Shown here one piece after another: positions 1 through 64,000 of a DNA stretch of 64,000 bases. The notes under the pieces were generated by a model. The model saw only the letters and a list, made by a program, of their open reading frames with translations, had not been told where the DNA came from and did not search any database. Source of the DNA: Bythopirellula sp. (GTDB lineage: Bacteria; Planctomycetota; Planctomycetia; Pirellulales; Lacipirellulaceae); contig OZ244170.1 of the NCBI GenBank assembly GCA_965216565.1, forward strand, positions 1,664,001 through 1,728,000, written 5' to 3'. Within the stretch, counting starts at the first letter, position 1. Each line of letters opens with the position of its first letter. Position numbers and translations under genes: made by a program.

Positions 1-2
1 GC

Positions 3-472
3 CCCAGCGCATTGGTTGCCGAGTTCACTGGTCGTCGACCGATGCTGAGGATTCCAGCAGAAAGCTAGAAGGGCAATAAGCACCGATTATTGCCGGTGGC
101 CCCGAATTTGCTGAATTGCTGCTGAGTGTTCCAGAGCGTCGTAGGTGTGGCCATGTGTTTCATATTCAAAACACCTGCACCAGAACAACACACAGTGTTT
201 GCCGTCGCATCGTGGCCTGTGGCGCGTCTGCCGGCGTTGTGGTCAAGCAGCGCGAGAAAAAAGGCAAGACAACTCGAGAGTTCGCCAGTGCCCATGACCT
301 GCGCCGTAGCTTCGGTTTCCGCTGGTCTCGGCTGGTAATGCCCACGATCCTGCGAGAGCTAATGCGTCACGAATCAATCGAAACGACGATGACTTTCTAC
401 GTCGGATTGAACGCCGAGGCGACCGCCGATGAGCTATGGAAAGCAACAGGTACCAATTTTAGGTACCAGTAA
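3..472 (+). pseudogene. Degenerate tyrosine recombinase/phage integrase, C-terminal part (runs off the left edge)
   Basis: ORF 116-472 has the HDLRRSF (H-x-x-R) and LMRH...TTMTFY catalytic motifs. Upstream, frame 3 reads ...GRRPMLRIPAES*KGNKHRLLPVAP with an in-frame TAG at 66-68, then switches to frame 2 (PEFAELLLSVPE) near 100. Confidence 0.8.
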
Positions 473-507
473 GAGCAGGGCGAGTGAGCAGACCCTAGAA
501 AAAACAG

Positions 508-580
508 TGGTCAGGGCCGGGATCGAACCGGCGACACATGGATTTTCAGTCCATTGCTCTACCAACTGAGCTACCTGACC
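508..580 (-). tRNA. tRNA-Phe (GAA)
   Basis: Reverse complement GGTCAGGTAGCTCAGTTGGTAGAGCAATGGACTGAAAATCCATGTGTCGCCGGTTCGATCCCGGCCCTGACCA forms a cloverleaf with anticodon GAA and a TTCGA T-loop. CCA is not encoded. Confidence 0.97.
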
Positions 581-613
581 AGTGGCCTCACAGAGGAGGC
601 CGACAATCTGGCC

Positions 614-642
614 ATCCTAGGCGTCGAAACTCCGACTGTCAA
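614..642 (-). promoter_or_regulatory. Sigma70-type promoter for tRNA-Phe
   Basis: Minus strand TTGACA (642-637), 17-bp spacer, TAGGAT (619-614), just upstream of the tRNA. Confidence 0.7.
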
Positions 643-781
643 TTGTGATCGCGGGGGTCCCGTGCGGCTCACTGTTGAGTACCCAGAAGCCGCTCGTGTC
701 CTGACGGTCTGATACCGTTTCGGCTCACCGGCAAGTGGGCTTATCCAGATCTCGGACGGGCCTAACCCGGGCGGCGAAAGG

Positions 782-811
782 TTGACATCTATTAAATCCC
801 CTGGCTAACAT
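782..811 (+). promoter_or_regulatory. Candidate sigma70 promoter for the envelope cluster
   Basis: TTGACA (782-787), 18-bp spacer, TAACAT (806-811), upstream of ORF 987. Confidence 0.4.
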
Positions 812-986
812 GCATAGCGTGGAAACGGCAAGTTCTAGCAGGTCGCGACGTCTCAAAGAGGCTGTGGAATTCGCGACTTTTTTCGTTTCCCGAACCTGCT
901 AGATTCGTTGCAGGCGCAGAACACTTGGCACGCCTCCCTCTGGGCTTGCCTCCCGATAGAACGCGAGCAGACGAAGCGAGACTTTT

Positions 987-2639
987 ATGGCCAGCCCTCT
1001 CCCATGCGCGCCGCACCCTAGTTGCCGTGCGTGGGCTGGTAGGCGTCGGAGTTGCTGGGCGACTAAAGGACTCGGACCCTTTCTAGCTGCTGGAGCCCTC
1101 GCCATGGCTCTCGTGGTTCCTTCTCAGGCAGTCACTCCCGAGAGCCCCGAGGTTCGCGAACTCATTGGAAAAGGCCTGGGGTATCTGGAAAATAATTCAG
1201 ATACTCGCCTCGGTGGCCAATGCCTCACAGCACTGGCCTTCTTCAAGGATGGTGCTTCGCTGGATCATCCAAGAATTGTCGAAGCCGTAAAAGCGTGCCA
1301 AAAATCTTCTTCCAAACCTAGGGATGAAAATGTCTATAGCAATGGCCTGGCGATTATTTTTCTCTGTGAGTTAAACGACCCCAAGCATAAGGAAATGATT
1401 AGGTCGTTTGCTGGCGCTTTGTCAGCGCGTCAGAAAAAACATGGCGGATGGGGTTACGACAATCTGCAGACGGGGGATACCTCGCAAACTCAGTACGCCG
1501 TGCTGAGCTATTGGGAACTCATGCGTGTAGGCATCACTCCCAGCGTCTCTTCGGTCGACGCGGTGGCCAACTGGCTCCTACGAACTCAAGATCCTAGTGG
1601 GGTGTGGGGATATCAAGGCAAAGACCCTGGAAACTTCGATCGAGTAGAGCAGAGTGAAACATCATCTAGCATGCTTGTTGCCGGATTGGGAAGTGTAATG
1701 ATGGCCGGCAATGTCCTTGGCTTGCTAAGCACCTCACAACAGGAAATCGTTGAACAAGAAAACTTGCCGGAGGCACTCAGAAAGAAGCAAACTGCTAGAG
1801 AAAAGAAGATGCGCACTCTCTCGGGCAGTAAAGTTGATAAAACAAAGTTGCTGCAGGCCATTGATAGAGGCACGACCTGGTTCAATAAGAACTTTGAATA
1901 TGCAGAAGGGGAATACCCTTGCTACGAATTATATTCGCTAGAAAGATACAAGAGCTTTGAAGAACTGCTTACCGGCGATGCTCCTGAAGAACCCGACTGG
2001 TATCAGAAGGGTTATAGGTACCTTAAGTCCAAGATTGATAAAGATGGCAGTTGGAATGGCGCCGCAGGTAGAGCGCCTGCCACAGGATTTGCTGTGCTCT
2101 TCCTGCTGCGATCAACTCAGAAGAGCATCCAGGCCAGCCTGGGGGAAGGTACCTTGGTTGGGGGCCGCGGGTTAAGTGCCGACTTAAATCAGATGAAGAT
2201 GCGCAACGGCCGCTTGGTGGCCGAAGCCAAACCAACGGATGTAGACAAACTGCTCAATATGCTCGAAGGCGACGGGAGCGGCAATTTGGACGCCCTGCTG
2301 AAGAGCCCCGCTTCGCTGAAAATGGATAATGTGGGCCCTGAAGATGCACGTCGCCTACAATTGCTTGTGAAGAGTGGCGGACCGGAATCACGAATCCTGG
2401 CTGTCCGAGCACTGGGCCGAATGCGCGATCTCGATTACGTGCCGATCATGCTGTATGCCATGACCGATCCCGACCAACGTGTCGTGCGGGAAGCCCGCGA
2501 CGGCTTGCGACTGGTCAGCCGACGTTTCCAAGGATTCGGCCTGAAAGATAATTTCTCAGACACCGAACGTTTTGAAGTTCTTGATCGTTGGAAAAGGTGG
2601 TATCGACGTATTCGCCCCGATGCCCCGCCCATTCCATAG
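987..2639 (+). CDS. Exported prenyltransferase/squalene-oxidase-repeat (QW motif) protein with C-terminal HEAT repeats
   Basis: Signal-like N-terminus ending PSQA. QW-like repeats RQKKHGGWGY, TQDPSGVWGY and DKDGSW, plus DTSQTQYAVL. C-terminal HEAT-like RILAVRALGR and DPDQRVVREARDGL. Confidence 0.75.
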   Translation: MASPLPCAPHPSCRAWAGRRRSCWATKGLGPFLAAGALAMALVVPSQAVTPESPEVRELIGKGLGYLENNSDTRLGGQCLTALAFFKDGASLDHPRIVEAVKACQKSSSKPRDENVYSNGLAIIFLCELNDPKHKEMIRSFAGALSARQKKHGGWGYDNLQTGDTSQTQYAVLSYWELMRVGITPSVSSVDAVANWLLRTQDPSGVWGYQGKDPGNFDRVEQSETSSSMLVAGLGSVMMAGNVLGLLSTSQQEIVEQENLPEALRKKQTAREKKMRTLSGSKVDKTKLLQAIDRGTTWFNKNFEYAEGEYPCYELYSLERYKSFEELLTGDAPEEPDWYQKGYRYLKSKIDKDGSWNGAAGRAPATGFAVLFLLRSTQKSIQASLGEGTLVGGRGLSADLNQMKMRNGRLVAEAKPTDVDKLLNMLEGDGSGNLDALLKSPASLKMDNVGPEDARRLQLLVKSGGPESRILAVRALGRMRDLDYVPIMLYAMTDPDQRVVREARDGLRLVSRRFQGFGLKDNFSDTERFEVLDRWKRWYRRIRPDAPPIP

Positions 2640-2679
2640 TATAAACAAGAGTCCTAAGACCCAAACGCTGCTAAGCCGT

Positions 2680-3546
2680 ATGGCCTCCCATTCTACCAAC
2701 CTGTCGACTTCTGGATCCAATGCGGATTCGTATCGTCTGACGGTCAATTCTTACGACCGTACAGCGTCGATGATCATCGCGCTGCTGGTGATCATCGGTT
2801 GCGCGGTACTCGGGATGGCAGTGGTATTTTTCACGGGCAAATTTGTGCGCACTGTGGAGCCGATTCCCGTTGTGCCCGTCGAGGCTAGCAGCCCCAATGC
2901 CAATCAAGGCATCGCTCAAGAACCCGATCCCCCCGGCGTGGAAGATGCCCCGGAACTGGCTGAGCCGCAATTGCAAGAAACGCTGGAGACCATCGCCAGT
3001 GCGATGACGGACGACATGTTGTTATCCGACGAAATAAAAGATGCCGGCAAAGGCAAAGGGCAGGGCGATTCCCGCATGGCAGGTCCCGGCGGGGATGGCG
3101 TTGTGGAACGGGTGCCACGTTGGGAACGCTGGAAAATTCGCTTTGAACCACAGTCTTCAGGTGAGTTTGCTGAGTGGCTTGATTTCAACAAAATTGAGAT
3201 TGGCGTATTGGGTCGCGACAACAAAGTTCATTATGCGGGAGAACTGAGCACAGGGTCTCCAAAGACTTACGAAGCTGATCCTAAGAAGGAAACGCGCGGC
3301 TACACGTCGGCGGCCGATGGCCCGATGCCCAAGTTGACTAATAATCTGGCGCGTAAGGCTAATATCGCCAAGCATGGCAATTTGGTTTTATTGTTTTATC
3401 CCTTTGATGTTGAGAGCATCATGTGGGACTTAGAACGCAAGTATTCCGGCGGACGCGATGCCAACGACTTTCGCGAAACGGTCTTTGCCGTGGTACGAGA
3501 AGGCGACAGTTTCAAATTTGAAGTCATCGATCAAAGATATTTTTAA
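2680..3546 (+). CDS. Single-pass membrane protein with Pro/Gly-rich linker (TonB/TolA-like topology)
   Basis: Likely ATG at 2680. One TM helix (MIIALLVIIGCAVLGMAVVFF), then Pro/Glu-rich PIPVVPVE...EPDPPGVEDAPE, Gly-rich GKGKGQGD...GPGGDG and a globular C-terminus. Confidence 0.65.
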   Translation: MASHSTNLSTSGSNADSYRLTVNSYDRTASMIIALLVIIGCAVLGMAVVFFTGKFVRTVEPIPVVPVEASSPNANQGIAQEPDPPGVEDAPELAEPQLQETLETIASAMTDDMLLSDEIKDAGKGKGQGDSRMAGPGGDGVVERVPRWERWKIRFEPQSSGEFAEWLDFNKIEIGVLGRDNKVHYAGELSTGSPKTYEADPKKETRGYTSAADGPMPKLTNNLARKANIAKHGNLVLLFYPFDVESIMWDLERKYSGGRDANDFRETVFAVVREGDSFKFEVIDQRYF

Positions 3547-3576
3547 TCCCCCCTCCTTAGAAATCAGAAGAACGCT

Positions 3577-4206
3577 ATGCAAGTTCTGTTTACGTATTTA
3601 GGCAACTTTGTTTACGTGGTCCTCGCCGCCCTGGCTTTGTGGGGCGCTTACTGTGTGGTGATGGTGTGGCGACGCGTTGGTTCCACACGGTTCGCTGACG
3701 AGATTGAACAAGATGAATTCATGGAAGAGCTCGAACAGTCGATCCAAGCGAATAATCTCCAGGCCGCCGCCGAACTGTGCGAAGACGATCGCCGCGCACT
3801 GCCACAGCTCGCACTGTTTGCCCTGAACCATCGCGATTTGGGCTACGAAAAGCTTCGCCACCGGTTGGCGGAGCGATTTCAGCAGGATGTGATGTCCGAC
3901 ATCGAACATCGGCTTAGCTGGGTGGGAACTGTGATCAAGAGTGCCCCGATGATCGGGCTCTTAGGCACGGTGATGGGCATGATGGGAGCGTTTGCGAACC
4001 TGAGTAGTGGTGAGAAGGTCGATACCATCCAGATGGCCGCAGACATTCAATTCGCCCTCATCACCACCGCCTGTGGATTGGCCATCGCAGTGCCGTTGGT
4101 TTTGGCGACGGCTAGCATCAATATTCGCGTCCGAAAAATGGAAGACCTCGTCGGCTGGGGACTCACGCGGCTGTTTGAAAGCATGAAACACGTCATCGGC
4201 AAATAA
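3577..4206 (+). CDS. MotA/TolQ/ExbB proton channel family protein
   Basis: APMIGLLGTVMGM and ALITTACGLAIAVP signature motifs; three TM segments. Confidence 0.93.
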   Translation: MQVLFTYLGNFVYVVLAALALWGAYCVVMVWRRVGSTRFADEIEQDEFMEELEQSIQANNLQAAAELCEDDRRALPQLALFALNHRDLGYEKLRHRLAERFQQDVMSDIEHRLSWVGTVIKSAPMIGLLGTVMGMMGAFANLSSGEKVDTIQMAADIQFALITTACGLAIAVPLVLATASINIRVRKMEDLVGWGLTRLFESMKHVIGK

Positions 4207-4223
4207 GACACTTGATTATTATA

Positions 4224-4420
4224 GCCACAGAGAACACAGAGAAGAATGAAAGCTGGGGCGAAGATCACCCAAAAGGAAGATCACCCAAAAGAATGATTAG
4301 TACGCTTTTAGAATTAGATGTAACGCAGTGAAATAGCGCCGCAGTCCTCACCTCGGTGCGGTTACGCGTTGCTTCATCGCACCCCACCAATCACTCAATT
4401 CTCTCTGTGAACTCTGTGGC
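4224..4420. repeat. Nested REP/MITE-like palindromic element
   Basis: Outer inverted repeat GCCACAGAGaaCACAGAGA (4224-4242) / TCTCTGTGaaCTCTGTGGC (4402-4420). Perfect 16-bp tandem GAAGATCACCCAAAAG at 4260-4291. Inner GTRG-type REP at 4354-4387 (minus strand). Confidence 0.75.
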
Positions 4421-4450
4421 CAAATAATTCAGCGATAACTTGAAGAACTG

Positions 4451-4942
4451 ATGTCAGCAGAACACGAACAAGACAAAGATGAAATGCTCGCAGCGCTCGC
4501 GGCTCCCATGCCGCGCAAGCAGCTCGAGGATGTGGAAATGGACATTACGCCCATGATCGACATCACATTTCTGCTGCTGATCTTCTTCTTAGTCTGTTCC
4601 ACCCCGGATCAAGATACGGCGATCGAAATGGCCAAGGCCCGCTATGGTCGAGGCGTTGGCGAGCGAAATTCCGTAATCATCACCATCAGCGACGAGGGCA
4701 TCGAGTCGGCGCCCATCTATCTGGCTGACGGTATGGTAGGCGAACCGCTGCCTAATGACCCCGAGATCCAGAATGAGAAGATCGTCGAAGCGGTGAAAAC
4801 CGGCCGACGCGATCTCGCCAAAGAAAATGTTTTGATCAAAGCAGACCGCAACGTGGCCCATCGCGAAGTCTCGAAAGTGATCAAGGCGGTGTCGCGGGTA
4901 GAAGGTGCCAAGATTTTTCTGGCCGTGCTGGAGAGCGATTGA
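4451..4942 (+). CDS. ExbD/TolR biopolymer transporter family protein
   Basis: MDITPMIDITFLLLIFFLV TM motif with the conserved Asp; VLIKADRNV in the periplasmic domain. Confidence 0.93.
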   Translation: MSAEHEQDKDEMLAALAAPMPRKQLEDVEMDITPMIDITFLLLIFFLVCSTPDQDTAIEMAKARYGRGVGERNSVIITISDEGIESAPIYLADGMVGEPLPNDPEIQNEKIVEAVKTGRRDLAKENVLIKADRNVAHREVSKVIKAVSRVEGAKIFLAVLESD

Positions 4943-4945
4943 CCC

Positions 4946-5434
4946 ATGAGCCACTTACAACAAAGTCTTGGCGATGATGAAGCACTCCAACTGCGGAGCG
5001 AGGCCAACGAAGACGAAATGGACTTGACCCCGATGGTCGATGTCACATTCTTGCTCTTGATATTTTTTATGATCACTGCGGCTTTTGCTGTGCAGAAAGC
5101 CTTGGAGGTGCCGCCGATCAATGACGAAGCCGCCAGCCAGCCGGTCGATTCCTTGGAAGACGATTCGATCGTGGTACGAATCGATGCCGACAACGTGTTC
5201 TGGATCGGTGCTCCCAAATGGAACGAAGAGCAACGCACTCCCAGTGTCCCAGAAATGCTGGCGAAGGTGCGCGAAGCTAGAGGCTCGGGCAGCGACGGTC
5301 CCACGAAAATGCTGGTGCAGGCCAATGGCGACTCGCGGCACGAATTTGTGGTCGCAGCGCTCGACGCCGGGTCTGGAGTTGGTTTGGAAGAAATAAAACT
5401 CATGAGCTACGAAGAGGGCGATTTAGATTTCTAG
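4946..5434 (+). CDS. ExbD/TolR biopolymer transporter family protein (second copy)
   Basis: MDLTPMVDVTFLLLIFFMIT motif. Confidence 0.93.
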   Translation: MSHLQQSLGDDEALQLRSEANEDEMDLTPMVDVTFLLLIFFMITAAFAVQKALEVPPINDEAASQPVDSLEDDSIVVRIDADNVFWIGAPKWNEEQRTPSVPEMLAKVREARGSGSDGPTKMLVQANGDSRHEFVVAALDAGSGVGLEEIKLMSYEEGDLDF

Positions 5435-5475
5435 GCTGATCGCAGCCGAGATTTCGATCGGATATATTACCGTCT

Positions 5476-8400
5476 ATGAAGATTCAAGAATTCATTGATC
5501 TACTTGAGAAACGACAGCTTGTCTCGTCGCGGATCATCAAGCAAGTGCGCGAAAAAGTGGCTAAGGGGGATCGAAAGATCACTTCCAAGTCGCTTCTTAA
5601 ATACTTGGTCAAGAAAGAATTAATTACTCGCACTCAGGCCAAGTCCCTGCTGGAGACGTCTCTCACAGTCACCGCTGCTGCCGAGTCCAGTATCTTAGGA
5701 ATGCAGGTACTAACTCCTGAAAAGCAGCTCAAGAAGCCGAAGCCTAAAGAGGAGCCCAAAGAAGACTCCGAGGAAATCCCCACTCTTCAGCCGGTGGATG
5801 CCGTGCCTCCCACCACCGAGCCTCCCACGATTGAGGAGAGCGTCGAAGAAATGGCCTCGCTGAGCGGCATGACGCAGACCACGCTTGTCGAAGAGACCCT
5901 CGACGAGGAAGACGAACCTGACGGACCAGGAAGAAAAAAGAAAAAGAAGTCGCGCAAGAAGAAAGGTAATGAATTCGATACACCACTGCTGCTGTTTGGC
6001 GGTGGTGGATTGATTGTGCTGATTCTTGCCGGGGTCATCATCGGCTATTTGCTTAGCCGCGAGGATGCCGATGCGATTCTCGCCGAAGCCAGCGAATATT
6101 ACGACGGCGGTTCGTGGACGCAGGCGATTAGCCAATACGAACGTTTCCTAGAAGGCAACAAAACCCACCCCGACTACAGTAGGGCCAAAGTAAAACTGGG
6201 TTTGGCGAAAATCTGGAAGGCTACCGCTCAAGGCGGCAATTTCTCGTCAGCGCTTGACACCACCCAGGAAGTCCTGGACTCGATCGAAGACGAAAAAGAA
6301 TTTGAAATCGCCAAGCGCGATCTCTCGTCGCTGCTTCCTTCTATTGCTAAAGGTCTCGCCGAAGATGCAGAAGGGGCTGAGGCAGGCGAACAGGTCGAGC
6401 AGTATGTGGCCGAGTCGAAGGAGGCCTTGTCCCTTTGCAACAACACTAAGTTCATTCCTTCTACCTATCGCGACGACATCGTTATTAACGGAATTTTAGA
6501 GACGCTCGATCGTGTGGAACGCGAGCAGGAACAGCGGAGCCAATTGAAAGGGGCCCTAGAGAAAATTCAGGCCGCCATCGATTCTGGCGACACCCCCGAA
6601 GCCTACGCAGTTCACAAACAGTTGCTCAAAGATTATCCCGGTCTGCTGAACAACGAAACGCTAGCCGCCAAAGTTGAGGAGATATCTGCCGCGGAACAAG
6701 CGGGGGTCAAGTTTAGCGAGGATTCGAAGGAAGCCGAGACAAGCGAGCTCCCCAGTCCGTTTGTTGCCGAGTTGGCTCTGGCCGTCCGAAGTGGCAAGGA
6801 ATCGGGAACGGAAGGCGTGGTGGGAGTTCGTGTTGATGGGTCGATGTACGCCTTGAACGCAAACAATGGCCAACTTTTATGGCGGAAGTACCTGGGGCAG
6901 TCGGCTGGCTCGCAGATTGTCACCCTCCCTGAAGGTGATTTCTTAGCCATTGATTTTACCCGCAATGAGTTAGTGCGATTCGATGCTAGTACGGGGAAGC
7001 TCATCTGGCGTCAGCAGTTCGAAGGACCAATTGCCTCACCGGTCGTGGTGGAGAGTCAATTGCTTGTGACCGAGAAGTCGGGCAAGTTGCACCTAGTGGA
7101 TGCCGCCACTGGCCGACGGACCGGCTTTTTCTCTTTTGGTCAAACTCTGCCCGTACCACCAGCTGTGAACGAGCGCAAAGGCAAAGTCTACTTGCTTGGC
7201 GAGCATTCCAGCTTGTACACACTCAGCTTGGAAGATATGAAATGTCTCGGCGTGTTCTTCGTCGGTCACGAACGCGGTAGTATCGCCACCTCTCCAGTTG
7301 TCGTGCTCGACAAAGTGGCAGTCGCTGAAAATTCTGGGCGCGCGACAAGCAAACTACATTTACTGGCCCCAGGAGACGGTGGGGCAATAGCAGCCAACGA
7401 TACGACCCGCCGTCTTGAAGGCCTGGTTACAACGCCGCTGCTCGTGGATGGCCGCAGATTAGTTGCGCTCACCTCACGCGGAGAAGTCACGGTTTACGAA
7501 GTGAGTGCCTCGCAAGGCAAAGAAGCGCTCACGAAGATTGCTACCCGCGAAGCAGAGTCTGGAAAACAGGTTGCCCGTTTTGGCTTGCTTGCCGCGGGTC
7601 ATGTTTGGTCGGCAGGTACTCAGCTCAATAAGCTCGCCGTACTACCAACGGGAAATCGCTTGCCTGTGGAAGATATCGATTTCGACTATGTGGGCGATAC
7701 GTTCGATTACCAACTGCAAGCGGTTGGCGACATTGTCGTTCACTTGCGTCATCCCCAAAAACATGCTGGTTCGATCGTAGCAGCCATGAATGCCGAGTCA
7801 GGCAAGGCCCTCTGGCAAACCGAGTTGGGAGTGCCGCTCGCAGGTCCGCCGGCAGTTGACTCGAAAGGACCTCGCATCGGAGCCATCACCTCATCAGGTG
7901 CAGCCTACCTGCTCGATCGGCAAGCTATGGTCGATCGAGTTCAGGACACCGCACAAAAACTGAGGGGCCGGTCTAAGCTGCCCACGCTCACGAGTGCTGC
8001 TGACCTGGGAGGAGGCCGCATGGCGTTGGGTTCCCCGGGCACGAAGACTCTAGTTCACTTCCGACCCGAAGCGCCGCGTGGGCCCTTGACCAAGATCGAG
8101 CTTCCCGAACCGTTGGCATGTCCTGTGGTTGCCTGGGACGACACTTTCGTTGCCCCGACGACAGTTGGCCAGGTGTACTTGTACGAGGCGGATACTGGCA
8201 ATCAATGGGGAAGTCCCTTCCAGCCAAAATTGTCCGTCGAAAGCAAGTACGAATGGCTTCAACCCGCCGTATACGGGTCGGGCGCAGAATCGAGCCTGGT
8301 GATTTCAGACGGCAAAGAGAATATCTTCCTACTCCGGAGGGCAACGTCCCCGCAGGCGAATTTAGAGAAGCAAACGGAGGGCCCCGTAAGCGGTTCTCCT

Positions 8401-8844
8401 CTGGTAACACCTCTGGCTGTCGTAGGAGATATGGTGTACGCCGGCAATCAAGGGAATAGGCTTTCCCGCTACTCGCTTCCCGACTTGCAGCCCCAAGAGG
8501 ACATTCCTCTCGGTGGCAGTGTGGTGTGGGGACCCCATAGCGTGGGCGAAAACATGCTGCTCACCACCAGCGACAACCAAATGATCTGCGTTGGCTCAGA
8601 AGGCTCTGTTGTATGGCAACAAGCGTTATCGCATGGCCATCCAACCGGCGTTCCACTGCTGGATAGCGGCACCGTAACGCTCGTCTGGCAGCAATCGGGA
8701 TTAAGCCAGCTGGACCTCAGCAATGGAACTGAAAACGGATACCTGGATTTGCCCCAGCCTGTCGTCACAGGCCCTATCGCGTTTGGCAAGCGTTTGTTAA
8801 TGGCATCTGCAGATGGCGCCCTGCTAATACTAGATCGACCTTGA
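5476..8844 (+). CDS. Membrane-anchored TPR plus PQQ-like (BamB-type) beta-propeller repeat protein
   Basis: Helical N-terminal domain, acidic/Lys-rich linker, one TM (LLLFGGGGLIVLILAGVIIGY), TPR-like WTQAISQYERFL, and repeated propeller motifs (ALNANNGQLLW, FDASTGKLIW, MNAESGKALW). Confidence 0.85.
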   Translation: MKIQEFIDLLEKRQLVSSRIIKQVREKVAKGDRKITSKSLLKYLVKKELITRTQAKSLLETSLTVTAAAESSILGMQVLTPEKQLKKPKPKEEPKEDSEEIPTLQPVDAVPPTTEPPTIEESVEEMASLSGMTQTTLVEETLDEEDEPDGPGRKKKKKSRKKKGNEFDTPLLLFGGGGLIVLILAGVIIGYLLSREDADAILAEASEYYDGGSWTQAISQYERFLEGNKTHPDYSRAKVKLGLAKIWKATAQGGNFSSALDTTQEVLDSIEDEKEFEIAKRDLSSLLPSIAKGLAEDAEGAEAGEQVEQYVAESKEALSLCNNTKFIPSTYRDDIVINGILETLDRVEREQEQRSQLKGALEKIQAAIDSGDTPEAYAVHKQLLKDYPGLLNNETLAAKVEEISAAEQAGVKFSEDSKEAETSELPSPFVAELALAVRSGKESGTEGVVGVRVDGSMYALNANNGQLLWRKYLGQSAGSQIVTLPEGDFLAIDFTRNELVRFDASTGKLIWRQQFEGPIASPVVVESQLLVTEKSGKLHLVDAATGRRTGFFSFGQTLPVPPAVNERKGKVYLLGEHSSLYTLSLEDMKCLGVFFVGHERGSIATSPVVVLDKVAVAENSGRATSKLHLLAPGDGGAIAANDTTRRLEGLVTTPLLVDGRRLVALTSRGEVTVYEVSASQGKEALTKIATREAESGKQVARFGLLAAGHVWSAGTQLNKLAVLPTGNRLPVEDIDFDYVGDTFDYQLQAVGDIVVHLRHPQKHAGSIVAAMNAESGKALWQTELGVPLAGPPAVDSKGPRIGAITSSGAAYLLDRQAMVDRVQDTAQKLRGRSKLPTLTSAADLGGGRMALGSPGTKTLVHFRPEAPRGPLTKIELPEPLACPVVAWDDTFVAPTTVGQVYLYEADTGNQWGSPFQPKLSVESKYEWLQPAVYGSGAESSLVISDGKENIFLLRRATSPQANLEKQTEGPVSGSPLVTPLAVVGDMVYAGNQGNRLSRYSLPDLQPQEDIPLGGSVVWGPHSVGENMLLTTSDNQMICVGSEGSVVWQQALSHGHPTGVPLLDSGTVTLVWQQSGLSQLDLSNGTENGYLDLPQPVVTGPIAFGKRLLMASADGALLILDRP

Positions 8845-8863
8845 ACAATACACCGATTGCCGC

Positions 8864-11266
8864 ATGACTGGCTTCTTTGATTTATGTTTGCGACGCCGCT
8901 GGCTGAGTTCCGTGCCAGTCTGGCTAGTCATGCTGCTTGGCTTTGCTGTTCCCCATTCTCAATCGCGGGGGCAAGCAGCAGGGATTCCTATTATCGATCG
9001 AACCCCGTTCGATCGCATCATCTTGAATTCGGCAAACAAGAATGCCGAGATCGAGGTAGTGCTGCTCGACCTGCCGAAGCGACGGCTCCCCAACCCACTG
9101 CCCCAATCGGGGACTCTTGAGGTCAAACGGCTAAGTCAGCCTAGCACTATCTACGAAGTAATGTGGAGTACCATCGAACGTGTTGAACTCTACGAGCAAA
9201 TGGTATTGGCCGAAGCGATAGAACTGAGCCAGAAAAACGACACGCTCGCCGCATTTCGATCGTTCAGCTTCCTACATCAACACTATCCCAACCTGCCAGG
9301 GCTCGACGAAGCGAGCGAGCGCTACGTCTATCGCGAGGCACTAAATGCCTTCTCTAATAACAGCTACAGCGAGGGGTTGGCCATACTGCTTACCCTTTAC
9401 GATCTCAACAGCGAATATCAAGGTCTGGAGAGTGCCGTCGGCTCGGTCTCGGACAAACTGATCAGCAAACATCTCAAAGAACGCGATTTTGCGGCAGCAC
9501 GTGGTGTGCTCGACATGCTGAAACAGAGTTTTCCAAGTCTGCAGTTGTCGAATGTGGCTGTGTGGGAGGGACGTTTTGAGAAAGGCGCTGCCAGGCAACT
9601 ATCCCTTGGCCGAGAAGCGATCGCTTCCCAGGAGTACGAAAAGGCGCGACTTGCGATTGGAAGAGCGCTCGATATATTGCCCGGAGTCGCAGGTGCACAG
9701 CAGATCCTCGAAGAGTTGAATCGCCTCTCGCCTCGCACCGTAGTTGGCGTCAGTCAGCTGGTCCCCAATCCAGAAAATGCGAATACTCTGGTGTGGCCGC
9801 AGGCGCGAATCAAACAGCTGATCGATCCTAACCTAATCCAAATGGTAGGATTCGGCACCGAGGGAGGCATCTACCAGAGCCAATGGGCAACACTTGAGCC
9901 AGACGACGCGGGACTGCGATTGGATATTGCCCTCTCCCCGGCGGCGCTCGCAATTGGTTTCACCCCTGAGCAAATCGCTCTTGAGATTCTCGCACTTTCG
10001 AGTCCTGCCTCATCCCGATACGCAATCGACTTTGCTGATGCATTCGACCATGTCACTATCGAACAGGGCTATCGCGTCGGTGTTCATTGGCGTCGACCCC
10101 ACGTGCGGCCCGAAGCTTTACTACGTTTGCCCCTTGAGGGTGCCACCGCTGGCGACCTTAGGGCCGGTATCTATCGAGCCACTCCCAGTGCCAATCCGGA
10201 ACAAGTGGACGAGATCATTTACGAATCGGTCGGCGCTAGTCCGGGCGACGATCAGGCTCCCCGAATTATCGAACGCGTCTTTGACACAGAAGAGCAAGCC
10301 TTAGCGAGTCTGCGATCTGGCGAGATTGATGCGATCGACCAATTGGCCCCCTGGGATGCCGATCAATTGAAGAGTAGCCGCAATGTGGTGGTCGATACCT
10401 ACCGACTGCCGACAGTCCATGTGCTGCGGTTAAATTTTGAAAATCCGCTGCTTAAAAGCAGAGAGTTTCGTCGCGCCCTGGCTTATGGAATCGACCGCGA
10501 GCGGATCATTTCCGATGTCTTGCTGGGGGGCAAGAATCGTCCTGGTTTCCGAATCCTGAGCGGCCCGCTGCCGGCTGGAACTTCGTTCACCGATCCGGTT
10601 GGCTATGCCTACAACCAGCAATTGCTCGCTCGCCCCTACGAGCCGCGGCTTTCGGCCGTGCTTGCCACCGTGGCAAAAAATGCGCTGGCAAAAAAACAAG
10701 CCGCGGCGAGTCAAAAAGAAGCCCCCGAGGAAAGCAACGAGGGCGATTCCGAGGAGGAATCCAACGATGAATCCCAAGAGCCAGAAAAACCAAAGATGGC
10801 ACCATTGAGACTCGTCTATCCGCCCGATTCTTTATCACGCACCTGTTGCCAAACAATCAAGCTGCAGTTGTCGGCTTTAGGTGTTCCCATCGAGCTGGTT
10901 GAGTTGCCTCGCACTAGTTCGGCACTTCCAGAAGATTACGACCTGGCCTACACTCAATTGGCTTTTCGAGAGCCGCTGGTCGATGCCCGCCGCTTACTGG
11001 GACCCCAAGGCCTCGCTGGTAGTTGCAGTTCGTCGATGAATCTGGCGCTGCAAAGTGTCGACCGAGCCAGCAATTGGAAAGAAGCTCGCGATCGACTTTA
11101 CGAAGTTCATCAAGTGGCCCACAACGACCTACCTGTGATTCCGCTGTGGCAAACCGTCGATAGTTTTGCGTATCACAAATCATTGCGTGGTATCGAGAAA
11201 GATACCGTGTCGCTTTACCAAAACTTAGGCCAGTGGCAGACCTCTCTCACACAGGGAGGTCGTTAA
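8864..11266 (+). CDS. Family 5 extracellular solute-binding protein with N-terminal TPR-like extension
   Basis: Signal-like N-terminus. SBP_bac_5 motifs ALASLRSGEIDAI, LNFENPLLKSREFRRALAYGIDRE and HNDLPVIPLWQ. Confidence 0.8.
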   Translation: MTGFFDLCLRRRWLSSVPVWLVMLLGFAVPHSQSRGQAAGIPIIDRTPFDRIILNSANKNAEIEVVLLDLPKRRLPNPLPQSGTLEVKRLSQPSTIYEVMWSTIERVELYEQMVLAEAIELSQKNDTLAAFRSFSFLHQHYPNLPGLDEASERYVYREALNAFSNNSYSEGLAILLTLYDLNSEYQGLESAVGSVSDKLISKHLKERDFAAARGVLDMLKQSFPSLQLSNVAVWEGRFEKGAARQLSLGREAIASQEYEKARLAIGRALDILPGVAGAQQILEELNRLSPRTVVGVSQLVPNPENANTLVWPQARIKQLIDPNLIQMVGFGTEGGIYQSQWATLEPDDAGLRLDIALSPAALAIGFTPEQIALEILALSSPASSRYAIDFADAFDHVTIEQGYRVGVHWRRPHVRPEALLRLPLEGATAGDLRAGIYRATPSANPEQVDEIIYESVGASPGDDQAPRIIERVFDTEEQALASLRSGEIDAIDQLAPWDADQLKSSRNVVVDTYRLPTVHVLRLNFENPLLKSREFRRALAYGIDRERIISDVLLGGKNRPGFRILSGPLPAGTSFTDPVGYAYNQQLLARPYEPRLSAVLATVAKNALAKKQAAASQKEAPEESNEGDSEEESNDESQEPEKPKMAPLRLVYPPDSLSRTCCQTIKLQLSALGVPIELVELPRTSSALPEDYDLAYTQLAFREPLVDARRLLGPQGLAGSCSSSMNLALQSVDRASNWKEARDRLYEVHQVAHNDLPVIPLWQTVDSFAYHKSLRGIEKDTVSLYQNLGQWQTSLTQGGR

Positions 11267-11268
11267 TT

Positions 11269-12726
11269 ATGGACAGATTGGCCACAACGCAGCTACCTCC
11301 GCTGCAAGCCTCTTATCGGGCAACAAGATTCCTGGTCTTTATGTTGGCCACAAGTTGGCCCCTCGTTTCGCAAGCTGCAGAGACAAAATACTGGGAGCTG
11401 TCGCCCTACTCGATTCGGATAGAAATTGCGTTTAGCGATTCCCTAGTAGGGAACAAGTCCATCGAACGAGAAATAGTCGAACGGTTAGAACAACGAGTTC
11501 TGTCGACTATGCATCCATTGTGGTCGACGGAAATCAATGTACGTGAGGGCTCAGACAAGTACCAGTTGCTTGCTGCGATGGAGTCCTCCGGTGAACAAAC
11601 GCCTCTAGAGGGTGTTTTTGTCGACAAGCAGATGTTCCTCGTGGTGGACCGCGACTTGGCTGGCTACCAATTTGCCTGCCGAGAGTGGGATCGCAGCACG
11701 CAGCTTTGGGGGCCAGTAATCCGACGCCAGGTGAAGCAGAATCTCATGCTCCATGAGGAGTGTTTTGCCTTGCTGCGCAGGACGTTTTCTCCCTTGGCTA
11801 GCATCGAACCTGATCCCAACAACTCGGGGCAAGTATTCCTTTCATTCAAAGGAAATGAGCTACCCAGCCGTACGAGTGAAGGATCTCTTGTTTCCCCCGG
11901 TCAAGTGCTCCAACCCTTGATGATTCGTTACGATTCGTCGGGAGAAGTGGTTGCAGGCGGAGTCCGCGAAGTGCCTTGGACCTATCTAACCGCTCAGCAA
12001 ACTGAAGACGGAACCTGGGTGGGCAAAGTCCACAGCGGAATGAGACGTGCCTTTGGCAAGCGGAGACGGGGCCGGAGCCAGCAACTAGCGATTGCAGTCC
12101 GCAATCCGGCAGCCACCACCAGGGTGAGATTTTACGCCCGGCACGATCAAACCGAGGGCCTAGTGGGCTACGAAGTTTTTCGACGGTTTCGAGATGACGA
12201 GAAAAGTGAGTTTCTCGGGCTAACCGACTCCACCGGTTCTGTTTATGTGGAACCAGCCGATGTGGAAGTCGTCACGCTATTCTTACGGAGTGATGGTCAA
12301 CTACTGGCCAAGGTGCCCGTGGCACCTGGGGCTAAATCGTTGGTCGAGATCCCTATCGCCGACGACACGGCTCGATTGCGGGCTCAGGCTGAGCTAACTG
12401 CATTCCGCGAACAATTGATCGACGTCGTAGCGCGCCGCAACATCCTAATGACACGAGCACGCGATAGACTCAAAGCAGGTAGCTTGGACGAAGCTCGTGA
12501 ATTGCTCGCCGAACTAGATGACTTACCGGGGCGGGCAAAATTCGATCAAAAGTTAGTTTCGGCGGAACGCAAGCGATCGAACATTTCGTCGGATGAAAGA
12601 GTTCAAAAGAGAATCGACAAGATGTTTTCAGAGACTCGCAAGCTACTGGGACGATTTCTAGACGTGCGGCAGATTTCAGACCTCCGCAATGAAGTAACCG
12701 CTGCGGCTCGAGGTGAAAGAGAGTGA
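11269..12726 (+). CDS. Secreted hypothetical protein
   Basis: ATG at 11269 after GGAGG (11255-11259), 2 nt past the previous stop. Signal-like FLVFMLATSWPLVSQA and a helical C-terminus. Confidence 0.75.
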   Translation: MDRLATTQLPPLQASYRATRFLVFMLATSWPLVSQAAETKYWELSPYSIRIEIAFSDSLVGNKSIEREIVERLEQRVLSTMHPLWSTEINVREGSDKYQLLAAMESSGEQTPLEGVFVDKQMFLVVDRDLAGYQFACREWDRSTQLWGPVIRRQVKQNLMLHEECFALLRRTFSPLASIEPDPNNSGQVFLSFKGNELPSRTSEGSLVSPGQVLQPLMIRYDSSGEVVAGGVREVPWTYLTAQQTEDGTWVGKVHSGMRRAFGKRRRGRSQQLAIAVRNPAATTRVRFYARHDQTEGLVGYEVFRRFRDDEKSEFLGLTDSTGSVYVEPADVEVVTLFLRSDGQLLAKVPVAPGAKSLVEIPIADDTARLRAQAELTAFREQLIDVVARRNILMTRARDRLKAGSLDEARELLAELDDLPGRAKFDQKLVSAERKRSNISSDERVQKRIDKMFSETRKLLGRFLDVRQISDLRNEVTAAARGERE

Positions 12727-12731
12727 CTTCG

Positions 12732-14093
12732 CTACAGTACTGCAATACCCACGATGGCAAGTATCGTCATCAAGCCAGCCAATACTGCTAAACCAGCCAT
12801 TACCAGGGTGGTTCTGCTCAATGAGTCCTCGGTCGGTGTTGCAACGTTCGAACGAGGAGTCTTTTTGATCTGCAATTGTGGAGACGTCTGGTCCAAGCTG
12901 AGTCGATCGGTCTTGTCTTGCTTATGGCCGTGGGTTTCTTCGGGACCGTCCATAGCCGGCAATGTTTCAGCAAATGCCGCATTCCAGTAGTTTTCTTCTT
13001 CGGGTAGCTGCGTTAGCAATCCGATGTTGTGCCACGTTTCGCTATCCGCAGCATCGACCCATGGCTGTAGCAACTGGGCGACTTCGAGTGCCGAGGCGAT
13101 ACGATCTTCCGGCCGTTTCTGCATCGTAGCAGTTACTATTCGAAGAAATTCTGGGCTTACGCTGCTATTGAATTTTTCTGCCGGTATCGGTGGTTCGTCT
13201 AAGTGGCGGCGCAACTTATCGGCTGTTTCCCCGCCCGGAAAAGGAACCTTCCCCGTCACGGCGTAGTAGAGTGTGCAACCAAGCGAATAGATGTCGCTAA
13301 TTTGGCGGACTTCACTAGGAGACACGACCACTTCCGGCGCCAGGTAATCTGCCGTCCCGACAATGTGCTTCGGTTTGTCGTTCGATTCCTGGGAGGCGTC
13401 CGATGCAAAATAGGCCAGGCCTAGGTCAGCAAGCTTGGTCCGTCCCTCGGGCGTAATGAGCAGGTTTCCCGGTTTCACATCGCGATGGATCAATCCTTGC
13501 ATGTGAGCATGATCGAGTGCCAGCGCCGCTTGATGAACGATGATTGCTGCATGCTGCTCGGAGAGAGGTCCGTGATGTCGAACCATCCGCCGGAGATCGC
13601 TGCCGGGAACGTATTCTGTGACGAGATAATAGGTCTCGCCGTCCATATCAGCGAATGTCAGCCGCACCAGGTTGGGGTGATCGAGCCTGGCTTGTGCGCG
13701 AATCTCGCGTCTAAAATTTGTAATGGAAGACGCATCAGTCAGATTCTTCGGCAGTACTTTGATGGCTTCGATGCGCCCCAGTAAGATGTGCTCGCCCTTG
13801 AATACGTAGCCCATCCCGCCGTGACCGATGGCGTCCAGAATATTGTAGGGTCCCAAGGTGAACTTAGTTCGCCCGTGTTTCAGCTGTTCTGCCTGCCAGC
13901 GATTCAGGTAACCAAGGTTGACTAGCTCGGCACCCAATTGTTCGTCGGTGACTTCGTCAAAATTCACCTGTCCTACGGGTAACGATTGCTGCAACCGTTG
14001 CCACGCTTTGGTGATTTGTTCTTCAGTAAGCAACCCGCTGGCCAAGCCGGCTTGCTCTAGAATTGTTCGATTAGCACGCAAAAAGAGCCCCAT
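12732..14093 (-). CDS. Hanks-type Ser/Thr protein kinase with C-terminal TM helix
   Basis: IGHGGMGYV, AIKVL, HRDVKPGN, DLGLA, GTADYLAPE and SDIYSLG motifs; hydrophobic C-terminus. Confidence 0.96.
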   Translation of the reverse strand: MGLFLRANRTILEQAGLASGLLTEEQITKAWQRLQQSLPVGQVNFDEVTDEQLGAELVNLGYLNRWQAEQLKHGRTKFTLGPYNILDAIGHGGMGYVFKGEHILLGRIEAIKVLPKNLTDASSITNFRREIRAQARLDHPNLVRLTFADMDGETYYLVTEYVPGSDLRRMVRHHGPLSEQHAAIIVHQAALALDHAHMQGLIHRDVKPGNLLITPEGRTKLADLGLAYFASDASQESNDKPKHIVGTADYLAPEVVVSPSEVRQISDIYSLGCTLYYAVTGKVPFPGGETADKLRRHLDEPPIPAEKFNSSVSPEFLRIVTATMQKRPEDRIASALEVAQLLQPWVDAADSETWHNIGLLTQLPEEENYWNAAFAETLPAMDGPEETHGHKQDKTDRLSLDQTSPQLQIKKTPRSNVATPTEDSLSRTTLVMAGLAVLAGLMTILAIVGIAVL

Positions 14094-14374
14094 GATCGAT
14101 GAGCGAAAGCAAACTAGAGCATCTTGCTCTTATCTCTACAAACGAATTTCTCGGTTGATGAGGTCCCCAGAGGGAAATTTGAAAAACGTTCTATCAGCTT
14201 GCTCTGTTCCACCCGTCCTGTATTACAAGTTTAGTGTACAAACGGACTACGCGCCAAGAATTGCCTCTAAAGTGGGATGGGCTTTTCAATCAGGTTCCGG
14301 ACAGGAATTCGGAAGATTTCTCACAGGACCCAGGAATGGAGCTTTATGGACTGGGGTCTCAACGACCCTAATGA

Positions 14375-15100
14375 TTATTCACTTTGAGTTTCTGCCAACA
14401 TTTTTGCAATTGCAGGAACACTCTGCCAACTCTGAGGCGGCAGTTTCTCGAAACACATGACTTCCTTTTCGATTGGATGTTCCAACTCTAGCAGGCGGGA
14501 ATGAAGGGCGATTCCTTGGGGGAACGGCACTTCGCTTCCGTATTTGCGATCCCCAACAATAGCATGACCCATTTTCGCGAATTGCACGCGAATTTGATGT
14601 TTTCTACCCGTTTCCAAATGCACCTCTACCAGTGTGAGCTGTTTGCCCGCCGCCAGACAACGATAGTTTAGCCGAGCCAACTTAGCTTCTGGCGCATTGG
14701 GATGTGTGACGTGCATTTTCCGATGACGCTCGTCTTTACGCATGTAATGTTCGAGAGTTCCCTCTTTTTCATCCGGTGTGCCTGAAATAACCGCCCAGTA
14801 GACCTTTCTGGCCTTGCGCTCCTTGAAGCTAGCGGTCAATCGGCTCGCAGCCTTGGATCTTTTCGCAATGACAAGAACACCGGTGACCGGTGCGTCGAGA
14901 CGACTCACCACGCCCAAATAGACGTTGCCCGGCTTATCGTATTTTCTGCGAATGTAGTCCTTTGCCAACGTCAGCAAGCTTGGTTTGTCCGCGGCAACCC
15001 CCATTGTTGGCAACATCGCTGGCTTGTTGACAACAAGCAGATGATTATCTTCGTACAGAACATCAAGGTGTCGGCTCTCGGGCATAACTAGGGCAACCAT
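14375..15100 (-). CDS. RluA family pseudouridine synthase
   Basis: VLYEDNHLLVVNKPA, SRLDAPVTG (catalytic Asp), TGRKHQIRVQ and IVGDRKYG. Start may be at 15085. Confidence 0.93.
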   Translation of the reverse strand: MVALVMPESRHLDVLYEDNHLLVVNKPAMLPTMGVAADKPSLLTLAKDYIRRKYDKPGNVYLGVVSRLDAPVTGVLVIAKRSKAASRLTASFKERKARKVYWAVISGTPDEKEGTLEHYMRKDERHRKMHVTHPNAPEAKLARLNYRCLAAGKQLTLVEVHLETGRKHQIRVQFAKMGHAIVGDRKYGSEVPFPQGIALHSRLLELEHPIEKEVMCFEKLPPQSWQSVPAIAKMLAETQSE

Positions 15101-15200
15101 TGTCAGGGATACGGCAATGCGTTAAGAACGGATCTGCCAGCGAGGCTTTCACAGTTTCAACTTCTTCCTAACACCTTAACCCATTGACCGGGCGGTTTCG

Positions 15201-15839
15201 ATGTCCAAAGTTCGGCTGATACTGGGAAGCGGCTCCCCTCAGCGCAAACGTCTGCTGAAAGAGGCGGGCTACAAATTTGAAGTTATTCGACCTGACGAGA
15301 GCGCCGAATCAGGCATCTGTAGCAACTGCGGCCCAGCGACTTTGGTATCCGACCTAGCCTTACGAAAAGCCGCTGATGTCGCCCAGCAGTTGGCACACCA
15401 GCATTCTCCCGACGATTCCTCCAATCTGCCCGCCAGCCTGATCATTGCGTGCGATACGGTGGCTGAGTGTGGGGGAACAATACTGGGAAAACCCAGAAAT
15501 GAGGACCATGCCTGCGAGATGCTCGAGCAGCTCAGTGGCACGATGCATCGTGTCTACAGCGGCTTGTGCCTGTGGCCGATTGGAATGGATAGTCCTCCTC
15601 GGCCTATTGAGACTGAGGTCGCCACATCTGAACTGAAGATGGACACGATTAGTTCCGAAGAGATAGAAAGCTACTTGGAAACTGGCCTGTGGCAAGGTAA
15701 GGCTGGAGCGTTCGGTCTGCAAGATCGGCCCGAATGGCTGCATATTACATCAGGGAGCGAATCGAATGTGATCGGTCTGCCTATGGAACTCTTAGAAAAG
15801 ATGCTAAAGCCCTGGAAGCTGGGAAGCCCTAGCGATTGA
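15201..15839 (+). CDS. maf: Maf family nucleoside triphosphate pyrophosphatase
   Basis: LILGSGSPQR, IACDTV, ILGKP, GKAGAFG and NVIGLP motifs. Confidence 0.92.
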   Translation: MSKVRLILGSGSPQRKRLLKEAGYKFEVIRPDESAESGICSNCGPATLVSDLALRKAADVAQQLAHQHSPDDSSNLPASLIIACDTVAECGGTILGKPRNEDHACEMLEQLSGTMHRVYSGLCLWPIGMDSPPRPIETEVATSELKMDTISSEEIESYLETGLWQGKAGAFGLQDRPEWLHITSGSESNVIGLPMELLEKMLKPWKLGSPSD

Positions 15840-15940
15840 GCCCGACGTGAAATTGCAGGTATAATATAGCCTTCTCAGTAAAGACCAAGAATTCCCCAAA
15901 GCAAACCAAATCTCTTCTCAGGACTCAAGCGAACTCTCGG

Positions 15941-16927
15941 ATGAAACTACGCATAGGTGTGATTGGGATTGGTCGTGCTTGGGAATCTCGTCACTTGCCT
16001 GCCCTACGAGCCTTAGCCGATCGGTTGGAGGTGAAGGCCGTCTGCGATCCGGTTCAGCACCGGGCAGAGCTTGCGGCTCGCCAACTCAACGCCACCGTGC
16101 ATGATGGCTATCGCGTCTTGATCGGTCGCGACGATATCGATGCGGTCATGCTGCTGTCGGCCAGTTTCTATGGCGCGACTCCGATTCACGCCGCTTGCGA
16201 AATGGGCAAGGGCGTCTACTGCGCGGCGACAATTGACTTGGCTGCTAGCGAGGCTACTGAGCTTAAAGATCGCGTGAAGGAATCGGGCATTGCCTTCATG
16301 GCTGAGTTTCCCTGTCGTTGGTCACCCGCAACGCTTCGACTTAAAGAATTGATTGCCACGCGCCTCGGCAAACCCAAGTTGCTGTTTATGAATCGGCGTC
16401 GAACGGTGCCCAGCAATCGAGCCAAAGGCGACCGTTGTGTGCGCGACTTAGTGGAACTCGTCGACTGGTGCCGATACGTTGTCGACATGGAACCCTCGTC
16501 GCTGACGGCCACATCGCACTGTTTGGATGTCGATCATCACGATTTCTTTTCCGTGAGTCTGGATTTCTCTTCTGCTGACGAATCAAGATCCGGCCCACTG
16601 GCTGTTATTAGCTGCGGCGACTACGTGCCCGACATGCTCAAGGAGTCGCTATCTTACCGGCGTCCTGCACACCTTAAGGTAGTTTGCGAAAATGGAATTG
16701 CATTCATCGATCTGCCCCATACGGTCGCTTGGTTTAACGACGCGGGTCAACATCTAGAGACGCTGGAACATGATCGCCCGGTCGGCGAACAGTTGCTCAT
16801 AAACTTCCAACGGGCCGTTGAAAGCCTTGTGCTGGTTTCTTCTAGTCTGGACGACGCCCACCGAGCAATTCTGATTGCGAATCACGCAAAAACTAGCTGC
16901 GAGACGGGACAGCGGGTTTCTTGCTGA
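15941..16927 (+). CDS. Gfo/Idh/MocA family oxidoreductase-like protein
   Basis: N-terminal Rossmann motif LRIGVIGIG, AVCDP and DIDAV. The EKP motif appears degenerate. Confidence 0.85.
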   Translation: MKLRIGVIGIGRAWESRHLPALRALADRLEVKAVCDPVQHRAELAARQLNATVHDGYRVLIGRDDIDAVMLLSASFYGATPIHAACEMGKGVYCAATIDLAASEATELKDRVKESGIAFMAEFPCRWSPATLRLKELIATRLGKPKLLFMNRRRTVPSNRAKGDRCVRDLVELVDWCRYVVDMEPSSLTATSHCLDVDHHDFFSVSLDFSSADESRSGPLAVISCGDYVPDMLKESLSYRRPAHLKVVCENGIAFIDLPHTVAWFNDAGQHLETLEHDRPVGEQLLINFQRAVESLVLVSSSLDDAHRAILIANHAKTSCETGQRVSC

Positions 16928-16994
16928 GTACGGGTCCGTTGCCGGCAGGTGGATTCTGATAATCCAGATTCGCGGTAAGGTAAATTGGCTCGGT

Positions 16995-17024
16995 TTGACA
17001 CTGCGACTGCGGGCTCTTTATATT
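16995..17024 (+). promoter_or_regulatory. Candidate sigma70 promoter for tkt
   Basis: TTGACA (16995-17000), 18-bp spacer, TATATT (17019-17024). Confidence 0.45.
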
Positions 17025-17080
17025 GAGGCACCATAATCGTTCCTGCCACACTCCTACAGTCCTACGTAACGTAAGTAAAT

Positions 17081-19144
17081 ATGAGCACAACGCTTAGCGA
17101 ACTTTCAGAGCTTTCCATCAACACGATCCGCACACTGTCGATGGACGGCGTCGAAGCCGCCGGTTGCGGCCATCCCGGGACGCCGATGGCACTGGCCTCG
17201 GTCACATACCAGCTCTGGACGCAATCGCTGCGCTACGACCCCAACGATCCCCACTGGCCGAACCGCGACCGCTATGTGCTTTCATGCGGCCATGCGTCGA
17301 TGCTGATCTATTCCATGCTGCATGTAGCTGGGGTGAAGCACGTCGACAAGAACGGAGCCGTGACAGACGAATTGGCTGTATCGCTACAAGAATTAAAAGA
17401 CTTCCGCCAATGGGGCAGCCGTACGCCCGGCCACCCTGAGTATGGACATACGACTGGCGTGGAGACAACCACTGGGCCCCTGGGACAAGGCTGTGGAAAC
17501 AGTGTCGGGATGGCGATCGCTAGTAAATGGCTCGGTGCTCGCTACAATCGCCCCGGCTACGAGCTCTTCGACTTCAACGTCTACGCACAATGCTCCGACG
17601 GCGATCTCATGGAAGGTGTCGCTTGCGAAGCAGCCTCGCTTGCCGGTCATCTCCAGCTTTCCAACCTGTGTTGGATATACGACGATAATAACATCACTAT
17701 CGAAGGACGAACTAATCTCGCGTTCAGCGAAGACGTCGCCACCCGGTTTGAAGGGTTGGGCTGGAACGTCTTAAGGGTCGAGGATGGCAACGATCTTGAG
17801 GCACTCGCAAAAGCCTACGAAGGTTTCGAGCAATGCAGTGACGCTCCAACCTTGATCATCGTAAGCACGATCATCGGCTATGGAGCACCCAACAAGGCAG
17901 ATACAGCCGGAGCCCACGGTGCCGCACTGGGTGCCCAGGAAGTTCGTTTAACGAAGGCCGCCTATGGCTGGCCCGAAGAGCAAACTTTTTTAGTCCCCGA
18001 CGAGGTGCCAGAGCACTTTTCCAACACACTCGGCCAACGAGGAAAGGCAGCACGAGAAGACTGGCAGTCGCTACTTGAGAAATATTCCTCTGAATTCCCC
18101 GAGCTGGCCGCAGAAGTGAAGTCGATCGTCGCTGGTGATCTGCCCAACAGTTGGGATGCCGACATACCGGAGTTTGAAGCGGATGAAAAAGGCATGGCGA
18201 CCCGGAAGTCTTCTGGACAGGTACTCAACGCGATTGCTTCCCGCGTGCCTTGGCTTATTGGTGGATCGGCCGACTTAGCTCCGTCCACAAATACGCTGCT
18301 TACCTTTGAGGATGTCGGTCACTTTTCCGCTGAGAATTATGCAGGCAGAAACTTTCACTTCGGCATCCGCGAACATGCCATGGCAGCGGCTCTCAACGGC
18401 ATGGCTTTGTGCGGTGTGAGGAGCTACGGCGCGACGTTCTTTGTATTTAGCGATTATCTCCGGCCCTCGATGCGGCTAAGCGCCTTGATGGGAGTCCCGG
18501 CAATTTATGTGTTTACCCACGATTCGATTGGTGTGGGCGAAGATGGCCCAACACATCAACCGGTGGAACAATTGGCGGCCGCCCGGGCGATTCCGGGGCT
18601 CACCGTGATTCGTCCCGGCGATGCCAATGAAACCGCCGCAGCTTGGCGGGCTGCGCTGGAACAAAGCAATGGTCCGACGGCGCTTGTCCTCACACGCCAA
18701 AACTTGCCCACACTTGATCGATCCAAGCTCGCTTCGGCAGATGGGGTCGCCCGCGGAGGCTATGTGATCTCCGACGTCGAGAGCGGCAAGCCACAAGTGA
18801 TCCTGATAGCAACTGGCAGCGAATTGTCGCTCGCGATCGAAGCACAAGAGAAACTTGCCGCCGACGGTGTTGCAACGCGAGTGGTGAGCATGCCTTGTTT
18901 CGAATTATTCGAAGCACAGGACGAGTCGTATCGCAACCAAGTCTTGCTGCCGGAAATCTCAGCCCGGGTCGCCGTGGAGGCTGGTTGCCGACAAGGTTGG
19001 GATCGTTACCTGGGCGTCCATGGCAAATTTGTTGGCGTCGAGGATCGCTTCGGTGCATCGGCCCCTGCTCCCCAAGTGTTTGAAAAACTTGGCATCACCG
19101 CCGATAGCGTCTATCAGGCAGCAAAGTCGTTGGTTAACGGGTAA
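17081..19144 (+). CDS. tkt: Transketolase
   Basis: GHPGTPM, LSCGHAS, TPGHPE, TTGPLGQG, SDGDLMEG (TPP binding), HFGIREHAM and GEDGPTHQP. Confidence 0.98.
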   Translation: MSTTLSELSELSINTIRTLSMDGVEAAGCGHPGTPMALASVTYQLWTQSLRYDPNDPHWPNRDRYVLSCGHASMLIYSMLHVAGVKHVDKNGAVTDELAVSLQELKDFRQWGSRTPGHPEYGHTTGVETTTGPLGQGCGNSVGMAIASKWLGARYNRPGYELFDFNVYAQCSDGDLMEGVACEAASLAGHLQLSNLCWIYDDNNITIEGRTNLAFSEDVATRFEGLGWNVLRVEDGNDLEALAKAYEGFEQCSDAPTLIIVSTIIGYGAPNKADTAGAHGAALGAQEVRLTKAAYGWPEEQTFLVPDEVPEHFSNTLGQRGKAAREDWQSLLEKYSSEFPELAAEVKSIVAGDLPNSWDADIPEFEADEKGMATRKSSGQVLNAIASRVPWLIGGSADLAPSTNTLLTFEDVGHFSAENYAGRNFHFGIREHAMAAALNGMALCGVRSYGATFFVFSDYLRPSMRLSALMGVPAIYVFTHDSIGVGEDGPTHQPVEQLAAARAIPGLTVIRPGDANETAAAWRAALEQSNGPTALVLTRQNLPTLDRSKLASADGVARGGYVISDVESGKPQVILIATGSELSLAIEAQEKLAADGVATRVVSMPCFELFEAQDESYRNQVLLPEISARVAVEAGCRQGWDRYLGVHGKFVGVEDRFGASAPAPQVFEKLGITADSVYQAAKSLVNG

Positions 19145-19210
19145 GACGGCCTAGGCAGTGATCGTTTCATATCGGTCGACGTGCTACTAAAGATTGAGCC
19201 AAGAGCCGAT

Positions 19211-19918
19211 ATGTCCGAGACCATTCCCATTCCTGGCTTTGCCGATCCGGTGAGTAGCCTGACGCACTTGCTTGGCGCTGCGATCTTTGCAGTTCTTTCT
19301 GTGCCGCTCCTGTGGCGAGCCAGCCATTCTAAGGCAGCCCTGGCGAGCGAGGCCATTTTCTGTATCGGGGCGGTGTCTCTACTGGCCATCAGTGGGATTT
19401 ATCATTCCGTCAATCCAGATGGTGCTGCACGTCAGATACTTCGGCGACTTGATCACGCTGCGATCTTTATCCTAATCGCCGCCTCTTTTACTCCCGCCCA
19501 CATTATTCTCTTCCGCGGCTGGAAACGATGGGGAATTCTCTCCCTGGTTTGGCTGTTTGGACTAGTGGCGATGACTTGGAAAATGATCTACTTTGACGAG
19601 ATGTCTCGTGCGGTCGGGGTCTCTCTGTACCTGATTATGGGCTGGATCGGCACAGGCACTGGAATCTTGTTGTGGCAAAGCTTCGGCTTCCGTTTTATGT
19701 TGCCGATATTCTTGGGAGGCGTGGCGTACTCCATCGGTGCCATTTTACAAAATTTAGGCTGGCCGACGTTGGTGCCCGGTGTATTTCAAGCCCACGAGTT
19801 GTTCCACATCTTGGTACTCATCGCCCTGGGGATCCATTGGGCGTTCAACTACTCCATCGCCGATGGCATGCGAACAGCACCGGTGAAAACGCTAAACGCA
19901 AAGAAGCTCGCGGCTTAG
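19211..19918 (+). CDS. Hemolysin III / PAQR family membrane protein
   Basis: SSLTH, SGIYH, RRLDHAAIFILIAASFTP and HELFHILV motifs; about 7 TM. Likely ATG at 19211. Confidence 0.92.
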   Translation: MSETIPIPGFADPVSSLTHLLGAAIFAVLSVPLLWRASHSKAALASEAIFCIGAVSLLAISGIYHSVNPDGAARQILRRLDHAAIFILIAASFTPAHIILFRGWKRWGILSLVWLFGLVAMTWKMIYFDEMSRAVGVSLYLIMGWIGTGTGILLWQSFGFRFMLPIFLGGVAYSIGAILQNLGWPTLVPGVFQAHELFHILVLIALGIHWAFNYSIADGMRTAPVKTLNAKKLAA

Positions 19919-19989
19919 AATCTCTTAACACCTCTGAGCTAGCCGCGGGTAAGTTGCTCTAAGAGTAGCCAGATTTCATGCTGATGATT

Positions 19990-20117
19990 GCCGCAGAGAT
20001 CACGCCGCAGAGATCACAGAGGAGTGGCTTCTATTCCACAACCTACTTTTATGTTGGCCAATCGCATTCACAGACTCAAGACGCAGATCTCCGCCTCTCA
20101 GCGTGCCCTGCGTTTAC
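19990..20117. repeat. Degenerate REP-like inverted repeat with a 14-bp tandem duplication
   Basis: GCCGCAGAGATCAC x2 (19990-20017), with a degenerate complementary arm CTCTCAGCGTGCCCTGCG near 20095-20112. Confidence 0.5.
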
Positions 20118-20131
20118 CAGACCACCACTCC

Positions 20132-20563
20132 CTAGCTACCACCCGAGTTCTGCTCCGTAAATCTCTGCATCGCCTTCAGCGTTGCGGGGCTCACGTGGTG
20201 CTCGATGCCTTCGCTGTCGGTAGCGGCAATAGCGTCGCTCACGCCTAACGCTTTCAGAAAATCGAACACGATCTGGTGCCGTTCGTGGCAGGCCTTGGCC
20301 AAGCGTCGTCCGGCATCGGTGAGTTCCAGCGGGCCGTAAGGATCGGTCTGCACAAAGCCATCGCGTTGCAGACGCCCCACGGTACGGTTGACCGTGACAT
20401 GGGTGACCTGGAACTGCTTCACGAGATCTACCGCCCGGCAGGTACCCTGCTCGTCGATGATCTCGGCAATGGCCTCGACGTAATCCTCAGCCAGTTCGGT
20501 CGCGTGATCCGACCGAGTCCGAGAATGTTGATTTTGCCTCGATTTAGCTGATTTCACGTTCAC
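20132..20563 (-). CDS. mntR: Manganese-dependent transcriptional regulator (DtxR/MntR family)
   Basis: EDYVEAI, HTH, RHQIVFDFL and DSEGIEHHVS (metal site). Short E. coli MntR-like form with no FeoA domain. Confidence 0.92.
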   Translation of the reverse strand: MNVKSAKSRQNQHSRTRSDHATELAEDYVEAIAEIIDEQGTCRAVDLVKQFQVTHVTVNRTVGRLQRDGFVQTDPYGPLELTDAGRRLAKACHERHQIVFDFLKALGVSDAIAATDSEGIEHHVSPATLKAMQRFTEQNSGGS

Positions 20564-20688
20564 TGTCCTTCGCTTCTACCTGCTCGAAACTTATTGTAGC
20601 TACTCCCACAGAATTCGCGAGTTGCACAGTATTCCCGGAATTCTGGCCCCTCAGCAGAGAAGATTCCGCAAAGATCGCTTCAACCCCC

Positions 20689-20716
20689 TTGCATCAATTG
20701 TAGCCACGGCTACAAT
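20689..20716 (+). promoter_or_regulatory. Sigma70-type promoter for the DUF1559 gene
   Basis: TTGCAT (20689-20694), 16-bp spacer, TACAAT (20711-20716); overlapped by the palindrome below. Confidence 0.6.
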
Positions 20717-20717
20717 T
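20696..20717. promoter_or_regulatory. Putative MntR operator (perfect 10-2-10 palindrome)
   Basis: AATTGTAGCC-AC-GGCTACAATT has the TAGC-N4-GCTA core of the enterobacterial MntR box and lies next to mntR. Confidence 0.75.
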
Positions 20718-20723
20718 AGGTCG

Positions 20724-20745
20724 AAACTTAGCATCGGCTAAACCT
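20724..20745. promoter_or_regulatory. Second putative MntR operator
   Basis: AAACTTAGC-ATCG-GCTAAACCT has the same TAGC-N4-GCTA core, 28 bp downstream of the first box. Confidence 0.6.
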
Positions 20746-20785
20746 TGCAGTTCTGTCCACGTCCCCTCGCTATTTCAGAGATTAG

Positions 20786-21850
20786 ATGAAAAAAAATAAC
20801 GGTTTTACCCTAGTTGAACTATTGGTGGTCATCTCGATTATCGGGGTGCTCATTGCGTTGCTCTTGCCAGCGGTGCAGTCGGCCCGGGAAGCGGCTCGAC
20901 GTATGTCGTGCGGAAACAACCTCAAGCAGATGGGACTCGCCATGCAAGGCTACCATGCCGCCATGGGCCGATTCCCCTCGGGTTACGAGTCGCATCCTAC
21001 GAGTGACGGCAACGTGCCTGCGGGAGTTGTGATCGACAGTTCCACTTGGGATGCGGGCCCGGGCTGGGGCTGGGGTGCCCAGATCCTCGACTATGTCGAG
21101 CAAAACACCATTTCCCTAGGCATTCATGCGAAGGAGCCCATCTGGGAGCCAGACCACGCGGCACTGATCGCTGCCTCGCCGCAGTTGTTCCTGTGTCCCT
21201 CAGCCAGCGGCGACCAGCTGCCATTTGCCATTAAGGACGAATCAGGCGAACCGCTCCAGATCGCGGGCAGCGAGATCATTGTAGGTCGCTCCAATTACGT
21301 CGCCAGCCACGGCCAAGAGTCTTGCTGGGGAGAGTGTGGGGCGATGACCACAGGTACCGTGTTCACAGATATTTACACCAAGGAGACTAAGGTCATCGAT
21401 ATCCACGGCGATGTCTCGCTCGTCGCAGATGGACCTTTCTATCGGAATTCTAGAACCTCTATCAAGGAAATTACCGACGGAACTTCCTTCACCATTTTTC
21501 TGGGCGAACACTCTTCGCTTCTGAGTGAGAAAACTTGGGTGGGAGTCGTGCCCGGGTCGTTCACGCATCCAAACTTTACCTCTCCCGAAAATGGTCCCGA
21601 CGCGGCAGCCACCTATGTGCTGGTTCATGCCGGTCCTTCCGGCGGCGAGCTCGACATTACCGGCGAACCAATTATCCATCCCATCAATTTCCCCACCTAC
21701 CACGTCGGCCAAATGTTCTCCGAGCATCCCGGTGGTGGACAGGTTGGCTTTGGTGATGGGTCAACACGTTTTGTCTCAGACAATATCGATCTAATCTTGT
21801 TTGCCGAGCTCTCCAGCATTGCCGAAAGGGAACTGATTGAGGACTTCTAA
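20786..21850 (+). CDS. DUF1559 (prepilin-type N-terminal cleavage/methylation, H-X9-DG) protein
   Basis: GFTLVELLVVISIIGVLIALLLPAVQSAREAARRMSCGNNLKQ, ITDGTSFT and HPGGGQVGFGDGS (H-X9-DG). Confidence 0.96.
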   Translation: MKKNNGFTLVELLVVISIIGVLIALLLPAVQSAREAARRMSCGNNLKQMGLAMQGYHAAMGRFPSGYESHPTSDGNVPAGVVIDSSTWDAGPGWGWGAQILDYVEQNTISLGIHAKEPIWEPDHAALIAASPQLFLCPSASGDQLPFAIKDESGEPLQIAGSEIIVGRSNYVASHGQESCWGECGAMTTGTVFTDIYTKETKVIDIHGDVSLVADGPFYRNSRTSIKEITDGTSFTIFLGEHSSLLSEKTWVGVVPGSFTHPNFTSPENGPDAAATYVLVHAGPSGGELDITGEPIIHPINFPTYHVGQMFSEHPGGGQVGFGDGSTRFVSDNIDLILFAELSSIAERELIEDF

Positions 21851-22172
21851 ATTGTTACCTGGCAAGATTCACTTCCGATATGCGTCTTATTTCGTGCTTT
21901 CGATGATTTTCATCGGCTGTAGCGATTACCCTGAGTTTAGCTCCAAGGCGTACGATATTTCGTCAGCCCTGTACTCCACATGCCGACGGGAAAACGCAGA
22001 GAATCTCGGTGAGATTTCTGCACTCACGAAGTCTGCGTTGGAAAACTCCGAGATCACGGCTCGTGAAGCAGCCTGGATCGAAGCGATTATTGCTCAGGCC
22101 GAAGCGGGTGACTGGGAAGACGCCGCTGAAGAAGCTCGATCTATTCTCGAAGCCCAGGTCACCGGACGATAG
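21837..22172 (+). CDS. Small putative lipoprotein
   Basis: Overlaps the DUF1559 stop. Hydrophobic stretch ending in lipobox-like FIGC, then a helical acidic domain. Start is uncertain. Confidence 0.7.
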   Translation: MRTSKLLPGKIHFRYASYFVLSMIFIGCSDYPEFSSKAYDISSALYSTCRRENAENLGEISALTKSALENSEITAREAAWIEAIIAQAEAGDWEDAAEEARSILEAQVTGR

Positions 22173-22287
22173 TGCTTGTTCTCTGCCGATTGACTTAGCA
22201 CCGCTTCATCTAAGGGGCAGTACGACTGATCTCCTGCGCCGGATGCGGACTGGCGCGATGTTGCTAGAAGCAGTTTCAATACCAATG

Positions 22288-22366
22288 AGCCGAACGCGCT
22301 AGCGTCGGGTAGTATCAGAACAACTCCTAGACTTACGCTACCCGCGGCTAGCGCCATCGGCACACA
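22288..22366. repeat. REP-like inverted repeat pair
   Basis: GAGCCGAACGCGCTAGCGTCGGGTAG ... CTACCCGCGGCTAGCGCCATCGGCAC are imperfect inverted arms. Confidence 0.5.
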
Positions 22367-22499
22367 TAGAACTGTTTTCGGGTTTTTGAAACAGGTTCTA
22401 GTGACTTGCCCCTCAGCTTAACTGCTTGATAATGAGTGGGGAGTCGCTGCGCGTCCTCCGTTAACAAACCCTTATCTATGTGGAAAGCACAGGCACTCG

Positions 22500-24266
22500 A
22501 TGGATAAGTCAGTTCGAATTCAGCCACGGCAAAGAACGCTCGTCCCGCGCCGTACTGCGTACATACTACTTTTAACTGGTGTGTTTGCAGTCTTCGGTCA
22601 TCCACTCGGCCAAGCAGAAGAGATTCTGGACTATCTCCCCGAGGATGCGCTGGGATTTATCGTCGTTCGAGATTTGGGCGAGTCGAGCGAACGAATCCAA
22701 AAATTGGCAATGTCTGCCCGAGTGCCACTCCCCGGACCGCTCGGCTATTTCAAGTACACCTCCGGCATCGCAGCCGGCCTGGATGAAAAGGGCGATCTGC
22801 TGGTGGCTCTGATCCCAGGCTCTCGCGCGAACGATCCTCCGGAGCCTATGGTATTGCTGCCAATCGATAACTACGACGAGTTTTCTGCTAGCGTCAAAGC
22901 CGATCCCAGTGGAAAGGTGAGCAGTGCAAGGATCGCTGATGAAAAAGTTTTGGTTGCCAAGCAGGGATCATTTGCGATGGTGATGAACGAGGAACACCGC
23001 GAATCGTTGGAGCTCATTACTTCTCTTGAACCGAGTCCAATAGAAATCTTGAGTCCCTGGACCGACTGGCTTTTGGAGCAGCATCTAGCGCTTATAGTCA
23101 TGCCTGAGGGGAAGGATTGGCTTCGCGAATCGAGCCAGGATTTCTTTCTCCGGCCCCGCACCAGCTTACCGAAGGGAATCCTGAGGAATCCGGAAATTGC
23201 GGGACTACTTGGCCAAATAAAGCAAGGTTCTCGCGCCTATCAGGCGATCTTTGAAGGCCTCTCTTCAGAGATTGAACTGGCTGGCTATGGACTCGCAATC
23301 GACAAACACGCAAACGTACGCTTCGGCAAGCGCGCCATCCTCAAAAGTGATTTCCACCTGGAAACACAAACTAAAGCCGAGGAACAATTACTTGGCTTCG
23401 CCGATCAGCCATTTATGTTCGCAGGTGGATCAGCAATACCTAAAGGCGCTCTCGAAAAGTTGATTCGCGGCTACTTCCGCGTCCAACAGCAGGCTCCTGA
23501 TCTTTGGGATCTAGAAGATTTGCCAGCCGACCAATGGCAAGCCCACGAAGATGCCACAGTAGACGTTGCTGGACGTATCGAGTCCGTTCGATTCTTGGTG
23601 CTACCTGGAAAGGAGGACGAGCCGTTACTTAGCAATTTCCTGGGGATCCTCCAAGTCAGCGACTCAGCCGACTTCTTAGAGTCCTACGAGAAGCAAGTTG
23701 AAGTCCGCAACCAGATCCTGGCACAAAGCAATAGCGACATATCGCTCCAGTACGAAGTCAGCAAAACCACAGTCGAAGAGCGATCGGCACTTGCCGAGAC
23801 TTTGGATGTCGCCACAGCCGTGGCAGATCCAGATGTCCCGATTCTGAATTGGATGATTGAGGCTATGCTGGGGGAAGACGGCAAGTTGGATATTTATTGG
23901 GTTGCAGCAGATCAAAACCACGTAGTATTCGGAATATCCGACCGGGAAGATATCGTGAACTTATTGAAGCTCACGAAGTCCTCAGAAACGGGTTTGCATG
24001 CGTCGCAGCAACTAGCAACTACTCGCGACCTAATGCCTGGCAAGTCGGTTGGTCAGGGGTTCGTCAGCCCGCATGGCTGTGCTTTATGGGTGAATCGTGT
24101 ATTCGATGAATTGATTGAACCGGTATTCGGTCATCCTGGACCCGAATTCACACTATCCGATTCGCCACCGATTGGCTTCAGTCTGGAGTTTCCCAAGCAC
24201 CAGATCAACGCAGAGATCGTGTGGCCGGTAGAGTTGACGAAGTCGCTCGTGAAAAAGTCTGACTAG
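22500..24266 (+). CDS. Secreted hypothetical protein (planctomycete type)
   Basis: 588-aa ORF with a signal-like segment ending LGQA, then LDYLPEDALGFIVV. Confidence 0.75.
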   Translation: MDKSVRIQPRQRTLVPRRTAYILLLTGVFAVFGHPLGQAEEILDYLPEDALGFIVVRDLGESSERIQKLAMSARVPLPGPLGYFKYTSGIAAGLDEKGDLLVALIPGSRANDPPEPMVLLPIDNYDEFSASVKADPSGKVSSARIADEKVLVAKQGSFAMVMNEEHRESLELITSLEPSPIEILSPWTDWLLEQHLALIVMPEGKDWLRESSQDFFLRPRTSLPKGILRNPEIAGLLGQIKQGSRAYQAIFEGLSSEIELAGYGLAIDKHANVRFGKRAILKSDFHLETQTKAEEQLLGFADQPFMFAGGSAIPKGALEKLIRGYFRVQQQAPDLWDLEDLPADQWQAHEDATVDVAGRIESVRFLVLPGKEDEPLLSNFLGILQVSDSADFLESYEKQVEVRNQILAQSNSDISLQYEVSKTTVEERSALAETLDVATAVADPDVPILNWMIEAMLGEDGKLDIYWVAADQNHVVFGISDREDIVNLLKLTKSSETGLHASQQLATTRDLMPGKSVGQGFVSPHGCALWVNRVFDELIEPVFGHPGPEFTLSDSPPIGFSLEFPKHQINAEIVWPVELTKSLVKKSD

Positions 24267-24314
24267 CTCGTCGATCCTCGCGTCTTCTAGTTGCTTTAGC
24301 ATTAACCCCAGCGA

Positions 24315-25496
24315 TCAACATCGGAGCCCTTGGAGCCAAACTCCTATCGGGGCATCCTCACCGTGAACGATCTCCTGACAGGGGTCCTGAGAATTGCAAG
24401 CTAGAGCAGTGAAATTTGCAATCTTACCGGGCGAAATGCTACCCGTCTGGTTTCCGCGACCCAGCGCCTTTGCCCCCGAGAGGGTCGCCATACGGACAAT
24501 TTGCTCCGGCGGCACTCTAAGACGATCAGCTACGAATTGCATTTCTCCTAAAAGAGACAAGTCAGGATTGGAAGCGCGACTATCCGTCCCTAAGGCCACA
24601 TGCACTCCAGCGGCAAGTAGTTTTGTGAGTGGATACGCTTCATGTTCGAAGTAGGCATGTGTTCGGGGACAGTACACCAGCGACATTCGATCGGAGTTTG
24701 CAGCAAGAAACGTCAGCTCTTCGTCGCTGAGATAGTTGCCATGGATTACCAGGGCTCGTGAGGCTCGGCTCAACGCCTGCAAATAGCCGAGCGGCTTTGT
24801 CCCTCGAGAGATCGCTTTATCATCCCACATGCTGCGTTCTTCCAACAGTTCGTAGAAGCCGCCTGTGCCTTGTTCGAGAAGCTCCAGCTCTTGCTGTGAT
24901 TCTGCCAAGTGCATGGCCATGGGTAATTTTCTACGCGCTGCTTCGTCAATCAATTTATCCAACAGCTGCGGATGCACTGTGTACGGGGCATGCGGACTGA
25001 CTCCCGCTGAACCAGATTTTTCTATGCGTTCCAGCGCTTCTGCAAAAGCCGAGTCGACTCGTCCTGAAGAAAAACCAATGACCTCTTGGAAATCAAGGAT
25101 CTCCGGGACATCTTGCGGTGCGTGACTAACAGAAGTTGCGATGTTGCCAATTAGCGTGACGCCCCAGCGCAGACTCTCCTGCAAACCCTTTAGAATATTC
25201 TGTGCTACGTTCTTCGAGCTCTGCTTGCGCTCGTTGATAACCAGTCGAATCCAGTCTGGGAGCGGCATCCCTGGTCGGCCTAAAGGACTTTCGAGATCGC
25301 TGAACTCCAGGTGCGTGTGGGCATTCACTAAGCCTGGCAACAATGCCACGTCGCCCAGGTCTTCAATCGGACCGGTTGCAATGGCATTGTCATTCACTGC
25401 GACGATCAAACCGTTTTCGATCGTCACCACGCCGCCAGAAATGGGCTGGCCCTCGACAGGCACCACCCAGCGGGCTTTCAGGCTGAATCTATCCAT
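24315..25496 (-). CDS. Amidohydrolase, likely aminodeoxyfutalosine deaminase
   Basis: PGLVNAHTHLEFS, SPHAPYTV, MHLAES and LGTDSRASN motifs; co-directional with mqnA and mqnC. Confidence 0.75.
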   Translation of the reverse strand: MDRFSLKARWVVPVEGQPISGGVVTIENGLIVAVNDNAIATGPIEDLGDVALLPGLVNAHTHLEFSDLESPLGRPGMPLPDWIRLVINERKQSSKNVAQNILKGLQESLRWGVTLIGNIATSVSHAPQDVPEILDFQEVIGFSSGRVDSAFAEALERIEKSGSAGVSPHAPYTVHPQLLDKLIDEAARRKLPMAMHLAESQQELELLEQGTGGFYELLEERSMWDDKAISRGTKPLGYLQALSRASRALVIHGNYLSDEELTFLAANSDRMSLVYCPRTHAYFEHEAYPLTKLLAAGVHVALGTDSRASNPDLSLLGEMQFVADRLRVPPEQIVRMATLSGAKALGRGNQTGSISPGKIANFTALACNSQDPCQEIVHGEDAPIGVWLQGLRC

Positions 25497-25516
25497 GATG
25501 CAACCTCACTCTATCG

Positions 25517-27772
25517 TCAGGCCCCTGCCAATTGCTGTTCGCGCACTTCGTTGAGCTGTTCCTCGGCTGTTCGCCGATAGGGAATACGGTGCAGCCACCA
25601 ACACAGCATGGCAGCGCCAATTAGACAAGCAACCATCACACCGGGCTGGAACAATGTATCGCCATCCGGATCAAACAACCAACTCCATTGGGCAGTAGCT
25701 TCCTCGGTGAGCTCACTTATGCCAACGGCCAAACCGTTATAGATCGCGTGAAATACGATGCAAGGGAGCAGACTGCCCGTCTGAACTGCCAGGAAACCGA
25801 GTATCATGCCCACCGCTGCCGCGGATATTTTTTGCTGAAGGAAGAAGTGAACCATACCAAACGCAACCGCCGAGATTCCAATGGCCCACCACTTATGCCC
25901 TGTGTGCCGCAGCCCCGAAAGAATAAATCCACGGAAGGCAAGCTCCTCACACACTGCTGGCAGCACAGCAATCAACAAATACGGCAACCAAGCGTACGGG
26001 GCACTATCAATCGCCCCCGATAACTCCGCCATCTGCAACTCGACTTCCTCAGTGACGGGATAGAGCTGCTTGACTAGTTCCGAGAACTGCAAGCCCAACG
26101 GGAATACAAGCACCGCCAACATTGCGGCGATCCCTACGTGGGCCAGCTTTGGACGACGATCGAGCAGCAACGTCTGGGCCGGACTTCTGACAAAGAGCAG
26201 CGTCATCAATAGCACTGGAAATGAAATGCACGCAATTTGGCTGACAGTCACTGATTGGACGAAGTAAGCGAAGTCGATGCTTTCGATGGTCTGCGTAGAA
26301 AGTGCCAAATTGACGAAGAATTGGATGATTAAGATTAACGCTACGCACAATAGAGCTTGGGCGAACGTTGGCGTGTCTTGACGATCACGCACCAAATGCA
26401 TGAGCCAACGTCCCAAGTCGAGTCGCTCGCTTTCACGGAACAGGACCGATTCGCGGTTGAAAAGCTCTTCCACCCAGCGAATTGCCAACAGGCAGCACAT
26501 CAATGTGACTCCCACCACCGGCACAACGTATGGCAATGCCTGTATGTATTGGCCTTCTATCACCGAACGCAGCAACAACACGATACCGGTCACGGGAATT
26601 AGACTATTGCCAAGCGTTAATTCCACGCCGGGCGACATTGTCAGAAACATTAGCGGCATGATCACCACTAGCAGAGGCATCAAGTAATATTGACCTTCTT
26701 TCGTACTGCGTGCGAATACCGCAAACGCCAGGCACAAGGCACTGAACAGAGCAGCCACGGGCAGCAAAGCCACCGACAGCCACAGCAAAGCCGACATAGG
26801 CGGCAGCGAAAGCCCCCCTTCGCCGGCGAACGCTTGCACCTGGTTCAACTTATCCATGACGAACATGCCAGTGACGCCTAGACTCGCCAAATTCATCATT
26901 GCGGTAGCAACGCTAAATGTCATCACAGTCAGCAGCTTGCCCCAGGCAATCTCTCTTCGCTGAGCAGGACTGGTTAGCAGGGTTTCGAGGGTGCCTCGTT
27001 CCTTCTCCCCGGCACATAGATCAACGGCCGGGTAGAAGGCCCCCGTTAGCGCCCACAGAAAGATAAGGAACGGCAGGATCTTCGACCACATTGCCGCAGT
27101 GCGTTGCTCTTTCTTGGCCACGTCTTTCGGCTTGACCTCAAACGGCCGAGTGGCCACCAAAGGCACGTTACCGGCGCGTAGGTTGTTACGCATCACCTGG
27201 CCCCTCCAGCGAGCCAAGACGCGTTCGACCCGAAGCTGCGTGAGACGCGATTTTTCGTTCGCCGAATTGTAGAAGAGTTGCGGCGCCGGCAAGGCAGACT
27301 CTGCATCTATCTCTGCACTTTGATCTCTGTCGACCAACGACTGACGAGCTAGTTCTAATCGTTCTCCAAAGCCCTCAGGGAAATAAAGCACTACTTGCGC
27401 CTCACCAGCGGCAAGCCGTTGCCTGGCTTGTTCCAGTGTCAGTTTCTCTAGAGCAGCCCCCTCTTCTTTGCTCTCTAGCGTGGTCGCTAATTCTAAATTG
27501 TCTCGCTCGATAGGCTCATCGAACAATTTAGGGTGAAACTGACTCTCTCGCATCAACGGGGGGAGCCAGTCGTGGTCGGCAAGCTCATCTTCCCCGACGA
27601 CCAACACTTTCGCAGCAGTGTCGCTCAAGAATTGCGAAAGCTGAAAGATGGTCATACCCATCAGCGGATACAGAAGCACCGGCACTACAGCGATCAGCAC
27701 CAACGTCCGACGATCGCGCAGCTGATCTCGCATCTCGCGAGAGAATATTAGTTTGACGTTGTTCCAGTTCAT
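25517..27772 (-). CDS. NatB-like ABC-2 permease fused to a CPBP (Abi/CAAX) intramembrane metalloprotease
   Basis: REMRDQLRDRRT and AGEKERGTLETLL (ABC-2); C-terminal EELAFRG, FGMVH and FHAIYN (CPBP). Confidence 0.9.
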   Translation of the reverse strand: MNWNNVKLIFSREMRDQLRDRRTLVLIAVVPVLLYPLMGMTIFQLSQFLSDTAAKVLVVGEDELADHDWLPPLMRESQFHPKLFDEPIERDNLELATTLESKEEGAALEKLTLEQARQRLAAGEAQVVLYFPEGFGERLELARQSLVDRDQSAEIDAESALPAPQLFYNSANEKSRLTQLRVERVLARWRGQVMRNNLRAGNVPLVATRPFEVKPKDVAKKEQRTAAMWSKILPFLIFLWALTGAFYPAVDLCAGEKERGTLETLLTSPAQRREIAWGKLLTVMTFSVATAMMNLASLGVTGMFVMDKLNQVQAFAGEGGLSLPPMSALLWLSVALLPVAALFSALCLAFAVFARSTKEGQYYLMPLLVVIMPLMFLTMSPGVELTLGNSLIPVTGIVLLLRSVIEGQYIQALPYVVPVVGVTLMCCLLAIRWVEELFNRESVLFRESERLDLGRWLMHLVRDRQDTPTFAQALLCVALILIIQFFVNLALSTQTIESIDFAYFVQSVTVSQIACISFPVLLMTLLFVRSPAQTLLLDRRPKLAHVGIAAMLAVLVFPLGLQFSELVKQLYPVTEEVELQMAELSGAIDSAPYAWLPYLLIAVLPAVCEELAFRGFILSGLRHTGHKWWAIGISAVAFGMVHFFLQQKISAAAVGMILGFLAVQTGSLLPCIVFHAIYNGLAVGISELTEEATAQWSWLFDPDGDTLFQPGVMVACLIGAAMLCWWLHRIPYRRTAEEQLNEVREQQLAGA

Positions 27773-27806
27773 AGGCTTAATCTGTCGCCTGTAGTATTCT
27801 CAAAGT

Positions 27807-28562
27807 CTATTGATCAACTGCCTGCAGTTCCCGCTCGCGGATCATTTCGAAGAAAACATCTTCTAAGTCTTGATGGCCGTATTGTTCGCGAAGCGTGTCG
27901 AGTGTGCCTTCAGCAAGAATCTTGCCTTCGTGCATAATCGCAACCCGATCGCAAAGTCGCTCTGCTTCTCGCATGATGTGCGTAGAAAACACAATACATT
28001 TCCCCTGATCGCGAAGCTCCGCCACCGTGTCGAGGAGCGCGCGAGCCACCAGCACGTCGAGCCCACTGGTGGCCTCGTCGAATATCAGCACGGGGGGATC
28101 GTGCACGATTGCCCGGGCGATAGAAACCTTTTGCTTCATGCCGGTAGACATCTTGGCCCCCAGCAAGTCGCGAATTTTCTGCATTTGCAAACGCTCGAAC
28201 AAATCTTCCATGCGGTCGCGCAGCTGGTCTTGTTCCATCCCGTAGAGTCGGCCAAAGTACTCCACCATTTCCCAGGCAGTCATGCGGTCGTAAACGGCCG
28301 TATTGGCTGACATAAATCCGATATGGTGACGAACCAGGTCGGGCTGTGTGACGCAGTCGAAGCCATTCACCACAGCCGAACCACTGGTTGGCTGGAGCAC
28401 CGTGCTGAGAATCCGCAGGGCCGTGGTTTTGCCAGCTCCGTTGGGACCCAACAGACCAAACACCTCACCTGCCTGGGCCTGAAAACTGAGCCCATCGAGT
28501 GCGACAAACTGGCCTCGCCGTAAATCTTCGTAGACCTTAGTCAGTTGGCATGTTTCTATCAT
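27807..28562 (-). CDS. ABC transporter ATP-binding protein (NatA-like)
   Basis: [27 protein letters not shown] and STH motifs. Confidence 0.94.
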
Positions 28563-28674
28563 GAATGCTTGGCAAGGCTAAGGGCGGGGCGGAGGGTAAA
28601 GAGACCTGCAGATTACAAAGGTGCCCTACTTGCAGGATATCAAGCCACCACAGATTTGCGAAGCTAGATCGCCT

Positions 28675-29820
28675 TCAGTCAACGCTTACAATCGGCAAAG
28701 AGTGCTGATTCTGGCGATTGTGCGGGTGAAGTGTAGTCACTTCTTCATCGATCAGCTCGTAGAAGACATTTCGCTGCCGAGGCACAAATCCTAGATCGGA
28801 GATTGAATTTCGGATCTGATCGAGCGACAGGTGATGCACCGTCCCCGCCTCGGAAACGACATTTTCTTCGATCATCAAACTCCCCATGTCATTGGCACCA
28901 TAGAGCAATGCCAGCTGGCCGATCTTCTGCCCCTGCGTCACCCAACTCGACTGGAGATTAGCGAAGTTATCCAAATAGAGCCGCGCCACCGCATTGGTTT
29001 TTAGATACTCGAAACCGCCGGCCGGTGGGATGTGCGACATGTTAGTATGATCAGGCTGAAACGTCCAGCAAATGAATGCTGTGAACCCGCCAGTTTCGTC
29101 TTGCAGTTGTCTCAACCGGTCGAGATGCTCGATCCGTTCTTCTAGGGTTTCGATGTGGCCAAACATCATCGTTGCCGTGCTGCGCCCGCCCAACTCGTGC
29201 CAAACACGATTCATGTCGAGCCAATCGTCGGTAAGCACCTTGCCACGAGTGATCTCTTTGCGAACCCGGTCGACTAATATCTCAGCACCTCCGCCGGGCA
29301 AGCTTCCCAGCCCCGCATCACGTAGACGGCTGAGTACTTCATGAGTAGAAAGATTGTTGATCTTAGTGAAGTGATAGATCTCCGGCGGGCTAAATCCGTG
29401 AACATTTACCTGGGGGAACCGATCCTTGATATCGGCAAGCATTTGCTCGTACCAATCGAGCTTAAAATCCGGATGCAGGCCGCCTTGCAACAGAATCTGC
29501 TCGCCGCCTAAGTCGACAGTTTCTTGAATCTTCTCGAGCAATACTTCACGATCCAGCACATAGCCTTCGCTACTTTTGGGCGATCGATAGAATGCACAAA
29601 AATCGCAAACCGCCGTACACACGTTGGTGTAATTAATGTTGCGGTCGATGTTGTATGTGCGGTAAGACTCGGGGTGGAGTCGACGCGTGACTTCGTCGGC
29701 AGCGCGACCTAAGGCAGCTAAGTCTTGCGACTCGAGCAGGCTTAAACCTTCCTCAGAGCTTAGTCGCTCTCCGGCAACTGCCTTCTCCAAGAGATCATTA
29801 ACCTTCAATGGTGCAATCAT
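28675..29820 (-). CDS. mqnC: Cyclic dehypoxanthinyl futalosine synthase (radical SAM)
   Basis: DRNINYTNVCTAVCDFCAFYR (CxxxCxxC), LLQGGLHP, SLPGGGAEIL and GSLMIEENVV; overlaps mqnA. Confidence 0.92.
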   Translation of the reverse strand: MIAPLKVNDLLEKAVAGERLSSEEGLSLLESQDLAALGRAADEVTRRLHPESYRTYNIDRNINYTNVCTAVCDFCAFYRSPKSSEGYVLDREVLLEKIQETVDLGGEQILLQGGLHPDFKLDWYEQMLADIKDRFPQVNVHGFSPPEIYHFTKINNLSTHEVLSRLRDAGLGSLPGGGAEILVDRVRKEITRGKVLTDDWLDMNRVWHELGGRSTATMMFGHIETLEERIEHLDRLRQLQDETGGFTAFICWTFQPDHTNMSHIPPAGGFEYLKTNAVARLYLDNFANLQSSWVTQGQKIGQLALLYGANDMGSLMIEENVVSEAGTVHHLSLDQIRNSISDLGFVPRQRNVFYELIDEEVTTLHPHNRQNQHSLPIVSVD

Positions 29821-30640
29821 TTGTGCTTATTTCTGGGACAATTTCCGGCGCACGTTCGATCAGTCCGAGCTCAGCCGCTTTGCGGAAAAACAGCGATAGG
29901 CCCTGCAGTTCCTGGGGGCCAAGATAAAAGTATAGATTCTGCCTGAGATACTCTGCAACCAGCTCCAGCGGCAGGGCCATTCGCTCAGCTTGTTCTTGGG
30001 CTATTTCGTCAATGCTCATGCATCCTGCGTCTCTAGCGCTAGACAGAGCATTGCCCACCGTGCTGGTCGAGATGCCAGCACGCGCTACCCACATGGCAAA
30101 TACGAAAGGCAATTCCGCCCACCGGCACCAACGATCGCCCAAGTCCCATACCTCAACGAACTGCGTGTCGTCGCTGTACATGGCACGATCCCCAATGATC
30201 AAGATCGCATCTGTTTCGCAACTTTGCGGATCGCTGCCGATCGGTAGCTCGCTAATCGCAGGACGAACGTCATACAATTCCGCAAGTAGAATCTGCGACA
30301 TAATCGCACTGGTCCGAGAACCTTCGTCGATCGCCAAACTACGAATCTCAGCGGGAGGAACGCGAAATAGTAACTTCACACTCAATACGGGGCCCCGGCA
30401 AGCAATGCACGCATCGGAGGTGATGGTCCAATCGGGATGATGCGCTAGCTCAATACTGGGCACCAAGGCAATGTCCAACTCCTCGCAAGCAAGTCGATCT
30501 GAAAGCTGACTTGGTAGTTGGTACACAACATCTGAGTCGGGAAGAGATTCTGCTAGACCGTAAACTAGTGGCTTGGTATTGAGATAGCTGACTGCCCCAA
30601 TTCGAGTGTTGCGTGACGCTTTTTGAAAATCAGGATTCAT
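29798..30640 (-). CDS. mqnA: Chorismate dehydratase (futalosine pathway)
   Basis: IGAVSYLNTKPL, GPVLSV, SRTS, LIIGDRA, DLG..W and LPFVFAMW motifs. Confidence 0.92.
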   Translation of the reverse strand: MNPDFQKASRNTRIGAVSYLNTKPLVYGLAESLPDSDVVYQLPSQLSDRLACEELDIALVPSIELAHHPDWTITSDACIACRGPVLSVKLLFRVPPAEIRSLAIDEGSRTSAIMSQILLAELYDVRPAISELPIGSDPQSCETDAILIIGDRAMYSDDTQFVEVWDLGDRWCRWAELPFVFAMWVARAGISTSTVGNALSSARDAGCMSIDEIAQEQAERMALPLELVAEYLRQNLYFYLGPQELQGLSLFFRKAAELGLIERAPEIVPEISTNDCTIEG

Positions 30641-30793
30641 CGTCAAACGGTTGTCGTACGGAGAGCAGCAAGTGGGTCGAAATATCAGAAAGACGAATTA
30701 TAAGCGGCCTTTGGAGGGCCGACTAGATCGTCCTTAGCCTATCTGCTCTTCGGCTAAACAACGAACCGTAATTCTGCTACCAGGTTAACCTCG

Positions 30794-32623
30794 CTAAACC
30801 TCCATTCTACGAAAGGCCTTCAATCCCAGTCGCATCGGCACGACGGTAACGATTACTGCGAGAATGACCGAGATGGCAATCCCACCGGTCATCCACCAGC
30901 TAAGATACTTCGAAGGCACGTAGGCCGGAGACATATCCGAGTTCTCTGCCATCAAATAGAAATGGCAGGGCAGGGCGGTAAGCAAGACAATGATCAGAAT
31001 ATAGAGGGCACTAAACACCAAATTGAGCGTGCCACCGAAGCCGGCTGCAATTTTCGAGGGCGACTGATCTTGGAAGTTCGGCATGATAGCCCCTAAACCA
31101 ACAGCCATCGCCGACAGCCCTACACAGAGGAACAAACAGATCATTTGGTGCACGAGCACCACCATGTTGGATACATCGAGCATGTAGTCGCTAATCAGCA
31201 CCAAGATGGCACTAGGCAGCCAGGAACCGGTGGCCGCAAATAGAAACTTGCCCCACAGGATAGTATCTCGCTCGACTGGCAAGCGTGAGAGGATCCAAAA
31301 CCGTCGCCCCTCTAAGCTGATTAGCGGATATATAAATCTGGTCGTAAACGTCGACAGGATTAACCCTACTACCGCCAGGTTTAAAAAGCTAACGATGTTC
31401 ACCCAGGCGAGCACACTCACATCCGCGCGGTGCTGCCGAAATCGATCGAGGTTTGCAAAATACAACAGCAACAGACCAAAGAAGATTAAGAACTGCGACC
31501 ACTGCACAGGATCGCGGCGGAAGAGCCTTAGATCTTTGGTAATGAGCAAACGCGTCTCGCGAGATAAGAACACCATCATTTTCTCAGCGATTTTATCGAC
31601 CATGCTGAGCCTAGGGTGGGCAACACGCGCCTGTTGAGAATTCAGCCCCGAGTAGCTATCCCGAAATTGGGATTTCCCCATCTTTAGAACAACCAAGTGG
31701 AGTATTAGTGCATTCGAGAGCAATACGATTAAATACTTACCACTCTCCACCCAAGGCAAATCGGAAGGATCCGTGTTGGCTAACTGAGGGCGAGCTGCTT
31801 CCAGCATTCCATTACTCAGCCAAGTACTCGGCAGCCACTCTCCACGGGTAAATTCGAAGCGGTGGAACGTCTCTACGAACCACGAGGCACCTAAGAGTTC
31901 TGCACCAGCAATATCCAGGGATTGCCAAATTGAGTTGTAAGCCACACCGATCACAAACACCGCGATACCGGCAACCACCAGCTTGCGGAATTGAGGAATC
32001 TGGCTTACGAGCAATAAACACCCAATCGCGCCGACGGCACAAGGAATATACGCAAACGAAAGCATCATCGCTGGCAGGTAGGCGTAGTAGTACCAGGGCG
32101 CTGAAACAACCAGACCGTAGGCAACCATCATGGGGCTAGCTAACAGAAAGAACCCCCAGCTACTGAATAGGAGGGCTTCCTGGAATCGGTAAAACACAAG
32201 CCGCTCGTCACGCACTGGTAGAACCATTAAGAATGTGGTCTCAGGAGTCGAATAAAGGCTGCCGTAGAAAATGATTCCCGAAGAAAATACCAGCATCACT
32301 TGCAACGAGACGAAGAATAGCGCGAACACGAATTGAACAGTTTCTGCATGATAGATAGCACCCGGCGAACCGACACGAGCGACAACAAAATCGAATCCTG
32401 AATAGAACAACGCAAACAAGCCGACCCAAAAGAAAACGCTAAGGCCGATGACTAGACTTGTGCGAAGCCGAGCTTGGGAGAACAAATACTTGATTTGGTT
32501 TCGGCACACCCTGGACCGCAGCTTCAAAAAGATTTGCCCTTCGCGTTCATGCGAGGGCAACCTCTCTAAGGTCGCATTTTGCTGTTGCTCGGTGAGAATC
32601 GTTGTGCTGGACATGCGAACCAC
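30794..32623 (-). CDS. Putative ABC transporter permease
   Basis: Multi-TM 609-aa protein with KDLRLFRRDP and ISLEGRRFWIL; directly downstream of an ABC ATPase. Confidence 0.85.
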   Translation of the reverse strand: MVRMSSTTILTEQQQNATLERLPSHEREGQIFLKLRSRVCRNQIKYLFSQARLRTSLVIGLSVFFWVGLFALFYSGFDFVVARVGSPGAIYHAETVQFVFALFFVSLQVMLVFSSGIIFYGSLYSTPETTFLMVLPVRDERLVFYRFQEALLFSSWGFFLLASPMMVAYGLVVSAPWYYYAYLPAMMLSFAYIPCAVGAIGCLLLVSQIPQFRKLVVAGIAVFVIGVAYNSIWQSLDIAGAELLGASWFVETFHRFEFTRGEWLPSTWLSNGMLEAARPQLANTDPSDLPWVESGKYLIVLLSNALILHLVVLKMGKSQFRDSYSGLNSQQARVAHPRLSMVDKIAEKMMVFLSRETRLLITKDLRLFRRDPVQWSQFLIFFGLLLLYFANLDRFRQHRADVSVLAWVNIVSFLNLAVVGLILSTFTTRFIYPLISLEGRRFWILSRLPVERDTILWGKFLFAATGSWLPSAILVLISDYMLDVSNMVVLVHQMICLFLCVGLSAMAVGLGAIMPNFQDQSPSKIAAGFGGTLNLVFSALYILIIVLLTALPCHFYLMAENSDMSPAYVPSKYLSWWMTGGIAISVILAVIVTVVPMRLGLKAFRRMEV

Positions 32624-32626
32624 CCT

Positions 32627-33349
32627 CTATTTTTCCATCAATGCTAGATAGAGGGATTCCAGCGAGCCATCGGTCGTCGGCACTTCATTCCGCAATGCGG
32701 ACACCGTACCATCGAAAACCAATTCCCCGGCCCGCATTACACTTACACGATTGGCAATCTCTTCGGCCACCGAAAGCGTGTGCGTCGACATCAACACGGT
32801 TCTTCCCTGAGAGGCATAGTCTCGCAGCAAGTCTTTCACCAGTCGGATGCTCAGCGGATCGAGCCCCACCATCGGTTCGTCGACCACCAAAATCTCTGGT
32901 TGATGAATCAATGCAGCCGCAAAGACGGTCCGTTGCCGCATGCCGTGGGAATAGCTTTCAGTGAGTTGGTCGAGAAACTCGCGCAATTCGAATCGCCCCG
33001 CTTCGCGATCGATGGCTTCTTCCACCTCAGATGTTGTGAGACCAAACATTTCCCCCACGAATTGCAGAAACTCTCTCCCAGAGAGCTTCTCATAAAGGAA
33101 AGGCTGGTCGGGCACATAGCCAATGAGCCGGCTCACTTCTCGCTTATGCTCAACGACATCGAATCCGTTGACGGTAATGGCTCCTGCACTCGGCCGTAGA
33201 AGTCCGACCAGCATTTTCAGCGTGGTGCTCTTGCCTGCACCATTGTGCCCCAGCAGGGTCACCACTTCGCCGGGTGAAACCTTGAGTTGAAGCTGCTTCA
33301 CAGCAACTCGGCTACCGTATTTCCTCGTCACGCCTTGAATGTCGATCAT
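32627..33349 (-). CDS. ABC transporter ATP-binding protein
   Basis: GHNGAGKST, YSHGMRQR, VVDEPMVGLD and STH motifs. Confidence 0.95.
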   Translation of the reverse strand: MIDIQGVTRKYGSRVAVKQLQLKVSPGEVVTLLGHNGAGKSTTLKMLVGLLRPSAGAITVNGFDVVEHKREVSRLIGYVPDQPFLYEKLSGREFLQFVGEMFGLTTSEVEEAIDREAGRFELREFLDQLTESYSHGMRQRTVFAAALIHQPEILVVDEPMVGLDPLSIRLVKDLLRDYASQGRTVLMSTHTLSVAEEIANRVSVMRAGELVFDGTVSALRNEVPTTDGSLESLYLALMEK

Positions 33350-33607
33350 GCCTGAGTATCTGTTCTGGTTGTGGTCTACGGTAACTCGAAAGGCATAGTG
33401 CGAGACGTGATGTTAGCAATAAGACTCATGCACACTTGTTATGGGGTCCCAATTCCTCACTGGGAATTGATAGCGATCGTAATCTGCATGGCGGTCCTTG
33501 AGAACAGGCTAATTCCGACGAAGAAGAATTCTGAAGCGAATACAAACCAGAGAGGCCGATTCGTTGCGCTATTCGAACAACACATTTCGAGGCCAAGTAC
33601 TGTACAG

Positions 33608-34510
33608 TTAGAACTGAATCTCGGCCCCGGTTCGCACTAACTCGTCTAGGAGTTCTTTGCTGACCGACTTGGCGTTTTCGTCGTCGAGACGGATGAACCT
33701 CAGTTTCGATTTGCCTAGAAAGACGTCACGTCTCAGCACTCTGCCGGTTGGTTCAACCCAGCACTCAGCTTGAAGCCGAGCCTCCTTTGCGATACCGGAG
33801 ACATTCATCGAGCGATACTCAATGCGAAACGATTCCCTCACTTCGTCGCCGACGAATATCTGATCGCGTGCCACCACCTCGGCTATGAGAACTTCGACCG
33901 GGTCTCCGGGCGAATGGAACGGACTATAAACCTCTTCCCGCCATGTGCGCCCCACGTACATCTCTGGTAGAGAAGCCGAGGGAAACAGAATCTCGTTCAT
34001 CGACTGACTTTCCGGCAGATAGATGGAGGTGGTGTAAGACATCTCTCCAGAGCGGACACGCAGCTCTAAATTCGAATCTTCCACCCGACCAGTCATTTTC
34101 AATACCGAGGGCAAATCGTTGATGTTAATGCGGCTATCGAATGACGAAAAATTACCCAGGGCATCAAATTCAATTCGCGTTTTGGCATCGAACGAAATAT
34201 CGCCAAAGCTGCCGACAGTGGTTCGCATCCAGGTCGGTGCCAGATCCATCAAGGGAATTTCTGTGAGACTCACTCGATTGTGTAAATCCGTCGAGCCGCC
34301 GGCACCTTCAAGACGCACGCTGGCAGCCTCGCCCACGACACGACCTTCCCATTCCACATGCCAGGCTACCGCCTTGCCATTTTCGTAGGACCTTTCGATC
34401 GGGGGCTCGCCTTCAAAAAGCGAAGGAAGAATGCGATCGTTAATCAGCCAACTCATGCTGGCTAACCACAAAGCGACCACTGCCAAAACGAATAGACGAT
34501 TGGCGATCAC
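33608..34510 (-). CDS. Membrane-anchored hypothetical protein
   Basis: N-terminal TM (LFVLAVVALWLASMSWLI) and a beta-rich remainder. Confidence 0.75.
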   Translation of the reverse strand: MIANRLFVLAVVALWLASMSWLINDRILPSLFEGEPPIERSYENGKAVAWHVEWEGRVVGEAASVRLEGAGGSTDLHNRVSLTEIPLMDLAPTWMRTTVGSFGDISFDAKTRIEFDALGNFSSFDSRININDLPSVLKMTGRVEDSNLELRVRSGEMSYTTSIYLPESQSMNEILFPSASLPEMYVGRTWREEVYSPFHSPGDPVEVLIAEVVARDQIFVGDEVRESFRIEYRSMNVSGIAKEARLQAECWVEPTGRVLRRDVFLGKSKLRFIRLDDENAKSVSKELLDELVRTGAEIQF

Positions 34511-34794
34511 GCGAAGGTACTCCCTATGGGTACAATCTCAAGCATCCTTATCCCCAAGAATGCCCAGTAGCACGGCCTACGATCATAATTGATCAAGCCA
34601 AATCCAAAGAGAGCAGCACCAAAAAAGTAGCGAGTACTGCTTCCCCACTGGAAACCTGTCGACCGCCTTATTCTATCGTGAGTTCGCCAAAAAATCGACA
34701 AACTTGTCGATAGCGCTAAGAAACCGCACAAAAACGGCAATATTCGCACACAATGGTGCTGGCAGTCGGCTCAGCGGGAGGGCCTAAACGCGGA

Positions 34795-35442
34795 TCAATT
34801 CGCGGTTGCTGTGACTGCCTCAATGAGTTGATCGACCGTGTAGATGCCTCGATTTTCGGGCTGCGGTGCCTTCTGGAGGGGCTCTTCGGCACTAGATTGC
34901 TCAGGGGCAGGCTGCGCGTTTGTTGGCGTTTCCGACCGAGATAATACATACTCGACCAGTCGACGGTGGTCGTTCGCAGCCAAAGCCTCTTGAATTGCCG
35001 TCAGGCCAGCGATTTCGTGGCTCAGCATGTCCAACCGACCGTATCCGCCTATTTTTGATGCTGTGACCCGCAGAACCTCCGCCCCTCGCTTTTTATAAAA
35101 CAACTGAACAAGTCGGGAACGATCGAGGCTGACTCGACTAACCACTTCTGGGCGCGAGACTATTCCAGCTAGTCCAACCCTGCGTAGGTAGCTCTGCAGA
35201 CCCTTTACTTGGGATCGAGTGAGCAAATCGTCAGAATGGAAGGAACCTGAGGATTCAAAGTAGCGTCGTATAGTTCCGGCCAGATGCTCCTGATCGGCTG
35301 CCATTTTGGCCTGCTCGTCTTTTGTCGGCTCCTCAGCCGAGATTGAGCTGCTGAGTAAAGAGACACCAAGAAAACTGGCTACTAGTAGTCTAAAACAAGA
35401 TTTCATTGAGATTAGTCGGCTGGGCCTTGAGGATTTAGACAT
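34795..35442 (-). CDS. Secreted hypothetical protein
   Basis: Signal-like N-terminus ending SISA; fills the gap between genes. Confidence 0.65.
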   Translation of the reverse strand: MSKSSRPSRLISMKSCFRLLVASFLGVSLLSSSISAEEPTKDEQAKMAADQEHLAGTIRRYFESSGSFHSDDLLTRSQVKGLQSYLRRVGLAGIVSRPEVVSRVSLDRSRLVQLFYKKRGAEVLRVTASKIGGYGRLDMLSHEIAGLTAIQEALAANDHRRLVEYVLSRSETPTNAQPAPEQSSAEEPLQKAPQPENRGIYTVDQLIEAVTATAN

Positions 35443-35729
35443 GCCACAGACTAGCGATATAGGGCAATCCTCTCCCTTGAGAGTGCTGCTTAGGCTGTGA
35501 CCTGATGGTCAAATCTAGCTTATGCGCAAGCTTGACCAGGGTGATAAATCCCTACAACAGAACAACTTAGAGTCATAGAGAAGCCAATTTTACCGATTTT
35601 GAGTTGGGTATCGCCACTGGGGGGTTTGAAGAAGGCCTATCTCGCGTTTATGCTGTACCATCTCTTATCGATGTTATGTTGTCGGGGCGTGGTTCCAACG
35701 GAATTGAAGTAACCCTGCAGGAGTGACAA

Positions 35730-35969
35730 ATGGCCGATAATGTCTATTTCGTGCAAGAATGCCCCACATGTGGTCGCAATCTTCAAGTGCGCGTGAAGTA
35801 CCTTGGCAAACGGGTATCCTGCCAACACTGCGGTGCCAAATTCGAGGCCTGCGATCCTTCCTCGGGAACCTATCCCCCGATGGAGTCGAGCCTTTCCCTA
35901 TTGGTGCGTGCCGAGGAGTTGCTAGAAGCCTCGATGAGTTCCACCAAGCTCCAATCTGAGCTTAACTAG
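35730..35969 (+). CDS. Small zinc-ribbon protein
   Basis: AGGAG RBS; CPTC and CQHC cysteine pairs in 79 aa. Confidence 0.8.
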   Translation: MADNVYFVQECPTCGRNLQVRVKYLGKRVSCQHCGAKFEACDPSSGTYPPMESSLSLLVRAEELLEASMSSTKLQSELN

Positions 35970-36015
35970 CTCGAAGTGATTCGCAGTTTGTCACTCGAGA
36001 CCCGACAGAGTCGAA

Positions 36016-37341
36016 TCACTGACTCAACGCGAGCATGTCGTCGAAGAACTTGGGGTACGTCTTCACGGTGCACTCGGGATTCTTGATGACAACTCCGGAA
36101 ATCCTGAGTCCGGCAATGGCGAAGCTCATTGCCATGCGGTGATCGTTGTACGTATCGATTTCAGCTGACCGCAATCCATGGGGCTCGATTTCCAGCCCGT
36201 CGTCGAATTCAGAAACCTTGGCACCCAGTTTTCTCAGCTCGGTTGCCACCGCGGCAATACGATCCGTTTCTTTATGCCGTATGTGGGCAACGTTGCGAAT
36301 GCGAGTCGTGCCCTTGGCAAATAAAGCGACGACCGCCAGAGTTTGCACCGTATCGCTAATGCCATTCATATCGACATCAATGCCCCGTAACTCACCGCCG
36401 GATACTGTTGTTTGACCAATTTCTCGTGAAACTTTGCATCCCATCTCTTCTAAGCAGTCCACAAATTGCACATCGCCCTGCAGGCTCGACGAGTCCAGAT
36501 CCGTCACTGTTACCTTACCGCCAGTAACCGCTGCCGCGCCCCAAAAATAACTCGCGGCCGAGGCATCGGGTTCAATTGTGTATTCGCTTCCGCTGTATCC
36601 GCCCTCTCGTGAGATCGTGATTCGTTCGTAGCGATCGTCGTGCGTCGCCGTCACACCAAATTCACGCATCACAGCGAGAGTCATCTCCACATAGGGGACA
36701 GAAACCAAAGTGCCTTCGACTCGTACTGTAACAGGCTCAGCCGCACAGGGGGCCGCCATTAGCAAACCACTTAAGAATTGGCTTGATATATCTCCGCGGA
36801 TTGCTGCCTCGCCGCCAGACAAACCCCGCGCCTCGACGGTAACCGGCGGGCATTCACCAGCAGTCTCGCAATTCACGACCGCGCCAAGTTGGCCCAGTGC
36901 GATCGCCAAGTCTTTGATCGGTCTTTCCCGCATGCGGGCAATGCCGTCCAAACGATATTCACCGGTTCCCAGGGTAGCAAGTGCAGTCAAAAAACGGATC
37001 GTCGTGCCACTGTTGCCAACGTGAATATCCGCATTGGCTGCAGGAATTTTTCCACCACAGCCGGCTACAGTCAGCATTTGGCCATCGTGTTCAGTCTTGA
37101 TCTCAATCCCCAAAGATCTCAGACCCGCGATCATCACCTGCGTGTCTTCGCTGTCGAGAGCCCCGCTCAAGACCGATTTCCCCTCTGCCAGGGCAGCGCA
37201 AATGAGTGCTCGATTCGTAATACTCTTCGAGCCAGGCGGGCGGACGATGGCATCGATCGGTTTCGAAACAAGCGGTATCGCGATTTCTTCTGGAAACTTA
37301 GCCAATTCTATTCTCGGTGCTTTGTCCAAACGTGTTATCAC
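36016..37341 (-). CDS. aroA: 3-phosphoshikimate 1-carboxyvinyltransferase (EPSP synthase)
   Basis: PGSKSITNR, GNSGTTIRF, ISSQFLSGLL, RHKETDR and DHRMAM motifs. Confidence 0.98.
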   Translation of the reverse strand: MITRLDKAPRIELAKFPEEIAIPLVSKPIDAIVRPPGSKSITNRALICAALAEGKSVLSGALDSEDTQVMIAGLRSLGIEIKTEHDGQMLTVAGCGGKIPAANADIHVGNSGTTIRFLTALATLGTGEYRLDGIARMRERPIKDLAIALGQLGAVVNCETAGECPPVTVEARGLSGGEAAIRGDISSQFLSGLLMAAPCAAEPVTVRVEGTLVSVPYVEMTLAVMREFGVTATHDDRYERITISREGGYSGSEYTIEPDASAASYFWGAAAVTGGKVTVTDLDSSSLQGDVQFVDCLEEMGCKVSREIGQTTVSGGELRGIDVDMNGISDTVQTLAVVALFAKGTTRIRNVAHIRHKETDRIAAVATELRKLGAKVSEFDDGLEIEPHGLRSAEIDTYNDHRMAMSFAIAGLRISGVVIKNPECTVKTYPKFFDDMLALSQ

Positions 37342-37432
37342 TGCAGGGCGGATAAGTTATTCTAGAGATAAGATCGAGTCAGTCCTAGCCACGCTTTTCA
37401 CCTCGCTGAGGCACACAAAGGAATAAACATAG

Positions 37433-39694
37433 ATGGGACGCATCAAAACTGGTGGAGGTTGGCCCGCAGTCAAGTACACGTTTCAAAAGGCTCGCGAGGC
37501 AGGTGGCCTTTGGAAATTGTGGAAGGCAATGCGCTCCAAGAATGCCTGCAAGACCTGCGCGCTGGGCATGGGTGGACAGCAAGGTGGCATGGTCAACGAA
37601 TCGGGACACTTCCCCGAAGTCTGCAAAAAATCGTTGCAAGCCATGGTCGCCGACATGCAGGGAGCTATCACCGCCGACTTCTGGGGCGAATACGTTCCCG
37701 AAAAACTTCGCGAGCTCTCCCCACGCGAATTGGAGAACTGTGGTCGCCTCATCCAACCCGTGCTTTATACACCCGAGACCAAGCGGTACCAGCCGATCTC
37801 CTGGGAGAACGCCTTTGATCGGATCGCAAACAAGCTGCGAGAACTTTCGGCGGACGAAACCTTTTGGTACTTCAGTGGACGCAGTAGCAACGAGGCCGGC
37901 TTTTTGCTGCAGATGTTTGCCCGCATTTATGGCACGAACAACGTCAACAATTGTAGCTACTACTGCCACCAGGCTAGTGGAGTAGGCCTGAGCAGCGTCA
38001 CCGGAAGCGGCACGGCAACCATCACGCTAGAAGACCTCGACGAAGCCGATCTGGTCTTCGTCATCGGTGGCAACCCCGCCAGCAATCATCCCCGCCTGAT
38101 GCGCACCCTCATGCAAGTGCGTCGGCGCGGTGGAGAGGTGATCGTCATCAACCCGCTGGTAGAAACTGGTCTGGTGAACTTCAGTGTGCCCAGTGACGTA
38201 CGCAGTCTGTTGTTCGGTTCCGAAATTGCCAGCCTCTATGTCCAGCCGCACATCGGGGGCGACCTGGCGTTGCTGACCGGCATCGCCAAGCGAATTGTTG
38301 AACTCGGCGAACACGACCAGTCGTTCCTCGAGAATTCCTGCGATGGCTGGCCGGAACTTGCTGCCGAGCTTGAATCGACTAGCTGGGAGCAGATCGTCGA
38401 AAAGAGTGGCGTGAGCCGCGAGCAGATCAACGAAATCGCCGCAAGGTATGCTCGCAGTAATAGTGCCGTGTTCAGTTGGACCATGGGCATTACACACCAC
38501 GCCCACGGCGTACAAAATGTTCAGGCGATTGCCAATTTGGCACTGCTCCGCGGCATGGTGGGCCGACAGGGTGCGGGGCTATTGCCGATCCGCGGTCACT
38601 CTAACGTCCAAGGGATCGGCTCCGTGGGAGTCACGCCAAAGCTCAAAGACGCCATCTTCGAGCGACTCCAGTCGCACTTCGATGTGAAGCTTCCCACCTC
38701 TGTTGGTCGAGACACCATGGAATGTATGCAAGGGGCTGAGGAAGGTTCGCTCAAGTTCGGACTCTGTTTGGGCGGCAACCTGTATGGGTCGAACCCTGAC
38801 TCTACCTACGCCGAAACCGCCTTGAAAAACCTCGACATGCTGGTGTACATGAGCACCACGCTCAACACGGGCCACGCCTTTGGACTAGCAAAGGAAACGA
38901 TCATTCTGCCAGTGCTGGCCCGTGACGAAGAACCGCAACCCACGACCCAAGAATCCATGTTCAATTACGTCCGCCTCAGCGACGGAGGACCCGAACGACT
39001 TCCCGGCCCTCGGAGCGAGGTGGAAGTCATCGCCTCCATCGCCCAGCGCACTCTCCCCAATGACGAACCCGCTTCAGCGGGCGCAGCCCCCCAGAACAAA
39101 ATCGACTGGAACGCCATGCGGCAAACAGGCCGCATCCGCGAGGCGATTGCCAAGATTGTGCCCGGCTACGAGAAAATCGAATCGATCGCCGAGTCGAAGG
39201 AAGAATTCCAAATCGGAGGACGCACGTTCCACCTACCCAAGTTCGCAACCGCCAGCGGCAACGCACAGCTCCACACGCACAAATTGCCTGAGCTACGCGG
39301 CCAGGCCGACGACGAATTGCGGGTCATGACAATCCGCAGCGAAGGTCAATTCAACACCGTGGTCTACGAAGAAAACGATCTCTATCGCAACGTCGATCGA
39401 CGCGACGTGATTCTGATTCATCCCGAAGACATGCAGCGGATGGGGCTCGACCCCTCGAAGCGGGTGACGATCACCGGACCAGCAGGCTCCATGGAAGGCA
39501 TTCGCCTGCACCCCTTCCACGAAATCCGCCCCGGTAACGCGGCCATGTATTACCCCGAGGCCAATGTGCTGGTGAGCCGCCAACTCGATCCCGCGAGCAA
39601 AACACCCGCATTCAAGGGAGTCGTGGTCACAGTAAGCCAGGCAGCGCAACAGTCGGTGCCGGACGAACAAACCGCATCACCCACGGCAGTTTAG
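37433..39694 (+). CDS. FdhF/YdeP family molybdopterin oxidoreductase
   Basis: GGGWPA, SGRSSNEAGFL, NCSYYCHQASG, IRGHSNVQG, TIRSEGQFNT and YYPEANVL motifs. Confidence 0.93.
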   Translation: MGRIKTGGGWPAVKYTFQKAREAGGLWKLWKAMRSKNACKTCALGMGGQQGGMVNESGHFPEVCKKSLQAMVADMQGAITADFWGEYVPEKLRELSPRELENCGRLIQPVLYTPETKRYQPISWENAFDRIANKLRELSADETFWYFSGRSSNEAGFLLQMFARIYGTNNVNNCSYYCHQASGVGLSSVTGSGTATITLEDLDEADLVFVIGGNPASNHPRLMRTLMQVRRRGGEVIVINPLVETGLVNFSVPSDVRSLLFGSEIASLYVQPHIGGDLALLTGIAKRIVELGEHDQSFLENSCDGWPELAAELESTSWEQIVEKSGVSREQINEIAARYARSNSAVFSWTMGITHHAHGVQNVQAIANLALLRGMVGRQGAGLLPIRGHSNVQGIGSVGVTPKLKDAIFERLQSHFDVKLPTSVGRDTMECMQGAEEGSLKFGLCLGGNLYGSNPDSTYAETALKNLDMLVYMSTTLNTGHAFGLAKETIILPVLARDEEPQPTTQESMFNYVRLSDGGPERLPGPRSEVEVIASIAQRTLPNDEPASAGAAPQNKIDWNAMRQTGRIREAIAKIVPGYEKIESIAESKEEFQIGGRTFHLPKFATASGNAQLHTHKLPELRGQADDELRVMTIRSEGQFNTVVYEENDLYRNVDRRDVILIHPEDMQRMGLDPSKRVTITGPAGSMEGIRLHPFHEIRPGNAAMYYPEANVLVSRQLDPASKTPAFKGVVVTVSQAAQQSVPDEQTASPTAV

Positions 39695-39827
39695 AAAAGT
39701 GCGTCGCCGAATGAGAATTCGAGACGGCCACGTGGTTTAGAACGACGAGGCGGGTAAAAAGAAACCGTCGTCGCAGGATGGTGCCGCCAGGCACATTCGA
39801 TATCGGAGGCTCACGAACGATAGAAAT

Positions 39828-39931
39828 CGGTGGGCCGCCGCTTCGCTTTGGTCCACCCTACAACCTTTGGCCCACCCTACAACCAGCCCCGACAGGGGCG
39901 ACAGTTAGTAGCCAGGGGCGCCAGCCCCTGG
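39828..39931. repeat. Cluster of two REP-like elements with a tandem duplication
   Basis: Minus-strand GTAGGGTGGACCAAAGCGAAGCGGCGGCCCACCG (39828-39861), near-tandem CTTTGG(T/C)CCACCCTACAACC (39846-39884), then AGCCCCGACAGGGGC...CCAGGGGCGCCAGCCCCTGG. Confidence 0.7.
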
Positions 39932-39945
39932 TTAAAAGATTAGGA

Positions 39946-39978
39946 CCCAGGGTAGATCGCATCGCGATCAACCCTGGG
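39946..39978 (-). terminator. Strong hairpin, likely an intrinsic terminator
   Basis: CCCAGGGT-a-GATCGC-atc-GCGATC-a-ACCCTGGG, followed on the minus strand by tcctaatctttt. Confidence 0.55.
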
Positions 39979-39980
39979 CA

Positions 39981-40167
39981 CTGGTATGTATCCTCTGCGA
40001 GAAATGCACTTGCCCACAGCGAAAAACACCTGGAACATCATTGCCTGCAAAACCGCATGGATGCGAGTACACCCCTCCCATCCCCATCGCCGGGAACTCC
40101 CTGCCGGCGAGACGCGTCCAAGTGGTGTGCGTCGAGGTGTCGACAAGTTCTCCCCTGAGACACCCAG
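39981..40167 (-). ncRNA. Candidate ~187-nt rod-shaped ncRNA (6S RNA-like)
   Basis: 5' and 3' halves pair in nested order along the whole length. A -10-like GACAAT lies immediately upstream and a terminator-like hairpin immediately downstream. Confidence 0.5.
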
Positions 40168-40375
40168 TATTGTCAGAATTTCCGTAAGAATCGACCCGCT
40201 ACAGACTTGTACTTTGCGGCACGGATCGGAAAATGCGGGTCAGACCATGTGGCAGTGTGATTCTAGCCACGACCTTCGATTATAATGACAGCTGGAACTA
40301 CAGGCCCCAAATCGGCGTCCGCCGTATCTGCTCAGACCCATCTAGATTTCTCTTTGATCTACCGAGAGTGAAACT

Positions 40376-41866
40376 ATGACACGAATATTCTACTCCTTGA
40401 TATTTGCTTGCACGATTCTTGCCGCTCCGTTGTGCTGCAGCACCTTTGCCGCGACCTCGGATCTTCCCGCCACTCTTGCCGGCGAGATTCCCGACGATTG
40501 GGAAGAGCAAATCGATGAAAAAACCGAATCGTTGCCGGAAGAAATTCGCGAAACAATGCGTGAGAAGCTGAAAGAAGCCGTCCGCCGCCAGCTAGAAAAG
40601 CAATCTTCAGAAAGTGAAGAGACAACCGAGGAATCGGAGGACGAATCCGAAAGCAAGGGATCTGAATCCAAGGAGAATGACGCCAAGGAAGAAGAGAAGA
40701 CTGAAAAGAAGGAGAAACCCAAGAAGGATCCGCTCTCAGAAGAATCTAAGAAACTGAAGGCTGAAATCGAACTCATCAGTACACGGTTTAAGCACCAGAT
40801 TGCCCTTTATGAGAAACAGATTGAAGCGCAGCGATTGCAAAATGAGAAATCGAAAATCGATTTGAAGTTGGAAGAAGAACGAATCGCACGGCAAGCCAAG
40901 ACCATGCAACGCGAACGGGATCGCATGAAGCTGGAGATCGAGCTCATCAAAGGCCGTTCCGCTCTGGAACAGGCTCAGCACTCTGCCGAGTTGGCAGCAG
41001 CCAAGGCGGAGAAAGAGCGGCTGGAAATGCAACTCTCGATGGAGAATACCAAGGAGAGCTTTGAAGATCGCATTCTCGGCGAAGAAAACTATCCTGATCA
41101 GCCGTTTCGAGATGGCGAACTAACCATCAGCTTACGCCGCATAGAGCTCAATGGTCCCATCTACCAGGGTACCGCAGACTATGTGTGTCAGAGGCTTCAC
41201 TATTACAACAATCAATCGTCGAAGCCCATCTTTCTTGTGATCGACAATTGCCCGGGCGGTTCGGCGATCGAGGGAATGCAAATTGTACAGGCGATTGAGA
41301 AGAGTAAGGCCCCCGTCCACGTGGTCGTAAAGCGATTCGCAGCCAGTATGGCAGCGATTATCACCACGCTGGCTGACCACTCTTACTGCTATCCCGATTC
41401 AATCATCCTCCATCACCAGGCGAGCAGCATGTTATACGGCACAGGCCGCGACATTGAGGATCAAGTTCGCCAATTCAAGGAAATCTCCGAACGACTCATC
41501 GGAGCCGTCGCCGAAAAAATTGGCATTTCCGAAGAGCAGTTTATCGATCAAATGTACGAGAATCGCGCCTCCGGCGACTGGGATTTGTTCGGCGACGACG
41601 CGGTTGAGAAAAAGTGGGTGGGTCACATTGCGACTACCATTCGCGAAGAAGGAATCCGCAAGCGTCCCACAGGCACACGAAAACCGCCAAGCTTACGTCT
41701 GATCCTGGGCGAGAACGAGCAGCAAGCGGCCGCCGGTTACTTGGAGCGTTACGAAGTAGCGCTGCCCGAGCAGACCGACGAAAAGGGCCAGCGGTTCATT
41801 CGTCTGCCACGGCTTAATCCGGTTGACGCCTGGCTAATCTACAACCCAGACAACTATTATCGTTAA
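40376..41866 (+). CDS. Exported ClpP-like (S14) peptidase with N-terminal coiled coil
   Basis: Signal peptide, long E/K-rich coiled coil, then IDNCPGGS, FAASMAA (Ser), ILHHQAS (His) and GDWD (Asp candidate). Confidence 0.85.
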   Translation: MTRIFYSLIFACTILAAPLCCSTFAATSDLPATLAGEIPDDWEEQIDEKTESLPEEIRETMREKLKEAVRRQLEKQSSESEETTEESEDESESKGSESKENDAKEEEKTEKKEKPKKDPLSEESKKLKAEIELISTRFKHQIALYEKQIEAQRLQNEKSKIDLKLEEERIARQAKTMQRERDRMKLEIELIKGRSALEQAQHSAELAAAKAEKERLEMQLSMENTKESFEDRILGEENYPDQPFRDGELTISLRRIELNGPIYQGTADYVCQRLHYYNNQSSKPIFLVIDNCPGGSAIEGMQIVQAIEKSKAPVHVVVKRFAASMAAIITTLADHSYCYPDSIILHHQASSMLYGTGRDIEDQVRQFKEISERLIGAVAEKIGISEEQFIDQMYENRASGDWDLFGDDAVEKKWVGHIATTIREEGIRKRPTGTRKPPSLRLILGENEQQAAAGYLERYEVALPEQTDEKGQRFIRLPRLNPVDAWLIYNPDNYYR

Positions 41867-41875
41867 AGTATGGGT

Positions 41876-42126
41876 TGGTTTCTCGCGGAGACGCAGAGAC
41901 GCTGAGGAGGGGCCTGGAACATACTTTGGGTGCCATGCCCACGTCGGTCTGCCTCCGTGGGCATGCATTATACGCATAGCATGCCCACGCAATTGTTGAA
42001 CTCAACTTCGCCACGACAATTAAGCAGTGGCGCGCGTGGGCATGGCACCCCGCATCAGACTATCCTGTTCATCCTGTCATCCTGTCTGAATATCTCCTCT
42101 GCGGCTCTGCGTCTCTGCGAGAACCA
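41876..42126. repeat. Nested REP-like palindromic element
   Basis: Outer IR TGGTTTCTCGCGGAGACGCAGAGACGCTGAGGAG / CTCCTCTGCGGCTCTGCGTCTCTGCGAGAACCA. Inner IR GGGTGCCATGCCCACG (41928-41943) / CGTGGGCATGGCACCC (42035-42050). ATCCTGT x3 at about 42062-42085. Confidence 0.8.
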
Positions 42127-42128
42127 GA

Positions 42129-44072
42129 CTACCCCGGAGTATCCAGATAGGGATCTTGTCCCATTTGACGCTGGACCTTCTGGCGTTCTTTCTCGTGGTA
42201 GAGCATGATCTTCCGATCGCGAAAGTGGCGTCGTTCGACGCGCCGCTGGGCTTTGTGGAACAAGTATTCAAGCCGATTTAGCGGCCCTGTGGCCCGTTCT
42301 CCTTGAGACTTGAGGCGCGCCGCTTTCTTTGGCCCCAACCCATACAGCAGAATTTCGTCGTCCAAGGCAAAAAACTGCCGGTACGTGCCGGGATCGCCCT
42401 GCCGCCCACACCTACCGATAAGTTGTCGATCGACTCGCTTGGCTTCGTGCAGTTCGCTACAAATCACGTGCAAGCCGCCGATCTCTTTCACCCCCTCGCC
42501 GAGCTTAATATCGGTACCACGACCCGCCATGTTGGTGGCAACGGTAACTTTGCCCAACTCACCCGCTTGGGCCACAATCTGTGCCTCTTGTTCTACATGC
42601 CTGGCATTGAGCACGACGGGTTGCAAACCGCGCTCAGCAAGCAGCCCAGCCAAGTGCTCGCTTTTGTCGATTGATCGCGTACCGATTAGTACAGGGCGAT
42701 TGAGTTGATGCTGCTCGTAAGCGTCTTCGACGATGGCGTCCCACTTTTTGTCGGCCGTTCCCAATACAACCGATGGCAGCTTCTTGCGAATGGGTGGTCG
42801 GTTGGTGGGGATTTCCGACACATTCACTTCGTAGATTTTGCTGAGTTCCTTGCGACTCGTTGATGCGGTACCAGTCATCCCCGCCAGACGCTGGTACCGG
42901 AGGAACATATCCTGAATGGTGATTCGCGCCGCCTGATTCGTGGCAAACGTTATTTCGACATCCTCTTGGGCCTCTACCGCCTGGTGAATGCCGGCCCGCC
43001 ACTTGCGGCCCTCGGCAAGTCGCCCTGTGAATTCGTCAACAATTACAATCTCACCGTCACGCACAACATAGTGGCGATCGAGAATCATCTCGCGCGCTAC
43101 TTTGATCGAACGCTGGATGTATTCGTAAATGGTCGAAAGCGGTAAGCGATCCATCGCGGAAGGTTTTTCAAGACCACGCACCAACTGACGTCCAGCCAAC
43201 GACAATTCGACCATACGGTCGTCGTGATCGTATTCGTAGTGCTCGTCCTCCACAAACTGCTCTTTGGCTACCGCAGCCCAGCGATACGCCTCGGCCGCAA
43301 TCTTTTCGTCCTCACCGGGCAGCGCACTGATAATGAGCGGCGTTCGCGCTTCGTCGATCAAAATACTATCGGCCTCGTCGACTAGCATGAAATGGAGTTC
43401 TCGCTGCACCGGCTCGTCACTCGTTCCGTTCGCCCCCGCGCCCATCATTTGCCCAAAGAGATCTTTGTTGCCCTCATTTTGTGAGCGAAGCAACAGGCGG
43501 TCGCGGAGGAAATCGAAACCCATTTCGTTGGCTGTGCCATACGAGACATCGCATTGATAGGCTTTGCGACGCTGCGGTTGCGGCTGTTGGCTTTGGATGA
43601 CTCCTACCGACATTCCCAAAGCCGAGTAGAGCGGGCCCATCAATTCGGCATCGCGAGCGGCCAGATAATCGTTGACCGTCGCCAAATGAGCTCCCTTACC
43701 ATCGAGGGCTGCCAAATACATCGGCAATGTGGCGGTCAAGGTTTTTCCTTCACCGGTCTGCATCTCAATGATCGAGCGATGGTGCATCACCGCACCGCCA
43801 AGAATCTGGACATCGAAGTGACGCATATTGAGAGTGCGACGCCCTGCTTCGCGGACTAAGGCAAACGCCTCGACCAGGAGCTTATCCAGCGTTTCGCCAC
43901 TACGTGCCCGGTACCGCAAACCTAGGCTAGTCTTGCGGAGGTCGTGTTCGGAAAGTTCTTTGTATTGCGATTCAAGTGCATTGACCGCCGAAACATAACC
44001 GGCGCAGCGTGCCACTCGGTCGCCGGAGACCGCACGCACATTTCGACCAAGTCCCGTTGGAATCCGAGTCAC
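42129..44072 (-). CDS. Truncated SecA paralog (NBD1-PPXD-NBD2, lacking C-terminal wing/Zn-finger)
   Basis: EMQTGEGKT, TVNDYLA, GFDFLRD, VDEADSILIDEARTPLIIS, ATNMAGRGTDI and QLIGRCGRQGDPG; only 647 aa. Confidence 0.9.
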   Translation of the reverse strand: MTRIPTGLGRNVRAVSGDRVARCAGYVSAVNALESQYKELSEHDLRKTSLGLRYRARSGETLDKLLVEAFALVREAGRRTLNMRHFDVQILGGAVMHHRSIIEMQTGEGKTLTATLPMYLAALDGKGAHLATVNDYLAARDAELMGPLYSALGMSVGVIQSQQPQPQRRKAYQCDVSYGTANEMGFDFLRDRLLLRSQNEGNKDLFGQMMGAGANGTSDEPVQRELHFMLVDEADSILIDEARTPLIISALPGEDEKIAAEAYRWAAVAKEQFVEDEHYEYDHDDRMVELSLAGRQLVRGLEKPSAMDRLPLSTIYEYIQRSIKVAREMILDRHYVVRDGEIVIVDEFTGRLAEGRKWRAGIHQAVEAQEDVEITFATNQAARITIQDMFLRYQRLAGMTGTASTSRKELSKIYEVNVSEIPTNRPPIRKKLPSVVLGTADKKWDAIVEDAYEQHQLNRPVLIGTRSIDKSEHLAGLLAERGLQPVVLNARHVEQEAQIVAQAGELGKVTVATNMAGRGTDIKLGEGVKEIGGLHVICSELHEAKRVDRQLIGRCGRQGDPGTYRQFFALDDEILLYGLGPKKAARLKSQGERATGPLNRLEYLFHKAQRRVERRHFRDRKIMLYHEKERQKVQRQMGQDPYLDTPG

Positions 44073-44209
44073 TGACTACTCTCGAAGAAGATTGCGCCAC
44101 ATTTCTGAAATCCCTCTCCGAGTGGAAAGGGAATTCTTCTAACAATCATAACCCGAAGGACGACAATCAGAGTAGCCCTGGATTATCGTGCGATGCAAAT
44201 GGCAGGACC

Positions 44210-45262
44210 CTATCGCAGATCATTTTGCTGACGCTGCAGGACAGTGACGGTAAACGAGGCGACCGAAGCCCCGCTGCCTAGCTGCACAAGCTCCATACGG
44301 CCATGCACTGCCACATAGTCGCCGTCGTTGAGTGCTCCCAGAACTTGAGGATTAGCAATCAAAACGGCACCGCCAAATTGGTCGCGCGAGGCATTGAGCG
44401 GAATGTATCGCAGCTGCCATTGGCCGGTGGTTGACGATCGTTCCAGCTTTCCACGAAGCCAACTGTACTGGGGATCGAAGCCAAAGCGGTCGGCAACCTC
44501 GCTGGGCTCAGCTGCTAGCGGCTCAGCAGATTGCTCTACAACTGGTCGCGACACCTTCTGCTGTTCGCGGGCTGTACGGCTGCTGCCCTGGGGACGAAAA
44601 CCATCGCTGCCGATGCGGCGAGTTCCTTCTCGGCCCAACGCCGAATCCGTTGAGACCTCACGTAAAAACACGGGCCGCTGTTCGGCTGCGGGGATTGGCT
44701 GCTGAATGAACTGCACTTGCGCAGCTTCCGGTTGTGGTTGGCTGTACTGCTGAGGCTGATTGAACTGCAACGTCGATGCATTAGTGTCTGGCACCACAGG
44801 CTGGTTGATCTGAGGCGTTGGTGTGATTGCGGCGGACTGCTGGGTTGGCGCGAAGCGCAATGCTCCGTTGTCCGGCGGCACCTGGACCGATTCGACGGGG
44901 CCCAAAGCTAAGTTTGCTCCGGCTTGCTGAATGCCGCTAGGCGTTGGCGTGACATTACTCACAGGTGGCGCACCCCAACCGCTCGGCGGCGCTGATGCGG
45001 GAGGATAAGTAGATGCCGGAGGGTATGCAGCAGGCGGTGCGATCGGTGCCGGGGCGGACGTCGGTGACGACCCTGGCAGAGGATCGCCAGGATAGTAAGG
45101 TGCGGCTGTGCCCGGTGCCGGTGTTCTGGTGGCAGGGGGCGGTACAACCGCCGGGGCCATAAAGGGATTGGCAACAGGCAGGGCTTGGCTACGACACCCA
45201 AGTTGAAGACTCAGACATCCGATCAACAAACACGCCATCGAGATACAATTTATGCACCGCAT
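44210..45262 (-). CDS. Pro/Gln-rich putative lipoprotein
   Basis: Likely ATG at 45262 after GGAAGGGAAG. Hydrophobic segment ending QLGC, long Pro-rich linker and a compact C-terminal domain (YSWLRGKLE...WQLRY...DQFGG). Confidence 0.7.
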   Translation of the reverse strand: MRCINCISMACLLIGCLSLQLGCRSQALPVANPFMAPAVVPPPATRTPAPGTAAPYYPGDPLPGSSPTSAPAPIAPPAAYPPASTYPPASAPPSGWGAPPVSNVTPTPSGIQQAGANLALGPVESVQVPPDNGALRFAPTQQSAAITPTPQINQPVVPDTNASTLQFNQPQQYSQPQPEAAQVQFIQQPIPAAEQRPVFLREVSTDSALGREGTRRIGSDGFRPQGSSRTAREQQKVSRPVVEQSAEPLAAEPSEVADRFGFDPQYSWLRGKLERSSTTGQWQLRYIPLNASRDQFGGAVLIANPQVLGALNDGDYVAVHGRMELVQLGSGASVASFTVTVLQRQQNDLR

Positions 45263-45473
45263 CGGTAGCTTCCCTTCCACCCTACGGACAGTATGCGAGA
45301 AATCTATCCGGATCCCTATTTCCCGCGCGAGCCCCTGATTCCAGAGAGAGGCGAATGATAGCGAACCGTCCGAGGGTGTCCAGACGAACTTGGCGGGATA
45401 AAGAAAAACGGCCCTGGTTGCTATCAACCAAGGCCGTCGTTTGCAATAAATGTTTTCTAGCTTGCCACAAGTG

Positions 45474-45914
45474 CTAGCGGTCGAGTTCGGCAAGTCGAGT
45501 CGTCACATAGGGATTCAGCACTAACAGCGGTGCGGGAGCAGCTGGTGTGGCTGTTACCTGGTCCTCAGGTTCTTCGCTCACAGTTTCGATGCTGGTCTTC
45601 ATATGCGGGTTGATGATCTCCAGTGGGGATGCCTCTGCGGCCAGCTCTGGAGTTGAGTATCCCGGTGGATACGCAAACGGGCTGTAGCCGTAAGTACGTG
45701 GCACGGGAGCACTGTAATAAACAGGTGGGAACGCAGCGTAGTACGGAACGTTGTCGGCGAGTACGCCATAGAGACGTCCCAGATCATACACACCAAATCC
45801 GCCATAACCGTAACCGCAATTGTTGCCGTATTGAGCTTTGGCTTCGGGGGCCGAATACAGGCAGCAAACGGCCGCCACGACGAGGGAAAGTACTAACCGA
45901 GTTTTCATCGCCAT
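45474..45914 (-). CDS. Secreted Tyr/Gly/Pro-rich hypothetical protein
   Basis: AGAGG RBS, signal peptide ending AKA, and VPYYAAFPPVYYSAPVPRTYGYSPFAYPP. Confidence 0.8.
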   Translation of the reverse strand: MAMKTRLVLSLVVAAVCCLYSAPEAKAQYGNNCGYGYGGFGVYDLGRLYGVLADNVPYYAAFPPVYYSAPVPRTYGYSPFAYPPGYSTPELAAEASPLEIINPHMKTSIETVSEEPEDQVTATPAAPAPLLVLNPYVTTRLAELDR

Positions 45915-46077
45915 CTACCTCTTTAAGAAAGTCCGTAGTCGCGGTCGCGACTAAGCCAGGAATGAATGCCTTCTATTAGTCCAGGCTAATTGGACCGTGG
46001 GCCCCTCGCAACAATTCTTCCGATAGAAACAGTTTTAACGCTATGAAAATAGGGGCAAAACAATTGGTGGAACGTAT

Positions 46078-48123
46078 CTACCAAATGCGAATTCGCTCCT
46101 CCGCCGGCTTAAACAGCCCATCCCCCTCCAATAGCTCGAAGGCTTCGTAGAAGGGAGTAAAGTTCGTAACCGGTCCATTGGCTCGGTAGGCAGCCGGTGC
46201 ATGGGGGTCGGTCAGCAGACGGTTGACCATCTCTGCGTCCCGATACTGTCTCCGCCAACTTTGACTCCAACTAAGGAAAAATCGTTGAGGTCCCGTCCAG
46301 CCATCAATCTCGGGAGCCTCGTTGCCATCGAGTGAGAGCTCGTAGGCCTTGTAAGCAACAGACATCCCAGAAAGGTCGGCGATGTTCTCACCCAGCGTGA
46401 GCTGCCCATTCACATTGCGACCCGTTAGTGGCGAATAGCCCTCGTACTGTTCCACGAGTTTCCCCGTCAGGTCTTGAAACGACTTGCGATCTTCGTCGGT
46501 CCACCAGTTTTTCAGGTTGCCATCTCCGTCGAATTTACTCCCTTGATCATCGAAGGCGTGACTAATTTCGTGGCCGATGATCGCACCGATACTGCCGTAG
46601 TTGGCAGCGTCGTCGGCAGTGAAGTCAAAGTAAGGCGGCTGAAGAATTGCCGCGGGAAATACAATCTCGTTAAGTGAAGGGCTATAGTAGGCGTTCACGG
46701 TCTGCGGCGTCATGAACCATTCTTCGCGGTCGACCGGGCTGCCCAGCTTGTCGAGCATCCGCTGATGCTCAACTCTTGCGGAACGCATAAGGTTCCCCAC
46801 CAGATCGTTATCGCTAACTTCCAATGCCGAATAGTCTCGCCATTTGGTGGGATGGCCGATCTTGGTGTTTATCTTTTTTAGCTTTTCGTGGGCTCGCTCT
46901 TTTGTTTCGGGTGTCATCCATTCAAGCTGATCGATGCTTTCGTCAAATGATTGAAGCAGATTCTTGACGAGTACATCCATCCGCTCTTTGGCCTCAGCAG
47001 GAAAATGTCGCTCGACGTACATGCGACCAACTGCTTCACCCAGGGCACCCATGCCCCGCGCCCCAGCAATAGCCTCAACGGCCCGCTTCCAACGGGGCTT
47101 GAGTTCTTCCATGCCACGAAGTTGTTTGCCGTACAGTTCAAAGTTGGCTGCGACAAAATCTTCCGAGAGCGCCATCGCATAGGAATCGACAATGTGATAG
47201 CGCGTATATTGTTTCCAAGTATCCAAATCGGTTGTTTCAAGGATATCTTGCAACGCTTCCATAAAGCTGGGTGTGTTGACGTTTACATGTGCCAAATCCT
47301 GGGTGCCGGCTGAAGTGAAAAACTCGCTCCAAGCGATGTCGGGGGCCCGACCAATCAACTCCTGGATTGTGTGCTTGTTGTAGCGTTTCTCAGCATCGCG
47401 GAGTTCGGTACGCTCCCAATGGTGTTGCGCAAACTGCTTCTCCAGACTCAATATATCGCTGGCTATGTTTGGATCAGCAGGAAGTTCGGCCAATTCGAAA
47501 ATCTTGTTGATGTACGTTTTCAGCGCAGCGCGGGCTTTTTCATATTTCGGACCATCTTCTAGGTAGTAGTCCCGGTCTGGAAGGCTCAAGCCCCCTTGAA
47601 TAATCGCTGCCAAGTGCTGGTCGGACTGTTTGTCGTCCTGATCTACATAAAAGCCTATTGGGGTGGTCACGCCGATAGTTTGCAGATATCCCCAGTGACG
47701 AACTAAATCTTCCACATTGGAAATATCGTCTACCTTCGCAAGTTGCTCTCGCAGTGGCTCGATGCCACGTTGTTCGGTTTCACTGGTATTCATATAGCTC
47801 TTGAAAAAATCGCCGATCTTTTTTTCGTCGCTTCCGTCCGGGTAGTTACCGGTGGTCGTCTCTTTGAAAATCTCCAGCACGTGCTGTTGCGATTGATCGC
47901 CGAGAATCTCGAATGCCCCGTACGTAGACTTCTCAGCTGGAATCGGCGTGTGCTTGAGCCATTGACCATTGCCGGCGAGAAACAGATCGTCTTGAACACG
48001 CACGGACCGATCCATCCCCCGATTGTCGATACCAGAATTCAACTCCTCTGCCAGGACGACACTTGGGCAACAAGCCATAGCGATACAAGGAATCAGCCGA
48101 AAAAAACTAGAAGGGGAAAACAT
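46078..48123 (-). CDS. M13 family metallopeptidase (neprilysin/PepO-like)
   Basis: VNAYY, FPAAILQPP, IGHEISHAFDD (HExxH) and GENIAD; signal peptide. Confidence 0.96.
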   Translation of the reverse strand: MFSPSSFFRLIPCIAMACCPSVVLAEELNSGIDNRGMDRSVRVQDDLFLAGNGQWLKHTPIPAEKSTYGAFEILGDQSQQHVLEIFKETTTGNYPDGSDEKKIGDFFKSYMNTSETEQRGIEPLREQLAKVDDISNVEDLVRHWGYLQTIGVTTPIGFYVDQDDKQSDQHLAAIIQGGLSLPDRDYYLEDGPKYEKARAALKTYINKIFELAELPADPNIASDILSLEKQFAQHHWERTELRDAEKRYNKHTIQELIGRAPDIAWSEFFTSAGTQDLAHVNVNTPSFMEALQDILETTDLDTWKQYTRYHIVDSYAMALSEDFVAANFELYGKQLRGMEELKPRWKRAVEAIAGARGMGALGEAVGRMYVERHFPAEAKERMDVLVKNLLQSFDESIDQLEWMTPETKERAHEKLKKINTKIGHPTKWRDYSALEVSDNDLVGNLMRSARVEHQRMLDKLGSPVDREEWFMTPQTVNAYYSPSLNEIVFPAAILQPPYFDFTADDAANYGSIGAIIGHEISHAFDDQGSKFDGDGNLKNWWTDEDRKSFQDLTGKLVEQYEGYSPLTGRNVNGQLTLGENIADLSGMSVAYKAYELSLDGNEAPEIDGWTGPQRFFLSWSQSWRRQYRDAEMVNRLLTDPHAPAAYRANGPVTNFTPFYEAFELLEGDGLFKPAEERIRIW

Positions 48124-48300
48124 AGAATCGATACCTCTATCTCTGAATCTGAATGTAATGATCTAAGTGTAGAATTGAGTGGGTTTGCCAATTCTACCTG
48201 AATCGCTGCAGACGGACGAGAGCGACTTGGAGGAGACGATCGAGTATTAAGTTCGCCTGCATCTCTACGGGACGAATGGCTGTTGGTAAGATTGAGGCTC

Positions 48301-49437
48301 ATGAATGTTGCCGACCTGACTTCCGATCTGAAGCAAAAAGCCGAGACACTTGGTTTCGAGCTGAGTGGCGTCTGTTCCGCGGATGCTCCGGCTGGTCTTG
48401 GTCGACTCGATGAATGGCTGGCAGCCGGCTACGCTGGTCAGATGCAATACATCGCCGATCGTCGCGAAGCCTATGCCCATCCAGGACACGTTCTCGAAGG
48501 CGTCCACAGCATCCTGATGCTTGGCATGCACTATCGAACTGAGGACCCCTGCGCTACGGTTGCAGGCGAAGGCCGCGTTTCGCGTTACGCCTGGGGATCG
48601 GCCGACTACCACAACGTAATTCGAGAACACCTACACCAGTTAGCAGATTATCTGCGGACGCTCGTTCCTGACGCCTTAACCCGTGGCGTTGTTGATACGG
48701 CACCGCTACTCGAGCGCGAGTTCGCTCAGTTGGCAGGGCTTGGGTGGGTGGGAAAAAACACTCTGCTCATCTCGCCCGACTCGGGCAGCTACTTCTTTCT
48801 TGCGGCACTGCTTACTGATGTCGAACTAGCAGCCGATTCCCCGCACGTCATCGATCATTGTGGTACTTGCACCGCGTGCTTAGAGGCCTGCCCCACGGAT
48901 GCCTTTCCGCAGCCCTATGTACTCGACGCCACCCGTTGCATCAGCTATTTAACGATTGAATTGCAGGATGTAATTGCAGAAGATTTGCGTCCAGGTATGG
49001 GCGATTGGCTTTTCGGCTGCGATGTGTGCCAGGATGTTTGCCCCTGGAACCGTCATGCCCCCCAATCGAAACAGATTGAATTTCAACCTCTCGAATCTAA
49101 TAATCCGCTTGAACTGGGCAAGCTTTTTGAAATGGACGAGGCGGCATTTCGAGAGCGTTTTCGGCACACTCCGCTGTGGCGGTCCCATCGGCGAGGTTTG
49201 CTCAGAAACGCAGCAATTGTGCTTGGTAATCAACGGGCGACCGGCTGCCTGAAGGTACTGGAACTTGGCTTAAACGACCCTGAGCCCTTAGTGCGGGGTG
49301 CCTGCGCCTGGGCGTTGGGGCAGATGCCCACCGGAACAGCCAGTGAAGTGCTGCAGCATTTTCTCTCCATAGAACAAGATCCGCACGTGGTGGCGGAGCT
49401 GTCTTCTGCCTTGGCAATGCAAAACGGACGATCTTGA
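48301..49437 (+). CDS. queG: Epoxyqueuosine reductase
   Basis: SRYAWG.DYH, VDTAPLLER, GWVGKN, CGTCTACLEACPT, CISYLTIE and GCDVCQDVCPWN; C-terminal HEAT. Confidence 0.95.
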   Translation: MNVADLTSDLKQKAETLGFELSGVCSADAPAGLGRLDEWLAAGYAGQMQYIADRREAYAHPGHVLEGVHSILMLGMHYRTEDPCATVAGEGRVSRYAWGSADYHNVIREHLHQLADYLRTLVPDALTRGVVDTAPLLEREFAQLAGLGWVGKNTLLISPDSGSYFFLAALLTDVELAADSPHVIDHCGTCTACLEACPTDAFPQPYVLDATRCISYLTIELQDVIAEDLRPGMGDWLFGCDVCQDVCPWNRHAPQSKQIEFQPLESNNPLELGKLFEMDEAAFRERFRHTPLWRSHRRGLLRNAAIVLGNQRATGCLKVLELGLNDPEPLVRGACAWALGQMPTGTASEVLQHFLSIEQDPHVVAELSSALAMQNGRS

Positions 49438-49494
49438 CGCACGAGGTGAGGCATTCAAAATAAATAGAGCCCTTTCCTAAACGTAAAACCGTTC

Positions 49495-49530
49495 CCCTAA
49501 CCCTTCTCCCGAAAACGGGGGAGAGGGGGA
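49495..49530. repeat. Short REP-like hairpin
   Basis: CCCCTAACCCTTCTCCCGAAAACGGGGGAGAGGGGG; a related degenerate hairpin lies near 50874-50904. Confidence 0.45.
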
Positions 49531-49545
49531 TAGATTTTGTTTCTT

Positions 49546-50634
49546 ATGTTCAAAATTCCTACCCAACTACGTATCGGCCCGTTACTTTTGGATTCCCCCG
49601 TGATTCAAGCTGCGCTCAGCGGCTACAGCGACACGGCCATGCGACTGATTGCAAGACGTCTGGGCGCTCCTTACACGCTGTGCGAAGTGATGCTGGACAA
49701 GTTTATTCTGCAAGTGAAAAATCGGCCCAAGAATCACCACATCATGTACGTGGCCGAAAACGAGCACCCGGTGGGCGGCCAATTGATGGGCGCCGAGCCT
49801 GAAAAATTTGGCCCCGCCGCCAAGAAACTAGTCGAGCGCGGTTTCGACGTGATCGACATCAATTTTGGTTGTCCCGTGAAAAAGGTTTTGGGACGCTGTC
49901 GAGGCGGGTTTCATCTCAGCCAACCAGAAGTGGCTCTGGAAATCGTGGGACGAGTGCGTGAGGCCGTTCCGAGCCATATCCCGGTCACAGTGAAAATGCG
50001 TCGCGGCTTAGATGACTCCTCTGAAAGCCGAGACAAGTTCTTTGAAATTTTCGACGGCGCCTATTCTTTAGGCGCGGCGGCAATCACGGTGCATGGCCGA
50101 ACCGTCCAGCAACGCTACGATGGCCCCTCGCGGTGGGAATTTTTGCGAGAGTTGAAGAAGCACGCTGGCGAGCGTGTTGTGCTAGGCAGTGGCGACTTGT
50201 TCGACGCCCAAAGCTGCATCGACATGATGCAGTACACAGGGGTCGACGGCGTGACGGTTGCACGCGGAGCCATCGGCAATCCCTGGGTATTCCAGCAATA
50301 TCGGGCTCTAGCGGCGGGACAACCATTACCCGATCCGCCTACTCTGTTCGAGCAACGGGAAGTAATCGCTGAGCATTACTCCCTGGCCGAGGAATTATAC
50401 GGGGAGCAGCGGTGCGTCCCCACCATGCGAAAGTTTGGCATCAAATATTCTTGCATGCACCCCAATCACAAATTGGTACGCGCAGATTTCTGCAGCGTAA
50501 AGCAAGCGGGAGCGTGGCGAGACGTGCTCGAGAAGTGGTATGCAGTGAACGCACCCGGCGTTCACCCGCCCATCGAAGAGCCCAATCCGATTTCCCAAAG
50601 TCAATCCAACCTTATGACGGCATCCGCTGGGTAA
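49546..50634 (+). CDS. tRNA-dihydrouridine synthase (DusB-like)
   Basis: IDINFGCPVKKV, VTVKMRRG, TVHGRT, GSGDL and ARGAIGNPW motifs. Confidence 0.93.
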   Translation: MFKIPTQLRIGPLLLDSPVIQAALSGYSDTAMRLIARRLGAPYTLCEVMLDKFILQVKNRPKNHHIMYVAENEHPVGGQLMGAEPEKFGPAAKKLVERGFDVIDINFGCPVKKVLGRCRGGFHLSQPEVALEIVGRVREAVPSHIPVTVKMRRGLDDSSESRDKFFEIFDGAYSLGAAAITVHGRTVQQRYDGPSRWEFLRELKKHAGERVVLGSGDLFDAQSCIDMMQYTGVDGVTVARGAIGNPWVFQQYRALAAGQPLPDPPTLFEQREVIAEHYSLAEELYGEQRCVPTMRKFGIKYSCMHPNHKLVRADFCSVKQAGAWRDVLEKWYAVNAPGVHPPIEEPNPISQSQSNLMTASAG

Positions 50635-50673
50635 CGAATTGAGGAAGGCAGCTTTTCCTGAGGACTTTTTCTG

Positions 50674-50859
50674 ATGGCTACGCGATTAGCACAGCTCATA
50701 GTTTATGTTTTCATTCTGATTACTGTGGTCATTTTCTTCGTAGACTTAGTTTCGCGAGAGAAAAGCCTCCAGGGAACAGCCGATGCAGCAAAGTATGGGC
50801 TACCACTTTCTGTCGTATTGTTCGTCGCGTTCTATTGCCACTGCAAACAATCAAAGTGA
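50674..50859 (+). CDS. Possible small two-TM membrane protein
   Basis: GAGGA upstream of the ATG; two hydrophobic stretches in 61 aa. Confidence 0.4.
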   Translation: MATRLAQLIVYVFILITVVIFFVDLVSREKSLQGTADAAKYGLPLSVVLFVAFYCHCKQSK

Positions 50860-50944
50860 ATCTCTGCCGTTAAGTCTCTCGCCCCTCTGGGAATAGGCGA
50901 GGGAATTATTGCGCTCTGAAGTTGCTTCCCCTCGATTCCAAAGC

Positions 50945-53900
50945 CTAACGCCAGATTCCGGGAACCCAACCTTTGATGCGGTCGGTGAACCCAGGGCTCG
51001 ATTCTTCTGTGGCTTGCTCGTCGGCGGGCGTCTCGGCAGATTCTTCTGATGCGGTGTGCCTAGCCAGATTGGGGGCCGCAGCCGCTGCGGAAGGGACGTA
51101 TTCGAGCAGATAACGAGCCCAATAGTCATCCAGTAGTCTCCGGCAGTCAACAATTTTGCCGTCCTCAAGCGCAGTTCGTGCCGCGTAGATCTGTTTTACC
51201 AGCGCCCCACGCCGAGCGTTGTCGAACTTCAAATCGGAGAGTTCGACATCATCGATGAAGAGACGACCTTGCCCAACCAAATGGACAACAATTCGCAATT
51301 CTCCCTCGTCGTCCAGGGGAACATCGTCCACGGGGAATTCGAATCGCGACCATTCGGAATTGCTAATTTGCTCGACAGGAATTTGTGCATATTGCTGGTA
51401 ACTCGATTCCTCGCGAGCGTCCTGCAATGCGATGTAGACTTTCGTCTCAGGAGCGATCTCTTGAACCTGCATGTGGAGCGCCAGCGCGATCTGCCCTGTT
51501 TCGGGCATTGGAAAAGGATGACTTTCCACGGCTACATTCGATCCGGGAACACTTTCTATTGCCAGGGAGTGTTCACCCGTATGCGCTGTCTCAGAGTGAA
51601 GTCTCATCGATTGCGGCAAGCCAGACCGTAATTGCCAACCAAAGACGGTTTCGTCAGATTCTAGGAGCTCGAATCCTGGGTTGTGCAATTGATTGTAGGG
51701 GCGTTGAATCTCAAGATTCCTAGCTCGCGATTCGATTTCGTCAATCGAGTGCTGCAACTCATTTTTTGCAATATCAGACGACTCGACAATTGGCTCGTCG
51801 ATTCGAATCTGACCGTCCTGGAAGGTCCACGCTTGAACATCGTAAGGACGTAAAGAAATCTCCCACGTATGGTCTCCGGCAGAAAGTTGGCCAACGCTAT
51901 CCAGGCTCGGTTCTTGGCCGTTCGTGCTGTTGCTATCTAAAACCGACCATTCAGTCTCAGCCCCTGAGTGTATTGGAAGCTGAAGGCTCACCGACCAGGG
52001 CGATTCGTTTGCCAGCAAAACCGTTGTTGTCTCTGCCAAGCGGTAGGTTTTCAAAAGCACAGGTTGGCTCTGCGTACTGCGAACTTTCGCACCTGCTCCG
52101 GGTAGTTTCTTCAGAATAGAAAACACCCGGCGAAGGCCATCGTGATGGCCGAATGGTTGGGAAGGTCCTCCGAAAACGAAAGACTGAATTTCGCCTCGCG
52201 CAAGCTCCGAGACAATCTGCTTCCGCAGGGCGTCTTCACTCGGTAAAGAGAGACTCTCCAAAGAGAGGTAACTGCGGTCCGCCCCAAAAGGGCTCTTGGC
52301 GTCGAAGGACGTCAATCGTAGCCGTTGTGGCAGAGTGTGAACCAGAGCCCCATTGTTGAGATTGGCAGGGACCAGTTCACCCTTCACCGCTGCAACGTTT
52401 TGCCGCAGATCGAGTGCCTGCCGATGCAGTTGCGAGGACGAACCCAAGCGATAGGGATTTAAGACGGTAATCTGTTCGTTTTGCTCAAGCTCAGCTAGGT
52501 TTAATCCGTGGTCAGCCAATATTTCACCAAGCTGGGCAGGTTCGGAAAGCGACTCGCGGAGGCGTTGGCGTTGACTCTCCCCCGCAAACAATTCTTCGGT
52601 CGTAAGCAATAGCTTGAGATCTGAGCGTTGCGACTGCAGTGCAGTGGCAGTCTGGCTGTAGAGCTTTGTGATACGCCCGTTTCGCCACTGTTTCCATTGC
52701 TCCAGATTAGGACCAACCAAGCTACGCGCTCGCTGGATATAGCGATCTTCCCCACTTCCTGGGAGGGTGATGCCCGTTTCTGCCTCGAAGAGGCCAATCG
52801 TTTGATCGTCGAGTCCCCAAGTCAATCCCGGCAAAGTGGCGTACCCACGTCCAGATAGTTGGACGCCAACAGCGCGAAATGAACTATGCCGCTGATAGCG
52901 TTGTCCGATTTCGGCAATCACGTTGACAATAGCCTGCTGCACTTGCGGATCGAGGGGATTGTAATAGGCACCCAAACCGTCGCTAGTCTCGTGATGCTGT
53001 TGCCAGGAAAGCCCCGCGTGGTTGATCAATTCGATCCCAACAGTTTCCGGAGCGGAACTCTGCTTGGCAGATTCTAGCTCGGGGAGCGGTGTCGCAAGTT
53101 GAACCACAGGCACTAGCTGTAAGCCTTCTCGATCGAACACTCGCATTAGCAGTTCCAGCACATCCTTTCGAACAGGATCTTGCGCGGCGGTGGCTTGCAA
53201 TCCGGTATCGTACTTGGGGGACGATTTCAGTACGCGGCTCGGATACAGCGTGCTCCCGTCAGCCGCGACTGTGACGAGCGCTCCGTTTTGGCCGCAGAGT
53301 TTCAGGTATTGTGCATAACGATTTGCTGCGTTGAGAAATGTCTTCCAGCCGTCGACACTTAGACCACTCTTAGGGTCGAGAATCTCAGCGGCACCGAATT
53401 GTTCAGATAATGTCGGGCGCGCTAGGTAACTAGCAATCAACCGATCTTGGGTCGAATTCTTGTCTGCATCGCTAGCTACAGAAGACTGATTGCCATGTTG
53501 CAGGAGCCGCAACTTGCCAAATTGGGCTGGCAAGCTCTCGTGTCGATTGACCAACAAGAGTTGTGGCGAATCGCTTTTCGGCCAAAAAACGATTCGATGA
53601 ACCGAAGTCTGCCCGTCGACCTGTGATTGTTGCTGCACAGAAAATAGGCCCGAATCGACGTTAGGTTTCGTCACTCGGCCAGCTGCGTCAGGCTCGACTA
53701 TGCTAATCGACAAGTGTTGTTCCGCCCCGGTAGGAATCTCAATTTCAATCAAATGCGGCTGTCCAAGTTCTTTCACTGGGAGCGTGTAGGACTGCCAATA
53801 GGGCTCCGCCGCATTTCCCTGGGGCGGCAATTCCAGAAGTTCGCCAGCTGGGAAGGGACGAACCACCGGTCGAACGTTGCCGATCGACCCGGCGGGCTTA

Positions 53901-54904
53901 CCACTCAAACGCGATACCTGGGCCCAAGCCGGCAATCTTTGCCACCAACTTGGGTTTGCTGGATTGATCGAAAGTACTGGCTGCCATTGGTCGACGAGTT
54001 CCGGCAACTTGGCAGCCGGGTCGATGACAACGAACTCCACCTCTCGGCTTGCAAACACTTCAGCTTGTTGCCAAGGGACGAATCGGTTGGCAAATCCATC
54101 CTGAGATCGCGCCTGGATTGAAACCCGATAAACGTTTTCAACTATCGGGCAATTGATGTCGAACGCCAACTCCCGATTGACTCCGTTTTTGACGAGCTGG
54201 CTTGCCTGCCACAGAACTGTATCGTCGTCGTACGCATGCAGCTTCAAGTCCAATAATACGGGGCCGTTGCGTACTTCTGCTGCCAAGTCGGGCTGCAGGC
54301 GGAGCGTCCAGTTTTCACCAGGCGAAAACACCAGGCTGTCAATGGGTGGAATCACGCGGAGCTTATCACCGGGACTTCGGTGCGCTAGGAAGAAACTGCC
54401 AAACTCGTCTAAGCGTTTGGAGACTTGTCCCGAAAGAACTTCGCTCAGGGCAACCTCAATTTCCCGCGACTCAGGCGACTGTTCTGAGCGAAGCAAGATC
54501 CGCAAGCGAGCGTCTGGCAATGCACGGACCGTGACGTCGCAACCGTCGAAGCTCCGTTTTACTAAAGGTGCTATGACAAGGCCTGACGATTCGAGTCTCA
54601 ATGCCGCGGCTTCGTCTGCCTCAATGCCCAACGGCTGCAAGTCACTGAGCTGACCGCCTGTGCATGAGACCCGTCCCGTCCAACGCTGGAGAGTGTCGCT
54701 GCCACTTCCCCAGGCCAGTCGGAGTCTTACTGTGACTTCATCCGCATTGGCTGCTACAACGTGGGATGGTCTGCAGAATAAAAGAAATAGAATCGTACCC
54801 GCGCAACACAACATCCAACGTAGGCTCCGGTTTTCACCGGCGCACGTCGGCCTGAAGCGAACTCGTCGCCACACTATCGGACTTCCTTGTCCGACCATGC
54901 TCAC
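50945..54904 (-). CDS. Large secreted protein with a glycosyl-hydrolase-like (GHL10-type) TIM barrel and a CBM-like domain
   Basis: Signal-like region, GSTLYPS, DVLELL and YYNPLDPQVQ (GHL10-like), and NPGFE (CBM-like) near the C-terminus. Start is uncertain. Confidence 0.65.
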   Translation of the reverse strand: MSMVGQGSPIVWRRVRFRPTCAGENRSLRWMLCCAGTILFLLFCRPSHVVAANADEVTVRLRLAWGSGSDTLQRWTGRVSCTGGQLSDLQPLGIEADEAAALRLESSGLVIAPLVKRSFDGCDVTVRALPDARLRILLRSEQSPESREIEVALSEVLSGQVSKRLDEFGSFFLAHRSPGDKLRVIPPIDSLVFSPGENWTLRLQPDLAAEVRNGPVLLDLKLHAYDDDTVLWQASQLVKNGVNRELAFDINCPIVENVYRVSIQARSQDGFANRFVPWQQAEVFASREVEFVVIDPAAKLPELVDQWQPVLSINPANPSWWQRLPAWAQVSRLSGKPAGSIGNVRPVVRPFPAGELLELPPQGNAAEPYWQSYTLPVKELGQPHLIEIEIPTGAEQHLSISIVEPDAAGRVTKPNVDSGLFSVQQQSQVDGQTSVHRIVFWPKSDSPQLLLVNRHESLPAQFGKLRLLQHGNQSSVASDADKNSTQDRLIASYLARPTLSEQFGAAEILDPKSGLSVDGWKTFLNAANRYAQYLKLCGQNGALVTVAADGSTLYPSRVLKSSPKYDTGLQATAAQDPVRKDVLELLMRVFDREGLQLVPVVQLATPLPELESAKQSSAPETVGIELINHAGLSWQQHHETSDGLGAYYNPLDPQVQQAIVNVIAEIGQRYQRHSSFRAVGVQLSGRGYATLPGLTWGLDDQTIGLFEAETGITLPGSGEDRYIQRARSLVGPNLEQWKQWRNGRITKLYSQTATALQSQRSDLKLLLTTEELFAGESQRQRLRESLSEPAQLGEILADHGLNLAELEQNEQITVLNPYRLGSSSQLHRQALDLRQNVAAVKGELVPANLNNGALVHTLPQRLRLTSFDAKSPFGADRSYLSLESLSLPSEDALRKQIVSELARGEIQSFVFGGPSQPFGHHDGLRRVFSILKKLPGAGAKVRSTQSQPVLLKTYRLAETTTVLLANESPWSVSLQLPIHSGAETEWSVLDSNSTNGQEPSLDSVGQLSAGDHTWEISLRPYDVQAWTFQDGQIRIDEPIVESSDIAKNELQHSIDEIESRARNLEIQRPYNQLHNPGFELLESDETVFGWQLRSGLPQSMRLHSETAHTGEHSLAIESVPGSNVAVESHPFPMPETGQIALALHMQVQEIAPETKVYIALQDAREESSYQQYAQIPVEQISNSEWSRFEFPVDDVPLDDEGELRIVVHLVGQGRLFIDDVELSDLKFDNARRGALVKQIYAARTALEDGKIVDCRRLLDDYWARYLLEYVPSAAAAAPNLARHTASEESAETPADEQATEESSPGFTDRIKGWVPGIWR

Positions 54905-55074
54905 GCTTTGGAGTTTAGGGTCTACACTTGGACTGTTGCCCGTGGAAGAAACTACGACCGCCTCAATGCAATCGCCTTTGCCGAATGGCGAAACACGGGC
55001 TCCAAGTGGGGGCGGAATTCTAGGAAACGCTGAGAAATGCTACCAGGGCAGCTCACCCGACAATGCTAGCAAGC

Positions 55075-55536
55075 TCACTGCTGGTCGCCGCTACCGTTAT
55101 TAGTCTCTGAGATAGCCTGTTGCGTCCAAAAACGCTGCATTTGCATGTAAATGAACGATGCCGACCAGGCAATCATAATTAGCCCTGTTAGCGTTTCGAT
55201 AGCAGTCATCAACCGCAAGTTTTCAGTCGGTGTGATATCTCCAAAGCCCAATGATGTGTATACGACAAAGGAAAAATACCAATAGTCGCTCACATCGCTA
55301 CTCATATTTCCCTGCAAATTCCCATAGTCGCCGCCACTCAGCAGCCCATAGCCTAGTGAGAACAGAGAAACTTCTAACACATGGGCGAAGATGAGCACCA
55401 AGATACTGAAGCCCACCCAGCGACGCGTATGGAAATCTCGCTTCATCAGAAACAGCGAGAGATTCGTCAGGAAAAAGTAGTGAACACCTACTGTCACTAA
55501 AGTTAGAAAACAGGCAGTAATGAGTACGACAGGCAT
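55075..55536 (-). CDS. Stand-alone potassium-channel-family pore protein (Ion_trans_2)
   Basis: YFSFVVYTSLGFGDITP pore motif flanked by TM helices. Confidence 0.88.
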   Translation of the reverse strand: MPVVLITACFLTLVTVGVHYFFLTNLSLFLMKRDFHTRRWVGFSILVLIFAHVLEVSLFSLGYGLLSGGDYGNLQGNMSSDVSDYWYFSFVVYTSLGFGDITPTENLRLMTAIETLTGLIMIAWSASFIYMQMQRFWTQQAISETNNGSGDQQ

Positions 55537-55552
55537 GCCAGATTATAGCTAG

Positions 55553-56197
55553 TCAGTTGGCGGTTCGCATCACAAGATTCACAGATCCAGCGCGAGATTG
55601 ATAGCAACAAGAAGGGACGAAATAGCCAACTTCGCCCGCGGGAATATACCGCCCAGCGAAGATTTGCCATCGATCACCATGCGTGTGCAATACCGCCTTG
55701 CGGTTTCTTCCGTGCCATTCCCACCGCTTGCCCGTGGCGAGGTCGAATACTCTGAGCCCCGACTTCGATTGCAAAAGCGTCCAGTTTCCCTCGGCATCGA
55801 GTTTCACCGAGGGCGTGTCACCGGTGATTGCCAACGACTCCCGCAATCCTGGGGCTCCCCGTTCGAGAATCTGACGTTGCATTTCTTCTGAAATGCGCAA
55901 GTCCAACATCTCGGTCGGCAAGATGGTTCCCTCACCAAAGGCATATCGAAATCTACCCTCGGGCAAAGCAATCCCCCAAACTCTTTTCCCTAGCTGGGGA
56001 TGATAATAGTTATAAGCCATCCCCGGCCGAACCTGCTCGGGCGGCACGAGCTCCAGGGCTACTTTTTCCAAACTAGGTTGCACTCGGTACACATCTTTTC
56101 GCCCTAAGGTCTCAGACTCTTGGGCTTGACTTTGAACACTGACGAAAACGACTAGTAAGGCACTACATAACGCAGACAATATCCGAGGGCAGTTCAT
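55553..56197 (-). CDS. Secreted hypothetical protein
   Basis: Likely ATG at 56197; signal peptide ending SQA. Confidence 0.7.
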   Translation of the reverse strand: MNCPRILSALCSALLVVFVSVQSQAQESETLGRKDVYRVQPSLEKVALELVPPEQVRPGMAYNYYHPQLGKRVWGIALPEGRFRYAFGEGTILPTEMLDLRISEEMQRQILERGAPGLRESLAITGDTPSVKLDAEGNWTLLQSKSGLRVFDLATGKRWEWHGRNRKAVLHTHGDRWQIFAGRYIPAGEVGYFVPSCCYQSRAGSVNLVMRTAN

Positions 56198-56347
56198 CTT
56201 GGGATTCCTAAGCTGTAGCGAGAGCAAAATGTTTGTTTATCGAAAGAAGCGGGACGCGAACACCGGTCACAGAAACTAGTATAGTTGCGAATAATCCCGG
56301 GACGACGAAGTGACACGCGGATTCAAGCAAGGCAATTCATCAAACCC

Positions 56348-56449
56348 TAGCCACAAAAACCCCAAACAGCCCAGGAGCAAGCTAACAAGCTCTCGTGTGT
56401 GTTCTTGTGCCTTTCATGGTTACCTAATAGATCATGGCTACCTAATAGA
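56348..56449. repeat. Degenerate REP-like inverted repeat with an 18-bp tandem duplication
   Basis: TAGCCACAAAA ... TTCTTGTGCCTTTCATGGTTA; TCATGG(T/C)TACCTAATAGA x2 at 56414-56449. Confidence 0.5.
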
Positions 56450-56673
56450 AAGAGAAGCCTTACGCTAGAAACGGCCCCTCTTGGACCTAATGCTACCCCG
56501 ATTCTGGATCTTGAGTGACAGAAGTGCGTCACCCTAACTTGGATTGATCCCCACAATCGTCAGCTACGACCCAACACAACCAGCCACCTTGCTGCCGCTA
56601 AAAGTTACTGTACATTATTATACCTGCACAGCCTCACCCGAAAACTCATCCCTCCATCGGCGTTTCAAGCACC

Positions 56674-58881
56674 ATGTCTGCGGTTTCAGAAGACCAAGCC
56701 ACGCAAGGCATTCGAGTCTCGATCGACAACGTTCGCGAAGCGATTCGCAGCCACTGGGGTTACGACTCTTTCCGTCCGCTGCAGCGGGAATCGATCGAGA
56801 GCATTCTAGCAGGTCGCGATTCCGTGGTGGTGCTGCCCACTGGCGGAGGGAAAAGTTTGTGTTTTCAAGCGCCCGCTTGTTGCCTGGATGGTGTGGCGGT
56901 GGTCGTTTCTCCATTGATTGCGTTGATGAAGGACCAAGTGGACGCACTTCGCGAGAATGGTATTTCGGCCGCGGCATTCAATAGCACGCTTTCCTGGAAC
57001 GAAAAAAAGGAAGTGGCCGACGAAATCCGGGCCGGGCGGCTAAAGTTGCTTTACCTCGCACCAGAAACACTGCTTACCGACGAGGTTTTGTCTCTGCTGC
57101 AGTGCGTGCAAGTCTCGATGTTCGCGATTGACGAAGCCCACTGCATTAGTTCGTGGGGCCATGATTTCCGTCCTGAGTATCGAGCGCTGAAAGTGCTCAA
57201 GCAGCGTTTCCCAAACGCCTCTCGCCACGCCTACACGGCCACCGCTACGGAGCGCGTGCGCGAAGACATTGCTCTACAATTGGAGCTCGACCAACCCGAG
57301 TTCCATGTTGGAAACTTCGACCGACCCAATTTGATTTATCGAGTTGAGCGTCGGCAATCTGGAATGAATCAAACGCTCGCTGCCATTCGGCGTCACCCGA
57401 ACGAATCGGGCATTGTCTATTGCATTACTCGTAAAGAGGTCGAAAAAACAGCCGGAGCACTTCAGGCTCTGGGGTGCCGTGCTGCACCGTACCACGCCGG
57501 CATGGACAACGCAGCACGTCGCAAGAATCAAGAAGCGTTTCTAGCTGAACAAGTTGATATCATTGTTGCCACCGTGGCGTTTGGTATGGGGATCGATAAG
57601 TCGAATGTTCGATACGTCATCCACACAGGCATGCCAAAATCGGTAGAGGCCTACCAGCAAGAGTCGGGGCGTGCGGGACGCGATGGGCTCGAGGCAGAAT
57701 GCTGCTTATTCTACTCGCCTGCCGATGTGATGAAGTGGAAACGGCTCATCCAAAACTCCGAAACTGGCTACGAGGAGGCGATGGCCGCACTGGATGGGAT
57801 CGACCGTTTCTGCACTTCACTTCGCTGCCGACATTCATTGTTACTCGAACATTTTGGCCAGCAGCTTGGCCACTCCGATTGCCAAGCTTGTGACGTCTGC
57901 CTGGAGGAGTTGGAAGAAGTCGCAGAGCCGCTAATCTTGGCCCAGAAAATTCTCTCTTGTGTCGCCCGACTCGAACAACAGTACGGGGCAGACTACACAT
58001 CCCTCGTGTTGGTTGGATCGAAAGAGAAACGGATTTTGGAAAAGGCTCACGATCAGCTCAGCACTTACGGCTTGCTCTCCGAGCACTCGCATCGCGCGGT
58101 CCGAGACTGGACCGAGCAGCTTGTCAGCCAGGATTATCTTGCCAAGTACGGCGAATACAACCAGCTGCAGATTACCGAATCGGGACGAGAGGTATTGCGA
58201 GGTGAACAATCCCCGCGACTCCTCAAGCCGGCTGTGGAGTCGAGCAAGTCGTCACGCAAGACCAAGCAAGTCTCTTGGGAAGGCGTCGACCAGGAACTCT
58301 TCGAAACACTGCGGGAGTTGCGAAAACAGCTGGCGACAGAAAAAGGGGTCCCTGCCTATGTGGTGTTCGGCGACACGACACTTCGCGATTTGGCCCGGTA
58401 CAGACCGTCCACCGAATCCGGCTTTCTCCAAACACACGGCGTGGGACAGAAAAAATGGTCCGAGTACGGCCCGCAGTTTCTTCAGGCGATTGCCGAGTAT
58501 TGCGAGCGTGCGGGCCTTGATGTCGATGTTCAGCCCGTTGAATCCGACCGCTCACAAAGTGTCGACCCTCCCGACTCGCCAACCCTCAACGCTTCGTCTG
58601 TTGCCGCTTTTCCGTTGTTTCAACAATCGCTCTCCATTGCTGACGTTGCCGAACAATTAGGTCGCGCCGAGTCGACGATTCGAGGCTACCTGCAGCAATA
58701 TCTCAGCCACGAAGGGATCACCGACCCTTCGCCCTGGGTCGACAGGAAGACAGCCACGCGAGTCCGCGAGGCCATTGAGACCGTGGGCAATCAACGGCTC
58801 AAGCCGATCTTTGAACACCTTGATGGCGAGGTGGCTTACGAGGAAATTCGAATCGTAGCGACCTGCTTGGCCAACCTTTAG
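56674..58881 (+). CDS. recQ: DNA helicase RecQ with HRDC and C-terminal HTH
   Basis: LPTGGGKSLC, AIDEAHCISSWGHDFRPEY, ATVAFGMGIDK, QESGRAGRDG, the RQC Zn cysteines and HRDC VPAYVVFGD. Confidence 0.96.
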   Translation: MSAVSEDQATQGIRVSIDNVREAIRSHWGYDSFRPLQRESIESILAGRDSVVVLPTGGGKSLCFQAPACCLDGVAVVVSPLIALMKDQVDALRENGISAAAFNSTLSWNEKKEVADEIRAGRLKLLYLAPETLLTDEVLSLLQCVQVSMFAIDEAHCISSWGHDFRPEYRALKVLKQRFPNASRHAYTATATERVREDIALQLELDQPEFHVGNFDRPNLIYRVERRQSGMNQTLAAIRRHPNESGIVYCITRKEVEKTAGALQALGCRAAPYHAGMDNAARRKNQEAFLAEQVDIIVATVAFGMGIDKSNVRYVIHTGMPKSVEAYQQESGRAGRDGLEAECCLFYSPADVMKWKRLIQNSETGYEEAMAALDGIDRFCTSLRCRHSLLLEHFGQQLGHSDCQACDVCLEELEEVAEPLILAQKILSCVARLEQQYGADYTSLVLVGSKEKRILEKAHDQLSTYGLLSEHSHRAVRDWTEQLVSQDYLAKYGEYNQLQITESGREVLRGEQSPRLLKPAVESSKSSRKTKQVSWEGVDQELFETLRELRKQLATEKGVPAYVVFGDTTLRDLARYRPSTESGFLQTHGVGQKKWSEYGPQFLQAIAEYCERAGLDVDVQPVESDRSQSVDPPDSPTLNASSVAAFPLFQQSLSIADVAEQLGRAESTIRGYLQQYLSHEGITDPSPWVDRKTATRVREAIETVGNQRLKPIFEHLDGEVAYEEIRIVATCLANL

Positions 58882-58909
58882 CAGGTTGACCAAGCATTCT
58901 AACCGAGCG

Positions 58910-59671
58910 CTAGGCCAACTTCTTACGCCGAAGTGCAACAGCCGTCAAAGATAAAACGGCAAGGGCAAATGTGTTGGGCTCTGGGACGATCTGCACGTCC
59001 ATCGCCACGGTTTCAACGCCAAATCCTGCACGGCTCACCTGAATGGCGAAGTTGTACTCACCGGTATCATCGGGATCGAAGGATCCAGCAGGTGGGCTGA
59101 TCAGACCAGGGATTGGAGTGGCAAGAAAGCCAAACATCAGGTTCTCGGAACCTTCCACTAACGTGGCATTGGGATCAGCTGATAGCAGGATACCATTTGT
59201 GACATTGATGGATCCTAGCGAACCGAGCGGGGTGTCGAAGCCGGTATCGAAGTCATAATAGAGATCGATTTGGTAATCGGTGAGCTTTGGAGCCGCTCCG
59301 TTGGAGCCTTCCACTTTCATGTAGTAATTGAAATTCCACAGTGCACCTTCAGTGGTACTTTCACCTGCTCCACCAAAATTGCTGCCGGTGGTAGCGAAGT
59401 AAGTTCCCGCACCGTTGTTCGTTACCACTGGATTCGAAAAACGCTGGGTGGCACTCATGGCAACGGTGATTTCGTTATCGCCGTCGACAAACTGCGAAGA
59501 TATTGCGACTTCTGTGGTAGGGATGCCGGTCCCTCCAAAGGTGGCGCCGTCTAGCGGGCCGAATGTGTCATAAATCGGAGTGGCATGCGAAGAGGTAATT
59601 GCCAGAAGAGAAAATGATATGGCAAAGAGAGCGTAGATCGCGAAACGAGCAACTTTTCTGCACTGAGTCAT
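58910..59671 (-). CDS. PEP-CTERM sorting-domain protein
   Basis: Signal peptide; C-terminal IVPEPNTFALAVLSLTAVALRRKKLA (PEP, TM, basic tail). Confidence 0.93.
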   Translation of the reverse strand: MTQCRKVARFAIYALFAISFSLLAITSSHATPIYDTFGPLDGATFGGTGIPTTEVAISSQFVDGDNEITVAMSATQRFSNPVVTNNGAGTYFATTGSNFGGAGESTTEGALWNFNYYMKVEGSNGAAPKLTDYQIDLYYDFDTGFDTPLGSLGSINVTNGILLSADPNATLVEGSENLMFGFLATPIPGLISPPAGSFDPDDTGEYNFAIQVSRAGFGVETVAMDVQIVPEPNTFALAVLSLTAVALRRKKLA

Positions 59672-59953
59672 TAGCCTGTCCTTCTTGTTCTCTAACTAAG
59701 TCAAAATGATAAATTAGTTCAAAAGGAAAGGATCACTCTGACTCTTTCCCCCAACCTTAGTAATCTTCGCTGCATGTTAGTCGCTCCTAGGCGCATACGT
59801 CCAGCAAGTCGTCAGCAGAGGGTGACTCCAGCTGGTAATTGCGCAGGCTAATATCGCATTTGCACAGATTCGACCATTCGACCGGCGCACGAGAAGATCT
59901 ACTTGCGTGAAACCACCATTAGCGAACTCCACTGCTGATAGCTAGAAGGCGGC

Positions 59954-62900
59954 CTAAACAGATCCATTCTTGCCAGCTGAGGTCTGCTTAGCCGGAGCCG
60001 GGGCAAACCACTCGCTGATCGAGCGGAACACGACGAAGAACGTCGGCACAAACATCAGTGAGAATAGCGTGGCAGCGCACATGCCGCCCACTACGGAATT
60101 ACCCACCGCCTGACGGCTAGCCGAGCCAGCGCCGCTGGCCACCAACAGTGGCAAGAAACCTAGGATCGACGAGAACGCAGTCATCAAGATGGCACGGAAT
60201 CGCATTTTGGCGGCTTGCTGGGCCGACTCGCGAATTCCCAATCCTGAACGGCGCTGCTCGGAGGCAAATTCGACAATCAGAATCGCATTCTTACTGGCCA
60301 AGGCCACGAGTAACACAATCCCAATTTGCGTATACACATTGTTATCCGCGCCGCGAACGAGCAGAGCGATCACGACGCCCAGCACCGCCAGTGGAACCAC
60401 AGAAATCACCGCGGCCGGGCTCGTCCAGCTCTCGTATTGAGCGGCCAACACTAAAAACACAAAGACGACCGCCAAACCGAAAATGAGTGCCTGGCCCCCC
60501 GTGGCTTCCTTCTCTTGATACGACATGCCCGTCCATTTGTAACCAACCGAGGGCGGCAATTTCTGCGCAGCCATGCCTTCCATCATCGCCATGGCTTGAC
60601 CCGAACTATAACCGGGAGCCGGCTGGCCATTGATTTGTGCCGACGGATAGAGCAGGTACCGCTGAATTACCTGCGGGCCGAAATCTTCTTCTATATCGAC
60701 AAAGGTACCAATCGGCACCATCTCGCCCCGCTTGTTTCTAACTCGCAGACGATCGATATCGCTGGGCTCTTTGCGGAATTCGTTATCGGCTTGAATTCGC
60801 ACTTGGTACACCCGGCCCAACTTGTTGAAGTCGTTCACATAAGTAGAACCAAGAAACGATTGCAGGGTATTGAATACTGAACTGAGAGGAACATCCAGTG
60901 TTTTGACCTTCGTACGATTCACATCGACAAACAGCTGGGGCACGTTGGCACGAATCGTCGTATTCAGGCCGACCAGACCCGTCTGTGCGTTGCCGTCGGC
61001 GACCATTTCGTTGGCGATCGTCTGCAACTCAGACAGGCCGATACCACCCTGATCTTGGAGTTGCATTTGAAAACCGCCCGCAGAACCTAGCCCATCGATG
61101 GGTGGCGGGACAAACGCAAACACATATCCATCCTGCACTTTGCTGAATTCCCGACGCAAGTGGGCAACGATAGCATCCTGGGAAAGTTCGGGATCGGTCC
61201 TGTCTTCCCAGGGCTCATAGATGATTGCCATCAGCCCCAGGTTGCCCCCGTTGTTACCGCTTAGCAGGGAGAAACCAACGATAGAGACCCAGTCGGCAAC
61301 GCCAGGAGTATCTTTCACGATTTTGTCGAGCTGTTCCATCACTTCGACAGTCCGACTTTGGGATGCGGCATCGGGAAGTTGGATATTGGCAAAGCAATAG
61401 CCCTGATCTTCCGAGGGAAGAAACCCGGTGGGAATTTGCATATAACCCAAAGCGGTCAGGCCAATGAGACCGGCGAACAGAAGCAACACCAATGCCACAC
61501 GCCGCACAAACCCGCCGATGACGAAACTGTAGACACCAGTGACTTTGTCGAAAACCCGGTTGAACGCGCGAAAGAAGATGTTCTTTTTGCCTTCTAGTTT
61601 CCGCATGAATATGGCACAGAGCGCTGGACTCAGGGTCAGCGCGTTGATAGTGCTGAGCAGCACGGCGGCAGAAATTGTCAGCGCAAATTGGCGGTAGAGT
61701 TGCCCTGTGATGCCACCCATGAACGCGGTGGGTACAAAGACCGCCAACAGCACAAGCGTGGTGGCAATCACCGGACCTGTGATTTCTTCCATGGCCTTTT
61801 CAGCGGCCTCACGGGGAGCAAAACCTTCGCCCAGATAGCGGTCTGTATTTTCGACCACGACGATTGCATCGTCGACAACGATTCCGATTGCCAGCACTAC
61901 ACCGAATAGCGTTAGGGTGTTGATCGAAAATCCTAACAATCCCATAACCGCAAATGTACCGATGAGGGCTACCGGAATAGCGGCACAGGGAACAATCGTG
62001 GCTCGCCAGTCTTGCAAGAAGATGTAGATCACCACAACCACCAAGATGACTGCAATCAACAACGTCTCAAACACTTCGCTGATCGACGCGTCGACAAACT
62101 TAGTCGTATCAAAGGGGATATCGTATTTCAGCCCTTCGGGAAAACCTTGCTCCAGATCCGAGAGCGTCTGCCCAATCTTATCGGCAACTTCCAAGGCATT
62201 GGCACCCGGCAGCTGATAGATTCCAAGCGTGGCGCAGGGTTGCCCCTTGAAGGTCGAGCGGAATTTGTAATCCTTCGCACCCAGCTCAACGCGGGCCACA
62301 TCCTTCACGCGCGTGATCCGCTGACCGGAGGTCTTGATGATCAGGTTCTCAAACTGCTCGACATCACTAAGCCGGCCCAAGGTATTGATGACTAGCTCGA
62401 AATCGGCCTTTGCCGGTGGCTCTCCTAGTCGACCCGCCGCCACCTGCACATTTTGCTCGCTGATCGCAGCGACAACATCCTCGGTCGTTAAGTTCCGAGC
62501 CTTAAGCAGGTTGGGATTCAGCCACACACGCATGCTGTAGTCGGCGGCTCCAAACACTGTCACTGAACCGACGCCTCGAATTCGACTCAGTTCGTCTTTA
62601 ATCGACCGTGTTGCAAAGTTGCCCAAGAAAAGCGAATCGTGGCTGGGATTGCTAGAGGTGAACGCAATAAATTGAATGATGCTAGTCGATTGTTTCTTAG
62701 TCGTCACACCCTGTCGACGCACCTCTTCAGGAAGCTTCGCCTCGGCGATCGCGACCCGATTTTGAACGAGCACGGTTGCCATATCCATGTCGACGCCAAT
62801 TTCGAACGTCACGGTCAAGACGTAACTTCCGTCGTCGGAACTCACCGAGGACATGTAGATCATGTCCTCGACCCCGTTCACTTCCTGCTCGATAGGTGCG

Positions 62901-63088
62901 GCAACGGTATCGGCTACCACTTCGGCGTTGGCCCCAGGGTAGAAACAGGAGACTTGAACCGTGGGCGGGGTGATCTCTGGGAATTTTGCCACCGGCAGTG
63001 CCGACTGGGACACAAGCCCCGCGATGACGATGACGATCGAAATCACGCTGGCAAAGATCGGGCGATGGATGAAAAACCGAGACAGCAC
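59954..63088 (-). CDS. RND multidrug efflux permease (AcrB/MexF type)
   Basis: FFIHRPIFA, GIVVDDAIVVVEN, KNAILIVEFA and RFRAILMT motifs. Confidence 0.97.
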   Translation of the reverse strand: MLSRFFIHRPIFASVISIVIVIAGLVSQSALPVAKFPEITPPTVQVSCFYPGANAEVVADTVAAPIEQEVNGVEDMIYMSSVSSDDGSYVLTVTFEIGVDMDMATVLVQNRVAIAEAKLPEEVRRQGVTTKKQSTSIIQFIAFTSSNPSHDSLFLGNFATRSIKDELSRIRGVGSVTVFGAADYSMRVWLNPNLLKARNLTTEDVVAAISEQNVQVAAGRLGEPPAKADFELVINTLGRLSDVEQFENLIIKTSGQRITRVKDVARVELGAKDYKFRSTFKGQPCATLGIYQLPGANALEVADKIGQTLSDLEQGFPEGLKYDIPFDTTKFVDASISEVFETLLIAVILVVVVIYIFLQDWRATIVPCAAIPVALIGTFAVMGLLGFSINTLTLFGVVLAIGIVVDDAIVVVENTDRYLGEGFAPREAAEKAMEEITGPVIATTLVLLAVFVPTAFMGGITGQLYRQFALTISAAVLLSTINALTLSPALCAIFMRKLEGKKNIFFRAFNRVFDKVTGVYSFVIGGFVRRVALVLLLFAGLIGLTALGYMQIPTGFLPSEDQGYCFANIQLPDAASQSRTVEVMEQLDKIVKDTPGVADWVSIVGFSLLSGNNGGNLGLMAIIYEPWEDRTDPELSQDAIVAHLRREFSKVQDGYVFAFVPPPIDGLGSAGGFQMQLQDQGGIGLSELQTIANEMVADGNAQTGLVGLNTTIRANVPQLFVDVNRTKVKTLDVPLSSVFNTLQSFLGSTYVNDFNKLGRVYQVRIQADNEFRKEPSDIDRLRVRNKRGEMVPIGTFVDIEEDFGPQVIQRYLLYPSAQINGQPAPGYSSGQAMAMMEGMAAQKLPPSVGYKWTGMSYQEKEATGGQALIFGLAVVFVFLVLAAQYESWTSPAAVISVVPLAVLGVVIALLVRGADNNVYTQIGIVLLVALASKNAILIVEFASEQRRSGLGIRESAQQAAKMRFRAILMTAFSSILGFLPLLVASGAGSASRQAVGNSVVGGMCAATLFSLMFVPTFFVVFRSISEWFAPAPAKQTSAGKNGSV

Positions 63089-63091
63089 TAT

Positions 63092-64000
63092 TTATCGCTC
63101 CGAGGATTCTTGAGTTGCAGCGGGCTCGGTTGGCTTGTTTTCAGGAGCCATCTCTGTGGATTCCTTCACACGCCTCGACTGACTCGCCTGTTGGGGAGTC
63201 ACTTTTGCACCTGGGCGGGCACGCTGCACTCCGTTGACGATCACGCGATCATTAACGGTGATGTCGCCCTTCACAGCTTGCAATCCTTCGTATTTGCCAG
63301 CCAACTCTACATTGCGTCTGGTCACTGTATTCGAGCTGTCGACGATTAATAGATAAGCGCCCGACTGATCCCGACCTACGGCTCGCGGATCGATCAGCGT
63401 GGCCTCGATTTCTTCACCCGGCACATTAATCCGAGCGAACGCCCCCGGTGGAATCAGCTTTTTCTTATTCGGCACAATACCTCGAATAAGGTAGGTGCCT
63501 GTGCTCTCGTCAACAGCCAGATCGCTGTACTCCGCGATACCTTCGTGGGGATAACCGTCGTCGGTTCCTAAACCGATTAATATTGGTTTTTGCAGCTTCA
63601 CCTCATCCCGTGTCTGATCTTCTAATTCCTTGGCTTGCTCTTGGATAAAATTGAGCAAGGCGTTTTCATTCACGTTGAAATAGACATAGATCGGATCGTA
63701 TTTGACAATCCGAGTGAGCACGGTGGATTCACCGGCGCCTACCAGGTTCCCTAAGTCGACAAGCTTGCGACCGGCACGCCCATCAATGGGCGAGCGAACG
63801 GTGCAATAGCCCAAATCAAGTTCTGCTTGAGCCACTAGTGCTTGAGCGGCGGCAATCTCGGCTTCCGCAGAGGTGATCGCCGCTTTCGCAGAGTCCGCTG
63901 TGGCCCGTGCGGTGAGTACAGCGGTACGTTTCGATTCGACTTCTTCCGGAGTCACTGCTCCCGGCGAAACTTTGATGGCCCTCTCCACACGTGTCAATTG
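63092..64000 (-). CDS. RND efflux periplasmic adaptor (MFP), 5' end outside the window
   Basis: LGYCTVRSPIDG, GNLVGAG, DPIYVYF, VDESTGT and GVQRARPG; frame is open to the window edge. Confidence 0.94.
   Translation of the reverse strand, partial: QLTRVERAIKVSPGAVTPEEVESKRTAVLTARATADSAKAAITSAEAEIAAAQALVAQAELDLGYCTVRSPIDGRAGRKLVDLGNLVGAGESTVLTRIVKYDPIYVYFNVNENALLNFIQEQAKELEDQTRDEVKLQKPILIGLGTDDGYPHEGIAEYSDLAVDESTGTYLIRGIVPNKKKLIPPGAFARINVPGEEIEATLIDPRAVGRDQSGAYLLIVDSSNTVTRRNVELAGKYEGLQAVKGDITVNDRVIVNGVQRARPGAKVTPQQASQSRRVKESTEMAPENKPTEPAATQESSER

Follow-up and report, generated by a model that had tools for sequence, protein, structure and literature searches.

The locus described here lies within a 64,000-nucleotide stretch of DNA from Bythopirellula sp., which we call the window and whose numbering is used throughout; coordinates preceded by G000 refer to the organism's own genome. 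The following features were found.

20132..20563, minus strand: mntR, a short E. coli-type manganese-sensing repressor of the DtxR family (NF008273, 171.2 bits against a cut-off of 153)
20689..20716, plus strand: predicted sigma70 promoter of the DUF1559 operon (-35 TTGCAT at 20689-20694, 16 nt, -10 TACAAT at 20711-20716)
20696..20717: predicted operator box 1, a perfect palindrome over the spacer and -10, genome rank 1
20724..20745: predicted operator box 2, 28 bp downstream of box 1 (score 16.2, genome rank 8)
20786..21850, plus strand: DUF1559 (PF07596) prepilin-like protein of 354 aa, assigned from profile matches, a fold model and residue conservation
21852..22172, plus strand: small membrane-anchored partner of about 106 aa, without a Pfam or NCBIfam match (the longest ORF runs from 21837)

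A preliminary description, made from the letters of the window, had placed mntR divergent from a DUF1559 gene, and both identities were borne out. The minus-strand gene scored above the curated NF008273 cut-off, while the reading frame at 20786-21850 matched PF07963 and PF07596 (161 bits and 35 bits for the two) and carried the H-X9-DG domain (TIGR04294, 30.7 against a cut-off of 19). The DUF1559 protein also begins with a class III signal peptide (G/FTLVE, with Glu at +5; TIGR02532 above cut-off), and F7 and E11 are invariant. The downstream gene had been described as an overlapping lipoprotein. An IGC lipobox is present in the partner at this locus, but the lipobox is not universal, as about 9 of the 23 homologues aligned lack its Cys and carry a hydrophobic anchor in its place (alignment read by eye). 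The overlap is improbable, since the more likely start is the TTG at 21852, 8 nt after GAGGA (21839-21843), so the small ORF need not overlap the DUF1559 gene. The partner adjoined the DUF1559 gene in all 69 loci checked, and 187 relatives were found. It was modeled as a four-helix bundle and has no conserved His. A fold search with the partner gave no match at E<=0.001; its top match, SmbP, had an E of 0.71 and was disregarded.

The elements reported for the intergenic region were all present in the sequence. The perfect palindrome AATTGTAGCC-AC-GGCTACAATT occupies 20696-20717, a second box, AAACTTAGCATCGGCTAAACCT, occupies 20724-20745, and both hexamers of the TTGCAT-16-TACAAT promoter were found, with a 16-nt spacer. 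A sigma70 consensus scanner did not call this promoter, its sole intergenic listing being a 9/12 minus-strand site. Among orthologues, TTG in the -35 register was observed for 53 of 60 first boxes versus 9 of 68 later boxes, so that the first box lies partly over a TTG-16-TACA promoter that is itself conserved. Most orthologue boxes are doublets 25-34 bp apart, with 27-28 bp being the commonest distance (27 of 68 spacings), and box 2 of our locus lies at, or just past, the predicted transcription start. The core of the locus boxes agrees with the enterobacterial MntR box, AACATAGCnnnnGCTATGTT, as given in the available part of PMC1698941. The palindrome by itself is weak evidence, since the bare core TAGC-N4-GCTA was not enriched in the genome (48 observed vs 48.2 expected) and 23 perfect 10-2-10 palindromes occur there; what makes it significant is where it lies and that it is conserved. 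Across the genome the MntR pattern was also no more frequent than a reversed control, and raw motif counts were therefore left out as support.

To rank sites in the 5.2-Mb genome we used a scoring matrix made from 20 sites near troA, mntR or the porin-like gene, with zero DUF1559-proximal sites. Box 1 ranked first with this DUF1559-free matrix, matched 21 of 22 positions of the consensus from non-DUF1559 sites, and ranked third under leave-one-locus-out scoring. A genome scan for the palindrome, which the preliminary description had proposed as a check, thus returned box 1 at the top, with other sites at a TroABCD-type importer, an mntR/porin-like pair and two DUF1559 genes. The top eight matrix matches comprised the focal pair, the mntR/PF13557 site, the troABCD site, two more DUF1559 loci (one of which has two boxes) and one secreted-protein gene. 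Strong sites outside the focal locus were as follows.

G000:442032: doublet ahead of a further DUF1559 gene; a second mntR lies downstream
G000:470982: in the interval that separates a third mntR from a porin-like gene (PF13557)
G000:1595575: before an ABC-3 operon of TroABCD type
G000:4378817: ahead of genes for a small His-rich protein and a DUF1559 protein

Three of the 63 DUF1559 loci scored in the genome were above 21, with the remaining 60 at or below 5.3, and 0.07% of random 800-bp windows reached a score of 20 or more with this matrix. The earlier statement that no MntH or SitABCD gene lies nearby held, with no manganese importer seen among the ORFs at 12000-30000; the TroABCD-type operon is located elsewhere in the genome (G000:1595553-1600026), under the same box. 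The two strong Nramp-family genes of the genome had no box, a difference from classical MntR regulons, and no iron-uptake gene was seen under the boxes.

The preliminary description had offered lack of motif and synteny conservation as grounds for rejecting its idea, and the idea survived this test, with the doublet, the promoter register and the partner kept across several families of the class. A sample of 301 genomes from this class contained 150 with the DUF1559 clade (E<=1e-30), nearly always as a single copy. For conservation we took one locus per genome from 102 genomes, a non-random set picked from the better-scoring matches, and one genome (G643) was dropped because its upstream region was cut off, leaving 101. 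A box was observed upstream of the DUF1559 gene in 60 of the 101 at a score of at least 7, a threshold chosen after inspection of the data and close to the 99th percentile for random windows of 800 bp; 53 genomes had a box at 12 or more. MntR was encoded in all 60 box genomes, within the DUF1559 locus in 34 and elsewhere in the genome in 26, while it was found in none of the 41 box-less genomes of the clade. Along the protein tree the box/MntR state changes 10-12 times. A careful tree gave 8 independent pairs, all concordant (p=0.008), and a faster tree gave only 4 (p=0.125); in both the MntR trait was taken from the genome survey, where it is identical to the box trait, and G415 was left out (18% filled).

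The same box was associated with the importer. MntR boxes were found in troA promoters of 10 of 11 MntR genomes (7 of them at 12 or more) versus 0 of 19 others. In 7 of 20 family/order loci troA lay within about 3 kb of the DUF1559 locus, and in five loci (L010, L011, L015, L017 and L018) it was directly 3' of the partner, so that DUF1559, partner and troABCD apparently form a single operon in several relatives. In family f26, five genomes gave 12 exact matches, of which 11 fell at the DUF1559 gene (7), troA (3) or a DtxR-like gene with a porin-like neighbor (1). A pattern scan of all prokaryote genomes, which used no DUF1559 query, yielded at least 120 double-box loci. Among the matches listed were 37 Planctomycetota records, 36 of which adjoin regulon genes (DUF1559 in 22, tro in 11, mntR in 19 and porin-like genes in 4).

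Where MntR was not found, other palindromes were observed. A second motif, TTTTG[GA]-N4-[TC]CAAAA, was learned de novo from the troA promoters of 19 non-MntR genomes alone, using the best 13 sites. At a score of at least 15 it occurred before the DUF1559 gene in 28 of the 41 MntR-less genomes versus 0 of 1083 control windows, the controls being other, mostly coding, windows of the same loci and hence a lenient test for an AT-rich motif. The troA promoters of 11 MntR genomes scored at most 6.9 with this motif. In five genomes searched for exact matches there were 24, vs 2 for a reversed control, and each of these genomes encodes one clear long DtxR-family protein. In genome G462 the motif is flanked by the long DtxR gene on one side and a divergent porin-like gene on the other, and it also precedes a second DUF1559 gene there; a number of further matches lie ahead of genes with no relation to the regulon, or of no clear gene. 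Inspection of the data by eye led to a third motif, TTAG-N6-CTAA, which was found before the DUF1559 gene in 6 more genomes versus 0 of 1084 controls. It was also present before troA in 2 of the 3 of its genomes with a troA locus examined, and a long DtxR protein was present in all four of the six genomes that were checked.

In total, one of the three palindromes preceded the DUF1559 gene in 94 of 101 genomes, with none in 7. troA was not found in 10 of the 41 MntR-less genomes; five of these keep motif 2 before the DUF1559 gene, and the other five are among the 7 motif-free genomes. Because the palindromes that replace the box are again common to troA, the link between DUF1559 and troA survives replacement of the regulator. 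We consider membership of the DUF1559 gene in the regulon well supported. No conserved metal-gene neighbors were seen at the 41 box-less loci, where ORF starts were read. Riboswitch scans of the window and six other loci gave no match, and a scan of 17 box-less loci gave no manganese riboswitch; one cobalamin riboswitch was observed at L273, about 2.4 kb upstream and ahead of another gene.

We also considered that the boxes serve autoregulation of mntR or another factor, such as a TetR look-alike or the DtxR-like tails of TroC and TroD, with the DUF1559 gene as a bystander. Both permeases do carry a PF02742 tail, and 68 of the at least 120 double-box loci across all prokaryotes adjoin a TetR gene with a TGTAGC-N4-GCTACA core. 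None of these 68, however, was among the 37 listed Planctomycetota records, and TetR was rejected as the binder, a cognate TetR being found in 0 of the loci L001-L092 and the best match in our genome reaching 34 bits. The permease tails gave no match to the DNA-binding domain PF01325. With respect to autoregulation, the box is kept at the DUF1559 gene in the 26 genomes with mntR elsewhere. The motif moreover changes together with the stand-alone regulator. A bystander role for the DUF1559 gene is accordingly very improbable in our assessment, and direct binding and repression by MntR at the boxes is, from sequence evidence, very probable.

Which metal the regulon responds to was approached through the regulators and the transporter. 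Residues D27, E30, H96, E118, E121 and H122 of the focal MntR align with D8, E11, H77, E99, E102 and H103 of B. subtilis MntR (alignment to 1ON1 and 2H09), which are its six manganese ligands (PMC9861239, seen in part). The long replacement regulators scored best on the manganese-type MntR model, but below its cut-off, and on SloR/ScaR ahead of IdeR/DtxR. SloR and ScaR sense manganese, and we take 5ZR4 to be mycobacterial MntR. Manganese is probably the main signal of the regulon, and the sharing of a motif type with the metal ABC importer, even across lineage-specific motifs, makes induction upon manganese starvation likely.

The same regulon could instead sense another or a mixed metal, Fe2+ (or Zn2+), with the DUF1559 protein helping to acquire that metal. 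The chlamydial homologue YtgABCD, in which a DtxR domain is fused to the permease as here, is iron-regulated according to the part of PMC5599777 available. TroA of our genome passed no manganese-specific cut-off, its profile scores being highest for the zinc model (210 bits for AztC against 184 for MntC, with every score below cut-off), and His-rich sites would also be suited to zinc and iron. We nevertheless regard a metal other than manganese as unlikely, as the focal regulator lies above the cut-off of the manganese-binding MntR equivalog and keeps the Asp8-type site, the replacement regulators are closer to manganese-type proteins than to DtxR/IdeR, and none of the boxes was seen to control an iron-uptake gene.

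An AlphaFold2 model of the DUF1559 protein (pLDDT 79, pTM 0.79) showed a long N-terminal helix. A Foldseek search with the model gave no match at E<=0.001. In structural alignments the best 20 rows were all pilins or pseudopilins, at low Z, with PilA4 as the best match (a low Z of 4.8, rmsd 3.8, 122 aligned). The approximately 120 residues aligned to pilins are spread over the range 7-344, which suggests a pilin core with a large insertion. The protein had no match to PF01297, the cluster A-I family of metal solute-binding proteins (TroA/SitA/ZnuA), and matched only PF07596 and PF07963; a protein atlas search returned DUF1559 clusters only.

One survey of residue conservation used 120 homologues, which were the top scorers and hence biased towards conservation, together with 60 paralogues; a second compared the two subgroups of the clade. 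Four histidines (H242, H281, H298 and H306) were present in 91-100% of both subgroups of the clade vs 0-2% of 60 paralogues, and E288 and D215 were also listed as clade-specific. The 60 paralogues without the four-His set include the two other DUF1559 paralogues that carry a box. The preliminary description had listed SHGQESCWGEC and HPINFPTYH...SEH as clustered potential metal ligands. Its list stood for H298 and H306, which are clade-specific. SHGQESCWGEC, by contrast, occurs only in the longer subgroup, with H175, C180 and C184 present in 5-9% of the shorter one, and the SEH histidine (H314) is family-wide, being found in 97% of paralogues, as are E241, D231 and D324. The C180/C184 pair may form a disulfide. 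We infer from the conservation pattern that the four histidines may form a shared metal site, and on balance we favor metal binding by the DUF1559 protein itself.

A manganese-regulated protein need not capture free metal. It could be a modular adhesin or an enzyme, binding to or dissolving manganese-bearing particles or organic complexes, or a substitute for a manganese-dependent envelope function in starved cells. Modular pilins can be metal-dependent adhesins, as reported for Streptococcus sanguinis PilB, which binds Mn2+ and Mg2+ (PMC8179133, in part), the four invariant histidines could be a catalytic metal site, and genomes with no troA found still keep the module. The apparent operon fusion with troABCD and the co-regulation of a porin-like gene suggest an import chain instead, and a manganese-requiring enzyme would be unlikely to be induced when manganese is scarce. 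We consider a role of this kind improbable, to about the same degree as a different metal.

Our preferred reading, to which we give a probability of roughly 0.6, is that the locus is a core member of a planctomycete manganese-starvation regulon in which the pilin and its partner help metal capture in the envelope. Under this model manganese-loaded MntR would occupy both boxes and occlude the promoter. Upon manganese shortage the DUF1559 protein and its anchored partner would be made alongside the TroABCD importer and the porin. A prepilin peptidase would cleave the leader from the DUF1559 protein, and the genome does encode a prepilin peptidase (Peptidase A24) as well as secretins. The N-terminal helix would then anchor the protein in the inner membrane or in a type 4 filament, with the inserted region presenting H242, H281, H298 and H306 and nearby acidic residues to Mn2+ or a manganese complex. 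The captured metal could pass to TroA, possibly after entry by way of the porin-like protein (PF13557) that is co-regulated. Both the identity of the metal and the biochemical function in this model are inferred. Several observations weigh against the model: a box at 12 or more was upstream of mntR in 1 of 27 mntR loci, most distant mntR genes being without one, the Nramp-family genes are box-free, TroA passes no manganese-specific cut-off, the chlamydial transporter is iron-regulated, some genomes keep the module although troA was not found in them, and the two other boxed paralogues lack the four-His set.

The regulon resembles the enterobacterial and alphaproteobacterial MntR regulon (mntH, sitABCD) in its short MntR above the NF008273 cut-off, its TAGC-N4-GCTA core (PMC1698941, in part), a box over the promoter and an ABC-3 importer as target. 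It differs in the flanks (AA[TG]TG/TT here vs AACA there) and in its targets, among them a pilin-like protein whose partner is anchored and a porin-like protein (PF13557). A Stenotrophomonas MntR module, described with expression data in the available part of PMC13217887, consists of a TonB-dependent receptor together with a protein of the periplasm that has a thioredoxin fold. It is likewise a lineage-specific extracytoplasmic pair with an MntR box between -35 and -10 and a proposed role as an aid to metal acquisition, although its components are unrelated to the pilin and helical bundle found here, and the planctomycete module has evidence from regulator replacement instead of expression data. 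PilB shares with the DUF1559 protein a class III signal peptide and a pilin core with an extra functional region, but that region is a C-terminal vWA adhesion module in PilB (PMC8179133, in part) and a predicted insertion within the pilin core here, and the DUF1559 gene, judging from its operators, is part of a regulon for metal uptake. Treponema TroABCD/TroR and Chlamydia YtgABCD-YtgR also combine an ABC-3 transporter with DtxR-like domains fused to permeases. In our system, however, both permeases are tailed and a stand-alone regulator tracks the operator, and the available excerpt of PMC5599777 describes no DUF1559 partner.

No paralogue family of Planctopirus limnophila is larger than DUF1559, which has 68 members of unknown function there, two of them essential (PMC10632474, in part), and DUF1559 genes of Tuwongella are often flanked by signal-peptide genes (PMC8567305, in part). 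The clade described here has the domain (DUF1559/SBP_bac_10, PF07596), the N-methylation motif and the H-X9-DG motif of the family, and differs in being mostly single-copy and in having histidines of its own, a helical partner dedicated to it and a regulator that is defined. Our literature search, which covered titles, the opening lines of abstracts and selected passages in mostly open journals, found no stimulus-specific regulator for any DUF1559 member, no link of DUF1559 or its synonyms to a metal regulon, and no printed outline of a Planctomycetia manganese regulon such as the one given here. Evidence that repeats over three operator motifs now connects one defined DUF1559 clade with a single stimulus, a single likely class of ligand and four residues that can be tested. 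The old guess that DUF1559 proteins are solute-binding pilins becomes directly testable, and reading operators paralogue by paralogue offers a general way to assign DUF1559 substrates. A bolder and tentative suggestion is that planctomycetes use DUF1559 proteins in place of solute-binding proteins and TonB receptors, as exchangeable substrate-specific pilin heads that sit on a type 4 filament machinery and have their own anchored partners, the present clade being a manganese head that brings metal from a porin or the cell surface to TroABCD. If so, the other 60-plus paralogues could be decoded from their operators.

All three short MntR paralogues of the Bythopirellula sp. genome (G000) were found close to an MntR-type box (palindrome with the core TAGC-N4-GCTA). 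Just 5' of the mntR start in the window we observed the half-site ATTGTAGC (20593-20600), and at this position close relatives (L002-L005) carry a complete third box. In the region L214:5404-9525, the third mntR copy of G000 and a PF13557 porin-like gene are divergently oriented, with a His-rich protein and then a CusB-like adaptor following the porin-like gene. Other features observed in the window were:
508-580, tRNA (match above the Rfam threshold)
19181-19918, haemolysin-III-related membrane protein (PF03006), convergent with mntR
39885-39931, minus strand, Acido-Lenti-1 RNA (match above the Rfam threshold)
Conservation of the PF03006 gene beside the mntR-DUF1559 module was not seen.

Two further DUF1559 paralogues of G000 (L213:4030-7205 and L216:2810-4340) have the same box as the focal gene, and both fall outside the histidine clade (DUF1559 proteins with H242, H281, H298 and H306, including the focal protein). 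The first of these is accompanied by an mntR copy and by a membrane protein of 410 aa, and the second lies downstream of a His-rich small protein. They are paralleled in the MntR-less genome G462, where motif 2 (TTTTG[GA]-N4-[TC]CAAAA) was observed upstream of a second DUF1559 gene (L370:1500-2837).

In the boxed ABC-3 operon, each of the two permeases (L215:4422-7024; G000:1597421-1600026) contained a PF02742 DtxR-like C-terminal domain, an arrangement resembling Chlamydia YtgC-YtgR, but neither gave a PF01325 match. At G000:3516736 (region L217:4730-8204), a weaker box (score 18), with a TTG upstream of it, was observed approximately 90 bp 5' of a gene for a secreted protein of 1125 aa whose tail is PEP-CTERM-like and which is possibly an additional regulon member. 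G000 also contains a perfect palindrome with the core TTAG-N6-CTAA (L397:3560-3590; G000:2878565) with no clear adjoining gene, and a long DtxR was not found in this genome.

Two records titled Candidatus Kuenenia (L112, L129) contained a double box upstream of a DUF1559 clade member (38-39% identity); either the contigs are mis-binned or the spread into anammox bacteria is real. A TetR-family gene (GTSDRML motif), in most cases oriented divergently to the gene of a small membrane protein, was observed at 68 of the 120 double TGTAGC-N4-GCTACA loci listed from the all-prokaryote scan (L093-L212; e.g. L099, L114, L116, L120), with hosts among these including Alphaproteobacteria, Actinomycetota, Bacillus and others. 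This TetR is a widespread regulator with a readable operator.
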